Assembly (NCBI GenBank): GCA_963741925.1 | Contig: CAVUJU010000003.1 | Location: 79,281 to 143,280, forward strand | DNA from: an uncultured Acidobacteriota bacterium | GTDB taxonomy: Bacteria; Acidobacteriota; Thermoanaerobaculia; Multivoradales; DATKCC01 | DNA length: 64,000 nucleotides | Direction: 5' to 3' | Shown here: positions 1 to 64,000 of the stretch, piece by piece | Numbering within the stretch: the first letter of the stretch is position 1 | How the letters are laid out: every line of letters begins with the position of its first letter | The notes under the pieces: generated by a model | Database searches by the model: none | Told to the model about the DNA's origin: nothing | What the model saw: only the letters and a program-made list of their open reading frames with translations | Made by a program: the position numbers and the translations under genes

Positions 1-73
1 CCGTGGTAATGTGGCGCCGCCTTCCGGACCGAACCCGCCGCCACCGACGCCCGACCCGCGTTCGATCCCCGCC

Positions 74-1321
74 ATGCCCCTCACGCTTCCGGCTTCGGCC
101 TCCCCGCGTGGCCGCCTCGTGCGCATCGTGGGCAGCGCCCTCTTCCTCGCCGCCCTGCTCTACGCCTTCTTCCTCGGCCTCGACCTCATGGGCGTGGCGT
201 TCAAGCTGTTCGGCAAGGACTTCGCGCGCATGCTCATCGAGCGCACGGCGAACCCCTTCGTGGGGCTCCTCGTGGGCATCGTCGCGACCAGCGTCATCCA
301 GAGCTCCTCGACCACCACGTCGATGACCGTCGGGCTGGTGGCCGCCGGAGCCCTGACCATCGACGGCGCCATCCCCATCATCATGGGCGCCAACATCGGC
401 ACCTCGGTGACCAACACCCTCGTCTCGCTGGCCCACGTGACCCGGCGCGAGGAGTTCCGGCGGGCCTTCGCCGGCGCCACGATCCACGACTTCTTCAACC
501 TGATGACGGTGGCGATCCTGTTCCCTCTGGAGCTCGCATTTCACGTGCTCCGGCACGCGGCGAACGGCTTCGAGGCGGTGCTCGAGGGCAGCGGCGGCAT
601 CGAGCTCTTCGACCCCGTGAAGGCGATGGTCCGGCCGGCCTCGCACGCGATCAGCCTGGCGCTCGGGTCGAGTGGCGCCCTGACCCTGGTGGTCGGCGTG
701 GCGTTCCTCTTCGGGGCGCTCAAGCTCCTGGTCGATCTCCTCAAGTCGCTGGTCTCTTCGCGGGCCGAGCGGATCCTCGACCGCACCCTCTTCCGCTCCG
801 CCCTGGCGGCCATCGGCGCCGGCACCCTGATCACCGTCATGGTGCAGTCGAGCTCCATCACCACGTCGGTCATGGTGCCCCTGGTGGGCGCCGGCGTCGT
901 CACCCTCGAGCAGATCTTCCCGTTCACCATCGGCGCCAACATCGGGACCACGGTCACCGCCCTCCTGGCGGCGCTCTCGACCGGCTCCCCGGCGGCGCTG
1001 AGCGTCGCCCTCTCCCACCTGCTGTTCAACCTGATGGGGGCGCTCATCATCTACCCCTTCCCGCCCATCCGGGCGATCCCGCTGGCGCTCGCCCGGGGCC
1101 TGGGCGCCCTCGGCAGCCGCTACCGCGCGGTTGCGATCGCCTACATCGCCCTGGTCTTCTTCGGCCTCCCGATCGGCCTGCTCTTCGCCTCCGGGGTGTT
1201 CCACCGCGACGCCCCCCCGCCGCCCGCCCCGGTCGCGGCGCCGGCGCCGCGGACCACGCCGCGATCTGAGCTACGCTCGTCGCCGTGGGAACAGCCGTCG
1301 CCCGAGCCGTGGTTGAGCTAG
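74..1321 (+). CDS. Na+/phosphate cotransporter family protein (NptA/YjbB-like)
   Basis: ORF 11..1321. It has two Na/Pi-cotransporter repeats with the QSSS-TTS signature (SVIQSSSTTTSMTVGLV and VMVQSSSITTSVMVPLVG) and is polytopic and hydrophobic. ATG at 74 is preferred over GTG at 11 because the residues before it are Pro-rich low complexity. Confidence 0.85.
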   Translation: MPLTLPASASPRGRLVRIVGSALFLAALLYAFFLGLDLMGVAFKLFGKDFARMLIERTANPFVGLLVGIVATSVIQSSSTTTSMTVGLVAAGALTIDGAIPIIMGANIGTSVTNTLVSLAHVTRREEFRRAFAGATIHDFFNLMTVAILFPLELAFHVLRHAANGFEAVLEGSGGIELFDPVKAMVRPASHAISLALGSSGALTLVVGVAFLFGALKLLVDLLKSLVSSRAERILDRTLFRSALAAIGAGTLITVMVQSSSITTSVMVPLVGAGVVTLEQIFPFTIGANIGTTVTALLAALSTGSPAALSVALSHLLFNLMGALIIYPFPPIRAIPLALARGLGALGSRYRAVAIAYIALVFFGLPIGLLFASGVFHRDAPPPPAPVAAPAPRTTPRSELRSSPWEQPSPEPWLS

Positions 1322-1592
1322 ATGTCTGATCAGGCCGGAATCGCGACGAACGAGCCGAGTTTTCCGGCGATCTGCAAGCGCGGGTGGGGGCGTCCCCTTC
1401 CCCCCCGTGGGGTCGGAAGGGGAACGAGGGGATGCGGGGGGCATGGGGTGGATCCAGCCGTCTGGAGTAGCCGATCGAGTGACCGCAGGCTTCACGTGCC
1501 GACGTGGGCGGGGGAGTGCCGATCGACCCAGCTCATGACCTCACAGATACCTCGTCGGTTTGAGGGGGAGCTTCGTCAGTTGGAGGTGCACC
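1322..1592 (+). repeat. Composite intergenic repeat, copy A (left flank + one G-rich 63-bp core unit at ~1386-1446 + ~150-nt right flank)
   Basis: Fills the whole spacer between the Na/Pi stop and the phoU-like ATG. It aligns block by block with 15470..15931. Shared blocks are AACGAGCCGAGT, GGGGGCGTCCCCTTCCCCCCCGTGGGG, TCTGGAGT, CGCAGGCT, CGACGTGGGCGGGG and CCTCGTCGGTTTGAGG. Confidence 0.75.
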
Positions 1593-2247
1593 ATGTTTAA
1601 GGGGATCTTCGGCGGCGCCCAGCGCTCGCCCCTGATCGAGGCCGCGTTCGAGGACGTCTCGGCCATGCTCCGGCAGTCGGCCAAGATGCTCGACCTGGCG
1701 CTCGCGGCGCTGCTCGACAACCAGCCCCTCGACGCCGACCTCGACGAGCTCGACGACCCGGTCGACGAGGGCGAGAGGATGGTGCGCCGGAGCGTGCTCG
1801 AGCACCTCTCCTTCAACCCCCAGCAGGACCTGGTGGCGAGCCTGGTCCTGGTCTCCATGGTGCAGGACGCCGAGCGCATCGGCGACTTCGCCCGCGGCAT
1901 CGGCGAGCTCGTTCCCCTCGCCAAGAGCCGCCGGGAAGGGCCCTTCGCAGACCGGCTGCGGGGCTTCGCCGAGCGTCTGCGGCCGCTCTTCGAGACCACC
2001 GAGCGCGCCTTCCGCGAGGACGACCCGGAGCTTCTCCCGTACCGTCATGAGCCGGACCGCGGAGCTCAAGCGCGAGCTCCAGGCGTTCACCGTCGACGTC
2101 ACCGACAGCGACCTCACGGCCGACCTGGCGGTGGTCTATGCCAACGCCGCCCGCATCCTGCGGCGCATCGGCTCGCACCTCTCGAACATCGCCTCGTCCG
2201 TCGCCCAGCCCTACGACCGCATCCGCCACGGCGACGAGGACGCGTGA
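1593..2247 (+). CDS. PhoU-family phosphate signalling/transport accessory protein, with an apparent 1-nt frame break near 2027-2039
   Basis: The N-terminal part is in the frame of ORF 1560..4430 from ATG 1593 (MFKGIFGG...VQDAERIGDFARGIGEL). The C-terminal part is ORF 2047..2247 (ELKRELQAF...ILRRIGSHLSNIASSV). Together these are the two PhoU repeats. GGAGG lies 7 nt upstream of the ATG. The total length is 655 nt, so one base too many. Confidence 0.7.
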
Positions 2248-4430
2248 GCGCTCCCGAGCTCGCCGTGCTCTACCACGGCGAGTCCCAGCCCTTCTCCCGC
2301 GGCCTCCTCGCTCGGAGCATCCACGCCGCCGGGGTCGAGCTCGACCGCGCCTACACGCTGGTCTCCCAGCTCCGGGAGGAGCTCCTGGCCGCGGGCGCCG
2401 GCGTGGTCGACAGCGACGAGATCGCCCGCCGGGTGGGCGATCTGCTGGAGCGCTCCGAGGGCGCCGACGCGGCGTCGCGCTACCGCGTGGTGCGCGGCAT
2501 CCGGCGCCTGCCCCGACCCCTGGTGATCTATCTCGGGGGAGCCACCGGCACCGGCAAGTCGACCCTCGCCCTCGATCTCGCGCCGCTGCTGCGGATCTAC
2601 CGGATCAACGCCACCGACACGATCCGCCAGGTGATGCGCATGGTCTTCGCCCCGGCCATCCTGCCGGCGCTCCACCACTCGAGCTTCGAGCTGCCGCGCG
2701 AGGAGCGGACGCGGCGGCTGCGCCCGGACGGCCGGCCGCCGGCGGGCGAGAGCTTCGACGAGCGGCTGGTCCGGGAGTTCGAGGAGCAGGCGACCCGCGT
2801 CTGCGTGGGGGTGCGGGCGGTGGTGGAGCGGGCGGTGATGGAGAACCTGAGCGTCCTGGTCGAGGGCGTCCACCTGACGGCGCCGCTGGTGCCGTTTCCC
2901 GACCTCGAGGGCTCCGCCTACCAGGTGTCGCTGCTCCTGACCACCCGCGACGAGGAGCTCCACCGCGCCCGCTTCGCCGCCCGCGGGCGGCGCGAGGGCC
3001 GGGCCGGCGAGCGCTACCTGGACCACTTCCACGCCATCCGCACCCTCCAGGAGCACCTCGTCGCCCAGGCCGAGGCCCACGGCATCGAGCGCCTCGAGAC
3101 GACCGACCGGGACACGACGCTCAGCCACGCGATGCTCCGGGTGACGGCGCTCCTCGAAGAGCAGGTTCCGAGCCTGCGATCGGGCCCGCCCGAGGTGCGC
3201 CCCGGCCCCGTGCCCACCCTGCTCCTCTTCATCGACGGCCTGGGGGACCGGCCGGTGCGTTCGCTCTCGGGCCGCACCCCCCTCGAGGCGGCCGACCTGC
3301 CCACGTTCGATCGCCTCGCCCGCGAGGGGCGGAGCGGACTCGCCGACCCCATCGCCCCGGGCGCCGTGCCCGACACCGCCGCCGGCAGCCTGGCCCTCTT
3401 CGGCCAGTCGCCCCGGGCGCTCCGGCGGGGGCCGGTCGAGGCCCTCGGCGCCGGCATCGAGCTGGCGCCCGGGGACGTGGCGCTGCGCGGGAACCTCGCC
3501 ACCCTGGACGAGACGGGGCGGGTGATCGACCGGCGGGCGGGGAGGATCCGGGAGGGGGCCGAGGAGCTGGCGGCGGCCCTCGACCGGCCGCCCCTGCCCG
3601 AGGCGTGGTCCGACTACACGGTCCGCGTGCGCATGGGCACCGAGCACCGGCTGGCGGTGGTGCTCCAGGGCGAGGGGCTGTCGCCGGCGGTGGCGGGAAG
3701 CGACCCCGGCGACGGCGCGCCCCCCGGCCCGCCGCTCGCCCCCCGCGCCATCGACCCCGCCGAAGCCGCCGCCGTGCGGACCGCGCGGCTCCTCGCCCTG
3801 TTCGAGGAGCACGCCCGCCGCGTGCTGGCCGAGCACCCGGTCAACCGGCGCCGGGTCGAGCGCGGCCAGGCGCCGGCCAACGCCGTGCTCACTCGCGGCG
3901 CCGGCCGCGTGCACCGGCTCGAGCGGCTCGAGGCCGCCGGCCTGCCGCTCCGGATCGCCTGCGTCTCGGGTGACCGCACGGTCCTCGGGCTGGCGGCCTG
4001 GCTGGGCGCCGAGACGGTGACCGCGCCCGAGATGACCGCCAATCTCGACACCGACCTCGACGCCAAGCTCGAGGCGGCCGCCGAGGCCCTGCGGCGCAAC
4101 GACCTCGTGATGCTGCACCTGAAAGGGGCCGACATCGCCGCCCACGACTGCCGGCCGGACCTCAAGATGGCCTTCCTCGAAGCCGTCGACCGCCGGCTCG
4201 CCGGGCTCCTCGAGGGCTGGCCGGGCCGGCCGCTGCGGGTCGCCGTGGCCTCCGACCACGCGACCCTCTCCGAGTCGGGCCACCACGCGGCCGACCCGGT
4301 GCCGGTGCTGGTCTGGGGCGAGGGGATCGAGCCGGACGCGGTGGAGCGCTTCACCGAGCGCGCGGCGGCCGAGGGCGAGCTGGGCCGCCTCCCCCTCCAG
4401 ACCCTCCTCAACCGCCTGTTCGATCTCTGA
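2244..4430 (+). CDS. Fusion protein: 2-phosphoglycerate kinase-like (ATP-cone + P-loop) N-terminal half and archaeal-type cofactor-independent phosphoglycerate mutase (ApgM)-like C-terminal half
   Basis: GTG 2244 overlaps the phoU-like stop (GTGA). N-terminal half: PFSRGLLARSI, IYLGGATGTGKSTLA, INATDTIRQVMR, LHHSSF (2PGK/COG2074-like). C-terminal half: LLFIDGLGDRP, TPLEAADLPTFDRLAREG, ALRGNLATLDETGRVIDRRAGRI, SDHATLSESGHH (ApgM/metalloenzyme-like). Confidence 0.75.
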   Translation: MSAPELAVLYHGESQPFSRGLLARSIHAAGVELDRAYTLVSQLREELLAAGAGVVDSDEIARRVGDLLERSEGADAASRYRVVRGIRRLPRPLVIYLGGATGTGKSTLALDLAPLLRIYRINATDTIRQVMRMVFAPAILPALHHSSFELPREERTRRLRPDGRPPAGESFDERLVREFEEQATRVCVGVRAVVERAVMENLSVLVEGVHLTAPLVPFPDLEGSAYQVSLLLTTRDEELHRARFAARGRREGRAGERYLDHFHAIRTLQEHLVAQAEAHGIERLETTDRDTTLSHAMLRVTALLEEQVPSLRSGPPEVRPGPVPTLLLFIDGLGDRPVRSLSGRTPLEAADLPTFDRLAREGRSGLADPIAPGAVPDTAAGSLALFGQSPRALRRGPVEALGAGIELAPGDVALRGNLATLDETGRVIDRRAGRIREGAEELAAALDRPPLPEAWSDYTVRVRMGTEHRLAVVLQGEGLSPAVAGSDPGDGAPPGPPLAPRAIDPAEAAAVRTARLLALFEEHARRVLAEHPVNRRRVERGQAPANAVLTRGAGRVHRLERLEAAGLPLRIACVSGDRTVLGLAAWLGAETVTAPEMTANLDTDLDAKLEAAAEALRRNDLVMLHLKGADIAAHDCRPDLKMAFLEAVDRRLAGLLEGWPGRPLRVAVASDHATLSESGHHAADPVPVLVWGEGIEPDAVERFTERAAAEGELGRLPLQTLLNRLFDL

Positions 4431-5769
4431 GCGAGCCCGCGGGCCGGTCGGGCGGCGGGAGCACCACCCGGAAGCGCGTGCCCACGCCGAGCTCGCTCGC
4501 CACCTCCACCCTGCCGCCGGCGCTCTGGGCGACGTGCTTGACGATGGCGAGCCCCAGGCCGGTCCCCCCCTCGGCGCGGGCGCGCCCCTTGTCCACCCGG
4601 TAGAAGCGTTCGAAGACCCGGGGCAGGGCGTCGCGCGGGATGCCGATCCCGGTGTCGGAGACCTCGATCACCACCGCGCCGCCGGCCTCCGGCGGCCGGG
4701 AGATCCGCACCGTCACCCGGCCCCCGTCCCGGTTGTACTTGACGGCGTTGTCGAGGAGGTTCTGGAACAGGCGCTCGACCCCCTCCCGGTCCCCCCAGAC
4801 GGGGGCGAGGGGACCATCCGGCGTCTCCAGGGCGATCGCCACCTCGCGGCTGAGGGCGCGCTCGGCGAGCAGCTCGATCGCCCGGCGCGCCACCGCCACC
4901 AGGTCGACCTGCGAGGCCTCGTGGCGCGGCTCGAGGCTTTCGAGCCGGGAGAGGGTGAGGAGGTCGTCCAGGAGGTCCTGGAGGCGGTGGCTCTGCTCCA
5001 GGATGCGCTCGACGAAGCGCCGCGCCGTCGCCCGGTCGTCGAGGGCGCCGTCGCGCAGCGTCTCGCCGTAGGCCCGGATCGCCGAGAGCGGCGTCTTGAG
5101 CTCGTGGGAGACGTTGGCCACGAAGTCCCGGCGCATCTCGTCGAGGCGCGTGGCCCGGGTCGTGTCGCGGGCGACCACCACCACCCCTTCGACCCGGGCG
5201 GGGCGACCGGGCTCGCGGCGTGCGCCTGCGGAGGGCGCGGGCGCCGCGAGGGCGGTGCTGGCGAGGGCGACCGTCCGGCGCTCGGGGGTGCGGAGCTCCG
5301 CCACCGCGGCCTGGCTCTCGCCGCCCTCGAGGGTGCCCTCGACCACCGCGGCGAGCTCGGGCAGGCGGGCGAGCTCGAGCGGTGGCCGGCCGGCCACGTC
5401 GCCGGCGATCCCGAACAGGCGGCGGAGCTCCGGGTTGACCAGCAGCGCCCGCCCGTGGCGGTCGGTCACCAGCACGCCGTCGGACATGCTGCGCACGATC
5501 GCCTCCAGGTGGTCGCGCTCCGAGCGCACCCGCTCGATCTGCTCCTCGACCCGGCCGGCCAGGCGGTTGAGGGTGGCGGCGAGGGCGGCCAGGTGCGGCT
5601 CGTCGGGGATCAGCAGGCGGTGGGCATAGTCGCCGGCCGCCAGCTCGCCGGCGTCCTCGGCCAGCCGGCTCAAGGGGCGGAGGAAGCGCCACGAGAGCCA
5701 GAGGAGCGCGCCTCCCGCCACGACCAGGGCGGCGAGGGCGGCCAGGAGCAAGGCGCCGGACGGGGCCAT
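4408..5769 (-). CDS. phoR: Sensor histidine kinase, PhoR-like (TM-HAMP-PAS-HisKA-HATPase)
   Basis: ORF 4408..5769. H-box FVANVSHELKTPLSAI, FERFYRVDKGRARAEGGTGLGLAIVKH. It sits directly downstream of a PhoB-like regulator. Its 3-prime end overlaps the convergent gene by 23 nt. Confidence 0.8.
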   Translation of the reverse strand: MAPSGALLLAALAALVVAGGALLWLSWRFLRPLSRLAEDAGELAAGDYAHRLLIPDEPHLAALAATLNRLAGRVEEQIERVRSERDHLEAIVRSMSDGVLVTDRHGRALLVNPELRRLFGIAGDVAGRPPLELARLPELAAVVEGTLEGGESQAAVAELRTPERRTVALASTALAAPAPSAGARREPGRPARVEGVVVVARDTTRATRLDEMRRDFVANVSHELKTPLSAIRAYGETLRDGALDDRATARRFVERILEQSHRLQDLLDDLLTLSRLESLEPRHEASQVDLVAVARRAIELLAERALSREVAIALETPDGPLAPVWGDREGVERLFQNLLDNAVKYNRDGGRVTVRISRPPEAGGAVVIEVSDTGIGIPRDALPRVFERFYRVDKGRARAEGGTGLGLAIVKHVAQSAGGRVEVASELGVGTRFRVVLPPPDRPAGSLRDRTGG

Positions 5770-5784
5770 GGCAGGCGAGACGGC

Positions 5785-6468
5785 TCAGGTGCGCAGCCGG
5801 TAGCCGACCCCGATCACGGTCTCGATCCGGTCGGCCTCGGCGCCCAGCTTGCGGCGCAGCCGGCGGACGTGGGTGTCGACCGTGCGGCTGTCGATGTCCT
5901 CGGCGTAGCCCCAGACGTCCGAGAGGAGCTGGCCGCGGGTCTGGACCCGGCCCGCGCGCTCCATCAGAAGCTGGAGCAGCCGGAACTCGGTGGCGGTGAG
6001 GACGACCTCCTCGCCCGCGACCTCCAGGCGGTGCGCGCCGCGGTCGAGGCAGAGCGGCCCGACCCCGATCCGGTCGGCGGCCGGCGCGGCCCCCCGCGCG
6101 CGCCGGAGCACCGCCTTGACGCGGAGCACCACCTCCCGCGGGCTGAAGGGCTTGGTGACGTAGTCGTCGGCGCCCAGCTCGAGGCCCACGATCCGGTCCA
6201 CCTCCTCGCCACGGGCGGTGAGCATGACGAGCGGCAGGTCGGCGGTGCGCGGGTCGCGCTGCAGGATGCGGGCGACCTCCAGGCCGTCGAGGCCGGGCAG
6301 CATGAGGTCGAGGATCAGCAGATCGGGGCGCTCGGAGCGGATCCGGTCGAGCGCCCTGTCGCCCCGCTCCTCGGTCTCGACCTCGAAGCCCTCCTTGCCC
6401 AGGTTGTAGGCGAGGACCTCGGCGATGTCGGGCTCGTCCTCGACGAGCAGGATGCGGCCCTGAGCCAT
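5785..6468 (-). CDS. phoB: OmpR/PhoB-family response regulator
   Basis: Internal ATG of ORF 5785..6705. MAQGRILLVEDEPDIAEV..., DLLILDLMLPGLDG, winged-helix tail RTVDTHVRRLRRKL...IETVIGVGYRL. The residues upstream of this Met are not protein-like. Confidence 0.85.
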   Translation of the reverse strand: MAQGRILLVEDEPDIAEVLAYNLGKEGFEVETEERGDRALDRIRSERPDLLILDLMLPGLDGLEVARILQRDPRTADLPLVMLTARGEEVDRIVGLELGADDYVTKPFSPREVVLRVKAVLRRARGAAPAADRIGVGPLCLDRGAHRLEVAGEEVVLTATEFRLLQLLMERAGRVQTRGQLLSDVWGYAEDIDSRTVDTHVRRLRRKLGAEADRIETVIGVGYRLRT

Positions 6469-6515
6469 GGCCGGGAGCTTAGCAGCCCTTGGTGCCGCGC
6501 CGGCATGACGTCCGT

Positions 6516-6545
6516 CCACAGAATCTGTGGAAAACTCTGTGGAAA
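6516..6545. promoter_or_regulatory. Candidate operator: CCACAGAATCTGTGG palindrome plus direct repeat CTGTGGAAA x2 (12-bp period)
   Basis: Seen directly at 6516-6530 (palindrome) and at 6525-6533 and 6537-6545 (direct repeats). It lies in the lower-GC spacer 50-80 nt upstream of the phoB-like start. CTGT-type repeats recall Pho boxes, but the spacing and position are atypical. Confidence 0.3.
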
Positions 6546-6661
6546 GCGGGTGGATGGCACGGCCAGGGTCCCGAGAATCCAGGGCTTCCTGCACATTGAA
6601 CAGTCTCTTGTGCATCTGAGCCAACCCCCTTGTTTCCAACATGTTGAAGGTATTCGTGGAA

Positions 6662-6699
6662 GAGCCGGCGACGGCCGGCTCCCGGCGGCTCCGGTTTTT
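6662..6699 (+). terminator. Intrinsic-terminator-like structure on the plus strand (GC hairpins + T5)
   Basis: GAGCCGGC-GACG-GCCGGCTC, then CCGG-CGGCT-CCGG, followed by TTTTT (6695-6699). No plus-strand CDS ends here. Confidence 0.35.
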
Positions 6700-6861
6700 C
6701 CACAACGCCGCCGAAGTAACAAGGCGGTAACACCCCGGTCACAGGCCCGTGACGGTCTCGAAACCGGCTGAGTTTCCGGGAGTTATCGAATCTCATAGAT
6801 CGGTCTCGAGAGGGCGTCGAGCGGCCGGACGAGCGGGGCGGACGCGGCTCCGGGAGGTGCC

Positions 6862-9204
6862 TCACGCGGCCTCCCGGGAGGCCGGACTCTCGTGCCCTTC
6901 CTGCCCGGGCGCGCGGTCCAGCTCGACCCCCCAGAGGCGGTCGAGGAGCGCCTCCCAGGACGCGTCGCGCGCCGTCTGCATCGCCCGGGCGGTCAGGCTC
7001 AGGCGCCGGGTCGGATGATCGACGAGGTCGGCCAGGGCGGCCGCCAGGGCCCCGGCCTCGGCGGGCACGACCCGGCCGCCGCCCTGGCGCTCGACGATCT
7101 CCCGCGGTCCGCCGAGGTCGGTCACCACCGCCGGCAGGCCGCAGGCCATGGCCTCGAGCACGGCGCTGCCGAAGGTGTCGGTGGTGCTCGGGAAGGCGAA
7201 GAGGTCGGAGCTGGCGTAGGCGGCGGCGAGATCCTCGCCGTGCAGGAACCCGGTGAAGCAGACGTCGGGCCGAGGGCGGCGCTTGCGGAGCTCGGCCAGG
7301 TAGGGCCCGTCGCCCACCAGGGCGAGCTGCGCCGGCCGGCCTCCGGCGCGCAGGCTCTCGAAGGCGTCGAGCAGCAGGTCGAGGTTCTTCTCCCGGGAGA
7401 TGCGTCCGACGTAGAGGAGCGTCGGCCCCGAATCGAGCCCGAAGCGCTTCCAGAAGCCCGGTTGCCGGCGGCCGGGATGGAACAGCTCGTCGTCGACGCC
7501 GCGGGGCATGATGGCGATCCGCGCGGGGTCGAAGCCGTGCTCGGCGAGGAGAGCTCCGTAGTGGCGGCTCGGCACGTAGAGGCGGTCGGCCTGGCCGAAG
7601 AACCAGCGCATGTAGGCCCAGGTCGAGGCTTCGAGGAACGGGTCCTCGGTCAGGTGCCGCACGTAGAGAGGGAAATCGGTGTGGTAGATCGCCGTCAGGC
7701 GCAGGCCCAGGAGGCGGGCGATGGCGAGGGCGGCGAGGCCGAGGGGGCCGGGCGTGCTCACGATCAGCTCGTCGAAGCGCTGGCGCTCGCAGTACTCGAT
7801 GATCTCGAGCACCGGCGGAACCGCCAGCTCGAGGCTCTCGTAGCCGGGGAGCGGGAAGCGGGCGAGCGCCTCGAAGGGCCGGAGGCGGGGGAGCGTCCCC
7901 GGCGCCAGGCGCTCCGGGCGGTCGCAAGTGATCGTCACCAGGTCGCGCCCGCGGCTCTCGGCCACCCGGCTCATCTGCTGGATCGTGCGCGCGACGCCGT
8001 TGACGTCCGCCAGCGTGTCGGTGACCCAGGCCTTGGGAGCGCCTCCCGCGGGCTCGAGCTCCGCCAGGTGATCGCCCAGCCGCCGCCGGACCTGGGCCAG
8101 GAGCTCCTCGTCCTTGTACTGCGTGCGGTAGGCGACCGCGTAGGGCGCCAAGGCGAGGGCCGCCGGCAGCAAGGCCGACACCGTGCCCACGGCGTCCCCG
8201 GGCCGCCCCAGCCGCAGCTTGAGCGCCGCCTTCCGGACGGTGCGCGCCAGCACCTCCGCGCAGGCCCGGTTGGCCCGGGCGAGGCCGGCGTGCTCGACCG
8301 GGCGCGGGGTGGCCTCGGGGCGCCACCAGCGCCGGCGCGGAACCCTGGCGGGGCGCGCGAGCGCCCGCAGCATCTGGGCGAACGGGTCGGTGCGGGAGAG
8401 CAGGTTGGGATCGAAGCGGTCGAGGAGATAGCGGTGAGAGATGGCGATCAGGCTCTGGGCCAGCCGCAGGGCCGAGCCGGGCACGCCACCGGGCTGGTGA
8501 TCGCCCGCGGCGAGGTGCACCAGGAAGTCGCGGACGGTGGCGGCGGGCGGGGTCTCGGTCCAGGTGGTGGCGATGTACAGGCCGCCGTGGTCGTCGCTGC
8601 CCCCGGTGAAGCGCTTGCGCCAGGGCTCGGAATCGCGCGGGTCGAGGCGGTGGCGCTCGGCGAGGTCGGCGAGGATCTCCGGGGTCAACCCCCCGAAGAT
8701 CTTGGCGGCGAGCTCGTTGAGGTGGCGGTCGTGGATGCCGTTGCGCGCCTCGAACCGCTTGAAGAGCACCAGCAGCTTCTCCACGTGCGCGAGGGTCAGG
8801 CGGTCGTTGACCCGGTAGAGGGGATGGGCCACCGAGTGGACGATCTGCTCGTCGTAGAAGTAGTCGCGCAGGGCGTAGACGTCGTGGCGCAGGCGCTGGA
8901 TCTCGGCGTGCTGGGCCTCGGTGACGCCGCTCACCAGGCAGTGGATCACGCAGCCGTCCTCGGGGAAGGAGACGGTCACCTCGGAGGAGAGGAAGACCCC
9001 CGGCAGGTGGGCGATCTCGAGGGCTCCGGCGACGGTGTCGTGGTCGCTGATGGTGACGAAGTCCATGCCCTGCGCGCGGCAGGCACGGTAGACCTCGAGC
9101 GGCTCGGTGAAGCTCTCCGGTGCCGCGATCCGGCGCAGGAGCCACTCGTCCGGCCGGTTGGAGTGTTTGGAGTGGACGTGCAGATCGACGCGGGCCGCGG
9201 TCAT
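6862..9204 (-). CDS. PHP-domain phosphoesterase fused to a family 4 (GT-B) glycosyltransferase
   Basis: ATG 9204 is preceded by GGAGGAG. N-terminus: VDLHVHSKHSNRPDEW...DFVTISDHDT...GGSDDHGG (PHP). C-terminus: LLYVGRISREKNLDLLL, FTGFLHGEDL, FPSTTDTFGSAVLEAMACGLPAV (GT4 EX7E region). Confidence 0.8.
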   Translation of the reverse strand: MTAARVDLHVHSKHSNRPDEWLLRRIAAPESFTEPLEVYRACRAQGMDFVTISDHDTVAGALEIAHLPGVFLSSEVTVSFPEDGCVIHCLVSGVTEAQHAEIQRLRHDVYALRDYFYDEQIVHSVAHPLYRVNDRLTLAHVEKLLVLFKRFEARNGIHDRHLNELAAKIFGGLTPEILADLAERHRLDPRDSEPWRKRFTGGSDDHGGLYIATTWTETPPAATVRDFLVHLAAGDHQPGGVPGSALRLAQSLIAISHRYLLDRFDPNLLSRTDPFAQMLRALARPARVPRRRWWRPEATPRPVEHAGLARANRACAEVLARTVRKAALKLRLGRPGDAVGTVSALLPAALALAPYAVAYRTQYKDEELLAQVRRRLGDHLAELEPAGGAPKAWVTDTLADVNGVARTIQQMSRVAESRGRDLVTITCDRPERLAPGTLPRLRPFEALARFPLPGYESLELAVPPVLEIIEYCERQRFDELIVSTPGPLGLAALAIARLLGLRLTAIYHTDFPLYVRHLTEDPFLEASTWAYMRWFFGQADRLYVPSRHYGALLAEHGFDPARIAIMPRGVDDELFHPGRRQPGFWKRFGLDSGPTLLYVGRISREKNLDLLLDAFESLRAGGRPAQLALVGDGPYLAELRKRRPRPDVCFTGFLHGEDLAAAYASSDLFAFPSTTDTFGSAVLEAMACGLPAVVTDLGGPREIVERQGGGRVVPAEAGALAAALADLVDHPTRRLSLTARAMQTARDASWEALLDRLWGVELDRAPGQEGHESPASREAA

Positions 9205-9510
9205 GCTCTCCTCCAGATCGGCTGGGCCTCTGATTCGGTCGGCCCGGGTGCCCCGATGGCACTCGGGACCTGACCTCAGCCTAGGGAGCGGGACCGCCCA
9301 GACCGTGACGTTCTGGTGGCAGGAGCGTGAATTCCGCCGTCCTGCCGCGGGCCCTGGCCCGTGTCGTGACCGAGTCGTCGCCCCGCCGCGGCCGAGCGGC
9401 CCAGGCGCGCGAGCAGGGCCCGCCCCTCCGAGTCGGGAAGGTCGCGGGGGGGGGGGTGGGGCGGGCCGGAGCCGAAACCGCCGGCCCCGGCTCGCGAAGT
9501 GCCGGTACTC

Positions 9511-9671
9511 GTGACCCGTCAACCGTCAAGTGACCGGGTACCTGGCGAGGATTTCGCGTCGCTGGCCAGGCGCTCCGACGCAGGCGTAGCGGTGCCTACG
9601 TCGAGGAGGAGCAACGCGGCCAGCGGCGGGAGGGACCGCCAGGACACGTCACTTGACGGTTGACGGGTCAC
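9511..9671. repeat. Rod-like palindromic element (24-bp perfect arms, 113-nt imperfectly self-complementary spacer)
   Basis: GTGACCCGTCAACCGTCAAGTGAC (9511-9534) is the exact reverse complement of 9648-9671. Inner pairs are CCTGGCG/CGCCAGG and GCTGGCC/GGCCAGC, with an apical hairpin GGCGTAG-CGGTGC-CTACGTC at the centre. The right arm touches the stop of the Spy-like gene. Confidence 0.8.
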
Positions 9672-10210
9672 TAGGAGCCCATGGCCATCGCGCCGCCGCC
9701 GCCCGGCCGGCGGTGGCGGGGGCCGAAGGCCCGGCGGACCTCCTTCAAGATCTCCCAGCGCTCGGCCTGGGCCGGGGTGAGGAGGGCGGTGAAGGCGGTG
9801 TCGAAGCCGTCCCGGGCGGCCTTCACCTGGTCGCGGACGCCCCGGATCTGGATCACCAGGGCGCCGACCTGGGCGGCGTCGGGGTCGGCGCCCTCGAGCA
9901 GGTCGCCGAGCTGCCGGTGGAGCGTCGTCTCCTGCTCGCGCAGGGGTCGGACCGTCGTCCGGAGCTCGTCGAGGAGGGCCTTGGTCTGGTCGACCTGGTC
10001 GGCGGTGAGGTCGAGGAAGTCGGCGATGGGGCCGAGGGGGAAGTGGTGCGCTTCGGCGGTCTGGCCGTGGGGGCCTCCGGCCCCGGGCGGCAGCGCCCGG
10101 AGCGGCAGCGCGCACAGGACGAGCAGGGCGGCGACGGTGCAGAGGGCGGTCCGGGTCCGGACTCGGGTCCGGCCGGGGGCGGTGGGTCGGGAGCGGATCA
10201 TCGAGGACAT
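9671..10210 (-). CDS. Periplasmic Spy/CpxP-family (LTXXQ motif) protein
   Basis: C-terminal part of ORF 9671..12469. Signal peptide (ALCTVAALLVLCALPLRA) and two LTXXQ motifs (LTADQ, LTPAQ). AAGGAG lies at the first ATG. The second ATG at 10201 is an equally plausible start. Confidence 0.65.
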   Translation of the reverse strand: MSSMIRSRPTAPGRTRVRTRTALCTVAALLVLCALPLRALPPGAGGPHGQTAEAHHFPLGPIADFLDLTADQVDQTKALLDELRTTVRPLREQETTLHRQLGDLLEGADPDAAQVGALVIQIRGVRDQVKAARDGFDTAFTALLTPAQAERWEILKEVRRAFGPRHRRPGGGGAMAMGS

Positions 10211-10378
10211 CTCCTTTCGGTTCGTCGGCGGGGGCGGACGGTGCGTCGCCCCTTCGCCGGGTGGAACCCGCGGCGCGGCCGTTTCTTGCGCCGACCGGCG
10301 GGGACCCGGGCCGCCTGGTAGACTGCGCCCTCGAACCGACCGTCCGACCTGCCAGCCGTCGATGGACGGCAGCCGCCC

Positions 10379-12205
10379 GTGCTGAGAGTCATCTACGACG
10401 CCGCCCCCGCCGCCCCGCCGGGCGCGAGCCCGCCGCTCGCCGAGGCGCCGGCTACCTTCGCCGGAGGCTTTTACGCCGAGGAGCGCGAGGACTCGGAGGC
10501 CTTCCGCTGGATGGCCCTCGGCGGACGCCTCGGCTTCCCGGAGGCGCCGCCCGGCGCGGCGCTCGAGATGGGGGTGTTCTCCCCGTTCTACGACCTGTTG
10601 CAGACCCTCTCCGTCGAGGTCGGCGGCGAGCGCCACTCGCTCGAGCTGGTCCACGGCTGGGGCCAGGTCTCCGTGCCGGTGCCGGCCGGCGCGACCGAGG
10701 CGCGCCTCGTCGCGTCGAAACCGCTGCCCGCGGCCCATCACCCGGGCGATCCCCGGGAGCTCGCCGTGCGCGTCCGCTCCCCCCGGCTCCGCGCCGACCG
10801 GGCGCGTCACCTGAGCGTCGTCCGCCAGCACGCCAACGCCGTCCTCAACCTGCGCGAGATGCTCGAAGGCCGCGGCGAGCTCGCCTCGACCCCGACCAGC
10901 CTGGGCATCGACCTCCACGGCGTGTGCAACGTCAAGCCGCCGTGCGTCTACTGCGACTGGGACGCGAGCAAGGAGCTCGAGGGCGACGCCGTCGACGTGC
11001 CGTTCACCCGCGAGACGCTCGAGGAGTGGGGCGAGCTCTTCGAGAACGCCGCCGGGCTGGTCAACTGCTCGATCGGCGAGCCGTTCATGATGAAGGACCT
11101 GGACCGGGTGCTCGACGCCTTCGGCGAGCAGGGCAAGAGCCTGGAGATGGCGACCAACGGCCAGATCTTGACCGACCGGAACATCGAGAAGCTGCTGGGC
11201 CGGCGGATCCACCTCTACATCTCCCTCGACGCCGCCACCGCCGACACCTACGCCCGGCTGCGCAACGACAAGTTCGACCGCATCCTCGCCAACCTGCGCC
11301 GGCTGATCGCCGCCAAGGGGGGCCGGGACGGGCTGCCCAAGGTCCACATGGTGTTCATGCCCATGCGCGCCAACGTCCACGAGCTCGAGGCGTTCGTGCG
11401 CCTGTGCGCCGAGCTGGGGGTGGACCGGATGGTGCTGCGCCCGCTCAACTACAACGAGGCGACCGGCCTCGACTGGGTGAGGAACGGCTACCACTTCCGC
11501 TATGCCGACGAGCTCCTGCCCTGGGACGAGCTGGTGCGGGTGAGCGGCCGGGCGACGGAGCTTTGCCGGCGCCACGGCGTGGAGCTCTCGGACCAGATGG
11601 ACTTCGGCGGCATGGCGATGGCGACGGGGTTCGCCGCCGAGTACGAGCGCGGGCGCCGGGAGGCGGCGCTGCCGGACGCGGCGGCGGCGCCCGCGGGCCC
11701 GCCACGCCCGGAGGCCGAGCCGGCGCGCGCGGCCCCGGCTCCGCAGGGTTCTGGGATCCCGGCGCCGGCGGCCGGCGCGGCCCCGGCGCCGCCCGAGCCG
11801 CTGCCGTCGCTCGGCGAGGAGCGCCTGCCGGTCTGCCTCGAGCCCTGGAAGAGCCTCTACGTCCTGCGCCGGGGCATCCTGCCATGCTGTCACGGCTCGG
11901 CACCGCTCGCCGCCATGAACGAGTACCGCGAGACCTGGAACTCGCCCACCCTCCAGGGGATCCGGCGCGAGCTCGCCGCCGGCCGCTTCCACGAGTACTG
12001 CCTGAGCTCGGAGTCCTGCCCGATCGTCCGCAAGTGGCGCCACGCGACGCCGCCCGGCCGCTCGGACCGCGCCTTCCTGGCCTTGAAGCGCCTCTGGCAC
12101 GGCGTGGACCGCCTGGGCTTCGGCCTCCCCAAGCGCCTCGCCCGGCCGCTGCGCTCGCGGCTCCTCGCCCTCGCCCGCCGGGCGTCCGAGCTGGCCGGCG
12201 AGTGA
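10379..12205 (+). CDS. Radical SAM/SPASM-domain enzyme with ~170-aa N-terminal extension
   Basis: ORF 10379..12205 (GTG start). Cys cluster CNVKPPCVYC, then GEPFMM, MATNGQILT and YISLDAAT (radical SAM core). Cys-rich C-terminus: CLEPWKSLYVLRRGILPCCHG...CLSSESCP (SPASM-like). Confidence 0.75.
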   Translation: MLRVIYDAAPAAPPGASPPLAEAPATFAGGFYAEEREDSEAFRWMALGGRLGFPEAPPGAALEMGVFSPFYDLLQTLSVEVGGERHSLELVHGWGQVSVPVPAGATEARLVASKPLPAAHHPGDPRELAVRVRSPRLRADRARHLSVVRQHANAVLNLREMLEGRGELASTPTSLGIDLHGVCNVKPPCVYCDWDASKELEGDAVDVPFTRETLEEWGELFENAAGLVNCSIGEPFMMKDLDRVLDAFGEQGKSLEMATNGQILTDRNIEKLLGRRIHLYISLDAATADTYARLRNDKFDRILANLRRLIAAKGGRDGLPKVHMVFMPMRANVHELEAFVRLCAELGVDRMVLRPLNYNEATGLDWVRNGYHFRYADELLPWDELVRVSGRATELCRRHGVELSDQMDFGGMAMATGFAAEYERGRREAALPDAAAAPAGPPRPEAEPARAAPAPQGSGIPAPAAGAAPAPPEPLPSLGEERLPVCLEPWKSLYVLRRGILPCCHGSAPLAAMNEYRETWNSPTLQGIRRELAAGRFHEYCLSSESCPIVRKWRHATPPGRSDRAFLALKRLWHGVDRLGFGLPKRLARPLRSRLLALARRASELAGE

Positions 12206-12238
12206 GGGACCGCCCGGCCGCCTCACGGGCGGGTCGCC

Positions 12239-12301
12239 CTCGCACTTGGGCTGGTCGCCCTGCCTCATGGGCTGGCCGCCCTCGCTCATGGGCTGGCCGC
12301 C
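12239..12301. repeat. 21-bp tandem repeat x3 (CT-C-TCATGGGCTGGCCGCC)
   Basis: Units at 12239-12259, 12260-12280 and 12281-12301, with partial copies on both sides. Confidence 0.7.
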
Positions 12302-12313
12302 CTCCGCACGCGT

Positions 12314-12346
12314 GAAGCGGCCGAGCTCCGTCTCGGCCGGGCGAAC
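12314..12346 (+). repeat. 33-nt hairpin repeat (REP2 family) GAAGCGGCCGAGCTCYGYCTCGGCCGGGCGAAC
   Basis: The stem is GGCCGAG/CTCGGCC. The same element occurs at 23187-23213 (inverted), 23249-23281 and 34500-34532 (inverted), with a partial copy at 34419-34433. Confidence 0.75.
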
Positions 12347-12437
12347 GGCGAGGTCGCCGCCGAACGCTTCCCCGCCCGGACCCTGTGATAGCTTTTCCCT
12401 CGGCCCGTGGCCCTCCGCCGCGGGCTCTTCCACCACC

Positions 12438-13562
<1,125 letters not shown>

Positions 13563-13686
13563 GACGCCGGGGCCCGTCCCTACCCGGCGGGTGGGGGCGG
13601 CGGTTCCGATCGGCGATATGATCGCAGCGGTCGCCGACGCCCCGGGCAACAGGCAGCGACCGAATCCCAACCGAGGAGGAGAGAGC

Positions 13687-14073
13687 ATGTACCCGAGCGA
13701 TTATCTCTACTCGCGCGACCACGAATGGGTCCGGGTCGAGGGCGACACCTGCGTCCTCGGGATCACGGAGCACGCCCAGGAGGAGCTCGGCGAGATCGTG
13801 TTCGTGGAGCTGCCCGAGGAGGGACAGAGCTTCAACGCCACCGACGAGGTGGGAACGATCGAGTCGGTCAAGGCCGTGGCGGAGGTCTATACGCCGGTCT
13901 CGGGCGACGTGACCGAGGTCAACTCCGCCCTCGAGGACGAGCCGGAGCTGGTCAACGACGATCCCCACGGCGACGGCTGGCTGGTCAAGCTGCGGATCGA
14001 CTCGAAGTCGCAGCTCGACGACCTGATGAACGCCGAGCAGTACGAGGAGTACCTCGCCAGTGGCGAAGAGTGA
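13687..14073 (+). CDS. gcvH: Glycine cleavage system H protein
   Basis: ATG 13687 after GGAGGAGAG. YSRDHEWVRVEGD, lipoyl-lysine motif IESVKAV, DPHGDGWL. Confidence 0.92.
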   Translation: MYPSDYLYSRDHEWVRVEGDTCVLGITEHAQEELGEIVFVELPEEGQSFNATDEVGTIESVKAVAEVYTPVSGDVTEVNSALEDEPELVNDDPHGDGWLVKLRIDSKSQLDDLMNAEQYEEYLASGEE

Positions 14074-15469
14074 TCCCGCCCACCGCTACCTCCCGGTCGG
14101 CGAGCTGGACCGCCGGGAGATGCTCGAGACGATCGGCGTGGGCTCGGTCGACGAGCTCTTCGCGAGCCTCGGCGACCTGCTCCTCGACGCGCCGGTCGAG
14201 CTGCCCGGCCCCCTCTCCGACGGCGAGCTCCGGGGGTACTTCCACCGCCTGGAGCGCATGAACCGGGTCCCGGGCCGGGACCTGGTGAGCTTCCTGGGCG
14301 CCGGCGCCTACCGCCACCAGACCCCGGCGGTGGTCGACCAGCTCCTGCTGCGCGGAGAGTTCCTGACCGTCTACACCCCGTACCAGCCGGAGATCAGCCA
14401 GGGGACGCTCCAGGCGATCTTCGAGTTCCAGACCTTCATCTCGCTCCTGACCGGCCTCGACGTGGCCAACGCCTCGCTCTACGAGGGTGCGAGCGCCTTC
14501 GCCGAGGCCGTGCTCATGGCCGACCGGATCCAGAGGAAGCGGCGCAAGGTCGTGGTCTCCCGGGGCGTCCACCCGCACTACCGTCAGACCCTCGCCTCCT
14601 ACGCCCGGAACCTCGAGCTCGAGATCGTCGAGGTGGGCTGGGACGCGAGCGGGGCGACCGACGCCGCGGCCCTCGAGGCGGCGGTCGACGACGCCACGAT
14701 CTGCGTCGCCGTCCAGAGCCCGAACTACTTCGGCGTCGTCGAGCCCTGGGGGCGGGCGAGCGAGATCGCGCACCGCGCGGGCGCCCTATCGGTGGCGGTG
14801 GTCACCGAGGCGCTGTCGCTGGCTCTCCTCGAGAGCCCCGGTGCCGGCGGCTGCGACATCGCGGCGGGCGAGGGCCAGTCCTTCGGCCTGCCCGTCTCCT
14901 TCGGCGGCCCCTACCTCGGCTTCCTGGCGGCGCGCGACGAGCACAAGCGCGCCATGCCGGGGCGGCTCGCCGGCCAGACCGTCGACTCGGCCGGCGAACG
15001 GGCCTTCGTGCTGACCCTCTCGACCCGCGAGCAGCACATCCGGCGCGAGAAGGCGACCTCGAACATCTGCACCAACCAGGCGCTCTGCGCCCTGGGCGCC
15101 ACCCTCTACCTCGCGCTCCACGGCAAGGTCGGCCTCCGGCGCCTGGCCGAGATCAACCTGCAGCGCGCGACGGCCCTCGCGCAGCGGATCGCCGGGCTCG
15201 GCGAGGGCTTCGGCCTGCCCTTCGGCGGGCCGACCTTCAACGAGCTCACCGTGCGCTCGGCCGAGCCGGTGGCGCCGCTGCTCGCCGAGCTCGAGGCCGA
15301 GGGCCTGCTCGCCGGCGTGCCGCTCGCGCCCGACTACCCGGAGCTCGAGGACTCGTTCCTGGTCGCCGTGACCGAGGACAACCCGCCGGAGGACCTCGAC
15401 CGCCTGGTCGGCGCCCTCGGCGCCCGCTCGGCAGCGCGCGAGCCGGCGTCGGCCCACGTCGGCCTCTAG
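14060..15469 (+). CDS. gcvPA: Glycine dehydrogenase (decarboxylating) subunit 1
   Basis: ORF 14060..15469 (GTG start overlapping the gcvH end). FLGAGAYRH, YTPYQPEISQGTLQAIFEFQT, TREQHIRREKATSNICTNQAL. Confidence 0.9.
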   Translation: MAKSDPAHRYLPVGELDRREMLETIGVGSVDELFASLGDLLLDAPVELPGPLSDGELRGYFHRLERMNRVPGRDLVSFLGAGAYRHQTPAVVDQLLLRGEFLTVYTPYQPEISQGTLQAIFEFQTFISLLTGLDVANASLYEGASAFAEAVLMADRIQRKRRKVVVSRGVHPHYRQTLASYARNLELEIVEVGWDASGATDAAALEAAVDDATICVAVQSPNYFGVVEPWGRASEIAHRAGALSVAVVTEALSLALLESPGAGGCDIAAGEGQSFGLPVSFGGPYLGFLAARDEHKRAMPGRLAGQTVDSAGERAFVLTLSTREQHIRREKATSNICTNQALCALGATLYLALHGKVGLRRLAEINLQRATALAQRIAGLGEGFGLPFGGPTFNELTVRSAEPVAPLLAELEAEGLLAGVPLAPDYPELEDSFLVAVTEDNPPEDLDRLVGALGARSAAREPASAHVGL

Positions 15470-15931
15470 GCGTTTCATGAGGGCGAAATCGTGAGCAACG
15501 AGCCGAGTCTTGGCAGACCCGCGAGAGCGGGAGGGGGCGTCCCCTTCCCCCCCCGTGGGGCGGGAAGGGGATCGAGGGGTTGCGGGGGGCACCCGGTCAA
15601 TCGTCCCCTTCCCCCCCCGTGGGGCGGGAAGGGGATCGAGGGGTTGCGGGGGGCACCCGGTCAATCGTCCCCTTCCCCCCCGTGGGGCGGGAAGGGGATC
15701 GAGGGGTTGCGGGGGGCACCCGGTCAATCGTCCCCTTCCCCCCCCGTGGGGCGGGAAGGGGATCGAGGGGTTGCGGGGGGCACCCGATGAATCCATCGCT
15801 CTGGAGTCGCCGTTCGGATGAGCGCAGGCTCGACCGGTCGACGTGGGCGGGGGGCCAGCAACTCACGAAGGCCCGGACGCTCGAGAGGCCTCGTCGGTTT
15901 GAGGCGAAGCTTTGTTAGCGGGGAGACCATC
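15470..15931 (+). repeat. Composite intergenic repeat, copy B (left flank + 4 tandem G-rich core units ~15533-15786, period 64/64/63 + ~150-nt right flank)
   Basis: The unit restarts (CGTCCCCTTCC) at 15538, 15602, 15666 and 15729. The flanks are homologous to 1322..1592. It occupies the whole gcvPA-gcvPB spacer. Confidence 0.85.
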
Positions 15932-17452
15932 ATGAGCGACGAGACACGAGCCACAGCCGCCTCCTCCGGGCCCGACCGCCGGACGCCCAAGGTCGCCTGG
16001 CGCAGCGAGGGCCTCCTCTTCGAGCGCAGCCGCCCCGGCCGCCTCGGCGTGACCCTGCCGGCGGCGGGCGTCGACCAGCCCCCGGCCGAGGACCTCCTCC
16101 CGGCCGACCTGGTGCGCGGCGAGATCGACGGGATGCCGGAGCTCTCCGAAGTGGACGTGATGCGCCACTTCACCCGCATCTCGCGCAAGAACTACTCCCT
16201 CGACCTGGGGGTCTACCCCCTGGGCAGCTGCACCATGAAGTACAACCCCCGGATCAACGAGGAAGTGGCCCGCCTGCCCGGCTTCGCCGCCAGCCACCCG
16301 CGCCAGCCGGCCTCGACGGTGCAGGGCAACCTCGCCGTCTTCTGGGCCCTCGAGCGGGCGCTCGTGGCGCTCACCGGCCTCGCCCGCGTCTCGCTCCACC
16401 CGGCGGCCGGCGCCCACGGCGAGTTCGCCGGCATGCTGATGGTGCGCTCGGCCCTCGACCGGCGCGGCGACCGGCGCAAGTACGTGTTGATCCCGGACTC
16501 GGCCCACGGCACCAACCCGGCCTCGGCCCACTTCGCGGGCTTCGAGGTCAAGGAGCTCCTCTCGAACGCCCAGGGCACCCTCGACCTCGCCGACCTCGAG
16601 CGGGCGATGACCGACGATGTCGCCGCCCTCATGCTCACCGTGCCCAACACCCTGGGGGTGTTCGAGAACCACATCCGGGAGATCGCCGAGATCGTCCACG
16701 CCAAGGGCGGCTTGCTGTACTGCGACGGCGCCAACTTCAACGCCTTCGTGGGCAAGGCCCGGCCCGGCGACATGGGGATCGACGTCCTCCACTTGAACCT
16801 CCACAAGACCTTCACCACCCCCCACGGGGGCGGCGGGCCGGGGGCGGGGCCGGTGGGCGTCTGCGACGAGCTGGTGCCGTTCCTGCCGGTCCCGACGGTC
16901 GAGCGCGGCGAGCAGGGCTTCTTCCTGGACCACGACCGCCCGGATTCGATCGGCCGTATCCGTTCCTTCCAGGGGCAGTTCGGCATGCTGGTGCGGGCGC
17001 TCTGCTACGTCATGGCCATGGGCGGCGAGGGGCTCGCCCGAGTGGCCGAGACCGCAGTGCTCAACGCCAACTACCTGAGACAGCGCCTCGAGGGGACCTA
17101 TCACCTGCCGTACACGTCGCCGTCGCTCCACGAGGTCGTCTTCTCGGACAAGCACCAGCACGAGCTCGGCGTCTCCACCCTCGACATCGCCAAGCGCCTG
17201 ATGGATTACGGCTTCCACCCGCCGACCATCTACTTCCCGTTGATCGTCTCCGGCGCCTTGATGATCGAGCCCACGGAGACGGTGGGCAAAGACGAGCTCG
17301 ACGCCTTTGCCGACGCCATGCTGGCCATCGCCCGCGAGGCCGAGGAGGAGCCCGACCTGGTCCACGGCGCGCCGTACACGACGCCGGTCGGCCGCTGCGA
17401 CGAGGCGGCCGCCGCCCGCCACCCCGTGCTGCGCTGGACGCCGGAAGAGTGA
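15932..17452 (+). CDS. gcvPB: Glycine dehydrogenase (decarboxylating) subunit 2
   Basis: Internal ATG of ORF 15818..17452. LSEVDVMRHFTRISRKNYS, GSCTMKYNP, LNLHKTFTTPHGGGGPG (PLP lysine region). Confidence 0.92.
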   Translation: MSDETRATAASSGPDRRTPKVAWRSEGLLFERSRPGRLGVTLPAAGVDQPPAEDLLPADLVRGEIDGMPELSEVDVMRHFTRISRKNYSLDLGVYPLGSCTMKYNPRINEEVARLPGFAASHPRQPASTVQGNLAVFWALERALVALTGLARVSLHPAAGAHGEFAGMLMVRSALDRRGDRRKYVLIPDSAHGTNPASAHFAGFEVKELLSNAQGTLDLADLERAMTDDVAALMLTVPNTLGVFENHIREIAEIVHAKGGLLYCDGANFNAFVGKARPGDMGIDVLHLNLHKTFTTPHGGGGPGAGPVGVCDELVPFLPVPTVERGEQGFFLDHDRPDSIGRIRSFQGQFGMLVRALCYVMAMGGEGLARVAETAVLNANYLRQRLEGTYHLPYTSPSLHEVVFSDKHQHELGVSTLDIAKRLMDYGFHPPTIYFPLIVSGALMIEPTETVGKDELDAFADAMLAIAREAEEEPDLVHGAPYTTPVGRCDEAAAARHPVLRWTPEE

Positions 17453-17530
17453 GGGGGCGCCAGCCGATCCGAGCCGCCGGGCGGGACGGGAAGGGGATCG
17501 AGGGGATGCGGGGGAGATCCGATTGACCAC
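17453..17530 (+). repeat. Single, variant copy of the G-rich core repeat
   Basis: GGGGGCG...GGGAAGGGGATCGAGGGGATGCGGGGGAGATCCGATTGACC begins directly after the gcvPB stop. Its tail contains the TTG used as the putative start of the next gene. Confidence 0.7.
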
Positions 17531-17894
17531 CCTCGAGATCCCCCTCTTCGGTCTGTTCCTGGCTTGCTGGCTGGCGGTGGTGGCCCACGGCGTGGGCCTC
17601 GTCTCCCTCGCGGCGGGGATCGACCTCTCCTTCTACCAGCTCTACTCGGTGGCGGCGTTCGTCGGCTGGCTCTCGGGCAACGTCTACGTCCATCGCCGCC
17701 GGCGCCTGCCCGCGATCTACCGGCGGCGGGCGGCCGCCCTCTGGCTGATCGGGCCTCAGGGCGTGCCGGCGCTGCTCCGGGCGATGGCGCCGATCGAGGT
17801 CCAGGCCGCGGCCCCCATGGTGCCCCTCTACGCGCTGGCGGTGGGGGCGATCTTCTTCTGCGTTCCCCTGGTCTTCGGCCGCCGCCCCCGCTGA
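17523..17894 (+). CDS. Small hypothetical integral membrane protein
   Basis: Tail of ORF 17307..17894. It has three to four hydrophobic helices (LFGLFLACWLAVVAHGVGLV, VAAFVGWLSGNVYV, PLYALAVGAIFFCVPLVF) and good GC3 bias. The start is uncertain (TTG 17523, or CTG/GTG a few codons later). Confidence 0.5.
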   Translation: MTTLEIPLFGLFLACWLAVVAHGVGLVSLAAGIDLSFYQLYSVAAFVGWLSGNVYVHRRRRLPAIYRRRAAALWLIGPQGVPALLRAMAPIEVQAAAPMVPLYALAVGAIFFCVPLVFGRRPR

Positions 17895-17901
17895 GGCGGC
17901 G

Positions 17902-20295
17902 CTACCCTTCCAGCGCCGCTCGCAACAACCGCTGCACCTCGGCCGGGTTGGCCTTGCCCGCGCTCGCCCGCATCACCTGTCCCACGAAGAAGCCGAGGAG
18001 CTTGGCCTCGCCGGCGCGCAGGCGCTCGGCCTCCTCGGGATGCTCGGCGAGCACCCGCGCGACCAGCGGCTCGAGCTCCGAGGCGTCGCTCACCTGCTCG
18101 AGGCCCCGGGCGCGGGCGATCTCCCGCGGGCTCCCGCCCCGCACGACGAGGGTCGCGAAGACCTCCCGCGCCAGGGGGACCGAGAGCGTCCCGTCGTCGA
18201 CCAGCGCCACCAGCTCGGCGAGCTCGGCGCCACCGAAGGGGAGCTCGGCGAGGGGCTGCTCCTTCGCCTCGCGGGAAAGGTCGTTCACGATCCAGTTGGC
18301 GATCCCGCGCGGGTCGTCGTGGCGCTCGAGGGCCGCCTCGAAGAGCGCCGCGCGAACCTCGTCCTCGGCCAGGATGCGGGCGTCCCGGGGGTCGAGGCCG
18401 AGGTCGTCCGCGTAGCGTCCGAAGCGGGCGAGGGCCGCCGCGTCCAGTCTCTCGCGGGGGTCGGGGGGCGGCGCCGGCGGGCCGCCGGCCGCCCCGGTGG
18501 ATCCCGCGGCGGCCCCCTCGTCCCTCTCCCGGGTGGTGGTCGGCTCCGGCTCCCGGGCCTCCTGCCGGGCCCAGCCGTCACGCAGGGTGACGATGCGGTT
18601 GAAGACCGGCGCGCCGTCGGCGCAGGACCCGGGGTCGAGGTAGAAGTAGCCCTGGCGCTCGAACTGGAAGCGGCTCCCCGGCGCGGCGGCGGCGACGGAG
18701 GGCTCGAGCCGCGCGCCGGCCCGGACGACCAGGGACTCGGAATTGAGATGGCTCCGGTAGTCATCGGGTCCGGCGCCGGGCCGGGGCACGGTGAACAGGC
18801 GGTCGTAGAGCCGCACCTCGGCCTCCATCGCGTGCGCCGCCGAGACCCAGTGGATCGTGCCCCGGACCTTCCGGCCGTCGGGCGCCGAGCCGCCCCGGGT
18901 CGCCGGGTCGTAGGTGCAGCGGACCTCGCTCACCCGGCCGGTCGCCTCGTCCTTGACCACCCCGGTGCAGCGGACGAAGTAGCCGTAGCGCAGCCGCACC
19001 TCGCGGCCCGGCGCGAGGCGGTGCCACCCCTTGGGCGGGGTCTCGGCGAAGTCGTCGCGCTCGATCCAGAGCTCGCGGGAGAAGGGGAGCGCCCGGGAGC
19101 CGGGCTTGCCCACGTCGCGAGGGAAGTAGGGCGCCTCGAGCTCCTCGGCTCGAGCTGGCGGGCCCTCCGGGTAGTTCTCGATCACCACCTTGAGCGGGTC
19201 GAGGACCGCCAGCACCCGCGGCGCCTCGGTGTTCAGGGCGTCGCGGATCGAGTGCTCGAGCAGGGCGACGTCGACCACGTTGTCGGCGCGGGCGACGCCC
19301 ACCCGGTCGCAGAAGTCGCGGATCGCTCCCGGCGGCACGCCGCGCCGGCGCAGGCCCGAGAGCGTCGGCATCCGGGGATCGTCCCAGCCCTCGACGTGCC
19401 CCTCGCGCACCAGCTCGAGGAGCCGGCGCTTCGAGAGCACCGTGAACGAGAGGTTGAGGCGGGCGAACTCGATCTGGCGGGGGCGGGGCTCGGGCTCGCC
19501 GACCGCCTCGAGGATCCAGTCGTAGATCTCCCGGTTGTTCTCGAACTCCAGGGTGCAGAAGGAGTGGGTGATGCGCTCGAGCGAGTCGGAGAGGCAGTGG
19601 GTGAAGTCGTAGAGCGGGTAGATCGCCCACTCGTCGCCGCGCCGGTAGTGCTCCGCGTGGCGGATCCGGTAGAGGAGAGGGTCGCGCATCTTCATGTTGG
19701 CCGCGGCCATGTCGATCTTGGCGCGCAGCACGGCGGCGCCGTCCGGCAGCTCGCCGGAGCGCATGCGCCGGAAGAGGTCCAGGTTCTCCTCGACCGACCG
19801 GTCGCGGTACGGGCTCTCCCGGCCGGTCTCGGTCACCGTGCCCCGGTAGGTGCGGATCTCGTCCTCGGAGAGGCTGTCGACGTAGGCGAGGCCCTTCCGG
19901 ATCAGGATCTCGGCGCGTTCGTAGAGCGCTTCGAAGTAGTCCGACGCGAAGTGGAGGCCGTCCCACTCGAAGCCGAGCCAGCGGATGTCCGCCTGGATCG
20001 ACTCGACGTACTCGGCCTCCTCCGTCTCGGGGTTCGAGTCGTCGAAGCGCAGGTTGCAGGTGCCGCCGTTCTCCCGCGCCACCCCGAAGTTGAGGCAGAT
20101 CGACTTGGCGTGGCCGATGTGGAGGTAGCCGTTGGGCTCGGGGGGGAAGCGGGTGGCGATCCGGGTGTGCTTGCCCGTGGCGAGGTCGTGGGCGACGATC
20201 GCGCGGACGAAGTCCCGGGGCTCGGCCCCACTCTCGGCTTCGGCGGTGGCTGCGCCGGCGGTGGGGCTCTCGGTGTCGGTCCTGTCGCCTGTCAT
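17902..20295 (-). CDS. glnS: Glutamine--tRNA ligase with C-terminal YqeY/GatB-tail domain
   Basis: ORF 17902..20295. Class I HIGH motif ([12 protein letters not shown]) and LSKR (VLSKRRL). GlnRS anticodon-binding domains are followed by a ~200-aa tail (IANWIVNDL...[19 protein letters not shown]) typical of YqeY/GatB C-termini. Confidence 0.88.
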
Positions 20296-20356
20296 CGTCC
20301 GCTCCCGTGGAGCCCCGAAGCGTACTGGAAGCTCGCGGGCAATTGAAGGGCCCGGG

Positions 20357-21466
20357 TCACTCGGAGGGCTCGGCTCCCGGCGCTTCGCGCCGCTCGGCGA
20401 GCATGGCGTCGCCGTAAGAGTAGAAGCGATAGCCGCGCTCGACCGCCTCGCGGTAGGCGGCGAGCACCCGCTCGCGGCCGGCGAAGGCCGAGACCAGCAT
20501 GAGGAGCGTCGAGCGGGGGAGGTGGAAGTTGGTGAGCAGCACGTCGACCACCCGGAAGCGGTAGCCGGGGTAGATGAAGAGCTCCGTGCGGCCGGCGCCG
20601 GCCGGTACCGAGCCGTCGGGGCGGACGGCGCTCTCCAGGGTGCGCACCACGGTGGTGCCCACCGCCACCACCCGGCCGCCCCGGTCGCGGGCGGCGGCGA
20701 GGGCGCGGGCCGCCGCCGCCGCCACCTCCCAGCGTTCGGTATCCATCACGTGCTCGTGGACCAGCTCCGCGGTCACCGGCTTGAAGGTGCCGATCCCCAC
20801 GTGGAGCGTCACTTCGGTGCGCTCGACGCCCCGCTCCGCGAGCCGGGCGAGGAGCTCGGCCGAGAAGTGGAGACCGGCGGTGGGTGCGGCGATGGCGCCC
20901 GAGCGCCGCGCGAAGATGGTCTGGTAGCGCTCCCGGTCCGCGGGCCGGTCGGGCCGCTTGACGTAGGGCGGCAGCGGCACGTGGCCCAGGTGCTCGAGGT
21001 GAGGCTCGACCGGCTCGGAGAAGCGCACCAGGTGGCGGCCGTCGGCGAGCCCCGCGAGGACCTCGGCCTCGAGATCGTCGGCGAAGCGGATCCCGGCGCC
21101 GGGCCGGAGCTTCCTCCCGGGGCGCCCGAGGACCTCCCACTCGAGCGCTTCGCCGCCGGAGCGACCGGGCTCGCCGGCCCCGCCGGGGAGCCCTCCGCTC
21201 CGCGGCTCGACCAGCAGGAGCTCGATCCGGCCGCCGAGCTCGCCCCCTGCGAGCACGCGGCGGCCGTAGAGGCGGGCCGGGATCACCCGCGTGTCGTTGA
21301 CCACCAGGAGGTCGCCGGGGGCGAGCAGCTCGGGCAGGTCGGCCACGCGGCGGTGGCGCGCCTCGCCCCGGGCGTCGAGCACCAGCAGGCGGCTCTCCCC
21401 GCGCGGCGCCGGCTCCTGGGCGATCCGGTCCTCGGGAAGGTCGAAGTCGAAGTCCCGGGTCAGCAT
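20357..21466 (-). CDS. queA: tRNA preQ1(34) S-adenosylmethionine ribosyltransferase-isomerase
   Basis: ORF 20357..21481. [61 protein letters not shown]. The start is taken at the second Met because the first five codons lie inside the repeat unit. Confidence 0.9.
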
Positions 21467-21528
21467 GGGTGCCCCCCGCATCCCCTCGGTCCCCTTCCCG
21501 CCCCACGGGGGGGAAGGGGAGGCCTCCT
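21467..21528 (-). repeat. Single copy of the G-rich core repeat, minus orientation, abutting the queA ATG
   Basis: The reverse complement reads GGAGGCCTCCCCTTCCCCCCCGTGGGGCGGGAAGGGGACCGAGGGGATGCGGGGGGCACCC, followed by ATG. Confidence 0.8.
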
Positions 21529-21599
21529 CCCGGCTTCCGAGGGGCGTGCGGTGGGGGGCACGGCGCCCCGCTCGTAGCTCGGGTTCCGAGCTGGCGAAG

Positions 21600-21738
21600 T
21601 CTCGCGCCGAGGCGCAGAGGCGCAGAGCCGGGGCACGATCGGGAAGGTCACGGCGGGGGATGTCCCAGGAGAGAGGCGGTGCTCCTGGGTCCCGCCCATC
21701 GATCGCCCTGCTCTGCGCCTCTGCGCCTCGGCGCGAGA
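21600..21738. repeat. Rod-like palindromic element (29-bp perfect arms, 81-nt spacer)
   Basis: TCTCGCGCCGAGGCGCAGAGGCGCAGAGC (21600-21628) is the exact reverse complement of 21710-21738. There is an inner hairpin TCCCAGGAG..CTCCTGGG. It lies just downstream of the MFS stop. Confidence 0.8.
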
Positions 21739-21778
21739 ACCTGACTCGTCGAGCTCGAGAGGTCGGGCACGGGCAGCT

Positions 21779-22978
21779 CTACGCGGCCCGGACCTGGCGC
21801 AGGACCGGCATCGCCACCGCCAGGGCCAGGACCATCAGGCCGGCCGCCGACCAGAAGGGCCAGGCCGGGCCCATGCGGGCGAAGGCCCAGCCGCCCCAGA
21901 TCGGCCCGACGCCGCGGGCGAGGGCGCCCAGGGAGCGGGTGACGCCCAGGGTGCCTCCCTGGCGGTGCTCCTCCGTCAGGCGGCTGATCAGGCCGAGGGT
22001 GGAGGGGTTGTGGAGCCCCATGCCGACGGCGAGCAGGGCGGTGGTCGCCCCGAGCAGGAGGAGCCGCGCCCCCACCGGCAGGAAGAAGAGGCCCAGGGCC
22101 ATGAGGGTGATGCCGGCACGCACCAGCCGGGGCTCGCCGAAGCGCTGGACCAGGCGCCCGAGGAGGCCGCCCTGGACGATCACCATCACCACCCCCAGGA
22201 AGGCGAAGAGCCAGGCGGTGGCGAAGAAGCCGAAGGAGAAGCGCTTCTCGACGAACAGGCCGAGGGTCGCCTCCATGTTGGAGAAGGCGAAGATGACCAG
22301 GAAGTAGAGCACCATCAAGCCGGCGACCGGGCGGTTGGCGGCGGCGCGGCGGAAGGACTCGCGGCTCAGCCAGCGGCCTTCGGGGCGGTGGCGCGTCTCG
22401 GGCGGCAGGGACTCGGGCAGGAGCAAGAAGGCGAGGACCAGGTTGACCACGGCGAGGACGCCGGCGGCCGCCGGCACGGCGGCGTAGCCGAGCCGGCCCA
22501 GGAGGCCGCCGAGCACCGGCCCGAGGACGAATCCGAGGCCGAAGGCGGCGCCCAGCAGGCCCATCCCCTTGGCGCGCTCCGCGGGCTGGGTGACGTCGGC
22601 GACGTAGGCCTGGGCGATCGAGTAGTTGGCGGCGGCGATGCCGGAGGCGGTGCGGGCGACGAGGAGAACGGTGAACGAGGGAGCGAGGGCGAAGAGCGCG
22701 TAGGCGGCGACGGCGCCGACGATGGAGCCCAGGAGGACGGGGCGGCGGCCGACGCGGTCGGAGAGGCGGCCCCAGAGGGGTGCGAAGACGAACTGGGCGA
22801 GGCTGAAGGAGGCGAAGAGCATGGCGACGCCGAAAGGGCTGGCGCCGTAGCGCTGGGCGTAGAAGGGCAGGAGGGGGAGGACCATGCCGAAGCCCAGGAG
22901 GTCGAGGAGGACGGTGAAGAAGACCACCAGGAGGGGGCCTCGGCGGCGGGGGGGAGCGCTGGAGGGCGGGGCGGGCAT
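21779..22978 (-). CDS. MFS transporter (drug:H+ antiporter-like, 12 TM)
   Basis: Internal ATG of ORF 21779..23458. LLDLLGFGMVLPLLPFY and GRLSDRVGRRPVL (MFS motif A). The upstream part of the ORF is repeat and low-complexity sequence. Confidence 0.85.
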   Translation of the reverse strand: MPAPPSSAPPRRRGPLLVVFFTVLLDLLGFGMVLPLLPFYAQRYGASPFGVAMLFASFSLAQFVFAPLWGRLSDRVGRRPVLLGSIVGAVAAYALFALAPSFTVLLVARTASGIAAANYSIAQAYVADVTQPAERAKGMGLLGAAFGLGFVLGPVLGGLLGRLGYAAVPAAAGVLAVVNLVLAFLLLPESLPPETRHRPEGRWLSRESFRRAAANRPVAGLMVLYFLVIFAFSNMEATLGLFVEKRFSFGFFATAWLFAFLGVVMVIVQGGLLGRLVQRFGEPRLVRAGITLMALGLFFLPVGARLLLLGATTALLAVGMGLHNPSTLGLISRLTEEHRQGGTLGVTRSLGALARGVGPIWGGWAFARMGPAWPFWSAAGLMVLALAVAMPVLRQVRAA

Positions 22979-23020
22979 AGGGGACGGAGTGTAGCAAGGC
23001 GCGGGGGGGGGGGCCGGGCC

Positions 23021-23089
23021 GGGGCGGAGCGGGGCTCCCGCCCGGGGCGGAGGCGGGCATTGTCCGGGGCGGGAGCCCCGCTCCGCCCC
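23021..23089. repeat. GC-rich inverted repeat (25/26-nt arms, 18-nt loop)
   Basis: GGGGCGGAGCGGGGCTCCCGCCCGG (23021-23045) pairs with CCGGGGCGGGAGCCCCGCTCCGCCCC (23064-23089), with one extra G. Confidence 0.7.
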
Positions 23090-23186
23090 TCCGCTCGTCG
23101 GCCGGGGAAGCGCGCCCCCTCCCGCCCTTGGGGGGAGGAGGTGGGGATCGGCGGGGTCGGCTGCCGGGAGGGTCCCCCCGCCCGCC

Positions 23187-23281
23187 CCGGCCGAGACAGA
23201 GCTCGGCCGCTTCAACCGGTATTGCGGCCCAGGCGCACTCGAACGCATGAAGCGGCCGAGCTCCGCCTCGGCCGGGCGAAC
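23187..23281. repeat. Two REP2 hairpin repeats in inverted orientation
   Basis: 23187-23213 (minus orientation) and 23249-23281 (plus orientation), separated by 35 nt. Confidence 0.75.
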
Positions 23282-23352
23282 GCCTCGGCGGGCACCGAGC
23301 GATCGCATCGGACTGCGCCGGCCGCTTCGCCCCAGGCCGCCGTCCGGGGCGA

Positions 23353-24432
23353 CTACTTCCGCGTTCTCGGGTCCCAGAGGTCTCTCAGGCGGTCGCCGAG
23401 GAGGTTGAAGGCCAGGACGGCGACGACGATCGCGAGGCCGGGGAAGGTGGAGATCCACCAGGCGGTGGTGAGGACCCCGCCGCCGTCGGCCACGATGTTG
23501 CCCCAGCTCGCCTTCGGCGGCTGGACTCCGAGGCCCAGGAAGGAGAGCGCCGACTCGGCGAGGATCACGTTGCCCACGGCGAGCGTCGCCTGCACCAGGA
23601 CGGGGTTGAGAGCGTTGGGCAGCAGGTGGCGGACGAGGATGCGGGCCGGGTGGAGGCCGAGGCTCCGCGCCGCGAGCACGAACTCCCTCTTCTCGAGGCT
23701 CAGGATCTCGGCCCGGACCAGACGACTGACCGGCATCCAGGAGGTGGCCGCGAGGACCAGGACGACGAGCGCGGTCGAGGGCCGGAAGAGGGCGGTGAGG
23801 GTGAGCACGAGGAAGAGCCAGGGGAAGGCGAGGAGGGCGTCGACGCCGCGCATCAGGAGCGAGTCGAGGAACCTCGGCCCGGTGGCGGCGAGCGACCCGA
23901 CGAGGAGGCCCACGGTGAGCGCCAGGGCGACGGTGAGGACCGCGATTCCGAGGGAGACCTGCGCGCCGTAGATGATGCGCGAGAAGAGGTCGCGGCCGAA
24001 CCCGTCGGTGCCCAGGAGGAAGACCCGGCGGTCGGCGACGCCGTCCGGCGTCAGGTTGGCGATCTCGGAGGCGGGGTAGAGAGTCGGCTCGTCGCCCCGG
24101 CGCTCGACCCTCAGCCCCGCGGCGGTCCGGCGCACGCGGTCGGCCAGCAACCAGCGCCCGTCGGCGAGCTCCACCGCGGCGAGGACGGTGCCCGGCGGAC
24201 GGTACTTGCCGGCGGCGGGGTCGAGCTGCTCGTCCGGGCGGTACGGGGCGATCCAGGGCGCGGCGAGGGCGACCCCCGCCAGGAGGGCGACCAGGAGGCC
24301 GCCGCCCGAGCGCGCCGCCGCGCGCCAGCTCCCGGCCGTGCGGCGGAGCGTCCGCCGGGCCGGGCGCTCCCGGCGCCCCGGGCGCCCCGAGCGCCCCGAG
24401 CGATCGATCCCCGGGGCCTCATCCACGAGCAT
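23353..24432 (-). CDS. ABC transporter permease (OppC/DppC-like)
   Basis: ORF 23353..24432. APWIAPYRPDEQ N-terminal motif, then a permease core with a binding-protein-dependent transport EAA-type loop (SRLVRAEILSLEKREFVLAARSLG). Confidence 0.85.
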   Translation of the reverse strand: MLVDEAPGIDRSGRSGRPGRRERPARRTLRRTAGSWRAAARSGGGLLVALLAGVALAAPWIAPYRPDEQLDPAAGKYRPPGTVLAAVELADGRWLLADRVRRTAAGLRVERRGDEPTLYPASEIANLTPDGVADRRVFLLGTDGFGRDLFSRIIYGAQVSLGIAVLTVALALTVGLLVGSLAATGPRFLDSLLMRGVDALLAFPWLFLVLTLTALFRPSTALVVLVLAATSWMPVSRLVRAEILSLEKREFVLAARSLGLHPARILVRHLLPNALNPVLVQATLAVGNVILAESALSFLGLGVQPPKASWGNIVADGGGVLTTAWWISTFPGLAIVVAVLAFNLLGDRLRDLWDPRTRK

Positions 24433-25393
24433 CGCGCACCCGCGGGTCGGCCGCTGCGTGCAGCATGTCGGCCAGGAAGTTCCCCGCCACCACGAGGGCG
24501 GCCGTGAGGGCGGTGACCGCCAGGATCACCGGGTAGTCGCGGGCCAGGATCGCCTCAAAGGCCGCGCGCCCCAGGCCGGGCCAGGAGAAGACCACCTCGA
24601 GCACCAAGGAGCCGTTGAGCAGGAAGGGCAGCGAGAGGCCCAGGAGCTGGATCACCGGCACCAGGGCATTGCGCAAGGCGTGCACCCAGACGACGCGCCG
24701 CTCGCTCAATCCTTTGGCCCGGGCGGTCCGCACGTAGTCCTCCTCGAGCACCTCGATCATCCGGTTGCGCACGAAGCGCACCGTGGCGCCGGCCGAAGCG
24801 AGACCCAGGACCAGGGCCGGCAGGAGGAGGTGACGCAGGAGGTCGACGAACGATGCCCAGGGGCCGAGGGTGTAGGCCTCGACCGAATGCATGTGGCTCG
24901 CGGGCAGGATGGGCCAGGCGAAGGCGAAGAGGAGGATCGCCATCAGCCCGAGCCAGAAGAGGGGCATGGAGTAGAGGAGCAGGGCGCCGGCCCGCAGGGC
25001 GGCGTCGGCGGGCCGGCCGCGCCGCCGGGCCGCCGCCACCCCCAGGGGCACGCCCACCAGGTACTGGACGGCGAGCGCCGCCCCCGCCAGGAGGAAGGTC
25101 GGACCCATCGCCTGGCTCAGGACCCGGGTCACCGGCCGCCCCTGGGAGATCGAGGTCCCCCAGTCCCAGGAGAGGACCACGGCCTTGAGCCAGACCAGGT
25201 ACTGGACGAGGAGCGGTCGGTCGAGGCCGTAGACCTCGCGCAGCCGCCGAAGGCTCGAGGCGGTCCCCCGCTCGCCGGCCAGGATCACCGCCGGGTCGCC
25301 GGGCGCCAGGTGGATCAGGAAGAAGGTGACGGTGAGGACGAGGAAGAGCAGCAGGACCGCCGCGGCCAGCCGTCGGATGAAGAGGCTTCCCAT
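24419..25393 (-). CDS. ABC transporter permease (OppB/DppB-like)
   Basis: ORF 24419..25393. FIRRLAAAVLLLFLVLTVTFFLIHLAPGDP and YVRTARAKGLSERRVVWVHALRNAL. It overlaps the downstream permease by 14 nt. Confidence 0.88.
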   Translation of the reverse strand: MGSLFIRRLAAAVLLLFLVLTVTFFLIHLAPGDPAVILAGERGTASSLRRLREVYGLDRPLLVQYLVWLKAVVLSWDWGTSISQGRPVTRVLSQAMGPTFLLAGAALAVQYLVGVPLGVAAARRRGRPADAALRAGALLLYSMPLFWLGLMAILLFAFAWPILPASHMHSVEAYTLGPWASFVDLLRHLLLPALVLGLASAGATVRFVRNRMIEVLEEDYVRTARAKGLSERRVVWVHALRNALVPVIQLLGLSLPFLLNGSLVLEVVFSWPGLGRAAFEAILARDYPVILAVTALTAALVVAGNFLADMLHAAADPRVRDARG

Positions 25394-25427
25394 CGGCTCT
25401 CGTCCGGTCGCGGCGTGGCGCCCGCTC

Positions 25428-27126
25428 TCAGCTCGGCGGGCCGAGCCACCAGCGGCGCAGGTACCAGAGAGAGCCGAGCAGGTTGGGCTGGGTGTCGTGG
25501 AGCCGCCGGTCGACTCCGTTGACCCGCTTCGACTCCCACATGAAGGTCATGGGTTGATCGCGGTGCAGGATCTCCTGAATCCGGTTCAGGATCGGCTGGG
25601 CCGAGGCGAGGTCCGGCAGGCCCGCCATCTGCTCGATGAGGCGGTCGACCTCGGGGTTCGAGTAGGCGGAGAAGTTGCCGCCGCCGCCGCCGATCTCGCT
25701 CGAGGCGAAGGCGTAGCCCATGTCGAGGCTGGTCGGCATCGCCCAGGCGGAAAGGGCCGCGTCGAAGTGCTGGTTGCCGATCCAGTCGTTCATGGCGTTG
25801 AACTCGACCACCCGCGGACGGGCGTCGATCCCCACCTTCTTGAGCTGCTCCTGGATCATGACCACGGCATTGATCCGCTCCTGGTTGCCCTGGTTGGTCA
25901 TCAGCTCGAAGGAGAAGGGCCGCCCGCCCTTGTCGAGGGTCCCGTCGCCGTCGTGGTCGGTCCAGCCGGCCTCGGCGAGGAGCGCGCGCGCCCGGCCGGG
26001 ATCGTAGGGCCAGGCCTCGATCGAGTCGTCGTGGGCCCAGTTGTTGGCGACGACGGGGGAGGTGGCGATCCGTGCCCAGCGGCCCCACTGGGTGTCGATG
26101 ATCCGCTGGCGGTCGATGGCCATGGTGAGCGCCTGGCGCACCCGCCGGTCCGCGAACATCGGGTGCTGGAGGTTCCAGGCGACGTAGGAGTAAACCCGGT
26201 GCCAGTAAGACTCGACCCGGGTGGCCTTCGAGGCCTCGACGCGGGGAATGTCCTGGACCGGGATCTGCTCCACGAACTGGAGGTCGCCGGCGAGGAGCTG
26301 GTTGACCTGGTTGCTCTTCTCGGGGATCAGGCGCAGCACCACCCGGTCGAGGCGCGGCAGGTCGGAGTCGAAGTAGCGCTCGTTGCGCACCAGGACGACC
26401 TCCTGCTGCGGCGTCCAGCGCTCGAGCTTGAACGGGCCGTCGACCACCAGGTTGTGGAGGAAGAACTCGGAGCTCTCACGCCACCTGGCGAAAGGGAGCT
26501 TCCCCCACGCGTGCTGGGGCAGGACGACCCCTTCGGCGGTGGTGTTGAACTGGTCGGGGCTGACCTTCGAGTAGTGGAACCGGACGGTGAGGGGATCGAC
26601 GACCTCCACGTCCTGGATCGATGCCTTGAGGTAGGCGCTCGGCCAGGCGAGGTTCGGGTCGGTCTGGGCCTGCCAGGTGAAGCGCACGTCCTCCGCGGTC
26701 ACCGGCACCCCGTCGCTCCAGACGACACCGTCGCGCAGGTGGAAGGTGAGGGTCAGGTGATCGGAGGACCAGTCCCAGGAGCGGGCGAGCTCCCGGATCC
26801 CAGCTCGGCGGATGGTGCTCGGAGTCCGGGTTCTCGTCGGCGAGATGGAGGAACAACTGGAACAGGACGTCGTTCGAGGTCCGGCTGTTGGTGGCGGTCA
26901 GCTCGTTGACGCCGTCGATGTCGCTGATCGTGCCGATCACCACCGTGCCGCCGTGGCGCGGCTGGCCGGGGGCCGCCCGGGGTCGGGCGGCCGCCGGCTC
27001 CGGTGGCGGGCCCGTCTCGTCCCGCCCGCCGCATCCCGCGAGGCCGACGAGGGAGGCGACCACCAGGGCGGCGACGGCGAGCCTCGGGCGGCGGCGCGGC
27101 CGGGCTGGTGAACCTGAGTCTGTCAT
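25428..27126 (-). pseudogene. ABC transporter substrate-binding lipoprotein, family 5 (peptide/nickel type), with a 1-nt frame break near 26792-26794
   Basis: The N-terminal part is in ORF 26476..27171 from ATG 27126 (lipobox LVGLAGC; GGTVVIGTISDIDGVNEL). The remainder is in ORF 25428..26708 and its open upstream extension (ELARSWDWSSDHLTLTFHLRDGVVWSDGVPVTAEDV). The length is 1699 nt. Removing one C of CCC at 26792-26794 restores one frame. Confidence 0.7.
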
Positions 27127-27214
27127 GAGGGATCTCGCGGCGATCGTATCCGCGGGATGGAGGCCGGTCAACCAACGGGTGACGCCCGGGCCGGCCGATT
27201 GCTATTCTCTTCCT

Positions 27215-28765
27215 GTGGCCCGTTCCTCTCGCAAGCCCTCCAAGACCACGGCGCGCCGGCTGATCGTCCCCCTGGTCCTCCTCGGCCTGGTCGTGGTCCT
27301 CGACCTGGTGCTGTTCGGCTGGCTGATCTTCCGCTCGCTCTCTCAGCGCGAGATCGAGCAGGTGCTGCTCGAGACCCGCCACGAGGCGGAGGACATCGCG
27401 GGGCAGATCGCCGACCGGGCCTCGGCCGAGGGGAAGGACCTCTACACCGTGATCGCCGTCGAGAAGGACACGCGGACCTACATCGACTCCGTCCTCCGCC
27501 AGCAGGGAGTCGTCAGCTCGGTGCGGGTCCTCGACAAGGACGGGGCCCTCGTCTACGAGGCCGCCGGCGACCTCAAGAAGCCGGTGGGCGGCGGACCGGT
27601 CCTGGACCTCGAGCGTCCGCGCGAGGTTCCGGGCGATCTCCACACCGAGGTGAGCACCAGGCGCTCGCGCTACCAGGTGGAGGAGCCGATCGGGAAGTTC
27701 GGGCTGCTGCGCATCGGGATCAGCGAGGAGGACCTCCAGGCGAGGATCGCCGAGCTGCGCCACGACCTGATCAGCCAGACCGCGACCCTGGGGGTGGTCA
27801 CCACGCTCCTGCTGACCGGCGCCTTCCTCCTCATCTGGGCGCTCGCGCACCGCAGCCAGCGGCTCGAGGAGCAGGCCGCCGAAGCCGAGCGAATGGCCTA
27901 CATCGGGACCCTCGCCTCGGGCCTGGCCCACGAGATCCGCAACCCGCTCAACTCCTTGAGCCTCAACATGCAGATGCTCGAGGAAGAGATCGGCCAAGGC
28001 GGCCCGGCGCCCTCCGGCGGGCGGCTGTTGGGCATCACGCGGCGCGAGATCGCGCGGCTCGAGCGCCTGGTGACCGACTTCCTCTCCTACGCCCGGCCGC
28101 GGCCCCTCGACCTCGAGGAGGTGGCGGCGGCGGAGCTGCTCGAGCAGGTCCGCGAGCTCCTCGCCGGGGAGGCGGCGAGCCGGCGGGTGGAGCTCGTGGC
28201 CGAGGATCGCAGCGGCGGCGCCGCGGTGCGCGCCGACCCGGGGCAGATGCGCCAGCTCCTGCTCAACCTGGCGCAGAACGCGCTGACCGCCGCCGAGGAG
28301 GCGCGGCGAGGCGACGGGGGCCGGCGCGGGCGGGTGACGCTGGGGGCCGAGCGGCGGGGCGGCTGGGTGGACCTCCTCGTCGAGGACGACGGCCGGGGCA
28401 TCCCGCCCGAGGACCTCGACCGGATCTTCGACGTGTTCTTCTCGACCCGCAAGGGGGGCACCGGGCTGGGGCTCGCGATCGTCGACCGGATCGCCAAGAA
28501 CCACGGGGGCACGGTGGAGGTCGCGAGCGAGCCGGACGCGGGCACGACCGTGCGGGTGTCGCTCCCCGCGGCCGGCGAGCGCGGTCAGGGCGAGGCGAAG
28601 CGCGAGGCCCCGGCGGACGCCGCCGCCGAGCCCACGAGCTGGCTCGAGTCCCGCCGCCCCGGCGGCGTGCCGCCGCCGGGGCCGCCACGAGCTGGGCCGG
28701 AAACAAAAGAGCCCCGCCTCGAAAGGCGGGGCTCGCGAACCGCGCCGTGGAAGCGCGTCAGTTGA
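27215..28765 (+). CDS. Membrane-bound sensor histidine kinase (NtrB/AtoS-like HisKA + HATPase)
   Basis: In ORF 26888..28765. TM segments (LIVPLVLLGLVVVLDLVLFGWLIF and TLGVVTTLLLTGAFLLIWAL), H-box ASGLAHEIRNPLNSL, G-boxes EDDGRGIP and GTGLGLAIV. GTG 27215 is chosen because ATG 27125 would overlap the divergent gene's start. The C-terminal tail reads through the hsp20 terminator. Confidence 0.75.
   Translation: MARSSRKPSKTTARRLIVPLVLLGLVVVLDLVLFGWLIFRSLSQREIEQVLLETRHEAEDIAGQIADRASAEGKDLYTVIAVEKDTRTYIDSVLRQQGVVSSVRVLDKDGALVYEAAGDLKKPVGGGPVLDLERPREVPGDLHTEVSTRRSRYQVEEPIGKFGLLRIGISEEDLQARIAELRHDLISQTATLGVVTTLLLTGAFLLIWALAHRSQRLEEQAAEAERMAYIGTLASGLAHEIRNPLNSLSLNMQMLEEEIGQGGPAPSGGRLLGITRREIARLERLVTDFLSYARPRPLDLEEVAAAELLEQVRELLAGEAASRRVELVAEDRSGGAAVRADPGQMRQLLLNLAQNALTAAEEARRGDGGRRGRVTLGAERRGGWVDLLVEDDGRGIPPEDLDRIFDVFFSTRKGGTGLGLAIVDRIAKNHGGTVEVASEPDAGTTVRVSLPAAGERGQGEAKREAPADAAAEPTSWLESRRPGGVPPPGPPRAGPETKEPRLERRGSRTAPWKRVS
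28701..28734 (-). terminator. Rho-independent terminator of hsp20
   Basis: Minus strand: GAGCCCCGCC-TTTCGA-GGCGGGGCTC followed by TTTTGTTT, beginning 24 nt after the hsp20 stop. Confidence 0.8.
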
Positions 28766-29210
28766 TGGCGATCTTGCGCGGCTTGGCCTCTTCGGCCTTC
28801 GGCACCTCGACGGTCAGGATGCCGTCCTTGAAGGCCGCCTTGACCCCCTCGGGATCGACCTGGCTCGGCAGCGAGAAGGTGCGCAGGAACGAGCCGTACG
28901 ACCGCTCGATGCGGTGGTAGTTCTCCTCCTTCGCGTCCTTCTCGAACCGCCGCTCACCGGACAGCTTGAGGAGGTTGTTCTCGAGGGTGATCTCGATGTC
29001 CTTCTTGGTCAGGCCGGGCAGCTCCGCCTCGAGGAAGAACGCCCCATCCGTCTCGCGGATGTTGACCACGGGCATCCAGGCCCGGTTCGACACGTCCTCG
29101 CTGGGCTGCAGGGCCTCGTTGAGGAACGAGTCCATGAAGCGGGCGAAGGGGTCGCGCGTGGTGAACAGGTTGGCCGTCGTCGGGCTCCAGCGGGTGAGGG
29201 CTGTGCGCAT
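28758..29210 (-). CDS. Small heat shock protein (Hsp20/alpha-crystallin family)
   Basis: Internal ATG of ORF 28758..29426, preceded by AAGGAG. WMPVVNIRETDGAFFLEAELPGLTKKDIEI, SYGSFLRTFSLP, AAFKDGILTVEVPK. Confidence 0.9.
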   Translation of the reverse strand: MRTALTRWSPTTANLFTTRDPFARFMDSFLNEALQPSEDVSNRAWMPVVNIRETDGAFFLEAELPGLTKKDIEITLENNLLKLSGERRFEKDAKEENYHRIERSYGSFLRTFSLPSQVDPEGVKAAFKDGILTVEVPKAEEAKPRKIAIN

Positions 29211-29312
29211 GGCAATCTCCTTGATCCAGTCGTTTCGCGGGTTTACGTAGACGAGTCTTCCGTTGCGGTCGTCTCGAATCATCGCGGTTCCGGAGCGGTC
29301 CTCCGGGACCTC

Positions 29313-29356
29313 GGTCAGCGGAGGGGACCGTTCGGGATCCGCTTCCTCCGCTGACC
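29313..29356 (-). promoter_or_regulatory. 5-prime-terminal stem-loop of the predicted hsp20 leader (12-bp perfect stem)
   Basis: GGTCAGCGGAGG, a 20-nt loop, then CCTCCGCTGACC, starting at the predicted transcription start. The leader is ~145 nt long. Confidence 0.5.
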
Positions 29357-29361
29357 TACTT

Positions 29362-29390
29362 ATGATAGTACCCAACTCAGACCTTGTCAA
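29362..29390 (-). promoter_or_regulatory. Sigma70-type promoter for hsp20 (TTGACA-17 nt-TATCAT)
   Basis: The minus strand reads TTGACA (29390-29385), a 17-nt spacer, then TATCAT (29367-29362), in a locally AT-richer spacer. The predicted start is near 29355. Confidence 0.55.
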
Positions 29391-29485
29391 GCCCCGATTC
29401 GCGTCGTGTCCGAAAATCTCAGTCACCAGCCATCATATCTGTCCGATGATATCGTTCTCGCCACGGATTTCGAGGAAGCGGTCGC

Positions 29486-29650
29486 ATGGACAGCCCCGAC
29501 TACCTGATCTGCCTCAACTGCGAGACGCCCACCTATGTGTTCGAGTGGCGTGACGGGAAGATCATCGAGGCCCTCTGCGAGGTCTGCGGCAACGACGACC
29601 CGGAAGAGTTCATCACCCCGTCGGACCTCGACGAGCTCTCGGGGGGCTGA
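29486..29650 (+). CDS. 54-aa zinc-ribbon miniprotein (CxxC...CxxC), not in the ORF track
   Basis: ATG 29486 after GAGGAAG. MDSPDYLICLNCETPTYVFEWRDGKIIEALCEVCGNDDPEEFITPSDLDELSGG. It has strong GC3 bias, and its stop lies 4 nt before the methyltransferase ATG. Confidence 0.6.
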   Translation: MDSPDYLICLNCETPTYVFEWRDGKIIEALCEVCGNDDPEEFITPSDLDELSGG

Positions 29651-29654
29651 GGCC

Positions 29655-30290
29655 ATGGCGCGAGCCGGTGACCCCGCCACCGCCGAGCACCCGCGGCTCC
29701 ACGTCGGCTGCGGGCGCGCCCGGCTCGAGGGCTGGATCAACGTCGACGCCCAGGACCTGCCCGGGGTCGACGTGGTGGCCGACGTCACCGGCGGTCTCGA
29801 CTTTTGCGACTGCGAGGCGGTCTACGCCGAGCACTTCCTCGAGCACCTGCGGATCGACCATGCCCTGGACTTCCTGGCCGAGGCCTGGCGGGTTCTGGGC
29901 GAGGGCGGTCTCATCCGGCTCTCCACCCCGAACCTCGACTGGGTGTGGGTCACCCACTACGCCCTCGGAGAGCCGCCGGAGCGCAAGCGCGACATGGCGA
30001 TCCACCTGAACCGGGCCTTCCACGGCTGGGAGCACCAGTTCCTGTGGAACCGCGAGATCCTGGCCGAGGCCCTCGAGGCCACGGGCTTCGTCGACCTCGA
30101 GTGGTGCCGCTACCGCGAGAGCCGCCACGAGCTGTTCCGGGGCATCGAGCGGCACGAGGCGTACGCCGACTTCGCCGACGTGCCCCACGTGCTGATCGTC
30201 GAGGCGCTCCGCGGCGCGGCGCGGCCCGAGCGCCTCGCGTCGCTGCGCAGCCGGGTCGAGAGCGAGTTCCTCGCCCACCTGAAGGGTTGA
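29655..30290 (+). CDS. Class I SAM-dependent methyltransferase
   Basis: Internal ATG of ORF 29535..30290. LHVGCGRARLEGWINVD (motif I), AEHFLEHL, VLGEGGLIRLSTPN. Confidence 0.75.
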   Translation: MARAGDPATAEHPRLHVGCGRARLEGWINVDAQDLPGVDVVADVTGGLDFCDCEAVYAEHFLEHLRIDHALDFLAEAWRVLGEGGLIRLSTPNLDWVWVTHYALGEPPERKRDMAIHLNRAFHGWEHQFLWNREILAEALEATGFVDLEWCRYRESRHELFRGIERHEAYADFADVPHVLIVEALRGAARPERLASLRSRVESEFLAHLKG

Positions 30291-30379
30291 CTCGCCGGGC
30301 GCGCCGGTGTTAGCTTTGGCGGTCCGCGCCCCGCGGCGCTCCGCGTTCCCCGACACGGCAAATCCAGGAGTGTGCTGAT

Positions 30380-30691
30380 ATGCAGGCGGTCATCGAAACG
30401 GGTGGAAAACAGTACCGGGTCGAGCCCGGCGACGTGATCGACGTCGAGCTCCTCGACGACCTCTCCGAGGGCTCCGAGGTGACCTTCGACCGGGTCCTCA
30501 TGGTGCACGGCGACGACGGCGTCAAGACCGGCGACGCGCTCTCCGGGGCGAAGGTCCAGGGGGTGCTGGTCGCCGAGGTCGGCGGTCCGAAGATCCGCGT
30601 CTTCAAGTTCAAGCGCCGCAAGGGCTACCGCCGTACCAACGGCCACCGCCAGAGCTACCACCGCGTCCGCATCGAGGACATCGCAATCTGA
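30380..30691 (+). CDS. rplU: 50S ribosomal protein L21
   Basis: MQAVIETGGKQYRVEPGDVIDVE...KFKRRKGYRRTNGHRQ. Confidence 0.95.
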   Translation: MQAVIETGGKQYRVEPGDVIDVELLDDLSEGSEVTFDRVLMVHGDDGVKTGDALSGAKVQGVLVAEVGGPKIRVFKFKRRKGYRRTNGHRQSYHRVRIEDIAI

Positions 30692-30733
30692 ACCGACGGC
30701 TCCGGCGCCCGGCCGGAGCGAGGAACCTACGCC

Positions 30734-30991
30734 ATGGCTCACAAGAAAGGACAGGGCTCCAGCCGCAACGGCCGCGACTCCAATCCGCAGCACCTGGGGG
30801 TCAAGGCCTTCGGAGGCCAGTCGGTCTCCGGCGGCTCGATCATCGTCCGCCAGCGCGGCACCAAGTTCTTCCCCGGCGACAACGTCGGCCGGGGCAAGGA
30901 CGACACCCTCTTCGCCAAGACCGACGGCACCGTCCAGTTCCGCAACCGGGGCCGCCTGGGCACCTTCGTCAACGTCGTCCCCGCCGAGTAG
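30734..30991 (+). CDS. rpmA: 50S ribosomal protein L27
   Basis: [29 protein letters not shown]...[10 protein letters not shown]. Confidence 0.95.
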
Positions 30992-31039
30992 GCGGGGCGT
31001 CCCTTCGGGAGAGGCCGCTCCCGAGCGCCGAGAGCCCCC

Positions 31040-32112
31040 GTGCACTTCCTGGATGAGTCGGTGATCCACGTCCAGGGCGGCCGCGGGGGCAACGGCTGCG
31101 TCGCCTTCCGGCGCGAGAAGTTCGTGCCCCGGGGCGGTCCCTCCGGGGGCGACGGCGGCTACGGCGGGGCGGTCTGGCTGGTCGGCCACGACTCCCTCAA
31201 CACCCTCTATCACCTCCGGTTCCGGCAGCTCTACGCGGCCGAGCGCGGGCGCCACGGCGAGGGCTCGAACCGCACCGGCCGGAGCGGCGACGACCTGGAG
31301 ATCCCGGTGCCGCTGGGCACCCAGGTCCACGACGCCGAAGGGGATGCGTTCCTGGGCGAGATCCTGGAGGAGGGGCAGCGCCTCCGGGTCGCCGCCGGCG
31401 GCATGGGCGGGCGGGGCAACAGCCACTTCAAGAGCTCCACCAACCAGGCGCCGCGCCGAGCCGAGCCGGGGGGGAGGGCGAGGAGCGCCATCTCCGCCTG
31501 GAGCTCAAGCTGCTCGCCGACGTGGGCCTGGTCGGCCTGCCCAACGCCGGCAAGTCGACGCTGATCAGCCGTCTCTCGGCCGCCCGGCCGAAGATCGCGG
31601 ACTACCCGTTCACGACCCTGGTGCCGCAGCTCGGAGTGGTGGATCGCGCCCCGGCCGAGCGGCCGTTCGTGATCGCCGACCTGCCCGGCCTGATCGCCGG
31701 CGCCGCGGAAGGGGCGGGCCTCGGGCACCAGTTCCTGCGCCACGTGGAGCGCTGCCGGGTGCTGGTGCACCTGGTCGATCTCTCGGCCGAGGGCGACGCC
31801 GGGACGGACCTGGCGACGGTCGAGGAGGAGCTCGCGGCCTTCGACCCGGAGCTGCTCGCGCGCGAGCGGTTCGTGGTCGGTTCGAAGCTCGACGCGGCGC
31901 GGGAGGAGCGCCGCCGCGACCTCGAGGCGGCGGCGCGGCGGCGGGGCCTTCCCTACCTCGAGGTGAGCGCGGTCGCGGGAGAGGGGCTGCCGAAGCTCGT
32001 GGGCCGCGTGGGCGCCGCGCTCGACGCCGCCCGCGCCGCCGAGGAGGACGCCCGGGCCGCCGCCGCCGCCGACGCCCCCTGGCACCACCCCGCCCCCCCG
32101 GAGACCGCATGA
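31040..32112 (+). CDS. obg: GTPase Obg/CgtA, with a frame break in a G7 run at 31468-31474
   Basis: ORF 31040..31564 ([26 protein letters not shown]...[17 protein letters not shown]) plus ORF 31522..32112 ([15 protein letters not shown]...[16 protein letters not shown]). With G8 instead of G7 the junction reads [25 protein letters not shown]. The length of 1073 nt is one base short. Confidence 0.85.
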
Positions 32113-32138
32113 GCCACCAGTCGAACGAAGGATCGGGT

Positions 32139-32453
32139 GGGGGCGTCCCCTTCCCCCCCGTGGGGAGGGAAGGGGATCGAGGGGATGCGGGGGGCATCCG
32201 ATCAACCGTCCCCTTCCCCCCCGTGGGGAGGGAAGGGGATCGAGGGGATGCGGGGGGCATCCGATCAACCGTCCCCTTCCCCCCCGTGGGGAGGGAAGGG
32301 GATCGAGGGGATGCGGGGGGCATCCGATCAACCGTCCCCTTCCCCCCCGTGGGGAGGGAAGGGGCTCGAGGGGATGCGGGGGGCATCCGATCGACCGTCC
32401 CCTTCCCCCCCGTGGGGAGGGAAGGGGATCGAGGGGATGCGGGGGGCATCCGA
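32139..32453 (+). repeat. Tandem array of 5 G-rich core units (exact 63-bp period)
   Basis: The unit restarts at 32144, 32207, 32270, 32333 and 32396. The unit is CGTCCCCTTCCCCCCCGTGGGGAGGGAAGGGGATCGAGGGGATGCGGGGGGCATCCGATCAAC. It lies between obg and nadD. Confidence 0.9.
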
Positions 32454-33074
32454 TTGGGTCTGTTCGGGGGTTCCTTCGACCCCATCCACCGCGGCCACGT
32501 GCGCCCCGTGCAGGAGGCCCGGCGGCGCTTCGGCCTCGAGCGGGTGATCTACCTGCCGACCGCCAGCCCGCCCCACAAGCAAGCCCCGGAGAGCGCGCCC
32601 CGGGCGCCGGCGGCGGCGCGCTACGCCATGGTCGAGATGGCTCTGCTCGAGGAGGAGGGCCTCTACGTTTCGGACTTCGAGCTGCGCCCCGACCGCCCGA
32701 GCTACACGGCGGAGACGCTGGAGCACTTCGCCCGCGAGGAGCCGGCGGCGGAGCTGGTCCTGGTGCTGGGCTCCGACGCCCTGGCCCAGCTCCCCACCTG
32801 GCGGCGGTGGCGCGACCTCCTGGAGCTCGCCCGCCTGGTGGTTCTGACCCGCCCGGGCAACGAGATCGCCGGGCTGCGCGCCGACCTGGCGCCGGAGCTC
32901 CGGGAGCGCCTCGCCCGGGGCGCCATCGACGTGATCGAGGACGTGCTGGTCGACATCTCCTCGACCGGCATCCGCGACCGCCTGGCGGAGGGGGAGGGGG
33001 ACGAGGCCTGGATGGAGGAGTGGATGCATCCCCTGGTGGTACACTACATCGAGAAATACGCCTTCTATAGATGA
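32454..33074 (+). CDS. nadD: Nicotinate-nucleotide adenylyltransferase
   Basis: In ORF 31344..33074. LGLFGGSFDPIHRGH, LPTASPPHK, ISSTGIRDRL. The start is uncertain: TTG 32454, GTG 32412, or ATG 32109 (which would translate the repeat array). Confidence 0.85.
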   Translation: MGLFGGSFDPIHRGHVRPVQEARRRFGLERVIYLPTASPPHKQAPESAPRAPAAARYAMVEMALLEEEGLYVSDFELRPDRPSYTAETLEHFAREEPAAELVLVLGSDALAQLPTWRRWRDLLELARLVVLTRPGNEIAGLRADLAPELRERLARGAIDVIEDVLVDISSTGIRDRLAEGEGDEAWMEEWMHPLVVHYIEKYAFYR

Positions 33075-33454
33075 GCCCAGCGACCCCAGCGAGTCAAGCC
33101 GCCCTCGACACCGCCGCTCGCGTCCGGATTGCCGTGGCCGCGGCCCTCGACCGCAAGGCCCAGGACCTCCGGGTCCTCAACCTCGGACCGGTGAGCGACT
33201 TCACCGACTACTTCCTGATCTCGAGCGGCACCAGCGAGCGCCAGGTCCAGGCGGTCGCCGAGGCGATCCAGGAGGCCCTGGCCAGGGAGGGCGTGCGGCC
33301 GCTCCACGTCGAGGGCCAGCGCGGGGGCAACTGGGTGCTGCTCGACTACGGCGACCTGGTGACGCACGTCTTCCAGCCCGAGCCGCGGGAGTTCTACGCC
33401 CTCGAGCGCCTGTGGGCGGACGCCGAGGACGAGACCCAGAAGTTCACCACGTGA
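33071..33454 (+). CDS. rsfS: Ribosome silencing factor RsfS (iojap family)
   Basis: ORF 33071..33454 (ATGA overlap with nadD). DLRVLNLGPVSDFTDYFLISSGTSERQVQA, NWVLLDYGDLVTHVF. Confidence 0.9.
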   Translation: MSPATPASQAALDTAARVRIAVAAALDRKAQDLRVLNLGPVSDFTDYFLISSGTSERQVQAVAEAIQEALAREGVRPLHVEGQRGGNWVLLDYGDLVTHVFQPEPREFYALERLWADAEDETQKFTT

Positions 33455-34368
33455 GCCAGGGGCCCGGTGCGCTGGCGCGCGCCCTGGCCGGCCAGCCCGG
33501 TCTCGGCGCCCGCCTCGGCGCCCTGGAGCGGGCGGCGGCGAGCGACGCCCCGGTGCTGATCGTCGGCGAACCGGGTTCGGGGCGATCCACCCTGGCCCGC
33601 GCCCTCCACGCGGCGAGCGGCCGCTCCGCCGGCCCGCTGGTCGAAATCGATCCCGGCTCGCTGCCCACCGGCCTGCTCGAGAGCGAGCTCTTCGGATACC
33701 GGCGCGGCGCGTTCACCGGCGCCGACACCGCGCGGCCGGGACGGGTGGCGCGGGCGGCGGGGGGCACCCTGCTCCTCGACCACGTGGAGGAGCTGCCCCT
33801 CGCCAGCCAGGCGAAGCTCCTGCGCCTGGTGGCCGAGGGGGTCTACGCCCCGCTCGGCGGCGGCGAGGAGCGCGCCGACGTGCGCTTCCTCGCGGTGGGC
33901 TCGGAGGACCTGCCGCGCCGGGTCGCGAGCGGCGCCTTCCGCGAGGATCTCTACTATCGCCTGGAGGTGCTCACCTTTCGGGTGCCCCCCCTGCGCGAGC
34001 GCCCCGAGGACCTGCCCGGCCTGATCGACCGGCTGCTGGCCGACCTGGGCGAGCGCTTCGGCCGCCCCGGGCTCGGCCTCGTCCCGGAGGCGCGCGGGTG
34101 GATGGGCCGGCACCCCTGGCCGGGCAACCTGCGTCAGGTGCGCAACACCCTGGAGCGGGCGCTGGTCCTGGCCGCCGGGGCCGGCCCCCTCGCCCCCGAG
34201 CCGCCCGCCGGCGGCGAGCGGCGCCCGCGCACCCTGGAAGCGGCCGAGGCCGACGAGATCCGCCGCGCCCTCGCCTACACCCGCGGTAGCCAGACCGACG
34301 CCGCCCGCCTCCTGGGCATCAGCCGCAAGGCCCTGTGGGCCAAGCGCAAGCGCCACGGGATTCCGTAG
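33451..34368 (+). CDS. Sigma54-interaction-domain (bEBP AAA+) protein with Fis-type HTH, no sensory domain, degenerate Walker motifs
   Basis: GTG 33451 (GTGA overlap with rsfS). ESELFGYRRGAFTGA (GAFTGA loop), FREDLYYRL, PPLRERPEDL, HTH AARLLGISRKALWAKRKRHGI. Walker A reads GEPGSGRST and Walker B reads LLLDHVEEL. Confidence 0.8.
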   Translation: MSQGPGALARALAGQPGLGARLGALERAAASDAPVLIVGEPGSGRSTLARALHAASGRSAGPLVEIDPGSLPTGLLESELFGYRRGAFTGADTARPGRVARAAGGTLLLDHVEELPLASQAKLLRLVAEGVYAPLGGGEERADVRFLAVGSEDLPRRVASGAFREDLYYRLEVLTFRVPPLRERPEDLPGLIDRLLADLGERFGRPGLGLVPEARGWMGRHPWPGNLRQVRNTLERALVLAAGAGPLAPEPPAGGERRPRTLEAAEADEIRRALAYTRGSQTDAARLLGISRKALWAKRKRHGIP

Positions 34369-34388
34369 CCGGCCGTCGGAACGGCCGG
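34369..34388 (+). terminator. GC hairpin directly after the stop (no T tract)
   Basis: CCGGCCG-TCGGAA-CGGCCGG starts 1 nt after TAG. Confidence 0.3.
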
Positions 34389-34499
34389 CTGCGGATTGCG
34401 AAGCTCGCTCAGGACGGAGGACAGAGCTCGGCCTGACAGCCGCGGAGCGAGGGGTAACCGGCGTCTGGCTCTGGAGGATGGCTCGGTGCAGGTCGCAAG

Positions 34500-34532
34500 G
34501 TTCGCCCGGCCGAGACAGAGCTCGGCCGCTTG
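34500..34532 (-). repeat. REP2 hairpin repeat (inverted orientation)
   Basis: The reverse complement is CAAGCGGCCGAGCTCTGTCTCGGCCGGGCGAAC. It ends ~30 nt upstream of the intron 5-prime end. Confidence 0.75.
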
Positions 34533-34561
34533 TACGCCCGCGAGGGTGCATGGTCAGAGAG

Positions 34562-36381
34562 GTGCGAGTCCTCTCCAGGCATACGCTCTCCGGCCTGTAA
34601 TCGACTCTGACTGCGTCGCCGCGAGGCGGGGTGGGGAGTAGGAGGAGATGAGCGATCAGTCCGTAGGCAACGAACCCGATTCGGCCGGTAGGACTCGGCG
34701 AGCCTACAAGCGAATGGCGAAGCCCGGACCCGGGAGAGCCGGGGTGCCCGTCGCGCTGAGGGGTAGCGTGCGAAAGCGTGGGCGGGGGGCCTACAGGTGG
34801 TTGGGGACGGAATGATCGCGACGGCCAGGCACCGTAAGCGGGGAGACCTGTCGTCCACGAGGAGAAGCAGGGCGGCAGGAGTCAGAGCTTCCATAGTAGC
34901 GAGGAAGCGCCGTAATGGGCGTGGAGCGAAGGGAAGCAGGAAGGTGGATGCGTGACGGCCAGGACGAGAGACGAGACCCCGGCGCGAGTGGGGCGAGCCC
35001 CTAACCCCGGCGGAGAGGTCCGGTCCCGATGGGGCTGGGCCGAACCCTCGGTCTGGACGGAGCGCATGCTGCGGGCCCTGGAGACCGGGGTCCGAGGAGG
35101 GACGTGGTTCAGCCTGATCGACAAGGTCTGCCGGAAGCAGACGCTTCTGCGCGCGTTCGAGAGAGTCGAGCGCAACGGGGGCGCCGCGGGGGTAGATCAC
35201 GTCACCGTGGATCACTACGGATCGCGCCTGGAGGAAGAGGTGGAGACGCTGTCGGCGTCCTTGCGGGACGGTAGCTACCGCCCGCAGGCGGTGCGTCGGC
35301 GGTGGATCCCCAAGCCGGGAAGCCGCGAGAAGCGGCCCCTGGGGATTCCGACGGTGCGCGATCGGGTGGTGCAGGGCGCGTTGCGCTTGGTCCTGGAGCC
35401 GATCTTCGAGCGGGATTTCGCCGAGCACAGCTACGGCTTCCGCCCGGGGCGCGGGTGCCGGGAAGCGCTGGAGCGGGTCGAGGAGCTCCTCGACTCGGGC
35501 CACACCTGGGTGGTGGACGCCGACCTGCGCCGGTACTTCGACACGATCGATCCGGAGCGCCTGCTGGCGCGGGTGCGCGAGAAGGTATCGGACGGGCGAG
35601 TGCTCGCCCTGGTCGAAGCCTTTCTCGAGCAAGAGGTACTGGACGGACTGGAGAGCTGGACGCCCGAGCGGGGAACCCCGCAAGGCGCGGTGATCAGCCC
35701 CCTACTGGCCAACATCTACCTCGACCCGCTGGACCATCTTCTGGCCCGCGAGGGCTTCGAGATGGTGCGCTACGCCGACGACTTCGTGATCCTGTGTCGG
35801 AGCGAGACCGAGGCCCGCCGGGCGCTTGCCCTGGTGGAGGCGTGGACGGCCCAGGAGGGCCTGAGCCTTCACCCGGACAAGACGGCGGTGGTGGATACCA
35901 CCGAGCGGGGTGGCTTCGACTTCCTGGGGTACCACTTCGAACGGGGCTACCAATGGCCCCGCGACAAGAGCCTCCGGAAGCTCAAGGACACCCTGCGCCG
36001 CAAGACCCGGCGCACCAACGGTCACAGCCTCGATCGGATCACCTGGGACGTCAGCCGGACGTTGCGTGGTTGGTACGAGTACTACCGCTACAGCCACCCG
36101 ACGACCTTCCGGCCGCTCGACCGGTGGATCCGCATGCGCCTGCGCAGCATCTTACGCAAGCGTCGCCGAGGCCGAGGCCGGGGCCGCGGTCGCGACCACC
36201 AGCGCTGGCCCAACGCCTTCTTCGCCGAGCATGGGCTGTTCAGCCTCGAAGCCGCCTATGCCTCGGACCCGCAGTCCTCTCGCAGGTGAACCACCAACCG
36301 GAGAGCCGGATGCGGGAGATCCGCACGTCCGGTTCGGAGGGAGGGGGGGCAGGGAATCCAACCTGCCCTCCCTACCCCTAT
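34562..36381 (+). mobile_element. Group II intron (full length, intergenic, RT/maturase ORF in domain IV)
   Basis: The 5-prime end is GTGCG at 34562. Domain V is GAGCCGGATGCGGGAGATCCGCACGTCCGGTTC (36303-36335). Domain VI is a hairpin with a bulged A at 36374, 7 nt before a 3-prime end ...CCCCTAT (36381). The RT ORF lies inside. Confidence 0.8.
34952..36289 (+). CDS. Group II intron reverse transcriptase/maturase (no endonuclease domain)
   Basis: ORF 34952..36289 (GTG start). RPLGIPTVRDRVVQ, TPQGAVISPLLANIYL, YADDFVIL (RT motif 5). The X/maturase region is LRGWYEYYRYS. There is no HNH motif after it. Confidence 0.9.
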   Translation: MTARTRDETPARVGRAPNPGGEVRSRWGWAEPSVWTERMLRALETGVRGGTWFSLIDKVCRKQTLLRAFERVERNGGAAGVDHVTVDHYGSRLEEEVETLSASLRDGSYRPQAVRRRWIPKPGSREKRPLGIPTVRDRVVQGALRLVLEPIFERDFAEHSYGFRPGRGCREALERVEELLDSGHTWVVDADLRRYFDTIDPERLLARVREKVSDGRVLALVEAFLEQEVLDGLESWTPERGTPQGAVISPLLANIYLDPLDHLLAREGFEMVRYADDFVILCRSETEARRALALVEAWTAQEGLSLHPDKTAVVDTTERGGFDFLGYHFERGYQWPRDKSLRKLKDTLRRKTRRTNGHSLDRITWDVSRTLRGWYEYYRYSHPTTFRPLDRWIRMRLRSILRKRRRGRGRGRGRDHQRWPNAFFAEHGLFSLEAAYASDPQSSRR

Positions 36382-36535
36382 CACCCGGGGTTGCGCCGCA
36401 CGCGGGGTTGCGCCCTACGCGGGGTTGCACCCCACCCGGGGTCGCGCGGCACGTGGGGTCGCGCGGCACGCAGGGTTGCCCCCATCCCGGGTTGCGCTGA
36501 ATGCAGGGTCACGCCGCACGCGGGGTCGCGCTCCG
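36382..36535. repeat. Degenerate ~17-bp tandem array (about 9 units, CACGCGGGGTTGCGCCS-like)
   Basis: The units read CACCCGGGGTTGCGCCG, CACGCGGGGTTGCGCCCT, ACGCGGGGTTGCACCCC, ACCCGGGGTCGCGCGG, CACGTGGGGTCGCGCGG, CACGCAGGGTTGCCCCC, ATCCCGGGTTGCGCTGA, ATGCAGGGTCACGCCG and CACGCGGGGTCGCGCTC. The array fills the gap between the intron 3-prime end and the smc stop. Confidence 0.7.
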
Positions 36536-39500
36536 TTACGCCGTCGCCGCCTGGCCTTCTTCGGGGTGGATGTCGTCGAGCTCGACCGAGACCAGCTTCG
36601 AGACGCCGCGCTCCTCCATGGTGACGCCGTAGAGCGTCGAGGCCACCTCCATGGTGATCTTGTTGTGCGTGATCACCAGGAACTGCGTGTCGCCCGCCAT
36701 CTCCTGGAGCATCTCCGCGAAACGCACCGTGTTCGCGTCGTCGAGCGGCGCGTCCACCTCGTCCAGGATGCAAAACGGCGACGGCTTGGTGCGGAACAGG
36801 GCGAACAGCAGCGCCACCGCGGTCAGCGCCTTCTCGCCGCCCGAGAGCAGCATCAGGTTCTGGAGCCGCTTGCCCGGCGGCCGGGCCACGATCTCGATCC
36901 CCGACTCCAGCACGTCGTCCTCGTCCTGGAGCCGCATCTCCGCCTCGCCGCCGCGGAAGAGCTTGGTGAAGATCTCCCCGAACGAGCGGTTCACCTCGGC
37001 GAACGTCTCCCGGAACCGCTCCGAGGAGGTCTGATTGATCTCCCGGATCGTCCGCTTCAGGCTCTCCACCGACGCCTCCACGTCGGCGCGCTGCGTGGTC
37101 AGGAAGCCGTGGCGCTCCTGCTGCTCCTCGTACTCCTCGACCGCCAGCACGTTGACCGGCCCCAGCCGCTCGAGGGTCGCCTTGGTGCGGGCGAGCTGCG
37201 CCTCGAGGTCCACCAGGCCCGGCGCCGCCTCGGCTTCCGGCGCCGGCTCCCCGGCGGCCGGCGCCTGCGCCTCGCCGGCGAGCTCGCGCTGGAACTCCTC
37301 GCGGAACGTCTCGGCGAGGTGACCGGCGTCCTGCTTGAGCTCGGCCTCCTGGATGCGCAGCGCCTCGACCGCCTCCCGCGCCACGTCGCGCTCGCCGCGC
37401 AGCTCGCCGAGCGCCGCCTCCGCACCACGGAGCGCGGCGCGGCGCTCGTCGAGGCGCTCCTGCTCGCCGAGGAGCTCGGCCTCGGCGCCGCTGCGCCGTT
37501 CGAGGGCCTGCTGGAGCTCGCTCTCGGCGCGCCTCATCTCGTCCTCGAGCTCCCGCCGGCGGCCGAGGAGCCGCGCGGCCTCCTCCTCCCAGGCGGCGGC
37601 CTGGCGGTGCGCCTCGTCGATCTGCTGGCGGGTGCGCTCGAGCTCGCGCTCGTGAGAGTCGAGGCGCTCGCGCAGGAGGTCGAGCCGCCCGCGCCGCCCG
37701 GCACTCGACTCGCGCAGCCCCTCGCGCCGCTCCTTGGCCTCGCGCACCGCCTCCTCGCCCCGGTCGAAGCGCTCCTGGAGGGCCGCATGAGCCTCGTCGG
37801 CCGCCTGGATCTCGGCGTCGAGCGCCGCCTGGCGCTCCCGAACGGCGCCCACCTCGGTGCCGATCGCGTCGTGCTCGGCGCGCAACCGCTCGCCCTCGTC
37901 GCCGAGCCGCCGGTGACGGGCCGCGGCGTCCTCCCGGCGGGCCCGGGCGACGGCGAGCTCCTGGCGGAGCTGGGCGATCTCCCCCTCCTTGGCGTTCTTC
38001 TCGCTCGCCTTCGCGGTGCGCCGCTCGATCGTCTCCTCGAGGGTGGCCTCGGCGGTCTCGAGGCGCCGCTCGAGGGCCGGGATCTCTCGGGCGAGCTCGG
38101 CCAGGTGGCGCTCGCGCTCCAGCACCCCCGGCTCGCCCCGGGCGCCGGCGACGTGGACCACGCCGCCCTCGAACCAGAGCCCCTCGGGGGAGAGAAAGGC
38201 GATTCCCGGATGGCGGCGGGCGAGGCGCTCGGCGCCGGCGGCGGAGGCGACGAGGCAGGCCGGCGGCAGGGCGGCCGCGAGCTCCGGAGCCACCCCCAGG
38301 GCGGCCCCCAGGGGGAGGACCACCTCCGGGTCGTCGACCTCGGGTGCCGCGGCCTCACCTCCCGGCGACGGGCTCACGAGGAGCGCCGCGGCCTGCCCCT
38401 GGAGGGTCTCGGCGAGCTCCCGGGCCGCCGCGTCCGGGGGCAGGACCACGGCGTCGGCGAGCTCCCCAAGGTAGAGGTCGAGCGCCCGCTCCCAGCCCTC
38501 GACCGCCCGCACCCGGTCCGAGAGGTAGACCGGCTCGGTGATGCCGGCCGCAAACAGGGCCTCCTCGAGCACCGTGCGGCGCTCGGCGTGGGCGCGGGAG
38601 AAGCTCCTCGAGGAGGCGGCGCCGCTGGCGGCCCTCGGAGAGGCTCGACTCGAGCCGCCGGACCTCCTCGGCGGCCTTCGACTCGCGGCGCAGCACCTCG
38701 TCGAGCTCGCCGCCCAGGCGCTCGATCTCGGTCGTCCGCGCCTCGATCGCGGTCTCGAGCTCGCCCACCCGGGCACTCGCGAGCTCCAGGGTCTCGGCGG
38801 CCTGCGCCGCCTCCCGGGTGTGCGCCTCGAGGTCGTGATCCAGGTGGTGGCTGCGGTAGTTGGCCTTCTCGAGCTCGATCTCGCCCTGGTGGCGGCGCTG
38901 GCGCAGGCGGTTGAGCTCGGCGGCGGCGGCCAGGAGCTCGGCGCGCAGCGCCTCGCGGCGCTCTTCGGCCCGCGCCAGGTCGCGCTCGGCGGCCTGGGTC
39001 TCCTCCTCGTCGCGGGAGACCGCGGCGGCCGCCGAGACCAGCTCGCGCTCCAGCTCGTCCCGGCGCTCGGTGAGCTCGGCGAGCACGCCGCTCAGCTCCT
39101 CGACCTCGCGGCCCCGGCGCTCGGCGAGCGCCCGGCCGCCGGCCACCCGCTCGGCGATCTCCTGGAGGCGCTCCCGGCCCGACTTCAAGAGCTGCTGGCG
39201 GCCCTCGATCAGGGCCCCCAGGTCGGCGACGGTCTTGTGCCGGTCGCCGACCGCCGCCGCGAGCCGGTCGAGCTCCTCGCGGCCGGCGGCGAGCTCGGCC
39301 TCCCGGCGGTGGAGCTCGGCGGCGAGGGCCGCGTCGCGAGAGAGGCAGGTCTCGAGCTCCACCCGCAGCCCCTCGCGCCGTCCGGCGAGGCGCCGCCAGC
39401 GCCCCAGGAGCACGCGCTCGAAGAGCTCCCGGTACTCCGCCTGCGTCTCCTTGTAGCGCCGGGCGGCGCTCGCCTGGCGCTTGAGCGAGCGCAAGGCGCG

Positions 39501-40100
39501 CTCCACCTCGCCGATCACGTCGTCCAGGCGCAGCAGGTTCGCCCGCGCCTCCTCGAGCTTGACCTCGGCGATCCGCTTTCTCGCCTTGTAGCGGGTGATC
39601 CCGGCCGCCTCCTCGATCAGCCGGCGGCGCTCCTGGGGCTTGCCGGAGAGGATCATCCCGATCTTGCCCTGCTCGATCACCGAGTAGGCCCGGATGCCCA
39701 GACCGGTGTCCATCAGGAGGTCCTTGATCTCCTTCAGGCGCACCAAGCGGCCGTTCAGGCTGTACTGGCTCTCGCCGCTCCGGAACACCCGCCGCCCCAG
39801 GGTCAGCACCCCGTCCTCGGCCGAAGGGAAGGACGGGTCGGTCTCGAGGCGCAGGGTGACCTCGCCCATGCCCAGCGGCTTGCGCTCCGCCGAGCCGTTG
39901 AAGATCACGTCCTCCATGGTGTCGCCGCGGAGGTTCTTGGCGCTCTGCTCGCCGAGCACCCAGGTGAGGGCGTCGGAGATGTTCGACTTGCCGCAGCCGT
40001 TGGGGCCGACGATGGCGGTGATCCCCCCGGCGAAATCCAGGGCGACAGGGTCCACGAAGGACTTGAATCCGGAGACCTCGAGGCGCTTGAGCTTCAACAT
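36536..40100 (-). CDS. smc: Chromosome partition protein Smc, with a 1-nt frame break at 38595-38607
   Basis: The N-terminus comes from ATG 40100 in ORF 38355..40238 (MLKLKRLEVSGFKSFVDP...IVGPNGCGKSNISDA). The C-terminus is ORF 36536..38776 (LSGGEKALTAVALLFALF, FCILDEVDAPLDDAN). There are long coiled coils. The length is 3565 nt, one base too many. Confidence 0.88.
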
Positions 40101-40221
40101 GACGTCAAGGGTCGAAGAGTACCAGAACCGAGAGTGGGCGACAAGGGCGGTAGGGGCGAGATCTGGGGGTCTGCCCGGCCCTGGGCACCAGGGCTGGTGG
40201 CCAGCCGCCGGCGCCGCCGGC

Positions 40222-40872
40222 TCATCCAGCCGCTTCAACCTCCTGGGCCGGCAGCAGCCTTCCCAGGTAGAACCACGCCCAGAGCAGGAAGGGCAGGCCG
40301 AGCTTGACCGGCAGGTCGAGGACGTGCTTGCCCAGGCCCCAGAAATTGCGGGCGAAGGCGCCGTAGTGGGCGAGGCTCCAGTGCCCGAGCTGGATGGCGT
40401 AGATGAACTCGATCCAGAACAGCGTCAGGACCACGTCGAAGCAGGCCGAGACGAGGAGCGCCCAGCCCAGGTTGGCCAGGCGCTCGCGCCAGGGAACCCC
40501 GGGGACCGCGAGGAAGAGGGCGACCAGCAGGATCACCGGGAAGTGGATGTCGGTCACGCGCAGCGAGGAGACGATCTCGTGCTCGCGGGGGAAGTCGAGG
40601 CGGCCGATCAGGGCGAAGTCGGAGTCCTTGGGGTAGAGGCGGGTGACGTCCGGGCTCTCGATCAGGTGGGCGGCGTTCTGGCCCGCCACCTCCAGGAAGC
40701 GGTTGTAGAAGGGGGTCAGGAGCGTCCAGGCGACGGCCGCCGGGATCAGCAAGAGGAGGACGTTGCGCACCAGGAGGAGCGCCCACCGCCGCCGCCCGGT
40801 CCCGGCCGTCGCCTCCGCCGGCCCGCGGCGACCCGCCCGGGCCGCGGCGCGGCTGCCGGAGCGGGCGCTCAC
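40222..40872 (-). CDS. Exosortase-associated integral membrane protein (hypothetical)
   Basis: Tail of ORF 40222..43080. GTG 40872 overlaps the exosortase stop (GTGA). Several TM helices are present (NVLLLLIPAAVAWTLL, HFPVILLVALFLAV, WALLVSACFDVVLTLFWIEFIY, LGLPFLLWAWFYL). Confidence 0.55.
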   Translation of the reverse strand: MSARSGSRAAARAGRRGPAEATAGTGRRRWALLLVRNVLLLLIPAAVAWTLLTPFYNRFLEVAGQNAAHLIESPDVTRLYPKDSDFALIGRLDFPREHEIVSSLRVTDIHFPVILLVALFLAVPGVPWRERLANLGWALLVSACFDVVLTLFWIEFIYAIQLGHWSLAHYGAFARNFWGLGKHVLDLPVKLGLPFLLWAWFYLGRLLPAQEVEAAG

Positions 40873-41435
40873 GCTCCGGCCCCGGACCGCTTCCCCGCTC
40901 CCCCTGGCGCGCCCCCGGCCCCGCCGACCCCCCCCACCCGGCTCGCCCAGATCACGAACAGGCCGAGGCCGCACAGGATCACGACCGTCTGCCAGATGAC
41001 CGTGTGGGAGGTGTCGAAGAAGGCGGGCAGGTAGGCGCCGGTCAAGTACAGGGCGACCACGCGCACCAGGTTGATCGCCTGAATCGCCACGACGCCCAGC
41101 ACGAGACCGGCCAGCCGCGCACGCCAGCGGGCGGGGAAGGCGAGGACGGCGGCGAGGAAGATGACCACGGTCTCGACCCCGTTGCAGCCGTTCTCGATGT
41201 TGACCGCGAAGCTGGGTCCCCGGATCACCGTCCCCGACAGGACGACCGGCTGGCCCAGGAGACGGAGCGCCTCGCCGCTGGTCCAGGCGACCCAGGCGGT
41301 GAAGGGCACGACCAGGTGGTCGTTGACCCAGTTGACCGACAGCAGGGTGAAGCTCCCCGCCAGGATCACCACGAAGAGCACGAGGAAGAGGATCTGCCGG
41401 CGCCGCGGGCTCGGCTGGGGTGTCGCGTCGGGCAT
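40869..41435 (-). CDS. Exosortase-family transpeptidase, short form (XrtH-like by size)
   Basis: ORF 40869..41435. Catalytic-triad contexts are present: NGCNGVETV (Cys), INLVRVVALYL (Arg) and FDTSHTVIWQ (His). It is 188 aa with ~5 TM helices. Confidence 0.65.
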   Translation of the reverse strand: MPDATPQPSPRRRQILFLVLFVVILAGSFTLLSVNWVNDHLVVPFTAWVAWTSGEALRLLGQPVVLSGTVIRGPSFAVNIENGCNGVETVVIFLAAVLAFPARWRARLAGLVLGVVAIQAINLVRVVALYLTGAYLPAFFDTSHTVIWQTVVILCGLGLFVIWASRVGGVGGAGGAPGGAGKRSGAGA

Positions 41436-41496
41436 GGTCAGCGGGTTCCGGGGCCGTCATGTTAAAGAACGAAGGCGCTCCAGTCCAGGGGAGGGA

Positions 41497-41568
41497 GGAG
41501 GCGTCTCCTTCCCCCCGTGGGGTGGGCAGGGGATCGAAAGGATGCGGGGGGCGTCCGGTTTGACAACG
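41497..41568 (+). repeat. Single copy of the G-rich core repeat, 19 nt upstream of pyrR
   Basis: GGAGGCGTCTCCTTCCCCCCGTGGGGTGGGCAGGGGATCGAAAGGATGCGGGGGGCGTCCGGTTTGACAACG. Confidence 0.8.
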
Positions 41569-41586
41569 TACGGGCCGGGACGTACC

Positions 41587-42168
41587 ATGCCGCGGATTCG
41601 GGAGCGAGCCTTGGCGCCCAGCCTCAAACCGAAGAAAACCCTCCTCGACAAGAAGCAGCTTCGCCGGGTCGTCCGTCGCATGGCGGGCGAGATCGTCGAG
41701 GCCAACGGCGGCACCGCCGACCTCATGCTGATCGGCGTGCGCACCCGCGGCGTGCCCTTCGCCGAGCGCCTGGTCGAGGAGATCCAGGCCATGGAGGGAG
41801 GAGAGGTGCCGCTGGGCATCCTCGACATCACCCTCTACCGCGACGACCTCTCGACCATCGCGCCGCAGCCGGTGGTCAAGCAGACCCGGTTCCCGCGGCC
41901 GATCGACGACCGGGTGATCGTGCTCTGCGACGACGTCCTCTTCACCGGGCGCACGGTGCGGGCGGCCCTCGACGCCCTGATCGACTACGGCCGCCCGCGC
42001 GCCGTCCGCCTCGCCGTCCTGATCGACCGCGGCCATCGCGAGCTCCCGATCCAGGCCGACTACGTGGGCACCCTGGTGCCGACCGCGGCCGACGAGCACG
42101 TCGAGGTCCGCTTCGCCGAGACCGACGGCGCCGACGAGGTCCGGCTCCTGGAACGGGTGGGGGCGTAA
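41587..42168 (+). CDS. pyrR: Bifunctional pyrimidine operon regulator / uracil phosphoribosyltransferase PyrR
   Basis: Internal ATG of ORF 41161..42168. [48 protein letters not shown] (PRPP motif), [11 protein letters not shown]. Confidence 0.9.
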
Positions 42169-42169
42169 G

Positions 42170-43134
<965 letters not shown>

Positions 43135-43138
<4 letters not shown>

Positions 43139-44478
43139 GCGAGGCGCAGGGCGGTCGCGGGGAGACCCGGTCGGAGCCGCCGCGATCCGAGGGGCGGCCG
43201 CTCCTGGTCCGGGGCGGCCGGGTGCTCGACCCGAGCCAGGGCCTCGACGAAGGGGTGGACCTGCTGCTCGCCGAGGGCGTCGTCGCCCGCCTGGGCGAAG
43301 GGCTCCGGGCGCCCAGGGGCGCCGAGGTCCTGGACGCCTCGGGGCTGGTCGTCACCCCCGGGCTGATCGACGTCCACGTCCACCTGCGCGAGCCGGGCCA
43401 GGAGCACAAGGAGACGGTGCGCACCGGCACCATGGCCGCCGCCGCCGGGGGCTTCACCGCCGTCGCCTGCATGGCGAACACCGTGCCGGTCAACGACAAC
43501 GCCTCGGTGACCGAGCTGATCCTCTCCCAGGCCCGGCGCGCCGGCTACGCCCGGGTCTACCCGGTGGGGGCGGTGAGCAAGGGCCTGCGCGGCGAGGAGC
43601 TCGCCGAGATGGGGGAGATGGTCGCCGCCGGGGCGGTGGCGGTGTCGGACGACGGCCTGCCCGTCGCCCATCCCGAGCTCATGCGCCGGGCGCTCCTCTA
43701 CGCCCGCCACTTCGGCGTGCCGGTGATCCAGCACGCCGAGGACCTGCGGCTCACCGGCGACGGCGTGATGCACGAGGGCGAGTGGTCGACCCGCCTGGGC
43801 CTCGCCGGGATCGCCGGCGCTGCCGAGGACATCCTGGTGGCCCGCGACCTCCTGCTCCTCGAGGACGTCGGCGGGCGCTACCACGTGCAGCACCTCTCGA
43901 CCGCCCGCAGCCTCGAGCTCGTCCGCCGGGCCAAGGAGAAGGGCCTGCCGGTGACCTGCGAGGCGACGCCCCACCACCTGCTCCTGACCGACCGGGGGGT
44001 CGCCGACTCGGAGTACTCGACCGACTTCAAGATGAAGCCGCCGCTCCGGAGCGAGGCGGACCGCCAGGCCCTCCTCGCCGGCCTCGCCGACGGCACGATC
44101 GACTGCATCGCCTCGGACCACGCGCCCCATCACCCGGACGAGAAGGACGTGGAGTTCAGCACCGCGCCCTTCGGCATCCTGGGGCTCGAGACGACCCTGT
44201 CGCTCTGCCTCGACCGGCTGGTCGGTGCCGGCGTGATCGACCTCGCCCGCCTGGTCGAGCTCCTGTCGACCGCGCCGGCCCGGGTGATGGGGATCCCTGG
44301 CGGCTCGCTCGCCCCCGGCAGCCCCGCGGACGTCACCCTGATCGACCTGGACGCCCAGGTCACCGTCGACCGGCGCACCTTCCGCAGCAAGTCGCGCAAC
44401 ACCCCGTTCGACGGCTGGACCCTCCGCGGCCGCCCGGCCGGCACCCTCGTCGGCGGCCGGAGGATCGCGCTGCCCTGA
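43135..44478 (+). CDS. pyrC: Dihydroorotase
   Basis: ORF 43135..44478 (GTGA overlap with pyrB). [26 protein letters not shown]. Confidence 0.92.
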
Positions 44479-44637
44479 GGGCCCGCGCAGGAATAACTCC
44501 CGCATTCGGGCGTAATTCCATCAACCCTCGCGGCGTTGCGCTCCCTGCGGCATAGGCCCCGCTATGCCTCAGTCGCGCGCCTTGCGAGGATTGCGCCCTT
44601 ACGCCCTCGGTGCTGGGAGTTATTCCTGCGCGGGCCC
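44479..44637. repeat. Rod-like palindromic element (23-bp perfect arms, 113-nt spacer), same architecture as 9511..9671
   Basis: GGGCCCGCGCAGGAATAACTCCC (44479-44501) is the exact reverse complement of 44615-44637. Inner pairs include GGGCGTAA/TTACGCCC, and there is an apical hairpin GGCATAG-GCCCCG-CTATGCC at the centre. It starts 1 nt after the pyrC stop. Confidence 0.8.
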
Positions 44638-44750
44638 TGACGCCCGCTCCGACCCGGCCGCTCGCGCGCGCCGGGTGGTAAGCTGTTGCGGACAGGGAGC
44701 CGCCTCCGGGAGCGCTCGCCGCCGCCCGGCGAAGGCCCCCGCCGACCGCG

Positions 44751-45605
44751 ATGCCGTCCCCGCCGCCACTCCTCGAAACGGCCACCGAGGCCGCCCGCGC
44801 GGGCGGGGCGATCCTGCGTCGCCTGTTCGGCAGCTCGGCCCTCGACGTGCGGCGCAAGGGGGCGAACGACTTCGTGACCCGGGCCGACCGGGAGAGCGAG
44901 GAGGCGGTCGTCGCCGCCCTCCGGGGACGCTTCCCCGACCACCGGATCCTCACTGAAGAGGCGGGGGTGCTCGACGGTGGCGACGAGCACGAGTGGGTGG
45001 TCGACCCCCTCGACGGCACCACCAACTTCCTCCAGGGCCTGCCGGTCTTCTGCGTCTCGGTGGCCTGCCGGCGGCGGGGCGAGCTCCTCGCCGGCGCGGT
45101 CTACGAGCCCTTGGCCGACCGGATGTTCGCCGCCCTCCGCGGCGCCGGCGCCACCCTCGACGGCCGGCCGATCCGGGTCTCGGAGCGCTCCGGCCTGGCC
45201 GACGCCTTCCTCGCCACCGGCTATCCGTTCCGGGCCCACGCCGCCCTCGACCTCTACCTCGCCGCCTTCCGGGAGATCTTCATGGAGGTGCGGGCGATCC
45301 GCCGCTGCGGCGCCGCGGCCCTCGACCTGGCCCACACCGCGGCCGGCGTCTACGACGGCTTCTTCGAGTTCCGGCTCTCGCCGTGGGACCTCGCCGCCGG
45401 GGTGCTCCTGGTGCGCGAGGCCGGCGGCCTGGTGAGCGACCTCGACGGCGGCGAGCGCTTCCTCGAGAGCGGCAACGTGGTGGCCGGCGGCCCGGGTCTC
45501 CAGCCCGAGCTGCGCCGGGCCGTCGCGCGGCACGCCGGCGAGTCGGTGCTGGCGGCGCTCGCCGCGGACCTCGAACCCGACGGTGCCCCGGTGGGCGCCG
45601 GCTGA
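44751..45605 (+). CDS. Inositol monophosphatase family protein (SuhB-like)
   Basis: ORF 44751..45605. FVTRADRESEE, WVVDPLDGTTNF, LSPWDLAAG. Confidence 0.88.
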   Translation: MPSPPPLLETATEAARAGGAILRRLFGSSALDVRRKGANDFVTRADRESEEAVVAALRGRFPDHRILTEEAGVLDGGDEHEWVVDPLDGTTNFLQGLPVFCVSVACRRRGELLAGAVYEPLADRMFAALRGAGATLDGRPIRVSERSGLADAFLATGYPFRAHAALDLYLAAFREIFMEVRAIRRCGAAALDLAHTAAGVYDGFFEFRLSPWDLAAGVLLVREAGGLVSDLDGGERFLESGNVVAGGPGLQPELRRAVARHAGESVLAALAADLEPDGAPVGAG

Positions 45606-45617
45606 CGGGAGGCCTCG

Positions 45618-46736
45618 GTGCGGTCTCGACAGGCGCGAGAGGAGGAGTGGAGCGGCGGCGGCGGCGAGCCTCCGGCGGCGGGGGCCCGCCCGGGGCCGGG
45701 CAACCGGGCCCTGCTCGAGTTCCAGGTCCACCCGCAGGACATCCGCAAGCGGGTCCGCTACCTCTTCCTGTCGCGGCGCGAGGTCGCCGCGTGGGTGGCC
45801 ACGGCGGTGGCCTTCGTGGCGCTGGTCACGGGCGCCGTCGTGCTCACCCCGCGGGTAGCGGCCGGCCTCTGGCGCGGCCGCGAGTACCACGCGCTGCTGG
45901 CCGAGCGCAAGCACCAGGAGGAGCGCCTGGCGTCCCTCGTCCAGGGCCTCGAGAGGGTACGCAGCGAGGGCCGCGACCTGCGCCGGGTGATCGACAAGAT
46001 CTTCCTGCTCTACGGGCTCTCGAGCGAGGTGACCGGCGGCCAGGGCGGCTACCCCTTCGTGGGCGACGCCAAAGGGCTGACGGCCGAGAACGATCCCCTG
46101 GCCTACGGCAACCGCCTGGAGGCTTCGATCGCCGAGCAGCTCTCGGTGGCCGGCATCTTCCTCCACGAGATCCAGGCCTTCGAGAGCGCCCGCCAGGACC
46201 AGGTGCGCGAGACGCCCTCGAGCTCGCCTCTGCGCGGCGGCGACTTCGTCCTCACCAGCCCCTTCGGCGACCGCCGCAACCCGTTCACCCAGCGCCACGA
46301 CTTCCACGCCGGCCTCGACCTGGCGGCGCCCACCGGCACGCCGATCCACGCGCCGGCCGACGGCGTGGTGCTCTTCGCCGGTCGCTACTCGCTGCAGAAG
46401 AGCGTCGGGTGGTGGCGCTACGGCAACCTGGTGATCCTCGGCCACGGCGACCACTTCCGGACCCTCTACGGCCACTGCTCGAAGGTGCTGGTCCAGCGCG
46501 GGCAGCACGTCTCCCAGGGCGACGTGATCGCCCAGGTCGGCTCGACCGGCATGTCGACCAGCCCCCACCTGCACTACGAGGTGCGCCGCGACGACGCCGG
46601 CCTGTTCCGGCCGGTCGACCCGCGCATCTACATCCTCGACCACCACTGGCGCAACGAGGAGCAGCTCCTGGTGAGGAGCCGCACCGCGCCGCCGGCGACC
46701 GATTTCCAGCCCCTGCCGCCGCTCGCCGGGCGGTAG
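45618..46736 (+). CDS. M23 family metallopeptidase (LytM/EnvC-like) with N-terminal TM and coiled coil
   Basis: ORF 45618..46736. HAGLDLAAPTGTPIHAPADG and GSTGMSTSPHLHYEV (the HxxxD and HxH zinc motifs). Confidence 0.88.
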   Translation: MRSRQAREEEWSGGGGEPPAAGARPGPGNRALLEFQVHPQDIRKRVRYLFLSRREVAAWVATAVAFVALVTGAVVLTPRVAAGLWRGREYHALLAERKHQEERLASLVQGLERVRSEGRDLRRVIDKIFLLYGLSSEVTGGQGGYPFVGDAKGLTAENDPLAYGNRLEASIAEQLSVAGIFLHEIQAFESARQDQVRETPSSSPLRGGDFVLTSPFGDRRNPFTQRHDFHAGLDLAAPTGTPIHAPADGVVLFAGRYSLQKSVGWWRYGNLVILGHGDHFRTLYGHCSKVLVQRGQHVSQGDVIAQVGSTGMSTSPHLHYEVRRDDAGLFRPVDPRIYILDHHWRNEEQLLVRSRTAPPATDFQPLPPLAGR

Positions 46737-46755
46737 CCGGAAGGTCCACCAGCCC

Positions 46756-47577
46756 ATGGCGAAGCTCGAGAGCGCGGCCAGCGCCACCATGATCATCCCG
46801 CGCGGGACCGAGATCGACGTCGACGCCCACGGCCAGCTCTCGATCCGTACCCCGGGCAACCTGGTGCTCCAGAACTCGGGCAGCTTCGGCACCCTGGAGT
46901 CGGTCCACGGCTCGATCCGCATCGAGCGCGGCGTCGAGATCGAGGCGGCCACCGTGCGCTGCGCCGACGCCTGCTACGTCCAGGGCACCCTCACCGCCTG
47001 GAAGGTCGTCGCCCGCACCCTCCACCTCGAGGACACGGCCGAGGCCCACATCGTGCTCCAGGAGACCGAGGCCCTGGACGTGGGCCGGGGCGCCCGCCTG
47101 GTGGGCAACTTCCACTCCGAGGACGAGCTCTTCCTCCTCTTCTCGCGCTTCGCCGACCAGGTGCGGAGCCTCCCGATCTACTCGAGCCGGCGGCGGGCGC
47201 CGCAGCCGGCCGCGATGGGCGGCGACGCCGAGATGGTGCGGGCGCTGGCCGAAGGCGCGACGCCAGGGGGTGCAGAAGAGGAGGGCGCACCGCCCGCCGG
47301 ACCCGCCGGGACGGAGGGACTGCCCGAGGCGCTCTCCTTCGCCCACGCCCTCCTCGAGCGGGAGGTCGGCAACGCCGAGCTCGGACGGACCTCCCAGCGC
47401 GTTCTCCGAGAGCTCGTCAAGCTCCTCGACGAGGGCGACGTCGAGACTCTGCGCCACGTCCACCGCACCCTCTTCGGACGCATCTCCGATCCCAGCGACA
47501 ACGTGCGCAAGGCCGAGTGGCTGGTCCAGGACCACTTCGCCAGCGAAGCCAGCGAGCCCTCCGAACGCCCCTCCTGA
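46756..47577 (+). CDS. Hypothetical protein with bactofilin-like beta-helical N-terminal half
   Basis: ORF 46756..47577. It shows a repetitive G-x-hydrophobic pattern (GQLSIRTPGNLVLQNSGSFGTLESVHGSIRIERGVEIEAATVRCADACYVQGTLTA...). The C-terminal half is acidic and helical. The family call is by pattern only. Confidence 0.45.
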   Translation: MAKLESAASATMIIPRGTEIDVDAHGQLSIRTPGNLVLQNSGSFGTLESVHGSIRIERGVEIEAATVRCADACYVQGTLTAWKVVARTLHLEDTAEAHIVLQETEALDVGRGARLVGNFHSEDELFLLFSRFADQVRSLPIYSSRRRAPQPAAMGGDAEMVRALAEGATPGGAEEEGAPPAGPAGTEGLPEALSFAHALLEREVGNAELGRTSQRVLRELVKLLDEGDVETLRHVHRTLFGRISDPSDNVRKAEWLVQDHFASEASEPSERPS

Positions 47578-47640
47578 GCCCGCCGCCGGAAACGAAACCA
47601 GGGCGGCCCCGCGCAGGGTCGCCCTGGAGTCCTGCACCGT

Positions 47641-47666
47641 GGCCGGGGCCCCGCAGGGCCCCGGCC
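47641..47666. terminator. 11-bp GC stem hairpin between convergent genes (no T tract)
   Basis: GGCCGGGGCCC-CGCA-GGGCCCCGGCC. Confidence 0.35.
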
Positions 47667-47675
47667 GTCCGCGCC

Positions 47676-49844
47676 TCAGTGGGAGTCGTCGTAAGCCCGC
47701 CAGGCGCTGTCGCGCAGGCGGTTGCGCTGGGCGTCGGTGATCAGGCCCGCGTCCTTGTAGGTGTTGAGGGCCTGCATGACGCACGCGGTGTACTGGCCGA
47801 AGCTCGTCCAGCTCCCGTCGAAGCTGCAGGGGATGTGGGGAAGCGTCACGGTCTCGCCCGCCCCGAGGTCGTAGAGCCGGTTGCGGACGCCGCCCGGCCA
47901 CAGCACGTCGACGGTGGCCGAGTCGGCCGAGCCCAGGCCGAAGGCTCTGGCGAGCGCATTCTCGGAGGCGTAGCTCGATCCGCCCAGGACCTGGTAGGCC
48001 GCGGTCGGCCCGCCGGCCGGGGTGATCGAGACCGACGAACCGATGCCGTCGCGGTTCACCGTGCCGCCCGGCAGGATGCCGGCGCTGCCCAGGAGCTTCA
48101 CCTTGCCCCAGTGGTTGCCGTTGTCGGCGCTGTTGAGCTCCACCGCCAGGGTGCCGTCGGGCAGGTCGGGCAGCGGATCGACCGGCACCACGAAGCCCGG
48201 CAGGACGCGGCTGGTGAGGATGTTCTGGAACCTCGCGACGCTGTCGAACGGCGAGCCGACCGGGCCGCCGGCCAGCAGGAAGGCGGGCAGGTAGGCGGCG
48301 GTCGGAACGATGTCGAAGCTCGACACCGAGACGATGTCGTCGAAGCCGTCGCCGTTCAGGTCGCCGGTCGCCACGCCCTGGACGTTGCGCAGGCGATGGT
48401 CCTCGAGCAGGGCGCCACCGTCATAGGCGAAGTCGCCGGAGCAGGCCCCCTTGTTCTGGAGCAGCACGCCCGGGTTGTCCGCCAGGATAAGGTTGGTGAT
48501 GTCGTTGCCGCCGTGGAAGATGATGTCGGCGTCGCCGTCGTTGTCGTAGTCCAAGGTCGAGGTACCCCAGCCGAACGGCGTGCGCTGGAGGTCGCCCACG
48601 CTGCTGGTGAAGGTGCCGTCCGGGTTCTGGAGGAACCACCGGGAGGTGAGCAAGGGACCGCCGACGTAGCTGCCCAGGTTGGTGGCGAAGAAGTCCATCC
48701 GGCCGTCACAGTTGAAATCGGCGACCGAGAGGCCCATCCACCCGCCGAGGTCCGCCGGGTCGCCGGTGTCGAGGCCGGTGGCCGCGGTGACCTCGTTGAA
48801 GTTCCCGGAGCCGTCGTTGTGGTAGAGGCGCAGCAGGCCGGCGGGGACGGTGGCCCCGCCCTGGTTGTCGGCCGCCTGGACGTCGATGTTGCCGTCCTCG
48901 TTGTAGTCCCACATGGCGATCGCCCAGGTGAAGGCGCCGGTGCTCAGGCCCGTGTCGGTCAGGTGGGAGGCGCCCGCGATCCCGGAGGCGTCGCTGTCGT
49001 CGACGAAGTGGTTGCCCCCGGTGTTGACCAGCAGGGTGTTCGGCTCGTTGAGAGGGTAGACGGGGCCATCCTGGCCGCCGAAGGTCGGGATGCGCTGCTC
49101 CCAGCCGTTCTGGGCCGGGCTGTCCGGATCGCCGTCGAAGGAGCACGGGTAGTGCTCGCCGGTGATCGGGTTGACCGGGTTGCCGCAGCCCTCGTACGTG
49201 TTGGCGATGACCACGTCCAGGAGGCCGTCGTCGTTGACGTCGCCGAAGCTGCACCCGGCGCTGTGCCGGTTCCCGCCGCCGGCGTTGGCCGGGCCGGTGA
49301 TGTCGGTGAAGGTGCCGTCGCCGTTGTTCTCGAACAGGTGGTGGGGCTCGCCGACGCCGAGCACGTAGAGGTCCTCGTCGCCGTCGTTGTCGATGTCGCC
49401 GAAGCAGACGCCGGAGGAGTCCTGGTCTGTGGCGGTGACGCCGGCCGCGGCGGCCACGTCGACGAAGGAGACCGAGCCGGTCTCGACGAGCTGGTTCGAG
49501 TACAGGCTGTTGGCCGTGCCGGGACCGTTGGTGACGTAGATGTCCAGGTCGCCGTCGTTGTCGTAGTCGAAGATCGCGACGCCCGGTGCTCCCCGCCCCT
49601 TCTGGTCGCTGTTCGGCCGGGTGACCGCCAGGAACAGGTTGAGGTCGATCGGGGTGGCGTTGATGATGTCGTCGCGGAGATGGCCTTGCGGCGACGGGGT
49701 CCGGTGGTAGGTGATCCCCGCTCCGCCGCCGGCGGCGATGTCGGAGAAGGTGACGCCACCGTCGGCGAACGCGGGGCTCCACGCGATCAACGCGGTCAGC
49801 GCCGCGCAACAGGCCGTGTGGAGGGCAAACACAGGTCGTCTCAT
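47676..49844 (-). CDS. Secreted CRTAC1-family protein (FG-GAP/VCBS repeats + ASPIC/UnbV C-terminal domain)
   Basis: ORF 47676..49859. Repeated DxDxDGxxD loops (FDYDNDGDLDIYV, GDIDNDGDEDLYV, GDVNDDGLLDVVI, DYDNDGDADIIF, GDLNGDGFDDIV). UnbV-like region NRDGIGSSVSI...GGSSYASENA. The start is taken at the second ATG (49844), which is preceded by GGAGGA. Confidence 0.85.
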   Translation of the reverse strand: MRRPVFALHTACCAALTALIAWSPAFADGGVTFSDIAAGGGAGITYHRTPSPQGHLRDDIINATPIDLNLFLAVTRPNSDQKGRGAPGVAIFDYDNDGDLDIYVTNGPGTANSLYSNQLVETGSVSFVDVAAAAGVTATDQDSSGVCFGDIDNDGDEDLYVLGVGEPHHLFENNGDGTFTDITGPANAGGGNRHSAGCSFGDVNDDGLLDVVIANTYEGCGNPVNPITGEHYPCSFDGDPDSPAQNGWEQRIPTFGGQDGPVYPLNEPNTLLVNTGGNHFVDDSDASGIAGASHLTDTGLSTGAFTWAIAMWDYNEDGNIDVQAADNQGGATVPAGLLRLYHNDGSGNFNEVTAATGLDTGDPADLGGWMGLSVADFNCDGRMDFFATNLGSYVGGPLLTSRWFLQNPDGTFTSSVGDLQRTPFGWGTSTLDYDNDGDADIIFHGGNDITNLILADNPGVLLQNKGACSGDFAYDGGALLEDHRLRNVQGVATGDLNGDGFDDIVSVSSFDIVPTAAYLPAFLLAGGPVGSPFDSVARFQNILTSRVLPGFVVPVDPLPDLPDGTLAVELNSADNGNHWGKVKLLGSAGILPGGTVNRDGIGSSVSITPAGGPTAAYQVLGGSSYASENALARAFGLGSADSATVDVLWPGGVRNRLYDLGAGETVTLPHIPCSFDGSWTSFGQYTACVMQALNTYKDAGLITDAQRNRLRDSAWRAYDDSH

Positions 49845-50230
49845 TCTGGCTTCCTCCAAACCATGTATTCATTCAATGCGTATAACTCGGGGCGGGGCCT
49901 GGGGCCCGGCCCCGGGCGACAGCTCGTATTCCCCCCTGTAGTGCAGCGTTCCTGCACCACCGGGACGAGGTGTGCCCAGGATCCCGCTCTCGCTGTCCCG
50001 CTTCAGCACGCCGGCGCACTGTAGAAATAGCTCCGCCGCCGCGGCGGTCTGCTCCCCGTACTCTCCGAGCCGTCTCCTCTCGCTCCGCCGCCAGCGGGGT
50101 CAGGCGGCGCCCTTGGGCGGCGGCGGGCTCCGGCGAGACGGGCGCGCAGGAACCCGACGGGAGACATGGTGCTTCGCGATCTGCGCAAATCCCTCCGGCG
50201 ACTCGGCAAGGACCCCGGCGTGAGGGGCTC

Positions 50231-53200
50231 GTGAAGGCCGGCAACCTGTCACGGGAGGAGTTGAGTCGCCTCGTCCGGCGGCTGGGCCAGGCCAGGGCGA
50301 AGGGGCGGGTCGAGACCGAGGCACCTGCGTCACGCGGCGAGGCCCGGCGGGGCGGGTCCCTGTCCTCGGCTCAGAAGCGGCTCTGGTTCCTCGACCGGCT
50401 CACTCCCGGCACGGCGGCGTACAACGTGCCTCTGGCGCTCCGGCTCCGGGGGAGGCTCGACGTCCGGGCCCTCGCCATCGGCCTGCGCGAGATCGTGCGC
50501 CGTCACGAGCCCCTCCGGAGCCGCGTCTCGGTGGTGGCGGGAGAGCTGGTGCCGGCGGCCCGGGGCGACGGCGCCGCGGCGCTGCCGGCGGTCGACCTCT
50601 CCGCCCTCCCGCGGGCGCGAGCCGAGGCGGAGGCCAGGGCGCTCGCCGCGGCGGGGGCCCGGCGGCCGTTCGACCTGGCCCGCGGTCCGCTCCTGCGCCG
50701 GGTCTCGATCCGGATCGCCCCGGAGGACCACCTCCTCCTCGTCGTGTTCCACCACATCGTGGTCGACGGCTGGTCGGTCGGGGTCTTCGTCGCAGAGCTC
50801 GCTTCGCTCTACACCTCCGCCTCTCGGGGGATGCGGCCGGCGCTGCCCGCGCTTCAGGCCTCCTACGCCGACTTCGTCGCCTGGGAGTCCGAGCGACTCG
50901 CCGGCCCGGGCCTGGCGCAGGATCTCGGCTACTGGCGCCGGCGGCTGGCCGGAGCGCCTCCCGTCTTGGTGCTGCCGGCCGACCGCCCGGCGCCGCCCGG
51001 GCGGCGAGACCGGCCCGGTGCCCACCTCTTCTTCGCCTGGCCTCCGGAGCTCGTGCGCTCTCTGTGCGCCCTCTCGCGCGAGCGCGGCACGACGCTCTTC
51101 GCCGTTCTGCTCGCGGCCTTCCACGCCCTGCTCGCCCGCCACTCCGGAAGCGACTCGCCGGTGGTGGGCACGCCGGTCGCCAATCGGCCGCGCCGTGAGC
51201 TCGAGGCCCTGATCGGATTGTTCGTGAACCACCTGCCTCTGCGCGGCGACCTCTCGGGCGATCCCTCGTTCTCCGAGCTCGTCGGGCGCGCCGCCGAGGG
51301 CTTTCTCGAGGCCCAGGCCCACGCGGTGCCGTACCAGCGGCTGGTCGAGGAGCTCCGGCCGCGGCGAGACCTCGACCATCCTCCGATCTTCCAGGTCCTG
51401 TTCGGGCTCCAGGACACCCCGCTCGGCGGCGGCGGCCTGCCCGGCCTCGAGACCGGGCTGATGGTGGTCGAGAGCGGGAGCGCCAAGCTCGATCTGGGCC
51501 TCGTTCTGGTCGAGCGGGAGGGTGGGCTGGAGGGGGACCTCGAGTACGACCGGGACCTCTTCGACCCGACCACGGCCCGCCGGTTGGCCGGCCACCTGCG
51601 GAACCTCCTCGCGGCGGCGGTGGCCGCGCCGGAGACGCCGGTGTCCCGCCTGCCCCTGCTCGCGGCCGGGGAGCGCCGGCAGCTTCTCGGCGAGTGGAAC
51701 GACACGGCGGCGGGGGATCCGGGCCGGCTCGCGGTCGAGGAGCTGTTCGCGGCGCAGGCGGCGAGGACGCCCGAGGCGGTGGCGGTGACGGCGGGAGGCT
51801 CGGCGCTCAGCTACCGGGAGCTCGAGCGCCGGGCGGCGGCGCTCGCCGGGTGCCTGCGGGCCGCCGGGGTCGGCCCGGAGACGCGGGTGGGCCTGTGCGT
51901 CGAGCGCTCGCTCGCCCTGCCGGTGGCGATGCTCGCGATCCTCGAGGCGGGCGGCGCTTACGTGCCGCTGGACCCGGGCTATCCCGCCGAGCGCCTGGGC
52001 TTCATGCTGGAGGACGCGGGCGTTTCGCTGCTGGTGGGGCCGGAGGAGCTGCTGGCGGCGCTGCCGGCCGGGGACCTGCCGGCGGTGCGGCTCGCCGCGG
52101 CCGGCCGCCGTCCGGCAGGCGGGGGGGCGGCGGCCGTGGCGCGGGCCGCTCGCGCGCCGGGGGGCGGCGAGCGCCTCGCCTACGTCATGTACACGTCGGG
52201 CTCGACGGGCCGGCCGAACGGGGTGGCGGTGGCGCACCGGGGGATCGTGCGCCTGGTGCGCGAGACCGGCTACGCGGAGCTCGGCCCCGGGGAGACCTTC
52301 CTCCAGCTCGCGCCGATCTCGTTCGACGCGGCGACGCTGGAGGTGTGGGGGCCGCTGCTGAACGGCGGGCGCCTGGCGCTGTGTCCGCCGGGGGTGCCGT
52401 CGGTCGCCGAGCTCGGGCGGACGCTGGCGGCGGAGCGGGTGACGGCGCTCCGGTTGACGGCGGGTCGGTTCCACCAGGTGGTCGAGGACGACCTGCCGGC
52501 GCTGGCCGGGCTGCGCCAGATCCTGGCCGGCGGCGACGTGCTGGCGCCGGGGGCGGTCGAGCGGGTGCTCCGGGAGGTGCCGGGGTGCCGGGTGACGAAC
52601 GGCTACGGGCCGACGGAGAACACGACCTTCACCACGACCCACGGCATGGCCGCGGAGGATGGGCGGGGGCGTTTCTTTCCCCCCGCGAGGGTTGGAAGGG
52701 GATCGAGAGGACGGGGGGCGGTCCGATCGATCCCCATCGGGCGGCCGATCGCGAACACCCGGGTGCACGTGCTCGACCGCGGCCTCGAGCCGGCGCCGAT
52801 CGGCGTGGCGGGGGAGCTGTGGGCGGCGGGGGCGGGGCTCGCGCGGGGGTACTGGGGGCGGCCGCGGCTCACCGCCGAGCGCTTCGCGCCGGACCCGTGG
52901 GGGGAGCGGCCGGGCGTGCGGCGGTACCGGACCGGCGACCGGGTCCGCCGGGTGGGGAGCGGCGAGCTCGAGTTCCTGGGACGGATCGATCAGCAGGTCA
53001 AGATCCGGGGCTTCCGGATCGAGCCCGGGGAGGTCGAGGCGAGCCTGGCCGGGGAGGCGCGGGTGGCGGCGGCGGTGGTGGTGGCGCGCAAGGACGCCCC
53101 GGGCGGGGGCCGGCTGGACGCCTACGTGGTGGCCGCCGCGGGCGCGGCCGCCGAGGGCCTCGGCGCAAAGCTCCGGGCGGAGCTGGCGCGCCGGCTTCCC

Positions 53201-56200
53201 GACTACCTGGTGCCGGCGACGGTGACGGTGCTCGCCGAGCTGCCCCTGACCCCGAACGGCAAGGTGGACCGGCGGGCGCTGCCGGAGCCGGAGGCGCGGG
53301 CGAGCGCCGCGGGCGCTCCGGCCTTCGAGGCGCCGCGGACGCCCACCGAGGAGACCCTGGCGGGGCTCTGGCGCGAGCTCCTCGGCGTCGAGCGCGTCGG
53401 CCGCCACGACGACTTCTTCGCCCTCGGCGGACACTCGCTGCTGGTGATCCGGCTGGTGGCCCAGCTGCGGGACAGGCTCGGGGTCGAGCTGCCGGTGCGG
53501 GCGGTCTTCGAGGCCCCGACTCTCGCGCGCCTCGCCGCCGTCGTCGAGGCGGCGCCGCGGACCGGGGTGCCGCCGATCCTGCGGGTGGCCCGGGACCGTC
53601 CGCTGCCGCTCTCGTTCTCGCAGGAGCGGCTCTGGTTCCTGGACCAGATGGAGCCGGGGCGCGCCGGGTACAACCTGCCGGCGGCGGTGCGGCTGACCGG
53701 CCGGCTCGAGGTGGCCGCCCTCGCCCGCGCCCTGGGCGAGATCGTCCGCCGTCACGAGGCGCTCCGCACCCGGTTCGCGCAGCGCGGCGGGAGCCCGGTA
53801 CAGATCGTGGACCCGGCCCCCTCGGCCGGCTCGGTCGGGCTCCCTCTCGTCGACCTCGCGCCCCTTGGCGAGGCGCGCCGGAGCCGGGTCGCTCGGGCCC
53901 TGGGGGAGAGCGAGGCGGCCCGCCCCTTCGACCTGGAGAGGGGCCCGCTGGTGCGGAGCCTGCTCGTGCGTCTCGGCCGCGAGGAGCACGTGCTGGTCGT
54001 GACCATGCACCACGTGGTCTCCGACGGCTGGTCGATCGGGGTCTACCTCCGCGAGCTGGGGGCGCTCTACGGAGCGTTTCGCGAGGGGCGGCCGTCGCCG
54101 CTGCCCGAGCTGCCGGTCCAGTACCCGGACTTCGCGGCCTGGCAGCGGGGCTGGCTCTCGGGCGCTCTGCTCGCCGGGCGGCTGGCGCACTGGCGCGAGC
54201 GGCTGGCGGGGGCGCCGGAGCTGCTCGAGCTGCCCACCGACCGGCCGCGGCCGCCGCTCCAGAGCGAGCGCGGCGGCCAGCTCGCCTTCCAGGTGGCGCC
54301 GGCGGCCGCGGGACGCCTCCGGGAGCTGGCCCGGCGCGAGGGGGCGACGCTCTTCATGGCGCTCCTCGCGGTCTTCGACGCGTGGCTCCACCGCGTGACG
54401 GGGAGCGGCGACCTGGTGGTGGGCTCGCCGGTCGCCGGGCGGGTGCGGCCGGAGATCGAGGGCCTGATCGGGTTCTTCGTCAACACTCTGCCGCTGCGGG
54501 TCGAGCTCTCGGGGCGGGAGAGCTTCCGCGAGCTCCTGGGGCGGGCCCGGGACGCCGCCCTCGACGCCTTCGAGCACGAGGACGTGCCGTTCGAGAAGCT
54601 GGTCGAGGAGCTGCGGCCGCGCCGCGATCCGGCGCACAGCCCGGTCTTCCAGGTGCTGCTGGCGCTCCAGAACGCCCCCATGGGACGCCGGGAGCTCCCG
54701 GGGGTCGCGTTCGAGCCCCTGCCGCTCGCCGGCCGCACGGCCAAGTTCGACCTGACGATGGTCTTCGTCGAGCGCCCGGACGGCGGCCTCGCCGGCGGGC
54801 TCGAGTACAACCGGGACCTCTTCGACCCGACCACGGCCCGCCGGCTGGCCGGCCACCTGCGGAACCTCCTCGCGGCGGCGGTGGCGGCGCCGGATCGACG
54901 GGTGGGTGAGCTGGCGTGTCTCGGCGCCGCCGAGCGCCAGCAACTGCGGGAGTGGAACGACTCGGCCCGGGCCTACGAAGCGGGGAGCGGGGCGACGGTC
55001 GCTTCGCTGTTCGCGGCGCAGGCCGGACGGACGCCGGATGCGGTGGCGGTGGTCGCGGGCGGCGAGGCGCTCAGCTACGGCGAGCTCGCGCGGCGTTCGG
55101 CGGCGCTCGGAAGGCATCTCGCGGCGCTCGGAGTGCGCGCCGAGGCGCGGGTGGCGATCGCCGCCGAGCGTTCTCTCGAGATGGTGGTGGGGCTTCTGGG
55201 CATCCTCCGGGCGGGCGCCGCCTACGTGCCCCTCGATCCCTCCTATCCGGCGCAGCGGCTGCGCGCCATGATCCAGGACTCCGGAGCCCGAGTGCTTCTC
55301 GTGCCCCGCTCGCTCGCCCGAATCGCGGCGACCGTCGCCTCGCAGGCGGCCGCCGGCCCGACGCTCGTCTGGCTCGAGGCGGCACCGGCGGAGGCGGGCG
55401 CGGCGCTGGGCGGGCCGGAGCCCACGGAGTCGCCGGCCGCGGCGGAGCGCCTCGCCTACACGATCTTCACCTCGGGCTCCACCGGACGGCCGAAGGGGGC
55501 CATGAACCCCCACGCCGCGGTGGTGAACCGGCTTCTCTGGATGGTCGAGGAGCTGGGGATCGACGCCGGAGAGCGGTTCCTGCAGAAGACGCCGTTCGGC
55601 TTCGACGTCTCGGCGTGGGAGCTGTTCGTGCCGCTGGTGTCCGGTGCACGCCTGGAGATGGCGCGGCCGGACGGGCACCGGGATCCGGCCTACCTCGCGG
55701 CGCAGATCGTCGAGCGCGGCGTGACGACTGCCCATGCCGTGCCCTCCATGCTGCGCGAGCTGCTCGAGGTGCCGGGAGTGGAGCGGTGCGCGGCGAGCCT
55801 CCGGCGGGTGGTGGCGAGCGGCGAGGAGCTGACGCCGGATCTGGTGCTGCGCTTCCACCGGCGGCTGGGTGGCCCGGACGGCGCGGGCGGCCCGGACCTC
55901 CTCGATCTCTACGGTCCGACCGAGACGGCGATCGAGGTCACGTGGTGGCGCTGCCCGCCTCCCGGGGCGGGGGGCGAGACCGGGCCGGCGCCGCCGGTTC
56001 CGATCGGGCGCCCGGTGGCCAACGCCGCGATCCAGGTGGCGGACGCCGCCCTGCGACCGGTTCCGGTCGGGGTCTCGGGGGAGCTGCTGATCGGCGGGCG
56101 GCCGGTGGGGCGGGGCTACGTCGGACGGCCGGCGCAGACGGCGGAGCGGTTCGTGCCCGACCCGGTCTCCGAGGCGCCCGGGGCCCGGGTCTACCGGAGT

Positions 56201-59200
56201 GGGGACCTGGCGCGCCGGCGTCCGGACGGCGTCGTGGAGTTCCAGGGGCGGATCGACCAGCAGGTCAAGGTCCGAGGGGTACGGATCGAGCTGGGGGAGA
56301 TCGAGAGCGCTCTCGGCGAGCTCCCCGGCGTGCGCCAGGCGGCGGTGCTGGCGACCCTCGCCTCGGAGGCGGTCGGGGACCGGCGCCTGGTGGCCTTCGT
56401 GGTGCCGGAGGCCGGCGCCGCGCTCGACGCCGAGGCCCTGCGGACGCGGCTCGCCGGCCGTCTGCCCGAGGCCATGGTGCCGGCCGTCCTCGTCCGGCTC
56501 GATGAGCTGCCGCTCCTGACCAGCGGCAAGGTGGACCGCCGCCGCCTCGCCGCGATGGCGAGCGAGGGGGGCTGGCGGCCGGCCGGCGCCGCCTACCGGG
56601 CGCCGGAGACCCCGGTCGAGACCGAGCTCGCGACCCTCTGGGGGGGCCTGCTGGGCGCCGCCGGAGAAGGCACAGGAGACGGCGAGGGTGCCGGCGGCGG
56701 CCTCCGGGTGGGCCGCGACGACGACTTCTTCGCCCTCGGCGGACACTCGCTGCTGGTCACCCGGCTGGTGGCGCGCCTGCGCGAGAAGCTCGGCGTGGAG
56801 CTCCCGGTGCGGGCGGTCTTCGAGGCCCCGACCCTCGCGCGCCTCGCCGCCGTCGTCGAGGCGGCGCCGCGGACCGGGGTGCCGCCGATCCTACGGGTGG
56901 CCCGGGACCGTCCGCTGCCGCTCTCGTTCTCGCAGGAGCGGCTCTGGTTCCTGGACCAGATGGAGCCGGGGCGCGCCGGGTACAACCTGCCGGCGGCGGT
57001 GCGGCTGACCGGCCGGCTCGAGGTGGCCGCCCTCGCCCGCGCCCTGGGCGAGATCGTCCGCCGTCACGAGGCGCTCCGCACCCGGTTCGCGCAGCGCGGC
57101 GGAAGCCCGGTACAGATCGTGGACCCGGCCCCCCCGGCCGGCTCGGTCGGGCTCCCTCTCGTCGACCTCGCGCCCCTTGGCGAGGCGCGCCGGAGCCGGG
57201 TCGCTCGGGCCCTGGGCGAGAGCGAGGCGGCCCGACCCTTCGACCTGGCGAGGGGCCCGCTGGTGCGGAGCCTGCTCGTGCGTCTCGGCCGCGAGGAGCA
57301 CGTGCTGGTCGTGACCATGCACCACGTGGTCTCCGACGGCTGGTCGATCGGGGTCTACCTCCGCGAGCTGGGGGCGCTCTACGGAGCGTTTCGCGAGGGG
57401 CGGCCGTCGCCGCTTCCCGAGCTGCCGGTCCAGTACCCGGACTTCGCGGCCTGGCAGCGGGGCTGGCTCTCGGGCGCTCTGCTCGCCGGGCGGCTGGCGC
57501 ACTGGCGCGAGCGGCTGGCGGGGGCGCCGGAGCTGCTCGAGCTGCCCACCGACCGGCCGCGGCCGCCGCTCCAGAGCGAGCGCGGCGGCCAGCTCGCCTT
57601 CCAGGTGGCGCCGGCGGCCGCGGGACGCCTCCGGGAGCTGGCCCGGCGCGAGGGGGCGACGCTCTTCATGGCGCTCCTCGCGGTCTTCGACGCGTGGCTC
57701 TACCGCGTGACGGGGAGCGGCGACCTGGTGGTGGGCTCGCCGGTCGCCGGGCGGGTGCGGCCGGAGATCGAGGGCCTGATCGGGTTCTTCGTCAACACTC
57801 TGCCGCTGCGGGTCGAGCTCTCGGGGCGGGAGAGCTTCCGCGAGCTCCTGGGGCGGGCCCGGGACGCCGCCCTCGACGCCTTCGAGCACGAGGACGTGCC
57901 GTTCGAGAAGCTGGTCGAGGAGCTGCGGCCGCGCCGCGATCCGGCGCACAGCCCGGTCTTCCAGGTGCTGCTGGCGCTCCAGAACGCCCCCATGGGACGC
58001 CGGGAGCTCCCGGGGGTCGCGCTCGAGCCCCTGCCGCTCGCCGGCCGCACGGCCAAGTTCGACCTGACGATGGTCTTCGTCGAGCGCCCGGACGGCGGCC
58101 TCGCCGGCGGGCTCGAGTACAACCGGGACCTCTTCGATCCGACCACGGCCCGCCGGCTGGCCGGCCACCTGCGGAACCTCCTCGCGGCGGCGGTGGCCGG
58201 GCCGGAGACGCCGGTGTCCCGGCTGCCGCTGCTCGCGGCCGGGGAGCGCCGGCAGCTTCTCGGCGAGTGGAACGACACGGCGGCGGGGGATCCGGGCCGG
58301 CTCGCGGTCGAGGAGCTGTTCGCGGCGCAGGCGGCGAGGACGCCCGAGGCGGTGGCGGTGACGGCGGGAGGCTCGGCGCTCAGCTACCGGGAGCTCGAGC
58401 GCCGGGCGGCGGCGCTCGCCGGGTGCCTGCGGGCCGCCGGGGTCGGCCCGGAGACGCGGGTGGGCCTGTGCGTCGAGCGCTCGCTCGCCCTGCCGGTGGC
58501 GATGCTCGCGATCCTCGAGGCGGGCGGCGCTTACGTGCCGCTGGACCCGGGCTATCCCGCCGAGCGCCTGGGCTTCATGCTGGAGGACGCGGGCGTTTCG
58601 CTGCTGGTGGAGCCGGAGGAGCTGCTGGCGGCGCTGCCGGCCGGGGACCTGCCGGCGGTGCGGCTCGCCGCGGCCGGCCGCCGTCCGGCAGGCGGGGGGG
58701 CGGCGGCCGTGGCGCGGGCCGCTCGCGCGCCGGGGGGCGGCGAGCGCCTCGCCTACGTCATGTACACGTCGGGCTCGACGGGCCGGCCGAACGGGGTGGC
58801 GGTGGCGCACCGGGGGATCGTGCGCCTGGTGCGCGAGACCGGCTACGCGGAGCTCGGCCCCGGGGAGACCTTCCTCCAGCTCGCGCCGATCTCGTTCGAC
58901 GCGGCGACGCTGGAGGTGTGGGGGCCGCTGCTGAACGGCGGGCGCCTGGCGCTGTGTCCGCCGGGGGTGCCGTCGGTCGCCGAGCTCGGGCGGACGCTGG
59001 CGGCGGAGCGGGTGACGGCCCTGTGGTTGACGGCGGGTCTGTTCCACCAGGTGGTCGAGGACGACCTGCCGGCGCTGGCCGGGCTGCGCCAGATCCTGGC
59101 CGGCGGCGACGTGCTGGCGCCGGGGGCGGTCGAGCGGGTGCTCCGGGAGGTGCCGGGGTGCCGGGTGACGAACGGCTACGGGCCGACGGAGAACACGACG

Positions 59201-62200
59201 TTCACCACCTGTCACGGCATGGCTGCGGCGGCGGAGGATGGGTGGGGGCGTCCCGCCGCGGTCCGGTCGATCCCCATCGGGCGGCCGATCGCGAACACCC
59301 GGGTGCACGTGCTCGACCGCGGCCTCGAGCCGGTGCCGATCGGCGTGGCGGGGGAGCTGTGGGCGGCGGGGGCGGGGCTCGCGCGAGGGTACTGGGGGCG
59401 GCCGCGGCTCACCGCCGAGCGCTTCGCGCCGGACCCGTGGGGGGAGCGGCCGGGCGTGCGGCGGTACCGGACCGGCGACCGGGTCCGCCGGGCGGGGAGC
59501 GGCGAGCTCGAGTTCCTGGGGCGGATCGACCAGCAGGTCAAGATCCGGGGCTTCCGGATCGAGCCCGGGGAGGTCGAGGCGAGCCTGGCCGGGGAGGCGC
59601 GGGTGGCGGCGGCGGTGGTGGTGGCGCGCAAGGACGCCCCGGGCGGGGGCCGGCTGGACGCCTACGTGGTGGCCGCCGCGGGCGCGGCCGCCGAGGGCCT
59701 CGGCGCAAAGCTCCGGGCGGAGCTGGCGCGCCGGCTTCCCGACTACCTGGTGCCGGCGACGGTGACGGTGCTCGCCGAGCTGCCCCTGACCCCGAACGGC
59801 AAGGTGGACCGGCGGGCGCTGCCGGAGCCGGAGGCGCGGGCGAGCGCCGCGGGCGCTCCGGCCTTCGAGGCGCCGCGGACGCCCACCGAGGAGACCCTGG
59901 CGGGGCTCTGGCGCGAGCTCCTCGGCGTCGAGCACATCGGCCGCCACGACGACTTCTTCGCCCTCGGCGGGCACTCGCTGCTCGCCACCCGCCTGGTCTC
60001 TCGCATCCGGTCCGCCCTCGACGTCGACCTGCCGCTCCGGAGCCTGTTCGAAGCGCCGACCGTGGCGGACCTGGCAGGGAGCGTCGAGGCCCTGAGGGGC
60101 GACCCGGCGGCGGTGCCGGTTCCGCCCATCCGGCGGCGAGCGCGGACCGGGCCCCTGCCGCTCTCCTACGCCCAGGAGCGTCTCTGGTTCCTGGACCGCT
60201 TCGAGCCGGGGAGCTCCGCCTACAACATCCCGGCCGCCTTCCGGCTCGACGGGCGCCTCGACCTGCCGGGCCTGGCCGCCGCGCTCTCCGGGGTGATTCG
60301 CCGGCACGAGGCCCTGCGCACGACCTTCGAGAGCGGCGAGGACGGCCCGCGGCAGGTGGTCGGCCCTCCCGTCTCCCTCGCCCCTCCCCTGGTCGACCTG
60401 CAGGCGGTGCTCGGGCCGGCGGCCCGGGCCGACGGCGTCGATCCGCGGCTCGAGGCCCTGGCGCGGGAGGAGGCGGAGCGGCCGTTCGACCTCGGGCGCG
60501 GACCGCTGGTGCGCGCCACCGTCCTGCGCCTCGCGCCGCGGCGCCACGTGGTCTTCCTGACCTTCCACCACATCGTCGCCGACGGTTGGTCGATCGGGAT
60601 CTTCGTCCGCGAGCTGGCGGCGCTCTACCGGACGGCCTCCGAGGGCCGGCCGTCGCCCCTGCCCGAGCCGCCGGTGCAGTACGGCGACTTCGCCTCGTGG
60701 CAGCGCGAATGGCTCGCCGGCGGCGAGCTCGAGCGCCAGCTCGGCTACTGGCGCGAGCGCCTCGCCGGCGCGCCGGAGGTTCTCGAGCTGCCTACCGACC
60801 GGCCGCGGCCGTCGGTGGCGACGCCCCAGGGGCGCCGCCGGGCCACGGCCGTCGACCGCCACGTGACCGACGGGCTGCGGCGCCTCGCCCGCGAGGAGGG
60901 GACCACGCTCTTCGCGGTCCTGCTGGCGGCCTTCGACGTCCTCCTGCACCGCTACAGCGGCCAGGACGACCTGGTGGTGGGCTCGCCCATCGCCAACCGC
61001 AACCGGGAGGAGATCGAGGGGCTGGTCGGCGTCTTCGTCAACACCCTGGCCCTGCGGGTCGACCTCGCCGGCGCTCCGGGATTCCGGGAGCTGATCGGGC
61101 GGGTGCGGAAGGCGACCGCCGACGCCTACAGCCACCAGGACCTGCCGTTCGAGAAGCTGGTGGCGGAGCTGCGGCCGGCCCGCAACCGCAGCCACTCGCC
61201 GATCTTCCAGGTGATGCTCTCGCTCCACGACCTGGGCCTCGTGCGCACCGAGCTGCCGGGCCTCGCCCTCGCCCCCCTCGAGGTGCGGGGCGCGACCGCG
61301 AAGTTCGACCTGACCCTCGCCCTCACAGAGACGCCGGACGGGCTGCGGGGCGTTCTCGGCTACCGCTCCGCCCTGTTCGACGCCACCACCGTGGAGCGCA
61401 TGGGGCGTCAGCTCGACACCCTGCTGCGCGGAGCGCTCGAGGATCCGGACCGCCCGCTCCGCGCCCTGCCGCTGCTCGCTCCCGGCGAGGCCCATCAGAT
61501 CCTCGTCGCCTTCAACGAGACGCCGGCCCTGCCGCCGGCCACGGGCCCCGACGATCTCCTGATCCATCGCCTCGTGGCGGCGCGGGCGGCCGCTTCGCCC
61601 GATGCCGTGGCCCTGGTGCTGGACGGCGACCACCTGAGCTACGGCGCCCTGGCGGCGCGCGCGAGCCGCCTCGCCCGGCGCCTGCGCGCCGCGGGAGCCG
61701 GCCCCGGCGAGCGGGTCGCGGTCTGTCTCGAGCGCTCGTTCGACCAGATCGTCGCGGTGCTCGGCGCCCTCGAGGCCGGCGCGGCCTACCTGCCCCTCGA
61801 CCTGGCCTTCCCGGCCGATCGCCTCGCCTTCATGGTGGCGGACGCCCGCCCGGTGGCCCTGGTCACCCGGAGCGAGCACCTGGAGCTCTTCTCCGGCCTC
61901 GGAGCGGCCGAGCGGCCGGCGCCGATCCTGGTCGAAGCCGGGCAGGTGGAGGTCGCCGGCGCCGGCCCCTCGCCGTCGCCGGACGACCCCGCGTACGTCA
62001 TCTACACCTCCGGCTCGACCGGGAGGCCGAAAGGGGTGCTGGTCGCCCACCGCTCGCTCGCCGAGCGGCTGGCGGCGATCCGGGAGCTCTTCGCGTTCGG
62101 CCCCGGCGACCGGCAGCTCCAGTTCGCGTCGCTCTCCTTCGACCTGTCGTGCGACGAGGTCTTCCTCACCCTGACCTCCGGCGCGTCGCTGGTGCTCGAG

Positions 62201-63499
62201 CCCCGGCCCCAGGCGCTGCGCCCCCTCGAGCTCCTCGACGAGTGTGCCCGCCACCGGGTGACCAAGCTGAGCCTCACGAGCTCGCACTGGCACCAGGTGG
62301 TGGACGAGATGACCGCCGCCGGGCGGCGCCTGCCGTCGTCGCTCCGGACCCTGGTGACCGGCGCCGAGAGCCCCTCGGCCGAGAAGCTCGCCGAGCTGGC
62401 GCGCCGCGCCGCCCCCGGCGCCCGGCTGTACAACTTCTACGGGCCGACCGAAGCCACGATCTCCGGCACCCGGTTGCCCCTGCCCCGGGAGGCGGAGGCG
62501 ATCGCCCGCTGCGCGCGGGTCCCCATCGGCCGCCCGTTCCGCGCGGTCCGGGTCTACCTGGGCGGCCCGGACCTGCAGCCGGTGCCGGTGGGAGTGGCCG
62601 GCGAGATCCTCCTGGGCGGCAGCGGCGTGGCGATCGGCTACCTGCGCCGGCCAGCCCTGAGCGCCCAGCGGTTCGTTCCCGATCCCTGGAGCCCGGTCCC
62701 GGGAGCGCGCCTCTATCGCACGGGCGACCTCGCGCGCCACCGCCCCGGAGGCGAGATCGAGTTCCTCGGCCGCGCCGACGCCCAGGTCAAGTTGCGCGGC
62801 TTCCGGATCGAGCTCGGGGAGGTCGAGGAGACCCTGCGCCAGCACCCCGGTCTCGGCGAGGCGGCGGCCGTCGTGCGCTCCGACGGGGGCGACCGCAGGC
62901 TGGTGGCGTACGTGGTGCCCGTGGCGTCCCGATCAGGAGGGCCGTCCGCGCCGCCGACGGTCAGCGAGCTGCGCGCCTACCTGGCCGAACGGCTCCCGGA
63001 GTTCATGGTGCCCTCGGCGCTCGTGACCCTCGACGCGCTGCCGGTGACGCCCACCGGCAAGGTCGACACGAAGGCCCTGCCCGCGCCGGACGGGTCGCGG
63101 CCCGAGCTGGCCGGCGCCTACGCGCCGCCCGAGACCCCCCTCGAGCGGTTCCTGGCCGGCGCCTGGCAGGAGGTGCTCAAGGTCGACCGGGCGGGCCTCG
63201 GCGACGGCTTCTTCGAGCTGGGAGGCGACTCGATCCAGGGCGCCACGCTGATCAACCGCCTGGAGGAGACCCTGGGCGAGCACGTCTACGTGACCGCGCT
63301 CTTCGACACCCGCGACCTGGGGAAGCTCGCCGCCTACCTCGCGGCCCACTACCCGGAGCGGGTGGCGGAAGCTCTTCGGCGCGGAGAGCCTGCCCGAGAC
63401 GGCGCGCCGGAGGGCGGCCCGGGCGGTCCGGCGGGTCGACGAGGAGCGCCTGGCCGAGCTGAGCGCACGGATCGAGCCGCTGGCGCCGTTCCCCGATGA
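50231..63499 (+). CDS. Non-ribosomal peptide synthetase, four modules C-A-T x4; coding continues in another frame into a sulfotransferase domain
   Basis: ORF 49970..63499. GTG 50231 is chosen because upstream residues are Arg/Pro/Ser junk. C-domain HHxxxDG motifs lie at ~50750, 54008, 57320 and 60566. A-domain (Y/F)TSGSTGRP(N/K)G motifs lie at ~52190, 55465, 58765 and 62000. PCP GG(H/D)S motifs lie at ~53427, 56738, 59967 and 63221. There are no E, MT or TE domains within the window. Confidence 0.92.
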   Translation: MKAGNLSREELSRLVRRLGQARAKGRVETEAPASRGEARRGGSLSSAQKRLWFLDRLTPGTAAYNVPLALRLRGRLDVRALAIGLREIVRRHEPLRSRVSVVAGELVPAARGDGAAALPAVDLSALPRARAEAEARALAAAGARRPFDLARGPLLRRVSIRIAPEDHLLLVVFHHIVVDGWSVGVFVAELASLYTSASRGMRPALPALQASYADFVAWESERLAGPGLAQDLGYWRRRLAGAPPVLVLPADRPAPPGRRDRPGAHLFFAWPPELVRSLCALSRERGTTLFAVLLAAFHALLARHSGSDSPVVGTPVANRPRRELEALIGLFVNHLPLRGDLSGDPSFSELVGRAAEGFLEAQAHAVPYQRLVEELRPRRDLDHPPIFQVLFGLQDTPLGGGGLPGLETGLMVVESGSAKLDLGLVLVEREGGLEGDLEYDRDLFDPTTARRLAGHLRNLLAAAVAAPETPVSRLPLLAAGERRQLLGEWNDTAAGDPGRLAVEELFAAQAARTPEAVAVTAGGSALSYRELERRAAALAGCLRAAGVGPETRVGLCVERSLALPVAMLAILEAGGAYVPLDPGYPAERLGFMLEDAGVSLLVGPEELLAALPAGDLPAVRLAAAGRRPAGGGAAAVARAARAPGGGERLAYVMYTSGSTGRPNGVAVAHRGIVRLVRETGYAELGPGETFLQLAPISFDAATLEVWGPLLNGGRLALCPPGVPSVAELGRTLAAERVTALRLTAGRFHQVVEDDLPALAGLRQILAGGDVLAPGAVERVLREVPGCRVTNGYGPTENTTFTTTHGMAAEDGRGRFFPPARVGRGSRGRGAVRSIPIGRPIANTRVHVLDRGLEPAPIGVAGELWAAGAGLARGYWGRPRLTAERFAPDPWGERPGVRRYRTGDRVRRVGSGELEFLGRIDQQVKIRGFRIEPGEVEASLAGEARVAAAVVVARKDAPGGGRLDAYVVAAAGAAAEGLGAKLRAELARRLPDYLVPATVTVLAELPLTPNGKVDRRALPEPEARASAAGAPAFEAPRTPTEETLAGLWRELLGVERVGRHDDFFALGGHSLLVIRLVAQLRDRLGVELPVRAVFEAPTLARLAAVVEAAPRTGVPPILRVARDRPLPLSFSQERLWFLDQMEPGRAGYNLPAAVRLTGRLEVAALARALGEIVRRHEALRTRFAQRGGSPVQIVDPAPSAGSVGLPLVDLAPLGEARRSRVARALGESEAARPFDLERGPLVRSLLVRLGREEHVLVVTMHHVVSDGWSIGVYLRELGALYGAFREGRPSPLPELPVQYPDFAAWQRGWLSGALLAGRLAHWRERLAGAPELLELPTDRPRPPLQSERGGQLAFQVAPAAAGRLRELARREGATLFMALLAVFDAWLHRVTGSGDLVVGSPVAGRVRPEIEGLIGFFVNTLPLRVELSGRESFRELLGRARDAALDAFEHEDVPFEKLVEELRPRRDPAHSPVFQVLLALQNAPMGRRELPGVAFEPLPLAGRTAKFDLTMVFVERPDGGLAGGLEYNRDLFDPTTARRLAGHLRNLLAAAVAAPDRRVGELACLGAAERQQLREWNDSARAYEAGSGATVASLFAAQAGRTPDAVAVVAGGEALSYGELARRSAALGRHLAALGVRAEARVAIAAERSLEMVVGLLGILRAGAAYVPLDPSYPAQRLRAMIQDSGARVLLVPRSLARIAATVASQAAAGPTLVWLEAAPAEAGAALGGPEPTESPAAAERLAYTIFTSGSTGRPKGAMNPHAAVVNRLLWMVEELGIDAGERFLQKTPFGFDVSAWELFVPLVSGARLEMARPDGHRDPAYLAAQIVERGVTTAHAVPSMLRELLEVPGVERCAASLRRVVASGEELTPDLVLRFHRRLGGPDGAGGPDLLDLYGPTETAIEVTWWRCPPPGAGGETGPAPPVPIGRPVANAAIQVADAALRPVPVGVSGELLIGGRPVGRGYVGRPAQTAERFVPDPVSEAPGARVYRSGDLARRRPDGVVEFQGRIDQQVKVRGVRIELGEIESALGELPGVRQAAVLATLASEAVGDRRLVAFVVPEAGAALDAEALRTRLAGRLPEAMVPAVLVRLDELPLLTSGKVDRRRLAAMASEGGWRPAGAAYRAPETPVETELATLWGGLLGAAGEGTGDGEGAGGGLRVGRDDDFFALGGHSLLVTRLVARLREKLGVELPVRAVFEAPTLARLAAVVEAAPRTGVPPILRVARDRPLPLSFSQERLWFLDQMEPGRAGYNLPAAVRLTGRLEVAALARALGEIVRRHEALRTRFAQRGGSPVQIVDPAPPAGSVGLPLVDLAPLGEARRSRVARALGESEAARPFDLARGPLVRSLLVRLGREEHVLVVTMHHVVSDGWSIGVYLRELGALYGAFREGRPSPLPELPVQYPDFAAWQRGWLSGALLAGRLAHWRERLAGAPELLELPTDRPRPPLQSERGGQLAFQVAPAAAGRLRELARREGATLFMALLAVFDAWLYRVTGSGDLVVGSPVAGRVRPEIEGLIGFFVNTLPLRVELSGRESFRELLGRARDAALDAFEHEDVPFEKLVEELRPRRDPAHSPVFQVLLALQNAPMGRRELPGVALEPLPLAGRTAKFDLTMVFVERPDGGLAGGLEYNRDLFDPTTARRLAGHLRNLLAAAVAGPETPVSRLPLLAAGERRQLLGEWNDTAAGDPGRLAVEELFAAQAARTPEAVAVTAGGSALSYRELERRAAALAGCLRAAGVGPETRVGLCVERSLALPVAMLAILEAGGAYVPLDPGYPAERLGFMLEDAGVSLLVEPEELLAALPAGDLPAVRLAAAGRRPAGGGAAAVARAARAPGGGERLAYVMYTSGSTGRPNGVAVAHRGIVRLVRETGYAELGPGETFLQLAPISFDAATLEVWGPLLNGGRLALCPPGVPSVAELGRTLAAERVTALWLTAGLFHQVVEDDLPALAGLRQILAGGDVLAPGAVERVLREVPGCRVTNGYGPTENTTFTTCHGMAAAAEDGWGRPAAVRSIPIGRPIANTRVHVLDRGLEPVPIGVAGELWAAGAGLARGYWGRPRLTAERFAPDPWGERPGVRRYRTGDRVRRAGSGELEFLGRIDQQVKIRGFRIEPGEVEASLAGEARVAAAVVVARKDAPGGGRLDAYVVAAAGAAAEGLGAKLRAELARRLPDYLVPATVTVLAELPLTPNGKVDRRALPEPEARASAAGAPAFEAPRTPTEETLAGLWRELLGVEHIGRHDDFFALGGHSLLATRLVSRIRSALDVDLPLRSLFEAPTVADLAGSVEALRGDPAAVPVPPIRRRARTGPLPLSYAQERLWFLDRFEPGSSAYNIPAAFRLDGRLDLPGLAAALSGVIRRHEALRTTFESGEDGPRQVVGPPVSLAPPLVDLQAVLGPAARADGVDPRLEALAREEAERPFDLGRGPLVRATVLRLAPRRHVVFLTFHHIVADGWSIGIFVRELAALYRTASEGRPSPLPEPPVQYGDFASWQREWLAGGELERQLGYWRERLAGAPEVLELPTDRPRPSVATPQGRRRATAVDRHVTDGLRRLAREEGTTLFAVLLAAFDVLLHRYSGQDDLVVGSPIANRNREEIEGLVGVFVNTLALRVDLAGAPGFRELIGRVRKATADAYSHQDLPFEKLVAELRPARNRSHSPIFQVMLSLHDLGLVRTELPGLALAPLEVRGATAKFDLTLALTETPDGLRGVLGYRSALFDATTVERMGRQLDTLLRGALEDPDRPLRALPLLAPGEAHQILVAFNETPALPPATGPDDLLIHRLVAARAAASPDAVALVLDGDHLSYGALAARASRLARRLRAAGAGPGERVAVCLERSFDQIVAVLGALEAGAAYLPLDLAFPADRLAFMVADARPVALVTRSEHLELFSGLGAAERPAPILVEAGQVEVAGAGPSPSPDDPAYVIYTSGSTGRPKGVLVAHRSLAERLAAIRELFAFGPGDRQLQFASLSFDLSCDEVFLTLTSGASLVLEPRPQALRPLELLDECARHRVTKLSLTSSHWHQVVDEMTAAGRRLPSSLRTLVTGAESPSAEKLAELARRAAPGARLYNFYGPTEATISGTRLPLPREAEAIARCARVPIGRPFRAVRVYLGGPDLQPVPVGVAGEILLGGSGVAIGYLRRPALSAQRFVPDPWSPVPGARLYRTGDLARHRPGGEIEFLGRADAQVKLRGFRIELGEVEETLRQHPGLGEAAAVVRSDGGDRRLVAYVVPVASRSGGPSAPPTVSELRAYLAERLPEFMVPSALVTLDALPVTPTGKVDTKALPAPDGSRPELAGAYAPPETPLERFLAGAWQEVLKVDRAGLGDGFFELGGDSIQGATLINRLEETLGEHVYVTALFDTRDLGKLAAYLAAHYPERVAEALRRGEPARDGAPEGGPGGPAGRRGAPGRAERTDRAAGAVPR
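51545..53400 (+). repeat. Intragenic duplication block X, copy 1 (end of C1 + A1 + most of T1)
   Basis: The protein is near-identical to 58135..59940 except for a handful of substitutions and the 33-nt repeat-length difference. Confidence 0.85.
52661..52733 (+). repeat. Diverged G-rich core repeat inserted in-frame in the A1 domain
   Basis: GGGCGGGGGCGTTTCTTTCCCCCCGCGAGGGTTGGAAGGGGATCGAGAGGACGGGGGGCGGTCCGATCGATCC encodes GRGRFFPPARVGRGSRGRGAVRS, between the YGPTE motif and IPIGRP. Confidence 0.75.
53495..54895 (+). repeat. Intragenic duplication block Y, copy 1 (end of T1 + C2)
   Basis: Near-identical to 56808..58205. The visible protein differences are S/P, E/A, H/Y and F/L. Confidence 0.85.
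53590..56860 (+). other. NRPS module 2 (C2-A2-T2); the A2 code is DVWHVSLIEK (Ser-like)
   Basis: FDVSAWE, TTAHAVPS, VVASGEE, DLYGPTETAIE. NRLLWM as in Ser-activating domains. Confidence 0.6.
56808..58205 (+). repeat. Intragenic duplication block Y, copy 2 (end of T2 + C3)
   Basis: See 53495..54895. Confidence 0.85.
58135..59940 (+). repeat. Intragenic duplication block X, copy 2 (end of C3 + A3 + most of T3)
   Basis: See 51545..53400. Confidence 0.85.
59240..59273 (+). repeat. Internally deleted remnant of the same repeat at the equivalent position of the A3 domain
   Basis: GGGTGGGGGCGTCCC + GCCGCGGTCCGGTCGATCC, i.e. both ends of the unit without its hairpins. It encodes GWGRPAAVRS. Confidence 0.65.
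60140..63350 (+). other. NRPS module 4 (C4-A4-T4); the A4 code is DLDSVGFISK (not recognised)
   Basis: FDLSCDE, TKLSLTSS, LVTGAES, NFYGPTEATIS. The PCP motif is GGDSIQ. Confidence 0.55.
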
Positions 63500-64000
63500 G
63501 ACCCGCGACCCGAACCCCCGGGCGATCTTCGTCCTCTCGCCGCCGCGCTCGGGCTCGACCCTGCTGCGGGTGATGCTCGCCGGCCACCCGCGGCTCTTCG
63601 CTCCGCCCGAGCTCGAGCTGCTCTCGTTCAACACGCTGGGCGAGCGCAAGCGGGCGTTCTCGGACCGCTACGCCTTCTGGCTGGAAGGGGTGCTCCGGGC
63701 CTTGATGGAGCTCCGGGGGTGCGACGCGGACGAGGCCCGCCGGATGATGGCGGAGCGCGAGCGCGCCGACCAGCCGGTGCGGGAGCTCTACCGCGAGCTC
63801 CAAGAGTGGATCGGCGACCGCATCCTGGTCGACAAGACCCCGTCGTACGCCCTCGACCCGGCGATTCTGGCGCGCGCCGAGGAGGACTTCGCCGAGCCCC
63901 TCTACCTCCACCTCCTGCGCCACCCATACGGCGGCATCCTGTCGTTCGAGGAGGCGCGGCTCGAGCAGCTCTTCTTCCGCTACGACCACGCCTTCGAGCG
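63375..64000 (+). CDS. Sulfotransferase domain (CurM/OLS activating-ST-like), a continuation of the NRPS after a 1-nt frame break; partial, runs off the window
   Basis: The frame with positions divisible by 3 reads LFGAESLPETARR...RAIFVLSPPRSGSTLLRVMLAGHPRLFAPPELELLSFNTLGERKRAF...ILVDKTPSYALDP...LYLHLLRHPYGGILSFEE. It has high GC3 and no stop to the end of the window. It is not listed in the ORF track. Confidence 0.75.

Follow-up and report, generated by a model that had tools for sequence, protein, structure and literature searches.

The G-rich, two-hairpin unit of 63-64 nt that recurs in the DNA analysed here (the window, a stretch of 64,000 nt) is probably the core module of a non-autonomous, MITE/REP-like selfish interspersed repeat of a Thermoanaerobaculia clade. 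The repeat family is real and apparently undescribed, and it is restricted to one lineage, a clade of Thermoanaerobaculia. Most likely the repeat is a small selfish element that spread and locally multiplied in the genomes of uncultured Acidobacteria, and not a dedicated switch for gene expression. Whatever role it has at the RNA level appears to be that of a selective filter or of an exaptation that occurs now and then. At least 12 MAGs of Thermoanaerobaculia (Acidobacteriota) contain the family, and the genome stretches that carry it, at least 92 in number, all belong to Acidobacteriota/Thermoanaerobaculia MAGs. No repeat was present in 80 loci of more distant relatives. Viral contigs gave no matches, and a phage vector was rejected for that reason. 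A census of 122 loci comprised 103 single units and 19 head-to-tail arrays of 2-5 units, head-to-head pairs being exceptional (e.g. L086). Array periods across the family are 63, 64 and 69-70 nt (the 63- and 64-nt periods differ solely in the length of one C-run). The translated unit occurs in only 6 of 5.8 billion predicted proteins, and the database proteins that contain it are evident over-extensions or spurious calls. Four unit-containing ORFs lie on one single contig of 3.08 Mb.

The core unit itself is well defined. A unit pattern allowing three mismatches at most matched the window ten times and 100 shuffled sequences not once, and the unit sequence and five-unit array of a first-pass annotation, made from the letters alone, were borne out (period 63, 98% matches). 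The two hairpins that it had drawn for each unit are likewise predicted, at -39.7 kcal/mol, and are conserved in 101 of 103 distinct copies. In a covariance-model alignment of 114 distinct copies, 93% of the cells are paired and there are six compensatory pairs; this alignment replaced a MAFFT alignment in which the register slipped between subfamilies. Hairpin 1 is very stable, with a 13 bp stem that is mostly G-C and has a 1-nt bulge, and with a loop of 3-4 nt; some copies have 30-nt insertions in the loop. Its stem is followed by ATCGAGG and the second hairpin, and a CCA tail is absent. Nearly every core starts with CGTC, of which T3 and C4 take part in the predicted pairing (U-A in 111 and C-G in 113 of the 114 copies). 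In 94 of 103 cores the G-rich strand gives the more stable fold of the two strands, largely as an effect of base composition, and this strand has zero stop codons in all frames. No T-run follows the hairpins on either strand (ATCGAGG or CGATCAAC does), and the unit thus fails the definition of an intrinsic (Rho-independent) terminator, a GC-rich hairpin directly followed by a U-run. At the gathering score, an Rfam scan of the window matched the repeat to no family, and permissive scans of two repeat loci returned only sub-threshold, generic hairpin matches. The one Rfam match in the window to reach threshold was a group II intron domain elsewhere.

The G-quadruplex (G4) potential claimed for the unit stood as far as the motif is concerned. 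The unit has the canonical form (at least four G3+ tracts with loops of 1-7 nt), carrying five tracts of G3-6 (GGGG A GGG AA GGGG ATCGA GGGG ATGC GGGGGG), with a G4Hunter score of 2.22 over the 36 nt of the G-rich half and complementary C-tracts on the other strand. In G4-aware ViennaRNA folding of the complete unit, however, the double hairpin reaches -39.7 kcal/mol and the best G4 conformer -23.7 kcal/mol, and G4 is preferred only in copies without the C-rich half. In complete units the hairpins are thus predicted to be favoured over the quadruplex by about 16 kcal/mol, and the proposed hairpin/G4 toggle is disfavoured there on thermodynamic grounds.

The window holds 15 units at seven loci plus one remnant (Table 1), where none is expected by chance, and nhmmer and the covariance model (filters off) recover identical loci. 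The first-pass annotation had counted eight copies; seven of these are the recovered loci, and the last, at 59240-59273, is merely an internally deleted remnant. Three of the four copies that it had placed 0-20 nt from a start codon do abut one (the small membrane protein gene, queA and nadD), but the start of pyrR lies 27-50 nt off.

Table 1. Repeat copies in the window and their surroundings
Feature	Coordinates	Strand	Details
Full-length composite, one core	1318..1579	+	Between Na/Pi-cotransporter gene (its stop = boundary TAG 1319-1321) and PhoU-domain gene (ATG 1593)
5' arm of this copy	1318-1390	+	CTAG, then ATGTCTGATCAGG...GGGTGGGGG; W5 arm 1318-1366
Core of this copy	1391-1453	+	
3' arm (W3) of this copy	1453-1579	+	End is GGAGCTTCGTCAG, degenerate CTAG
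Full-length composite, four tandem cores	15466..15921	+	Cores 15538-15792, period 64/63; between gcvPA (stop TAG 15467-15469) and gcvPB (ATG 15932); TAG...TAG flanks
Core, 5'-truncated or rearranged	17465..17527	+	Only 3' two-thirds, clear match from 17481; last bases overlap TTG start (17523) of small membrane protein
Single core, no recognisable arms	21460..21522	-	Ends directly at queA start (ATG 21466, minus strand)
Short 5' arm remnant and five tandem cores	32123..32458	+	Arm 32123-32143, GAACGAAGG..GGGTGGGGG; cores 32144-32458, period 63; between obg stop (TGA 32110-32112) and nadD start (TTG 32454); without 3' arm
TTAA, short 5' arm, one diverged core	41462..41563	+	Arm AGAACGAAGG...GGGAGGAGG; core 41502-41563; divergent region between exosortase-like gene (-) and pyrR (+, start 41587 or 41611)
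Diverged core in NRPS adenylation domain	52661..52733	+	nhmmer match 52670-52731; in frame, sense; between NGYGPTENTTFTT and IPIGRPIANT; translated as Gly/Arg/Pro-rich loop
Internally deleted remnant	59240..59273	+	Same position of paralogous NRPS module; keeps element ends only, GGGTGGGGGCGTCCC...GGTCCGGTCGATC

The unit does not stand alone but forms the core of a larger, composite element, in which conserved arms flank it. Full-length copies of about 145-460 bp consist of a 5' arm, at least one G/C-rich double-hairpin core and a 3' arm. That the arms might be independent repeat families was considered and rejected, since they almost always accompany the core (the 3' arm is present with a core in 55 of 62 matches). 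Arms are near-identical at loci 110 kb apart, and internally deleted copies retain both element ends. The complete element, tried as a structured RNA, gave a z-score of +0.8 against shuffled sequence and was rejected as such. Full-length copies occupy YTAR sites, for the most part CTAG, and are bracketed by direct repeats of TA(G); they occur in both orientations and their flanks are unrelated. YTAR/TA was found at both ends in more than 20 copies, and tandem and head-to-head elements have one CTAG in common; a TA flank is not visible at several arrays that lack arms (obg-nadD, queA). Terminal inverted repeats of at least 9 nt are absent from the ends of four full-length copies, where only internal hairpins occur. 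Neither arm pairs nor inverted units flank a gene in 92 sampled 8-kb loci (about 0.7 Mb), which also hold no transposase, and as far as this sample reaches an autonomous parent element was rejected. Lacking terminal inverted repeats and, in this sample, an autonomous partner, the repeat is unlikely to be a classical DDE-type MITE. The arms of its two subfamilies have different termini and nevertheless stop at CTAG in both, which is unusual for transposase recognition. The core is better conserved than the element ends, the opposite of a typical MITE, and could itself be under selection.

These boundaries account for the frequent contact of the repeat with stop codons. A stop codon coincides with 17 of 58 element boundaries (29%), 11 of 31 at the 5' side and 6 of 27 at the 3' side; the share of stop codons among available YTAR sites, which is the expectation for such coincidence, is 26%. 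Functional coupling to translation termination was rejected because the coincidence is similar at both ends and equals what YTAR availability predicts. The abutment is thus a matter of target availability.

Strict co-orientation with genes had been reported for the repeat. Within the window every copy is indeed sense to its downstream or host gene, but the pattern does not extend beyond it. In 116 intergenic loci, drawn from at least 12 genomes, co-oriented downstream genes number 52 and opposed ones 56; with the window set aside, the counts are 46 and 56, and strict co-orientation is refuted by this census. Element orientation agrees with GC skew in 55 of 115 cases and with the majority coding strand in 57 of 115, and is random in all three respects. 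Strand-specific insertion of the IS200/IS605 type was rejected on the last two counts, a weak test because the composition of the coding strand seems to govern the local skew of these genomes. The upstream gene, in contrast, is co-oriented at 75 loci and opposed at 33, and convergent intergenic regions outnumber divergent ones by 33:10 against a background of 93:88. Neutral REP scatter had been judged less likely, whereas this placement after gene ends is the classical REP/MITE distribution.

Selection acting on RNA or on translation can nevertheless be seen to some extent. In co-directional contexts, sense copies exceed antisense copies by 38:20 (p=0.025), an excess that varies between genomes (p=0.023); the 20 antisense copies lie between co-directional genes, and one of them, in another genome stretch (L031), is a full element within the rpmA-obg operon. 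No antisense copy (0/33) comes within 5 nt of a start codon, whereas 9/52 sense copies do (p=0.011), and the G-run of the hairpin-2 loop lies 4-8 nt upstream of the abutting starts that were inspected. This G-run as a typical Shine-Dalgarno (SD) sequence was rejected, since native SD regions are of the GGAG/GAGG type and plain G-runs are not enriched, albeit in only 49 genes with constrained starts. Of the RNA-level function or selection suggested earlier, some selection thus finds support, in the sense-only copies near starts and the 38:20 bias.

The gcvPA-gcvPB junction is empty in the relative L173, whose flanks are 89-90% identical. It measures 12 nt, against 471 in the window, and reads TGA GCCGGGGAGGACGAGA ATG where the window has TAG, the element, TAG CGGGGAGACCATC ATG. 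This is the sole direct comparison of a filled and an empty site at high identity, and the junction is short in other relatives too. In L031, which represents another species, obg and nadD overlap (GTGA) and there is no element between them. Judged from these two sites, copies are not conserved in position. The element is retained at two of the three loci comparable between the window and L173. At the small membrane protein locus, L173 has 1.6 units abutting an identical TTG, so that copy number differs at an orthologous locus; at the queA site the 5' arm is kept and the core has been deleted between two G-runs. Because of this retention and the 38:20 sense bias, some copies are not neutral. 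Cores are 96% identical within an array, 94% identical when loci in a single genome are compared, and 89% (up to 98%) identical from one genome to another.

We propose that the element would be inserted by an enzyme supplied in trans. Seeking TA at YTAR, it would often hit TAG/TAA stop codons and rebuild the stop; many copies lie exactly on a stop codon because TA is rare at 73% G+C and TAG/TAA stops make up about a quarter of the YTAR sites that can be used. After insertion, the core may multiply by slippage or unequal recombination into the head-to-tail arrays of 2-5 units, and deletions, often between G-runs, may reduce these to solo or partial cores. Persistence would be helped where the boundary TAG preserves the upstream stop codon, and directly before start codons only sense copies, with the G-rich end towards the gene, are present. 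The in-frame NRPS copy may have been tolerated because the sense strand is free of stop codons. Effects on the host through mRNA structure, cistron spacing and possibly ribosome binding would be secondary and are unproven.

Several other readings of the repeat can be imagined. It could be a cis-acting 5' leader RNA, a hairpin/G-quadruplex toggle or a translation/stability switch selected in the sense orientation upstream of start codons. Such a leader fits a window in which every copy is sense and three abut start codons, as well as the sense-only copies within 5 nt of starts, the G-run before them, and the units or remnants retained before the small membrane protein gene and queA in two genomes. 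The better folding of the G strand, which would also fit, is largely compositional. We nonetheless consider this reading unlikely, since opposed downstream genes outnumber co-oriented ones outside the window, 33 copies lie between convergent genes and 20 are antisense in co-directional pairs, the gcvPA-gcvPB and obg/nadD sites can be empty, and one copy is in frame within an NRPS gene. The downstream genes have no common function (nadD, queA, gcvPB, a phoU-like gene, a methyltransferase), native SD sequences are of another type, and the G4 conformer is predicted to be far less stable than the hairpins. A host-maintained function of the REP/BIME kind, as a 3'-end mRNA stabiliser, an attenuator/terminator or an operon expression spacer, appears about equally improbable. 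The bias towards co-oriented upstream genes and convergent regions, the very stable, G-C-rich hairpin 1 and the copies between cistrons of operons (gcvPA/PB, obg/nadD) recall REPs, for which a matching distribution has been described and RNA-level roles proposed (PMC3733652). The hairpins have no U-tract downstream, however, the repeats occur in both orientations, their presence at orthologous sites is not conserved, and their association with stop codons is symmetric and accounted for by YTAR targets; a terminator at the gcvPA-gcvPB or the obg-nadD junction would, moreover, be harmful.

A transcription-independent element acting at the DNA level, be it structural or protein-binding (a G-quadruplex/i-motif, a nucleoid-protein or gyrase site), is very unlikely. 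It would be compatible with the nearly random orientation relative to genes, with a core conserved above its arms, and with the high G4Hunter score of the G-rich half opposite C-tracts. Yet a binding protein is only putative, copy number and presence vary among close relatives, and the G4 would compete with the much more stable intramolecular hairpin; the concentration of copies at YTAR with duplicated TA argues for insertion and not for placement for chromosome structure. Practically no credence can be given to a small protein encoded by the element. A 48-codon ORF on the C-rich strand does span the consensus S-type element exactly, from ATG to boundary TAG, but in 18 copies the core is read in different frames and the ORF end is scattered or the ORF runs on, the arm indels are not multiples of three, and the database proteins with the unit are the doubtful calls described above. 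This small antisense protein was rejected, its frames and ends being unconserved. We also doubt, though less strongly, that the repeat moves in a way not described before, as an inverted-repeat-less one cut and joined at CTAG/YTAR, with its core and not its ends recognised or selected and its sense cores exapted as tunable, portable intercistronic modules. An exapted module would rebuild the upstream stop, uncouple neighbouring cistrons and offer a G-run to the ribosome before the next start, and array length could then provide VNTR-like tunable control of downstream translation.

The selfish, locally multiplying repeat that we favour has practical consequences. Thermoanaerobaculia MAGs hold dozens of copies, which break short-read assemblies, cause gene callers to over-extend N-termini through arrays (e.g. 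P0006) and to call spurious ORFs, and can pass for leaders or regulatory RNAs. The family further illustrates how target preference can fake a functional association: at 73% G+C, an element seeking YTAR/TA hits stop codons about one quarter of the time, and this landing mimics coupling to gene ends. Where the repeat has entered between cistrons that once overlapped or were closely coupled (obg/nadD, gcvPA/PB), it provides a natural series for studying how such insertions are tolerated. The absence of terminal inverted repeats and a core more conserved than the ends could make the family more interesting.

Several bacterial repeat systems resemble this family in part. The CGTC-tagged palindromic repeats, which include Rickettsia RPE-4/-6 and Neisseria dRS3, have a CGTC tetranucleotide conserved at one end and outside the base pairing, a stem of 8-9 bp that opens with two A/T pairs, a 4-5 nt loop and a CCA-like tail of 3 nt; they form mostly head-to-head dimers and rarely clusters, and most REPs follow a gene, the ORFs around them being unidirectional or convergent (Di Nocera, De Gregorio and Rocco 2013, PMC3733652). 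Our repeats share with them the short GC-rich stem-loops in many copies, the CGTC at the start of the core, loops of about 4 nt, a position after genes and between unidirectional or convergent ORFs (the placement of REPs generally, here 75:33 and 33:10 against 93:88), occasional intragenic copies and the lack of an adjacent dedicated transposase. They differ in the 13 bp bulged stem without a CCA tail, in a CGTC that is partly paired in the predicted fold, in the second hairpin, in the longer YTAR-bounded arms around the core, in head-to-tail arrays instead of head-to-head dimers, and in their host phylum, the Acidobacteriota (class Thermoanaerobaculia). GTAG REP/REPIN-RAYT systems have a GTAG tag, inverted doublets and a RAYT gene with the repeats on both sides; here there is no conserved GTAG, the units are direct repeats, and in about 0.7 Mb inverted units or arms never flank a gene. 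Target-site duplication (YTAR/TA, more than 20 copies) and the empty site in L173 are as in a classical MITE, which the repeat does not match in its absent terminal inverted repeats (9 nt or more, four full-length copies). ERIC/IRU of enterobacteria and Correia/NEMIS of Neisseria are bacterial MITEs flanked by duplicated TA. Like these, the present elements are non-coding, 100-450 bp long, bounded by TA direct repeats, inserted in either orientation in transcribed intergenic regions including operon junctions, and polymorphic for presence and absence between relatives; unlike them, they have termini that differ by subfamily, no terminal inverted repeats, and an internal module that undergoes tandem amplification and surpasses the ends in conservation. 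We know of no cognate IS for the Thermoanaerobaculia repeat.

Two further systems bear on the arrays and on the intragenic copy. Rickettsia palindromic elements (RPE), mentioned in PMC3733652 and reportedly the subject of work by Ogata et al. in 2000, resemble ours as palindromic repeats that can lie in frame within a coding gene and add a loop to its protein, in our case to an NRPS adenylation domain; ours is one intragenic case with a paralogous remnant, and sequence, host and architecture are unrelated. The mycobacterial interspersed repetitive units (MIRU/VNTR) are said to have been described by Supply et al. in 1997. MIRUs keep a constant orientation with the operon and contain short ORFs that overlap neighbouring stop and start codons; they have neither a strong double hairpin nor YTAR-bounded arms. 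The repeats studied here are of mixed orientation (38:20), also occur with periods of 64-70 nt and have no conserved coupling ORF. With MIRUs they share 40-100 bp units that are strung head to tail in varying number, a period that can be a multiple of three (63 nt, the obg-nadD array), and an intercistronic position in operons (gcvPA/gcvPB, obg/nadD) that reaches the flanking stop and start codons.

The repeat in the window belongs to a real MITE/REP-like family that is confined to one lineage, has a tandem-amplifying core and has apparently not been described before. It has a composite architecture, YTAR/TA flanks and an empty orthologous site, and its copies show local amplification and decay. 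The first-pass annotation considered neutral REP scatter less likely; we found a REP-like distribution and mixed orientation. That the family itself exists is well borne out. A 38-nt core pattern (up to three mismatches) has 10 matches in the window versus 0 in 100 shuffles, and the nhmmer profile and the covariance model that we built, the latter scanned with filters off, recover the same seven loci and 15 units. A proposed eighth copy proved to be an internally deleted remnant at the corresponding site in a paralogous NRPS module; the NRPS copy with a core lies in sense orientation, and its paralogue keeps the element ends only. Since the window is 73.6% G+C, raw ORFs are uninformative, and genes were called with a self-trained codon model and the neighbours checked against Pfam.

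Repeat copies and other features, in window positions or in positions of stretches from relatives' genomes (L-numbers)
Position	Strand	Feature	Context
1318-1579		full-length element	Na/Pi cotransporter, element, PhoU-domain gene
1391-1453	+	unit	
15466-15921		full-length element	gcvT-gcvH-gcvPA, element, gcvPB
15538-15792	+	second array, four units, period 64/63	
17465/17481-17527	+	partial unit	gcvPB, partial unit, small membrane protein
21460-21522	-	unit	unit, queA
30995-31035		rpmA-obg spacer (48 nt)	contains GCGGGGCGTCCCTTCGGGAG, similar to core 5' junction GGGGGCGTCCCCTTCCC
31040-32112		obg, split over two reading frames near 31480	N-terminal GTP1_OBG domain in ORF 31040-31564, GTPase domain in ORF 31522-32112
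32144-32458	+	array, 4.9 copies of 63-nt unit, 98% matches	rplU-rpmA-obg, array, nadD-rsfS
34952-36531		group II intron with the 17-mer array that follows it	RT/maturase ORF 34952-36289, Rfam domain V/VI match 36301-36381
36382-36531		about nine tandem 17-mers (CACGCGGGGTTGCGCCG)	directly after domain V/VI match
41502-41563	+	unit	exosortase-like gene (-), unit, pyrR
47583-47640		core-less arm-like sequence (GGAAACGAAACCAGGGCGG...CCTGGAGTCC), hairpin-forming	after gene ending 47577
50231-63499		very large NRPS ORF, ~4400 codons	internal module duplication ~6.57 kb, identical 27-mer repeats at 52039 and 58612
52670-52731	+	unit	in frame in NRPS adenylation domain
59240-59273		internally deleted remnant	paralogous NRPS module
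L058 2188-2284; L061 6111-6205; L070 757-853 and 7690-7783; L091 3208-3301		cores with ~32-nt loop insertion	
L086 6189-7251		hotspot, at least 8 units	MFD01721, contig_14876
L094 ~9840-10000		unrelated C/G-rich palindromic repeat (CTTCTCCCCCGCCGCGCGGGGGAGAAGG...)	gcvPA-gcvPB junction
L173 12796-13730		~930 bp extra versus window	MFD01721, inside/next to queA 3' part

The core is part of a longer element: on either side of it the first two loci of the window are alike, over ~70 nt upstream and ~125 nt downstream. The search pattern GGAAGGGGANCGAGGGGNTGCGGGGG, run on a collection of species-representative genomes, matched over 92 stretches; all of the matches listed, from at least 12 genomes, come from Acidobacteriota/Thermoanaerobaculia MAGs. 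In 700 kb of sequence from these listed matches, nhmmer placed 160 units at 122 loci, of which 103 hold a single unit and 19 hold 2-5 units arrayed head to tail. Flank alignment gave two long forms. The S-type (~145-175 nt) runs from YTAR through (A)ACGAAA...GGGGAGGGGG, the core, TGCTTCGAGTAGGCC...CGCAGCGCCGTTTCAT and a tail hairpin to YTAR. The W-type, which the window shares with its closest relatives, has a 5' arm of CTAG and ATGTCTGATCAGG...GACGAACGAGCCGAG...GGGTGGGGG, then the core(s), and a 3' arm of TCCAGCGGTCTGGAGT...GACGTGGGCGGGGGA...CCTCGyCGGTTTGAGGCGGAGCTTCG and CTAG. Core and 3' arm occur together in 55/62 hits, and the remainder are mostly internally deleted elements with both ends kept. 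Terminal inverted repeats are absent from the element ends, and the predicted fold of the complete element is no more stable than that of shuffled sequence (z = +0.8). At the L086 hotspot a module of 5' arm and core recurs every ~130 nt, and two head-to-head elements with one common CTAG form a perfect 30-nt palindrome (CCTGATCAGACATCTAGATGTCTGATCAGG).

The 5' junctions read mostly CTAG, else CTAA or TTAG, and over 20 copies have CTAG or CTAA after the 3' end. Since the two ends of an element often disagree in the fourth base, what is repeated is TA(R), set in a C-TA-R context. Adjacent elements, tandem and head-to-head alike, have one CTAG in common. In-silico excision of the element with one TAG from both full-length window copies leaves compact stop-SD-start junctions, ...CTC TAG CGGGGAGACCATC ATG for gcvPA/gcvPB and ...GAGC TAG TTGGAGGTGCACC ATG for the other, where the 3' TA is mutated to CA. 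The gcvPA/gcvPB copy is absent from L173, a stretch of the relative MFD01721 with 89-90% identity to window 12.3-20.2 kb: there GCCGGGGAGGACGAGA ATG comes after the gcvPA stop, 12 nt in place of the window's 471, at the single site of a filled-versus-empty comparison at high identity. In more distant relatives gcvPA-gcvPB junctions are short or overlapping and hold no units. Many copies begin exactly at the upstream gene's stop codon. The boundary YTAR coincides with the stop codon of a gene that reads toward the element in 11/31 cases on the 5' side and 6/27 on the 3' side, 29% overall. Of the YTAR sites that lie outside coding interiors, 26% are TAG/TAA stops (13% for plain TA), so this abutment reflects target choice. 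The element would be mobilised in trans by an enzyme. The unrelated repeat of L094, from a more distant acidobacterial relative, lies at that genome's own gcvPA-gcvPB junction, a place where hairpin repeats may land recurrently.

All window copies are sense to their downstream or host gene, as first described, but this strictness does not extend to the family. In a census of 8-kb blocks picked by the exact core pattern, with our own gene calls, the downstream gene is co-oriented in 52 and opposed in 56 cases among the matches listed (46:56 with the window excluded), and in L031, a relative's stretch syntenic with window 30.5-34.4 kb, a full element lies antisense between rpmA and obg, and the obg-nadD overlap reads GTGA. 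Strict co-orientation therefore characterises the window and not the family. Orientation is informative in co-directional gene pairs only; here, among the matches listed, both neighbours share the unit's direction (sense) at 38 loci and both oppose it (antisense) at 20 (p=0.025; 33:20 without the window). This ratio varies by genome (p=0.023), from 5:0 in the window, 9:2 in MFD01721 and 14:4 in SMAG_U6236 to 4:5, 1:4 and 2:3 in three others. Convergent pairs (upstream gene same, downstream opposite) account for 33 loci and divergent pairs (the reverse) for 10 among the matches listed, against a background of 93:88. Unit orientation showed no relation to local GC skew or majority coding strand among the matches listed. 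Local skew matches the majority coding strand in sign in just 27/92 8-kb blocks, and therefore the coding strand is C-rich in these genomes; GC skew here is shaped less by replication than by transcription-strand composition, and this makes it a weaker guide to the replication strand.

Four window copies had been placed 0-20 nt from a start codon, and three in fact touch it (TTG 17523, ATG 21466, TTG 32454). Among the matches listed, 9/52 sense copies versus 0/33 antisense copies lie within 5 nt of a start codon (p=0.011). For nadD, queA and a methyltransferase (in the relatives' stretches L011/L089), conserved N-terminal motifs begin at the unit end, so the abutment is not a gene-calling artefact, and the hairpin-2 loop G-run lies 4-8 nt ahead of the start. 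The native SD regions of these genomes are GGAG/GAGG-like and show no enrichment of G-runs, in a set of only 49 genes with constrained starts. We read the all-sense abutment as a tolerance filter, in which selection would act on copies beside start codons: a G-rich sense copy would sometimes replace the ribosome-binding region, and a C-rich antisense copy could not. Occasional exaptation of such copies is possible; start abutment is no evidence that gene regulation is what the family exists for.

Both strands fold into two hairpins (G strand -39.7 kcal/mol, C strand -40.1), a fold predicted in 101/103 distinct cores. The G strand is the stabler in 94/103 cores via G-U pairs, largely because of base composition. 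In the covariance-model alignment of 137 copies (114 distinct), which leans toward the model and whose columns are mostly invariant, 93.2% of cells are paired overall and 99% in hairpin 1; compensatory double changes occur at six pairs, a level reached by 0/500 shuffles, and slid controls collapse. The hairpin-1 loop is variable and tolerates 30-nt insertions. One core subfamily carries, exactly in this loop, a ~32-nt insertion (GGCGCCGCCGGGCAGGGACCCGGCGGCTTC...) that can itself form a hairpin. The suggested strong G-quadruplex potential stands as a motif (G4Hunter 2.22), but G4-aware folding retains the double hairpin (-39.7 versus -23.7 for the best G4 conformer) and prefers G4 only in copies without the C-rich half, e.g. 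at 17481.

Core identity falls from 96% within arrays to 94% when loci of the same genome are compared and to 89% across genomes, a gradient consistent with local amplification, for which slippage would be the mechanism. At the small-membrane-protein locus the window has 0.7 units and L173 has 1.6, abutting the same TTG in both, and the queA core kept in the window is deleted in L173 between two G-runs (GGGAGGGGG joined to CACCC ATG). On the extra DNA of L173 lie an HTH_31/HTH_3 gene and an ORF of 163 residues, and the called queA product there has only 146 residues. Window and L053 (85-87% identical) show differing decayed forms at the same gene end; at the L053 site orthologous to window 47583-47640 the 3' half of the core is present, and the window sequence may be a fully core-deleted element. 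In the two NRPS modules the repeat and its remnant occupy the same place in the adenylation domain. Some of the source MAGs, several of them, may have been assembled from long (nanopore) reads, in which case homopolymer lengths in units may be unreliable. The obg split reflects either a true frameshift or a sequencing error in a homopolymer.

No Rfam family matches the repeat, and we found no published description of repeats in Thermoanaerobaculia in the literature. The translated unit occurs in only six of 5.8 billion predicted proteins, all of this lineage, and no viral contig among those searched carries the repeat. A 48-codon antisense ORF was rejected as a coding product because it is not conserved. 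ERIC and Correia MITEs resemble the present element in TA-flanked insertion, but it has no terminal inverted repeats; MIRUs likewise form intercistronic tandem arrays, whereas the present repeat has mixed orientation and no coupling ORFs. The copy that lies in frame in the NRPS is reminiscent of the Rickettsia RPEs. Among kinds already described, the CGTC-tagged REP superfamily (PMC3733652) comes nearest. Its tag is unpaired; CGTC likewise starts nearly every core of our repeat, but the T and second C are paired in the predicted fold. Our repeat differs from the superfamily in stem length, tail and dimer organisation, and has in common with it a short loop, sites between unidirectional or convergent ORFs, intragenic copies and the absence of a dedicated transposase.

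Follow-up and report, generated by a model that had tools for sequence, protein, structure and literature searches.

In CurM and OLS, an 'activating' polyketide synthase (PKS) sulfotransferase (ST) is located between the ACP and the thioesterase (TE). OciA (cyanopeptolin/oscillapeptin) and DysB (dysinosin) have an ST built in immediately behind a carrier domain belonging to a nonribosomal peptide synthetase (NRPS), in initiation modules of the FkbH/GA-type that load glyceric acid and are followed by a condensation (C) domain; in the products linked to them, the sulfate ester attributed to the ST is kept (PMC2533009, PMC6520454). In sulfazecin biosynthesis, SulN acts in trans on the beta-amine of Dap, and this PAPS-dependent sulfonation of the PCP-bound peptide takes place at the end of the NRPS, just before the TE of SulM (PMC11298585).

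The DNA analysed here, referred to as the window, is a stretch of 64,000 nucleotides from an uncultured Acidobacteriota bacterium. Its last gene encodes a single NRPS with the order (C-A-PCP)x4-linker-ST-TE. The ST is thus positioned between carrier domain and TE as in CurM and OLS, but in a pure NRPS without KS or KR. Unlike the STs of OciA and DysB, it follows an amino-acid-activating terminal module and precedes a TE, and unlike SulN it is present in cis.

NRPS gene and its continuation past the window

The relevant features of the window are the following:

50231–63499, + strand: NRPS reading frame with four C-A-PCP modules (Pfam; start uncertain)
60155–61504, + strand: Condensation domain of module 4 (HHIVADG; best Pfam Condensation stretch)
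61560–63061, + strand: adenylation (A) domain of module 4, start approximate (GrsA alignment; AMP-binding_C)
63128–63352, + strand: fourth PCP (translation; Pfam PP-binding, four in all)
63369–63370, + strand: frame break, one extra A (GAAG versus GAG in relatives; DNA alignment with loci L005 and L015)
63371–63506, + strand: PCP–ST linker of about 45 residues (LFGAESLPETARRRAARAVRRVDEERLAELSARIEPLAPFPDETR; alignment)
63507–64000, + strand: ST domain, N-terminal 164 residues, the rest being cut by the window edge (PF13469; 4gbm, 4gox)

Four Condensation, four AMP-binding and four PP-binding domains were detected by Pfam in the NRPS ORF. Two GTG codons are candidate starts, one at 50231, preceded by GAGGGG, and one at 49970, where the longest ORF begins. 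The frame (start mod 3 = 2; GC3 = 0.94) runs to TGA 63497–63499, a stop that would not be met without the frameshift. The Condensation domain of module 4 covers residues 3396–3845 of the ORF starting at 49970, and AMP-binding_C of the same module covers residues 4284–4364. The fourth PCP carries FFELGGDSIQG (FFELGGDS at residue 4327), with the codon of the phosphopantetheine-attachment Ser (GGDS) at 63230–63232.

Specificity codes were read by motif-anchored alignment to the A4–A5 segment of GrsA, yielding DALRLGGTF for A1, DVWHVSLIE (Ser-like) for A2, DALWLGGTF (Val-like) for A3 and the nine residues DLDSVGFIS for A4. The same A4 code occurs in ortholog L005, which is 80% identical to and colinear with the window's NRPS across residues 985–4386, and DLDSCGFIS is found in L015 and P0293. 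The first-pass annotation, made from the window's letters, had called the A4 specificity unassignable, and this held.

The same 672,379-bp contig contains a 582-aa ORF (P0257) whose first 142 aa are identical to the translation of window positions 63573–64000. Past the end of the window, it supplies the remainder of the ST (PF13469), followed by a Thioesterase domain (PF00975, 111 bits) and a stop, which gives (C-A-PCP)4-ST-TE for the true protein. The proposed placement of the ST between carrier protein and TE was thereby borne out on the same contig, and extension of the contig, suggested earlier as a search for a release domain, led to the TE.

Sulfotransferase domain and its relatives

The ST matched Pfam Sulfotransfer_3 (PF13469) at 53.6 bits, the cut-off being 27. 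For the part inside the window alone, the E-values were 1.3e-38 with the CurM ST (4gbm) and 2.3e-36 with the OLS ST (4gox); the complete domain gave 2.1e-62 and 5.2e-61, respectively. The match is far beyond chance. The window's ST shares fold and subfamily with both, at about 48% identity, and likewise has the PAPS loops and the equivalents of Glu60 and Lys133. In the window, the 5'-phosphosulfate loop PPRSGST is encoded at 63540–63560, the Glu60 equivalent of CurM at 63609–63611, the Lys133 equivalent at 63835–63837, and the 3'-phosphate motif R...S by the codons 63918–63920 and 63942–63944. In a column census of the window and 83 relatives, the equivalents of R39, T43, E60, K133 and RHP...S were invariant. 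In contrast, His62 of CurM and OLS is replaced by Glu in the window (codon 63615–63617) and by Glu or Asp in 81 of 83 NRPS STs. The assignment to the CurM/OLS-type PAPS sulfotransferases was upheld by the Pfam match and the alignments to the CurM and OLS STs that had been called for: the family agrees and the PAPS-binding residues are present, His62 being exchanged for Glu.

The window's ST is a member of a large clade of NRPS-embedded domains, with at least 511 loci. The downstream domain was tallied for 84 loci, 76 of them informative; the ST was followed by an in-frame C domain in 58–59 of the 76 (about 77% in line before C), by a TE in 17 and by a stop in one. The A domains upstream mostly carry codes for Thr (DFWNIGMVH), Ser (DVWHISLVD) or Tyr (DASTVAAVC), and subclades in the tree of the clade follow this specificity. 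Some of the STs follow glycerate loaders of the OciA/DysB type. Among the relatives of the window's ST are Nostoc members with the order FkbM-...-PCP-ST-C-A-PCP, matching the DysB and OciA systems described for sulfated glyceric acid (PMC6520454, PMC2533009). The CurM and OLS STs fall outside this separate NRPS clade in a midpoint-rooted NJ tree of about 155 residues, calculated without support values.

Many uncultured Acidobacteriota carry PCP-ST-TE termini, and the arrangement is not unique; no characterised pure-NRPS example was found in literature searches. The terminus is an uncharacterised yet recurring design.

Thioesterase and fate of the sulfo group

The best PDB match of the TE was that of AB3403 from Acinetobacter baumannii (4zxh; E = 1e-25), the alignment covering almost all of the domain and the lid region being shared, followed by the TEs of EntF, Pks13 and FAS. 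With the window's TE as query, more than 40 TEs were found at E <= 10, the CurM TE (3qit) not being among them. Among the 150 nearest TE representatives, 101 had enough upstream sequence to be judged; 84 of these lacked an ST ahead of the TE and 17 had one. AB3403 itself has no ST, and its TE uses Cys (GWCFGG; alignment and PMC11298585), as does the SulM TE within its Gln-Cys-Asn motif, whereas the nucleophile in the window's protein is Ser (GSSMGG). The Gln-Cys-Asn motif, which serves as the criterion for SulTE-like domains, is absent from the window's TE. By sequence, the domain is an ordinary NRPS TE of the AB3403/EntF kind. Nevertheless, the TE motifs of the window's clade are unusual (HAVFGDTYFF and VGSSMGG versus HPxGG and GGWSxGG in relatives), which could be a sign of special function.

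We consider it probable that the residue bound to PCP4 is sulfonated in cis, that the sulfo group is kept and that the TE releases the product in the ordinary way; in this reading, the ST would not be one half of a CurM-type ST–TE offloading cassette. The ST would bind PAPS and act on the intermediate held by PCP4, the most probable target being the C-terminal residue that A4 loads, at a hydroxyl or amine of its side chain; this assumes that residue 4 offers a group that can be sulfated. The sulfo group would stay in the product, and the Ser-type TE would receive the sulfated peptide and release it by hydrolysis or cyclisation. The ST would be a modular add-on inserted behind a PCP, like the STs of the cyanobacterial glycerate loaders OciA and DysB; retention of the sulfate is suggested by analogy with these two, the sole relatives linked to products. 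Of the two products proposed earlier, the sulfated short peptide is better supported, and the sulfate leaving-group route is not favoured. The next gene after the window's NRPS encodes a second NRPS (P0137), so that the peptide set free may have more than four residues, with the window's NRPS acting last.

Offloading as in CurM and OLS, transplanted to an NRPS, is not supported as the leading idea. The ST would sulfate the beta-hydroxyl of the C-terminal residue and the TE would hydrolyse the thioester, and decarboxylation with elimination of the sulfate would then give a peptide that ends in an enamide or vinyl group. CurM and OLS have exactly the same order, carrier-ST-TE, and the two solved activating STs are the closest solved homologs. 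Moreover, several other ST-TE termini follow Thr/Ser modules (L028, L039, L049, L050, L073, P0312, P0324 and P0331), whose beta-hydroxyl sits exactly where that of CurM does. The A4 code, however, is unlike Ser or Thr codes, and CurM-style release is disfavoured because the TE is AB3403/EntF-like and unrelated in sequence to the CurM TE, His62 is replaced by Glu, and the STs of the clade mostly precede C domains, where decarboxylation is impossible. The absence of an ST ahead of most related TEs and the position of the CurM and OLS STs outside the clade argue in the same direction, so that this route is unlikely.

The sulfate could also depart as a leaving group, or activate the residue, with no decarboxylation taking place, either by beta-elimination to a dehydroamino acid or by displacement or TE cyclisation of an N-sulfonated amine. 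The acidic D239 together with S278 of the A4 code resembles Lys/Orn-type codes, and related ST-TE termini carry DVENVGVIL, DVENTGVIS, DMETYGNIF and DMENAGSIM. The in-line member L041 follows the Dap-like code DIWEI-ADD. Known Dap codes are DVWEMNADDK, that of SulM, and DIWEITADDK, and in sulfazecin the peptide is N-sulfonated on the PCP before the TE cyclises it, so that SulN and the SulM TE offer an analogy for intramolecular displacement or cyclisation (PMC11298585). In contrast, A4 (DLDSVGFIS) is not Dap-like, the TE is of the Ser type without Gln-Cys-Asn, and direct evidence of elimination was found in no member. We regard this possibility as distinctly unlikely, and sulfonation with retention of the sulfo group remains the preferred reading.

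Frame break at the PCP–ST junction

A 1-nt frame break had been reported near 63367–63377, and the extra A at 63369/63370 lies within this range. The DNA reads GCGGAAGCTC in the window and GCGG-AGCTC in two related loci. With the additional nucleotide, the coding sequence leaves frame mod 3 = 2 and goes on in frame mod 3 = 0, which has no stop between 63294 and the window edge and encodes ...KLFGAESLPE...LVDKTPSYALDP...LLRHPYGGILSFEE; the corrected junction reads ...AAHYPERVAELFGAESLPE....

In L015, one uninterrupted ORF (125..12184) carries ...C-A-PCP-ST-TE, and because this intact, unshifted relative exists, the extra A is most likely an assembly indel. If the frameshift were real, the gene would be a recent pseudogene, or the NRPS would be truncated without ST-TE, and the arrangement would make nothing here. 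The available sequence does contain the break, and the NRPS product lacks a protein record while neighbouring genes of the contig have one, as would be expected of a gene annotated as pseudogene. On the other side stand the GC3 of 0.94–0.95 and the full conservation of motifs on both sides of the break, as well as the location of the extra A of L005 about 40 nt upstream of that in the window, L015 having none. The SMC gene in the window and P0137 are likewise broken, a pattern that indel errors typically produce in long-read MAG assemblies. A real frameshift is accordingly very unlikely.

The earlier view that the ST is fused to the last PCP was confirmed: the linker, conserved across the PCP-ST family, spans the break, and 21 homologs read straight across the junction in protein alignment. 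A separate tailoring gene abutting the NRPS, for which PCP-ST proteins standing alone elsewhere (e.g., in Thiothrix nivea) might speak, is refuted by the intact L015 and by the ST frame itself, which has no ATG, GTG or TTG ahead of the PPRSGST loop and offers its first start codons, GTG-ATG at 63570–63575, within the domain.

Reading frame and architecture of the NRPS gene

Positions 62700-64000 were read directly and translated in three frames. The first-pass annotation had proposed that coding passes from the last carrier protein (PCP4) into a sulfotransferase (ST) domain across a frame break, and this proved to be real. The NRPS frame (start modulo 3 equal to 2) holds ...PETPLERFLAGAWQEVLKVDRAGLGDGFFELGGDSIQGATLINRLEETLGEHVYVTALFDTRDLGKLAAYLAAHYPERVAE followed by Arg/Gly/Pro-rich nonsense, with TGA at 63497-63499, and the frame with start modulo 3 equal to 0 stays open between 63294 and the window's final base. 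From ...KLFGAESLPE onward, the latter encodes a conserved linker, then a 43-residue stretch and ...LVDKTPSYALDP...LLRHPYGGILSFEE. GC3 was 0.94-0.95 on either side of the break.

A DNA alignment with two related loci traced the break to a single surplus A at 63369/63370 (GCGGAAGCTC versus GCGG-AGCTC). The two closest relatives among at least 511 loci, L005 and L015, are both Acidobacteriota MAGs. L005 carries an extra A of its own, about 40 nt upstream of that in the window; the two single-base insertions differ in site and are independent, and L015 lacks any. The SMC gene (minus strand) lies in two overlapping frames, 36536-39091 and 38355-40424, with the N-terminal and C-terminal SMC_N halves; this split is probably a second single-base indel in the window and supports the presence of frameshift errors in the assembly. 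For the next NRPS gene on the contig, the called protein (P0137) is 462 aa long and its last stretch is out-of-frame junk, a sign of a further indel. The remaining overlapping ORF pairs of the window, checked as candidate frameshifts, are ordinary separate genes.

Because the insertions in the window and L005 are independent and L015 lacks one, because the SMC gene and the next NRPS gene are also broken, and because conservation is perfect to either side of the break, an indel of the long-read assembly is favoured over a pseudogene or a programmed frameshift. That the extra A is genuine and the gene a very recent pseudogene is judged highly improbable. A separate ST gene is effectively refuted, since no ATG, GTG or TTG occurs upstream of the PAPS loop in the shifted frame.

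In the long ORF, Pfam places four copies each of the Condensation, AMP-binding and PP-binding domains; in the shifted frame it places Sulfotransfer_3 (PF13469), whose score for the part within the window, 53.6 bits, exceeds the cut-off of 27. A 72-nt stretch searched for exact DNA matches in the genome contigs gave none, and look-ups with 12 alternative starts found the NRPS ORF in no protein record. Searching proteins with the ST/thioesterase (TE) tail of L005 returned P0257, a 582-aa ORF flagged as encoded in the window and belonging to the window's 672,379-bp NCBI/ENA contig; its residues 1-142 are identical to window 63573-64000. Beyond these, the remaining ST, a linker, a Thioesterase domain (111 bits; VGSSMGG, GDH) and a stop follow, and the PF13469 match of P0257 is 58.2 bits. 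The continuation past the window edge is known at the protein level.

Whether a TE or another release domain lies downstream, a question raised by the first-pass annotation, was answered by P0257, and the line terminates in carrier protein, ST and TE, in this order, in the window gene, L005 and L015 alike. L005 is 84% identical to the window in PCP-ST, and NRPS residues 985-4386 are colinear and 80% identical; the identities for L015 are 81% in PCP-ST and 64% overall. One uninterrupted ORF of L015 (125..12184) encodes ...C-A-PCP-ST-TE (PF13469, 89.6 bits; PF00975, 109.5 bits), and a second NRPS gene lies after it. The domain order of L005 is like that of L015, apart from its own extra A. The next NRPS on the window's contig is represented by P0137, its N-terminal C domain, which shares 78% identity with the L005 counterpart. 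Given P0257, P0137 and the order in L005 and L015, the window's gene is (C-A-PCP)4-ST-TE, followed by another NRPS.

A-domain codes were obtained by motif-anchored alignment to a GrsA segment. A1 (DALRLGGTF) and A3 (DALWLGGTF) are Val-like, A2 (DVWHVSLIE) is Ser-like, and A4 (DLDSVGFIS) is unassigned and neither Ser- nor Thr-like; its acidic residue at 239 together with Ser278 is reminiscent of Lys/Orn-type codes. The code strings found no match in the literature. C2 and C3 are 97% identical and the codes of A1 and A3 are one residue apart, an internal duplication within 50231-63499. GGHS is found in PCP1-3, but PCP4, which precedes the ST, has the GGDS of the entire PCP-ST family. At 51-56% identity to C2-C4, C1 has the appearance of an ordinary elongation C domain. 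In the first C domain of P0137, HHLVADLWS stands in for HHxxxDG, and identity to C1-C4 reaches only 40-43%; judged by this greater divergence, the downstream NRPS may act first and the ST-TE protein last.

The left border of the NRPS cluster is at about 49.9 kb, since housekeeping genes and a divergent FG-GAP/ASPIC gene lie upstream. The features of this region are as follows:

34916-36381, plus strand, group II intron adjoining the 3' end of smc
34916-36289, plus strand, group II intron RT/maturase ORF (RVT_1 and GIIM)
36301-36381, plus strand, Intron_gpII domain V/VI (Rfam, 57 bits)
41083-47577, plus strand, housekeeping genes upstream of the NRPS: phosphoribosyltransferase (PyrR-like), aspartate carbamoyltransferase, dihydroorotase, SuhB-like inositol monophosphatase and M23 peptidase
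47676-49868, divergently transcribed, FG-GAP/ASPIC protein

No PAPS-supply gene was visible within the window. The Inositol_P gene at 44751-45605 was considered as a CysQ/PAP-phosphatase and rejected, being more SuhB-like and below all curated cut-offs.

Sulfotransferase and thioesterase domains

The complete ST (window plus P0257) matched the STs of CurM (4gbm, E = 2.1e-62) and OLS (4gox, E = 5.2e-61), two PKS systems with sulfate-triggered alkene release, from end to end; the following PDB match had E = 0.003. With the PF13469 score above cut-off and the PAPS motifs intact, the earlier identification as a CurM/OLS-type PAPS-dependent ST was upheld. In an alignment of the window with 21 homologs reading through the PCP-ST junction, the ST is joined directly 3' of the NRPS carrier domain via the conserved linker. 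There is no dedicated NCBIfam model for this domain.

The PAPS-binding and catalytic residues, a point on which the identification had been made to depend, are kept in the window relative to CurM and OLS (CurM numbering from the 4gbm alignment, offset 3):

63540-63560, plus strand, 5'-phosphosulfate loop PPRSGST (PxRSGST), invariant in 83 relatives, CurM and OLS
63609-63611, plus strand, Glu60 equivalent, kept in the window and all 83 relatives
63835-63837, plus strand, Lys133 equivalent, kept in the window and all 83 relatives
63918-63944, plus strand, 3'-phosphate motif R...S, RHPYGGILS, invariant in 83 relatives, CurM and OLS

Equivalents of Arg39 and Thr43 are also present in the window and invariant in the 83 relatives. 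We take Glu60 and Lys133 to be catalytic and Arg39 and Thr43 to belong to the 5'-phosphosulfate loop, the roles being those of McCarthy et al. 2012. The two solved activating STs have His62, a position occupied by Glu in the window; in the NRPS STs, this column holds Glu in 72 of 83, Asp in 9 of 83 and His in none.

With the TEs of P0257 (the window gene), L015 and L004, another PCP-ST locus, as queries, the best PDB match was each time the AB3403 terminal TE (E = 1e-25 to 1e-38), followed by the NRPS4, EntF, Pks13, FAS and NocB TEs. The CurM TE (3qit) was absent among the 48 PDB sequences matched by phmmer with the window TE against all PDB at E <= 10. Fifteen ST-linked TEs align well to AB3403, lid region included. 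The window TE was compared exhaustively by HMMER with 1.84 billion representatives, and the best 150 relatives were taken; in the 101 with enough upstream sequence, an ST stood directly before the TE in 17 and was absent in 84, including relatives at 44-48% identity. Since the nearest PDB TEs are of the AB3403/EntF kind and only 17 of 101 relatives have a preceding ST, the window TE is classified, by sequence, as a generic NRPS release domain and not a specialised ST partner.

Two of the TE relatives, P0326 and P0327, are large NRPSs with more than one ST, the extra ST lying far upstream, near residue ~583 or ~2145.

PCP-ST loci in other genomes

A scan of species-representative genomes with the PCP-ST alignment yielded the at least 511 related loci, most of them in uncultured Acidobacteriota (Thermoanaerobaculia, Holophagales, Blastocatellia) and Chloroflexota. 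Of these, 84 were annotated with tblastn domain probes, and the sequence after the ST was visible in 76. The ST was followed by an in-frame C domain in 58-59 of the 76, by a TE in 17 and by a stop with a short tail in one.

Where an A domain stood directly before PCP-ST, it was mostly Thr-like (DFWNIGMVH), Ser-like (DVWHISLVD) or Tyr-like (DASTVAAVC), and more rarely Hpg-like, Dap-like (L041, DIWEI-ADD) or, in Chloroflexota, Ile/Val-like. Other upstream codes, DALVVGCIF, DGFFHGEIW and DVENVGVIL among them, are unassigned, and the window's clade has DLDS[VC]GFIS. Several other ST-TE termini sit behind Thr or Ser modules. Members from Nostoc and Scytonema have no A domain and are FkbM-...-PCP-ST-C-A-PCP-(E) proteins, an architecture matching that of DysB and OciA, the NRPS loaders for sulfated glyceric acid (PMC6520454; PMC2533009).

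In a crude neighbour-joining tree (~155 N-terminal residues, midpoint-rooted, no support values), CurM and OLS fell outside one clade containing the window and the Nostoc loaders. Subclades followed upstream A specificity, and the ST-TE cases were spread over at least six of them. Such co-variation speaks for an ST that works on whatever residue its own PCP carries.

PCP-ST also occurs as a stand-alone protein, with a ...REEWEI-type tail and ahead of C-A-PCP-TE proteins with a TubC_N docking domain. In Thiothrix nivea (L003, 10001-15509 and 18139-21290), a 429-aa PCP-ST protein ends in ...EEREEWEI and precedes such a TubC_N-bearing C-A-PCP-TE protein; the locus also contains an A-PCP-ST-C-A-PCP-nitroreductase NRPS and two more sulfotransferase genes.

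Fate of the sulfate group

Sulfated non-ribosomal peptides are rare. In the literature searched, NRPS-embedded STs linked to a product are limited to the cyanobacterial glycerate loaders, SulN acts in trans, and ST-TE is found only in PKSs (CurM, OLS, haliamide), in agreement with the earlier remark that ST offloading is seen at PKS termini and not at the end of pure NRPSs. From these precedents and the missing NCBIfam model, the terminal PCP-ST-TE in a pure NRPS appears to be uncharacterised, and the same goes for the far larger A(Thr/Ser/Tyr)-PCP-ST-C family of Acidobacteriota and Chloroflexota. In OciA and DysB, the ST belongs to an initiation module (FkbH/glyceric acid loading) and a C domain follows, whereas the window ST lies behind a terminal amino-acid module and before a TE.

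The architecture, the intact PAPS-binding and catalytic motifs, the modular insertion of the ST after the PCP and the generic TE are established from the sequence. The ST would sulfonate the PCP4-tethered intermediate in cis in a PAPS-dependent manner, most likely at the residue-4 side chain; the sulfate would be kept, and the TE would then free a sulfated peptide. We consider this course of events probable. The PCP-ST-TE line is a case of known parts doing what known relatives do.

CurM-like decarboxylative elimination, the offloading through a sulfate leaving group suggested in the first-pass annotation, agrees with the carrier-ST-TE order, common to CurM and OLS, and with the homology of the ST to theirs. 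However, the window gene lacks the CurM-type partner TE, His62 is changed to Glu, the clade context of the ST differs in the crude tree, and the A4 code (DLDSVGFIS) also speaks against this route. The carrier substrate in CurM and OLS is a beta-hydroxy thioester; the window NRPS has no KR domain. Such elimination is unlikely in this NRPS, and leaving-group chemistry without decarboxylation, or N-sulfonation with cyclisation, slightly more so.

For a monobactam (SulM-like) termination, a Dap-specific terminal A domain and a Gln-Cys-Asn motif in the TE are expected (PMC11298585). The window TE has Ser in its nucleophile motif VGSSMGG where Gln-Cys-Asn is required, and A4 differs from the Dap codes DVWEMNADDK and DIWEITADDK; this termination was ruled out by the TE motif and the A4 code.

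For PCP-ST-TE lines as a group, it is conceivable, if rather doubtful, that the sulfate serves as a transient leaving group after sulfonation of the thioester-proximal residue. The outcome may then be one of three: TE-coupled decarboxylative elimination to a C-terminal enamide, beta-elimination to a dehydro residue, or cyclisation of an N-sulfonated side chain to an N-sulfo-lactam. The last would extend monobactam logic, and a leaving-group sulfate would constitute a release chemistry new to NRPSs and widespread among uncultured Acidobacteriota.

The window belongs to a large and so far unstudied group of loci among species-representative genomes, in which a CurM-type ST is wired behind Thr, Ser, Tyr or other modules, in line or directly before a TE. 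The family offers a sequence handle to mine sulfated, or sulfate-activated, peptides, and it poses the question of whether one ST fold is set as decorator or as leaving-group installer by its neighbour domain. At L041 (Anaerolinea sp. MAG, ~8000-11300), an in-line PCP-ST-C stands behind the Dap-like A domain (compare DIWEITADDK), and by analogy it may be an in-cis counterpart of SulN-type diaminopropionate N-sulfonation.
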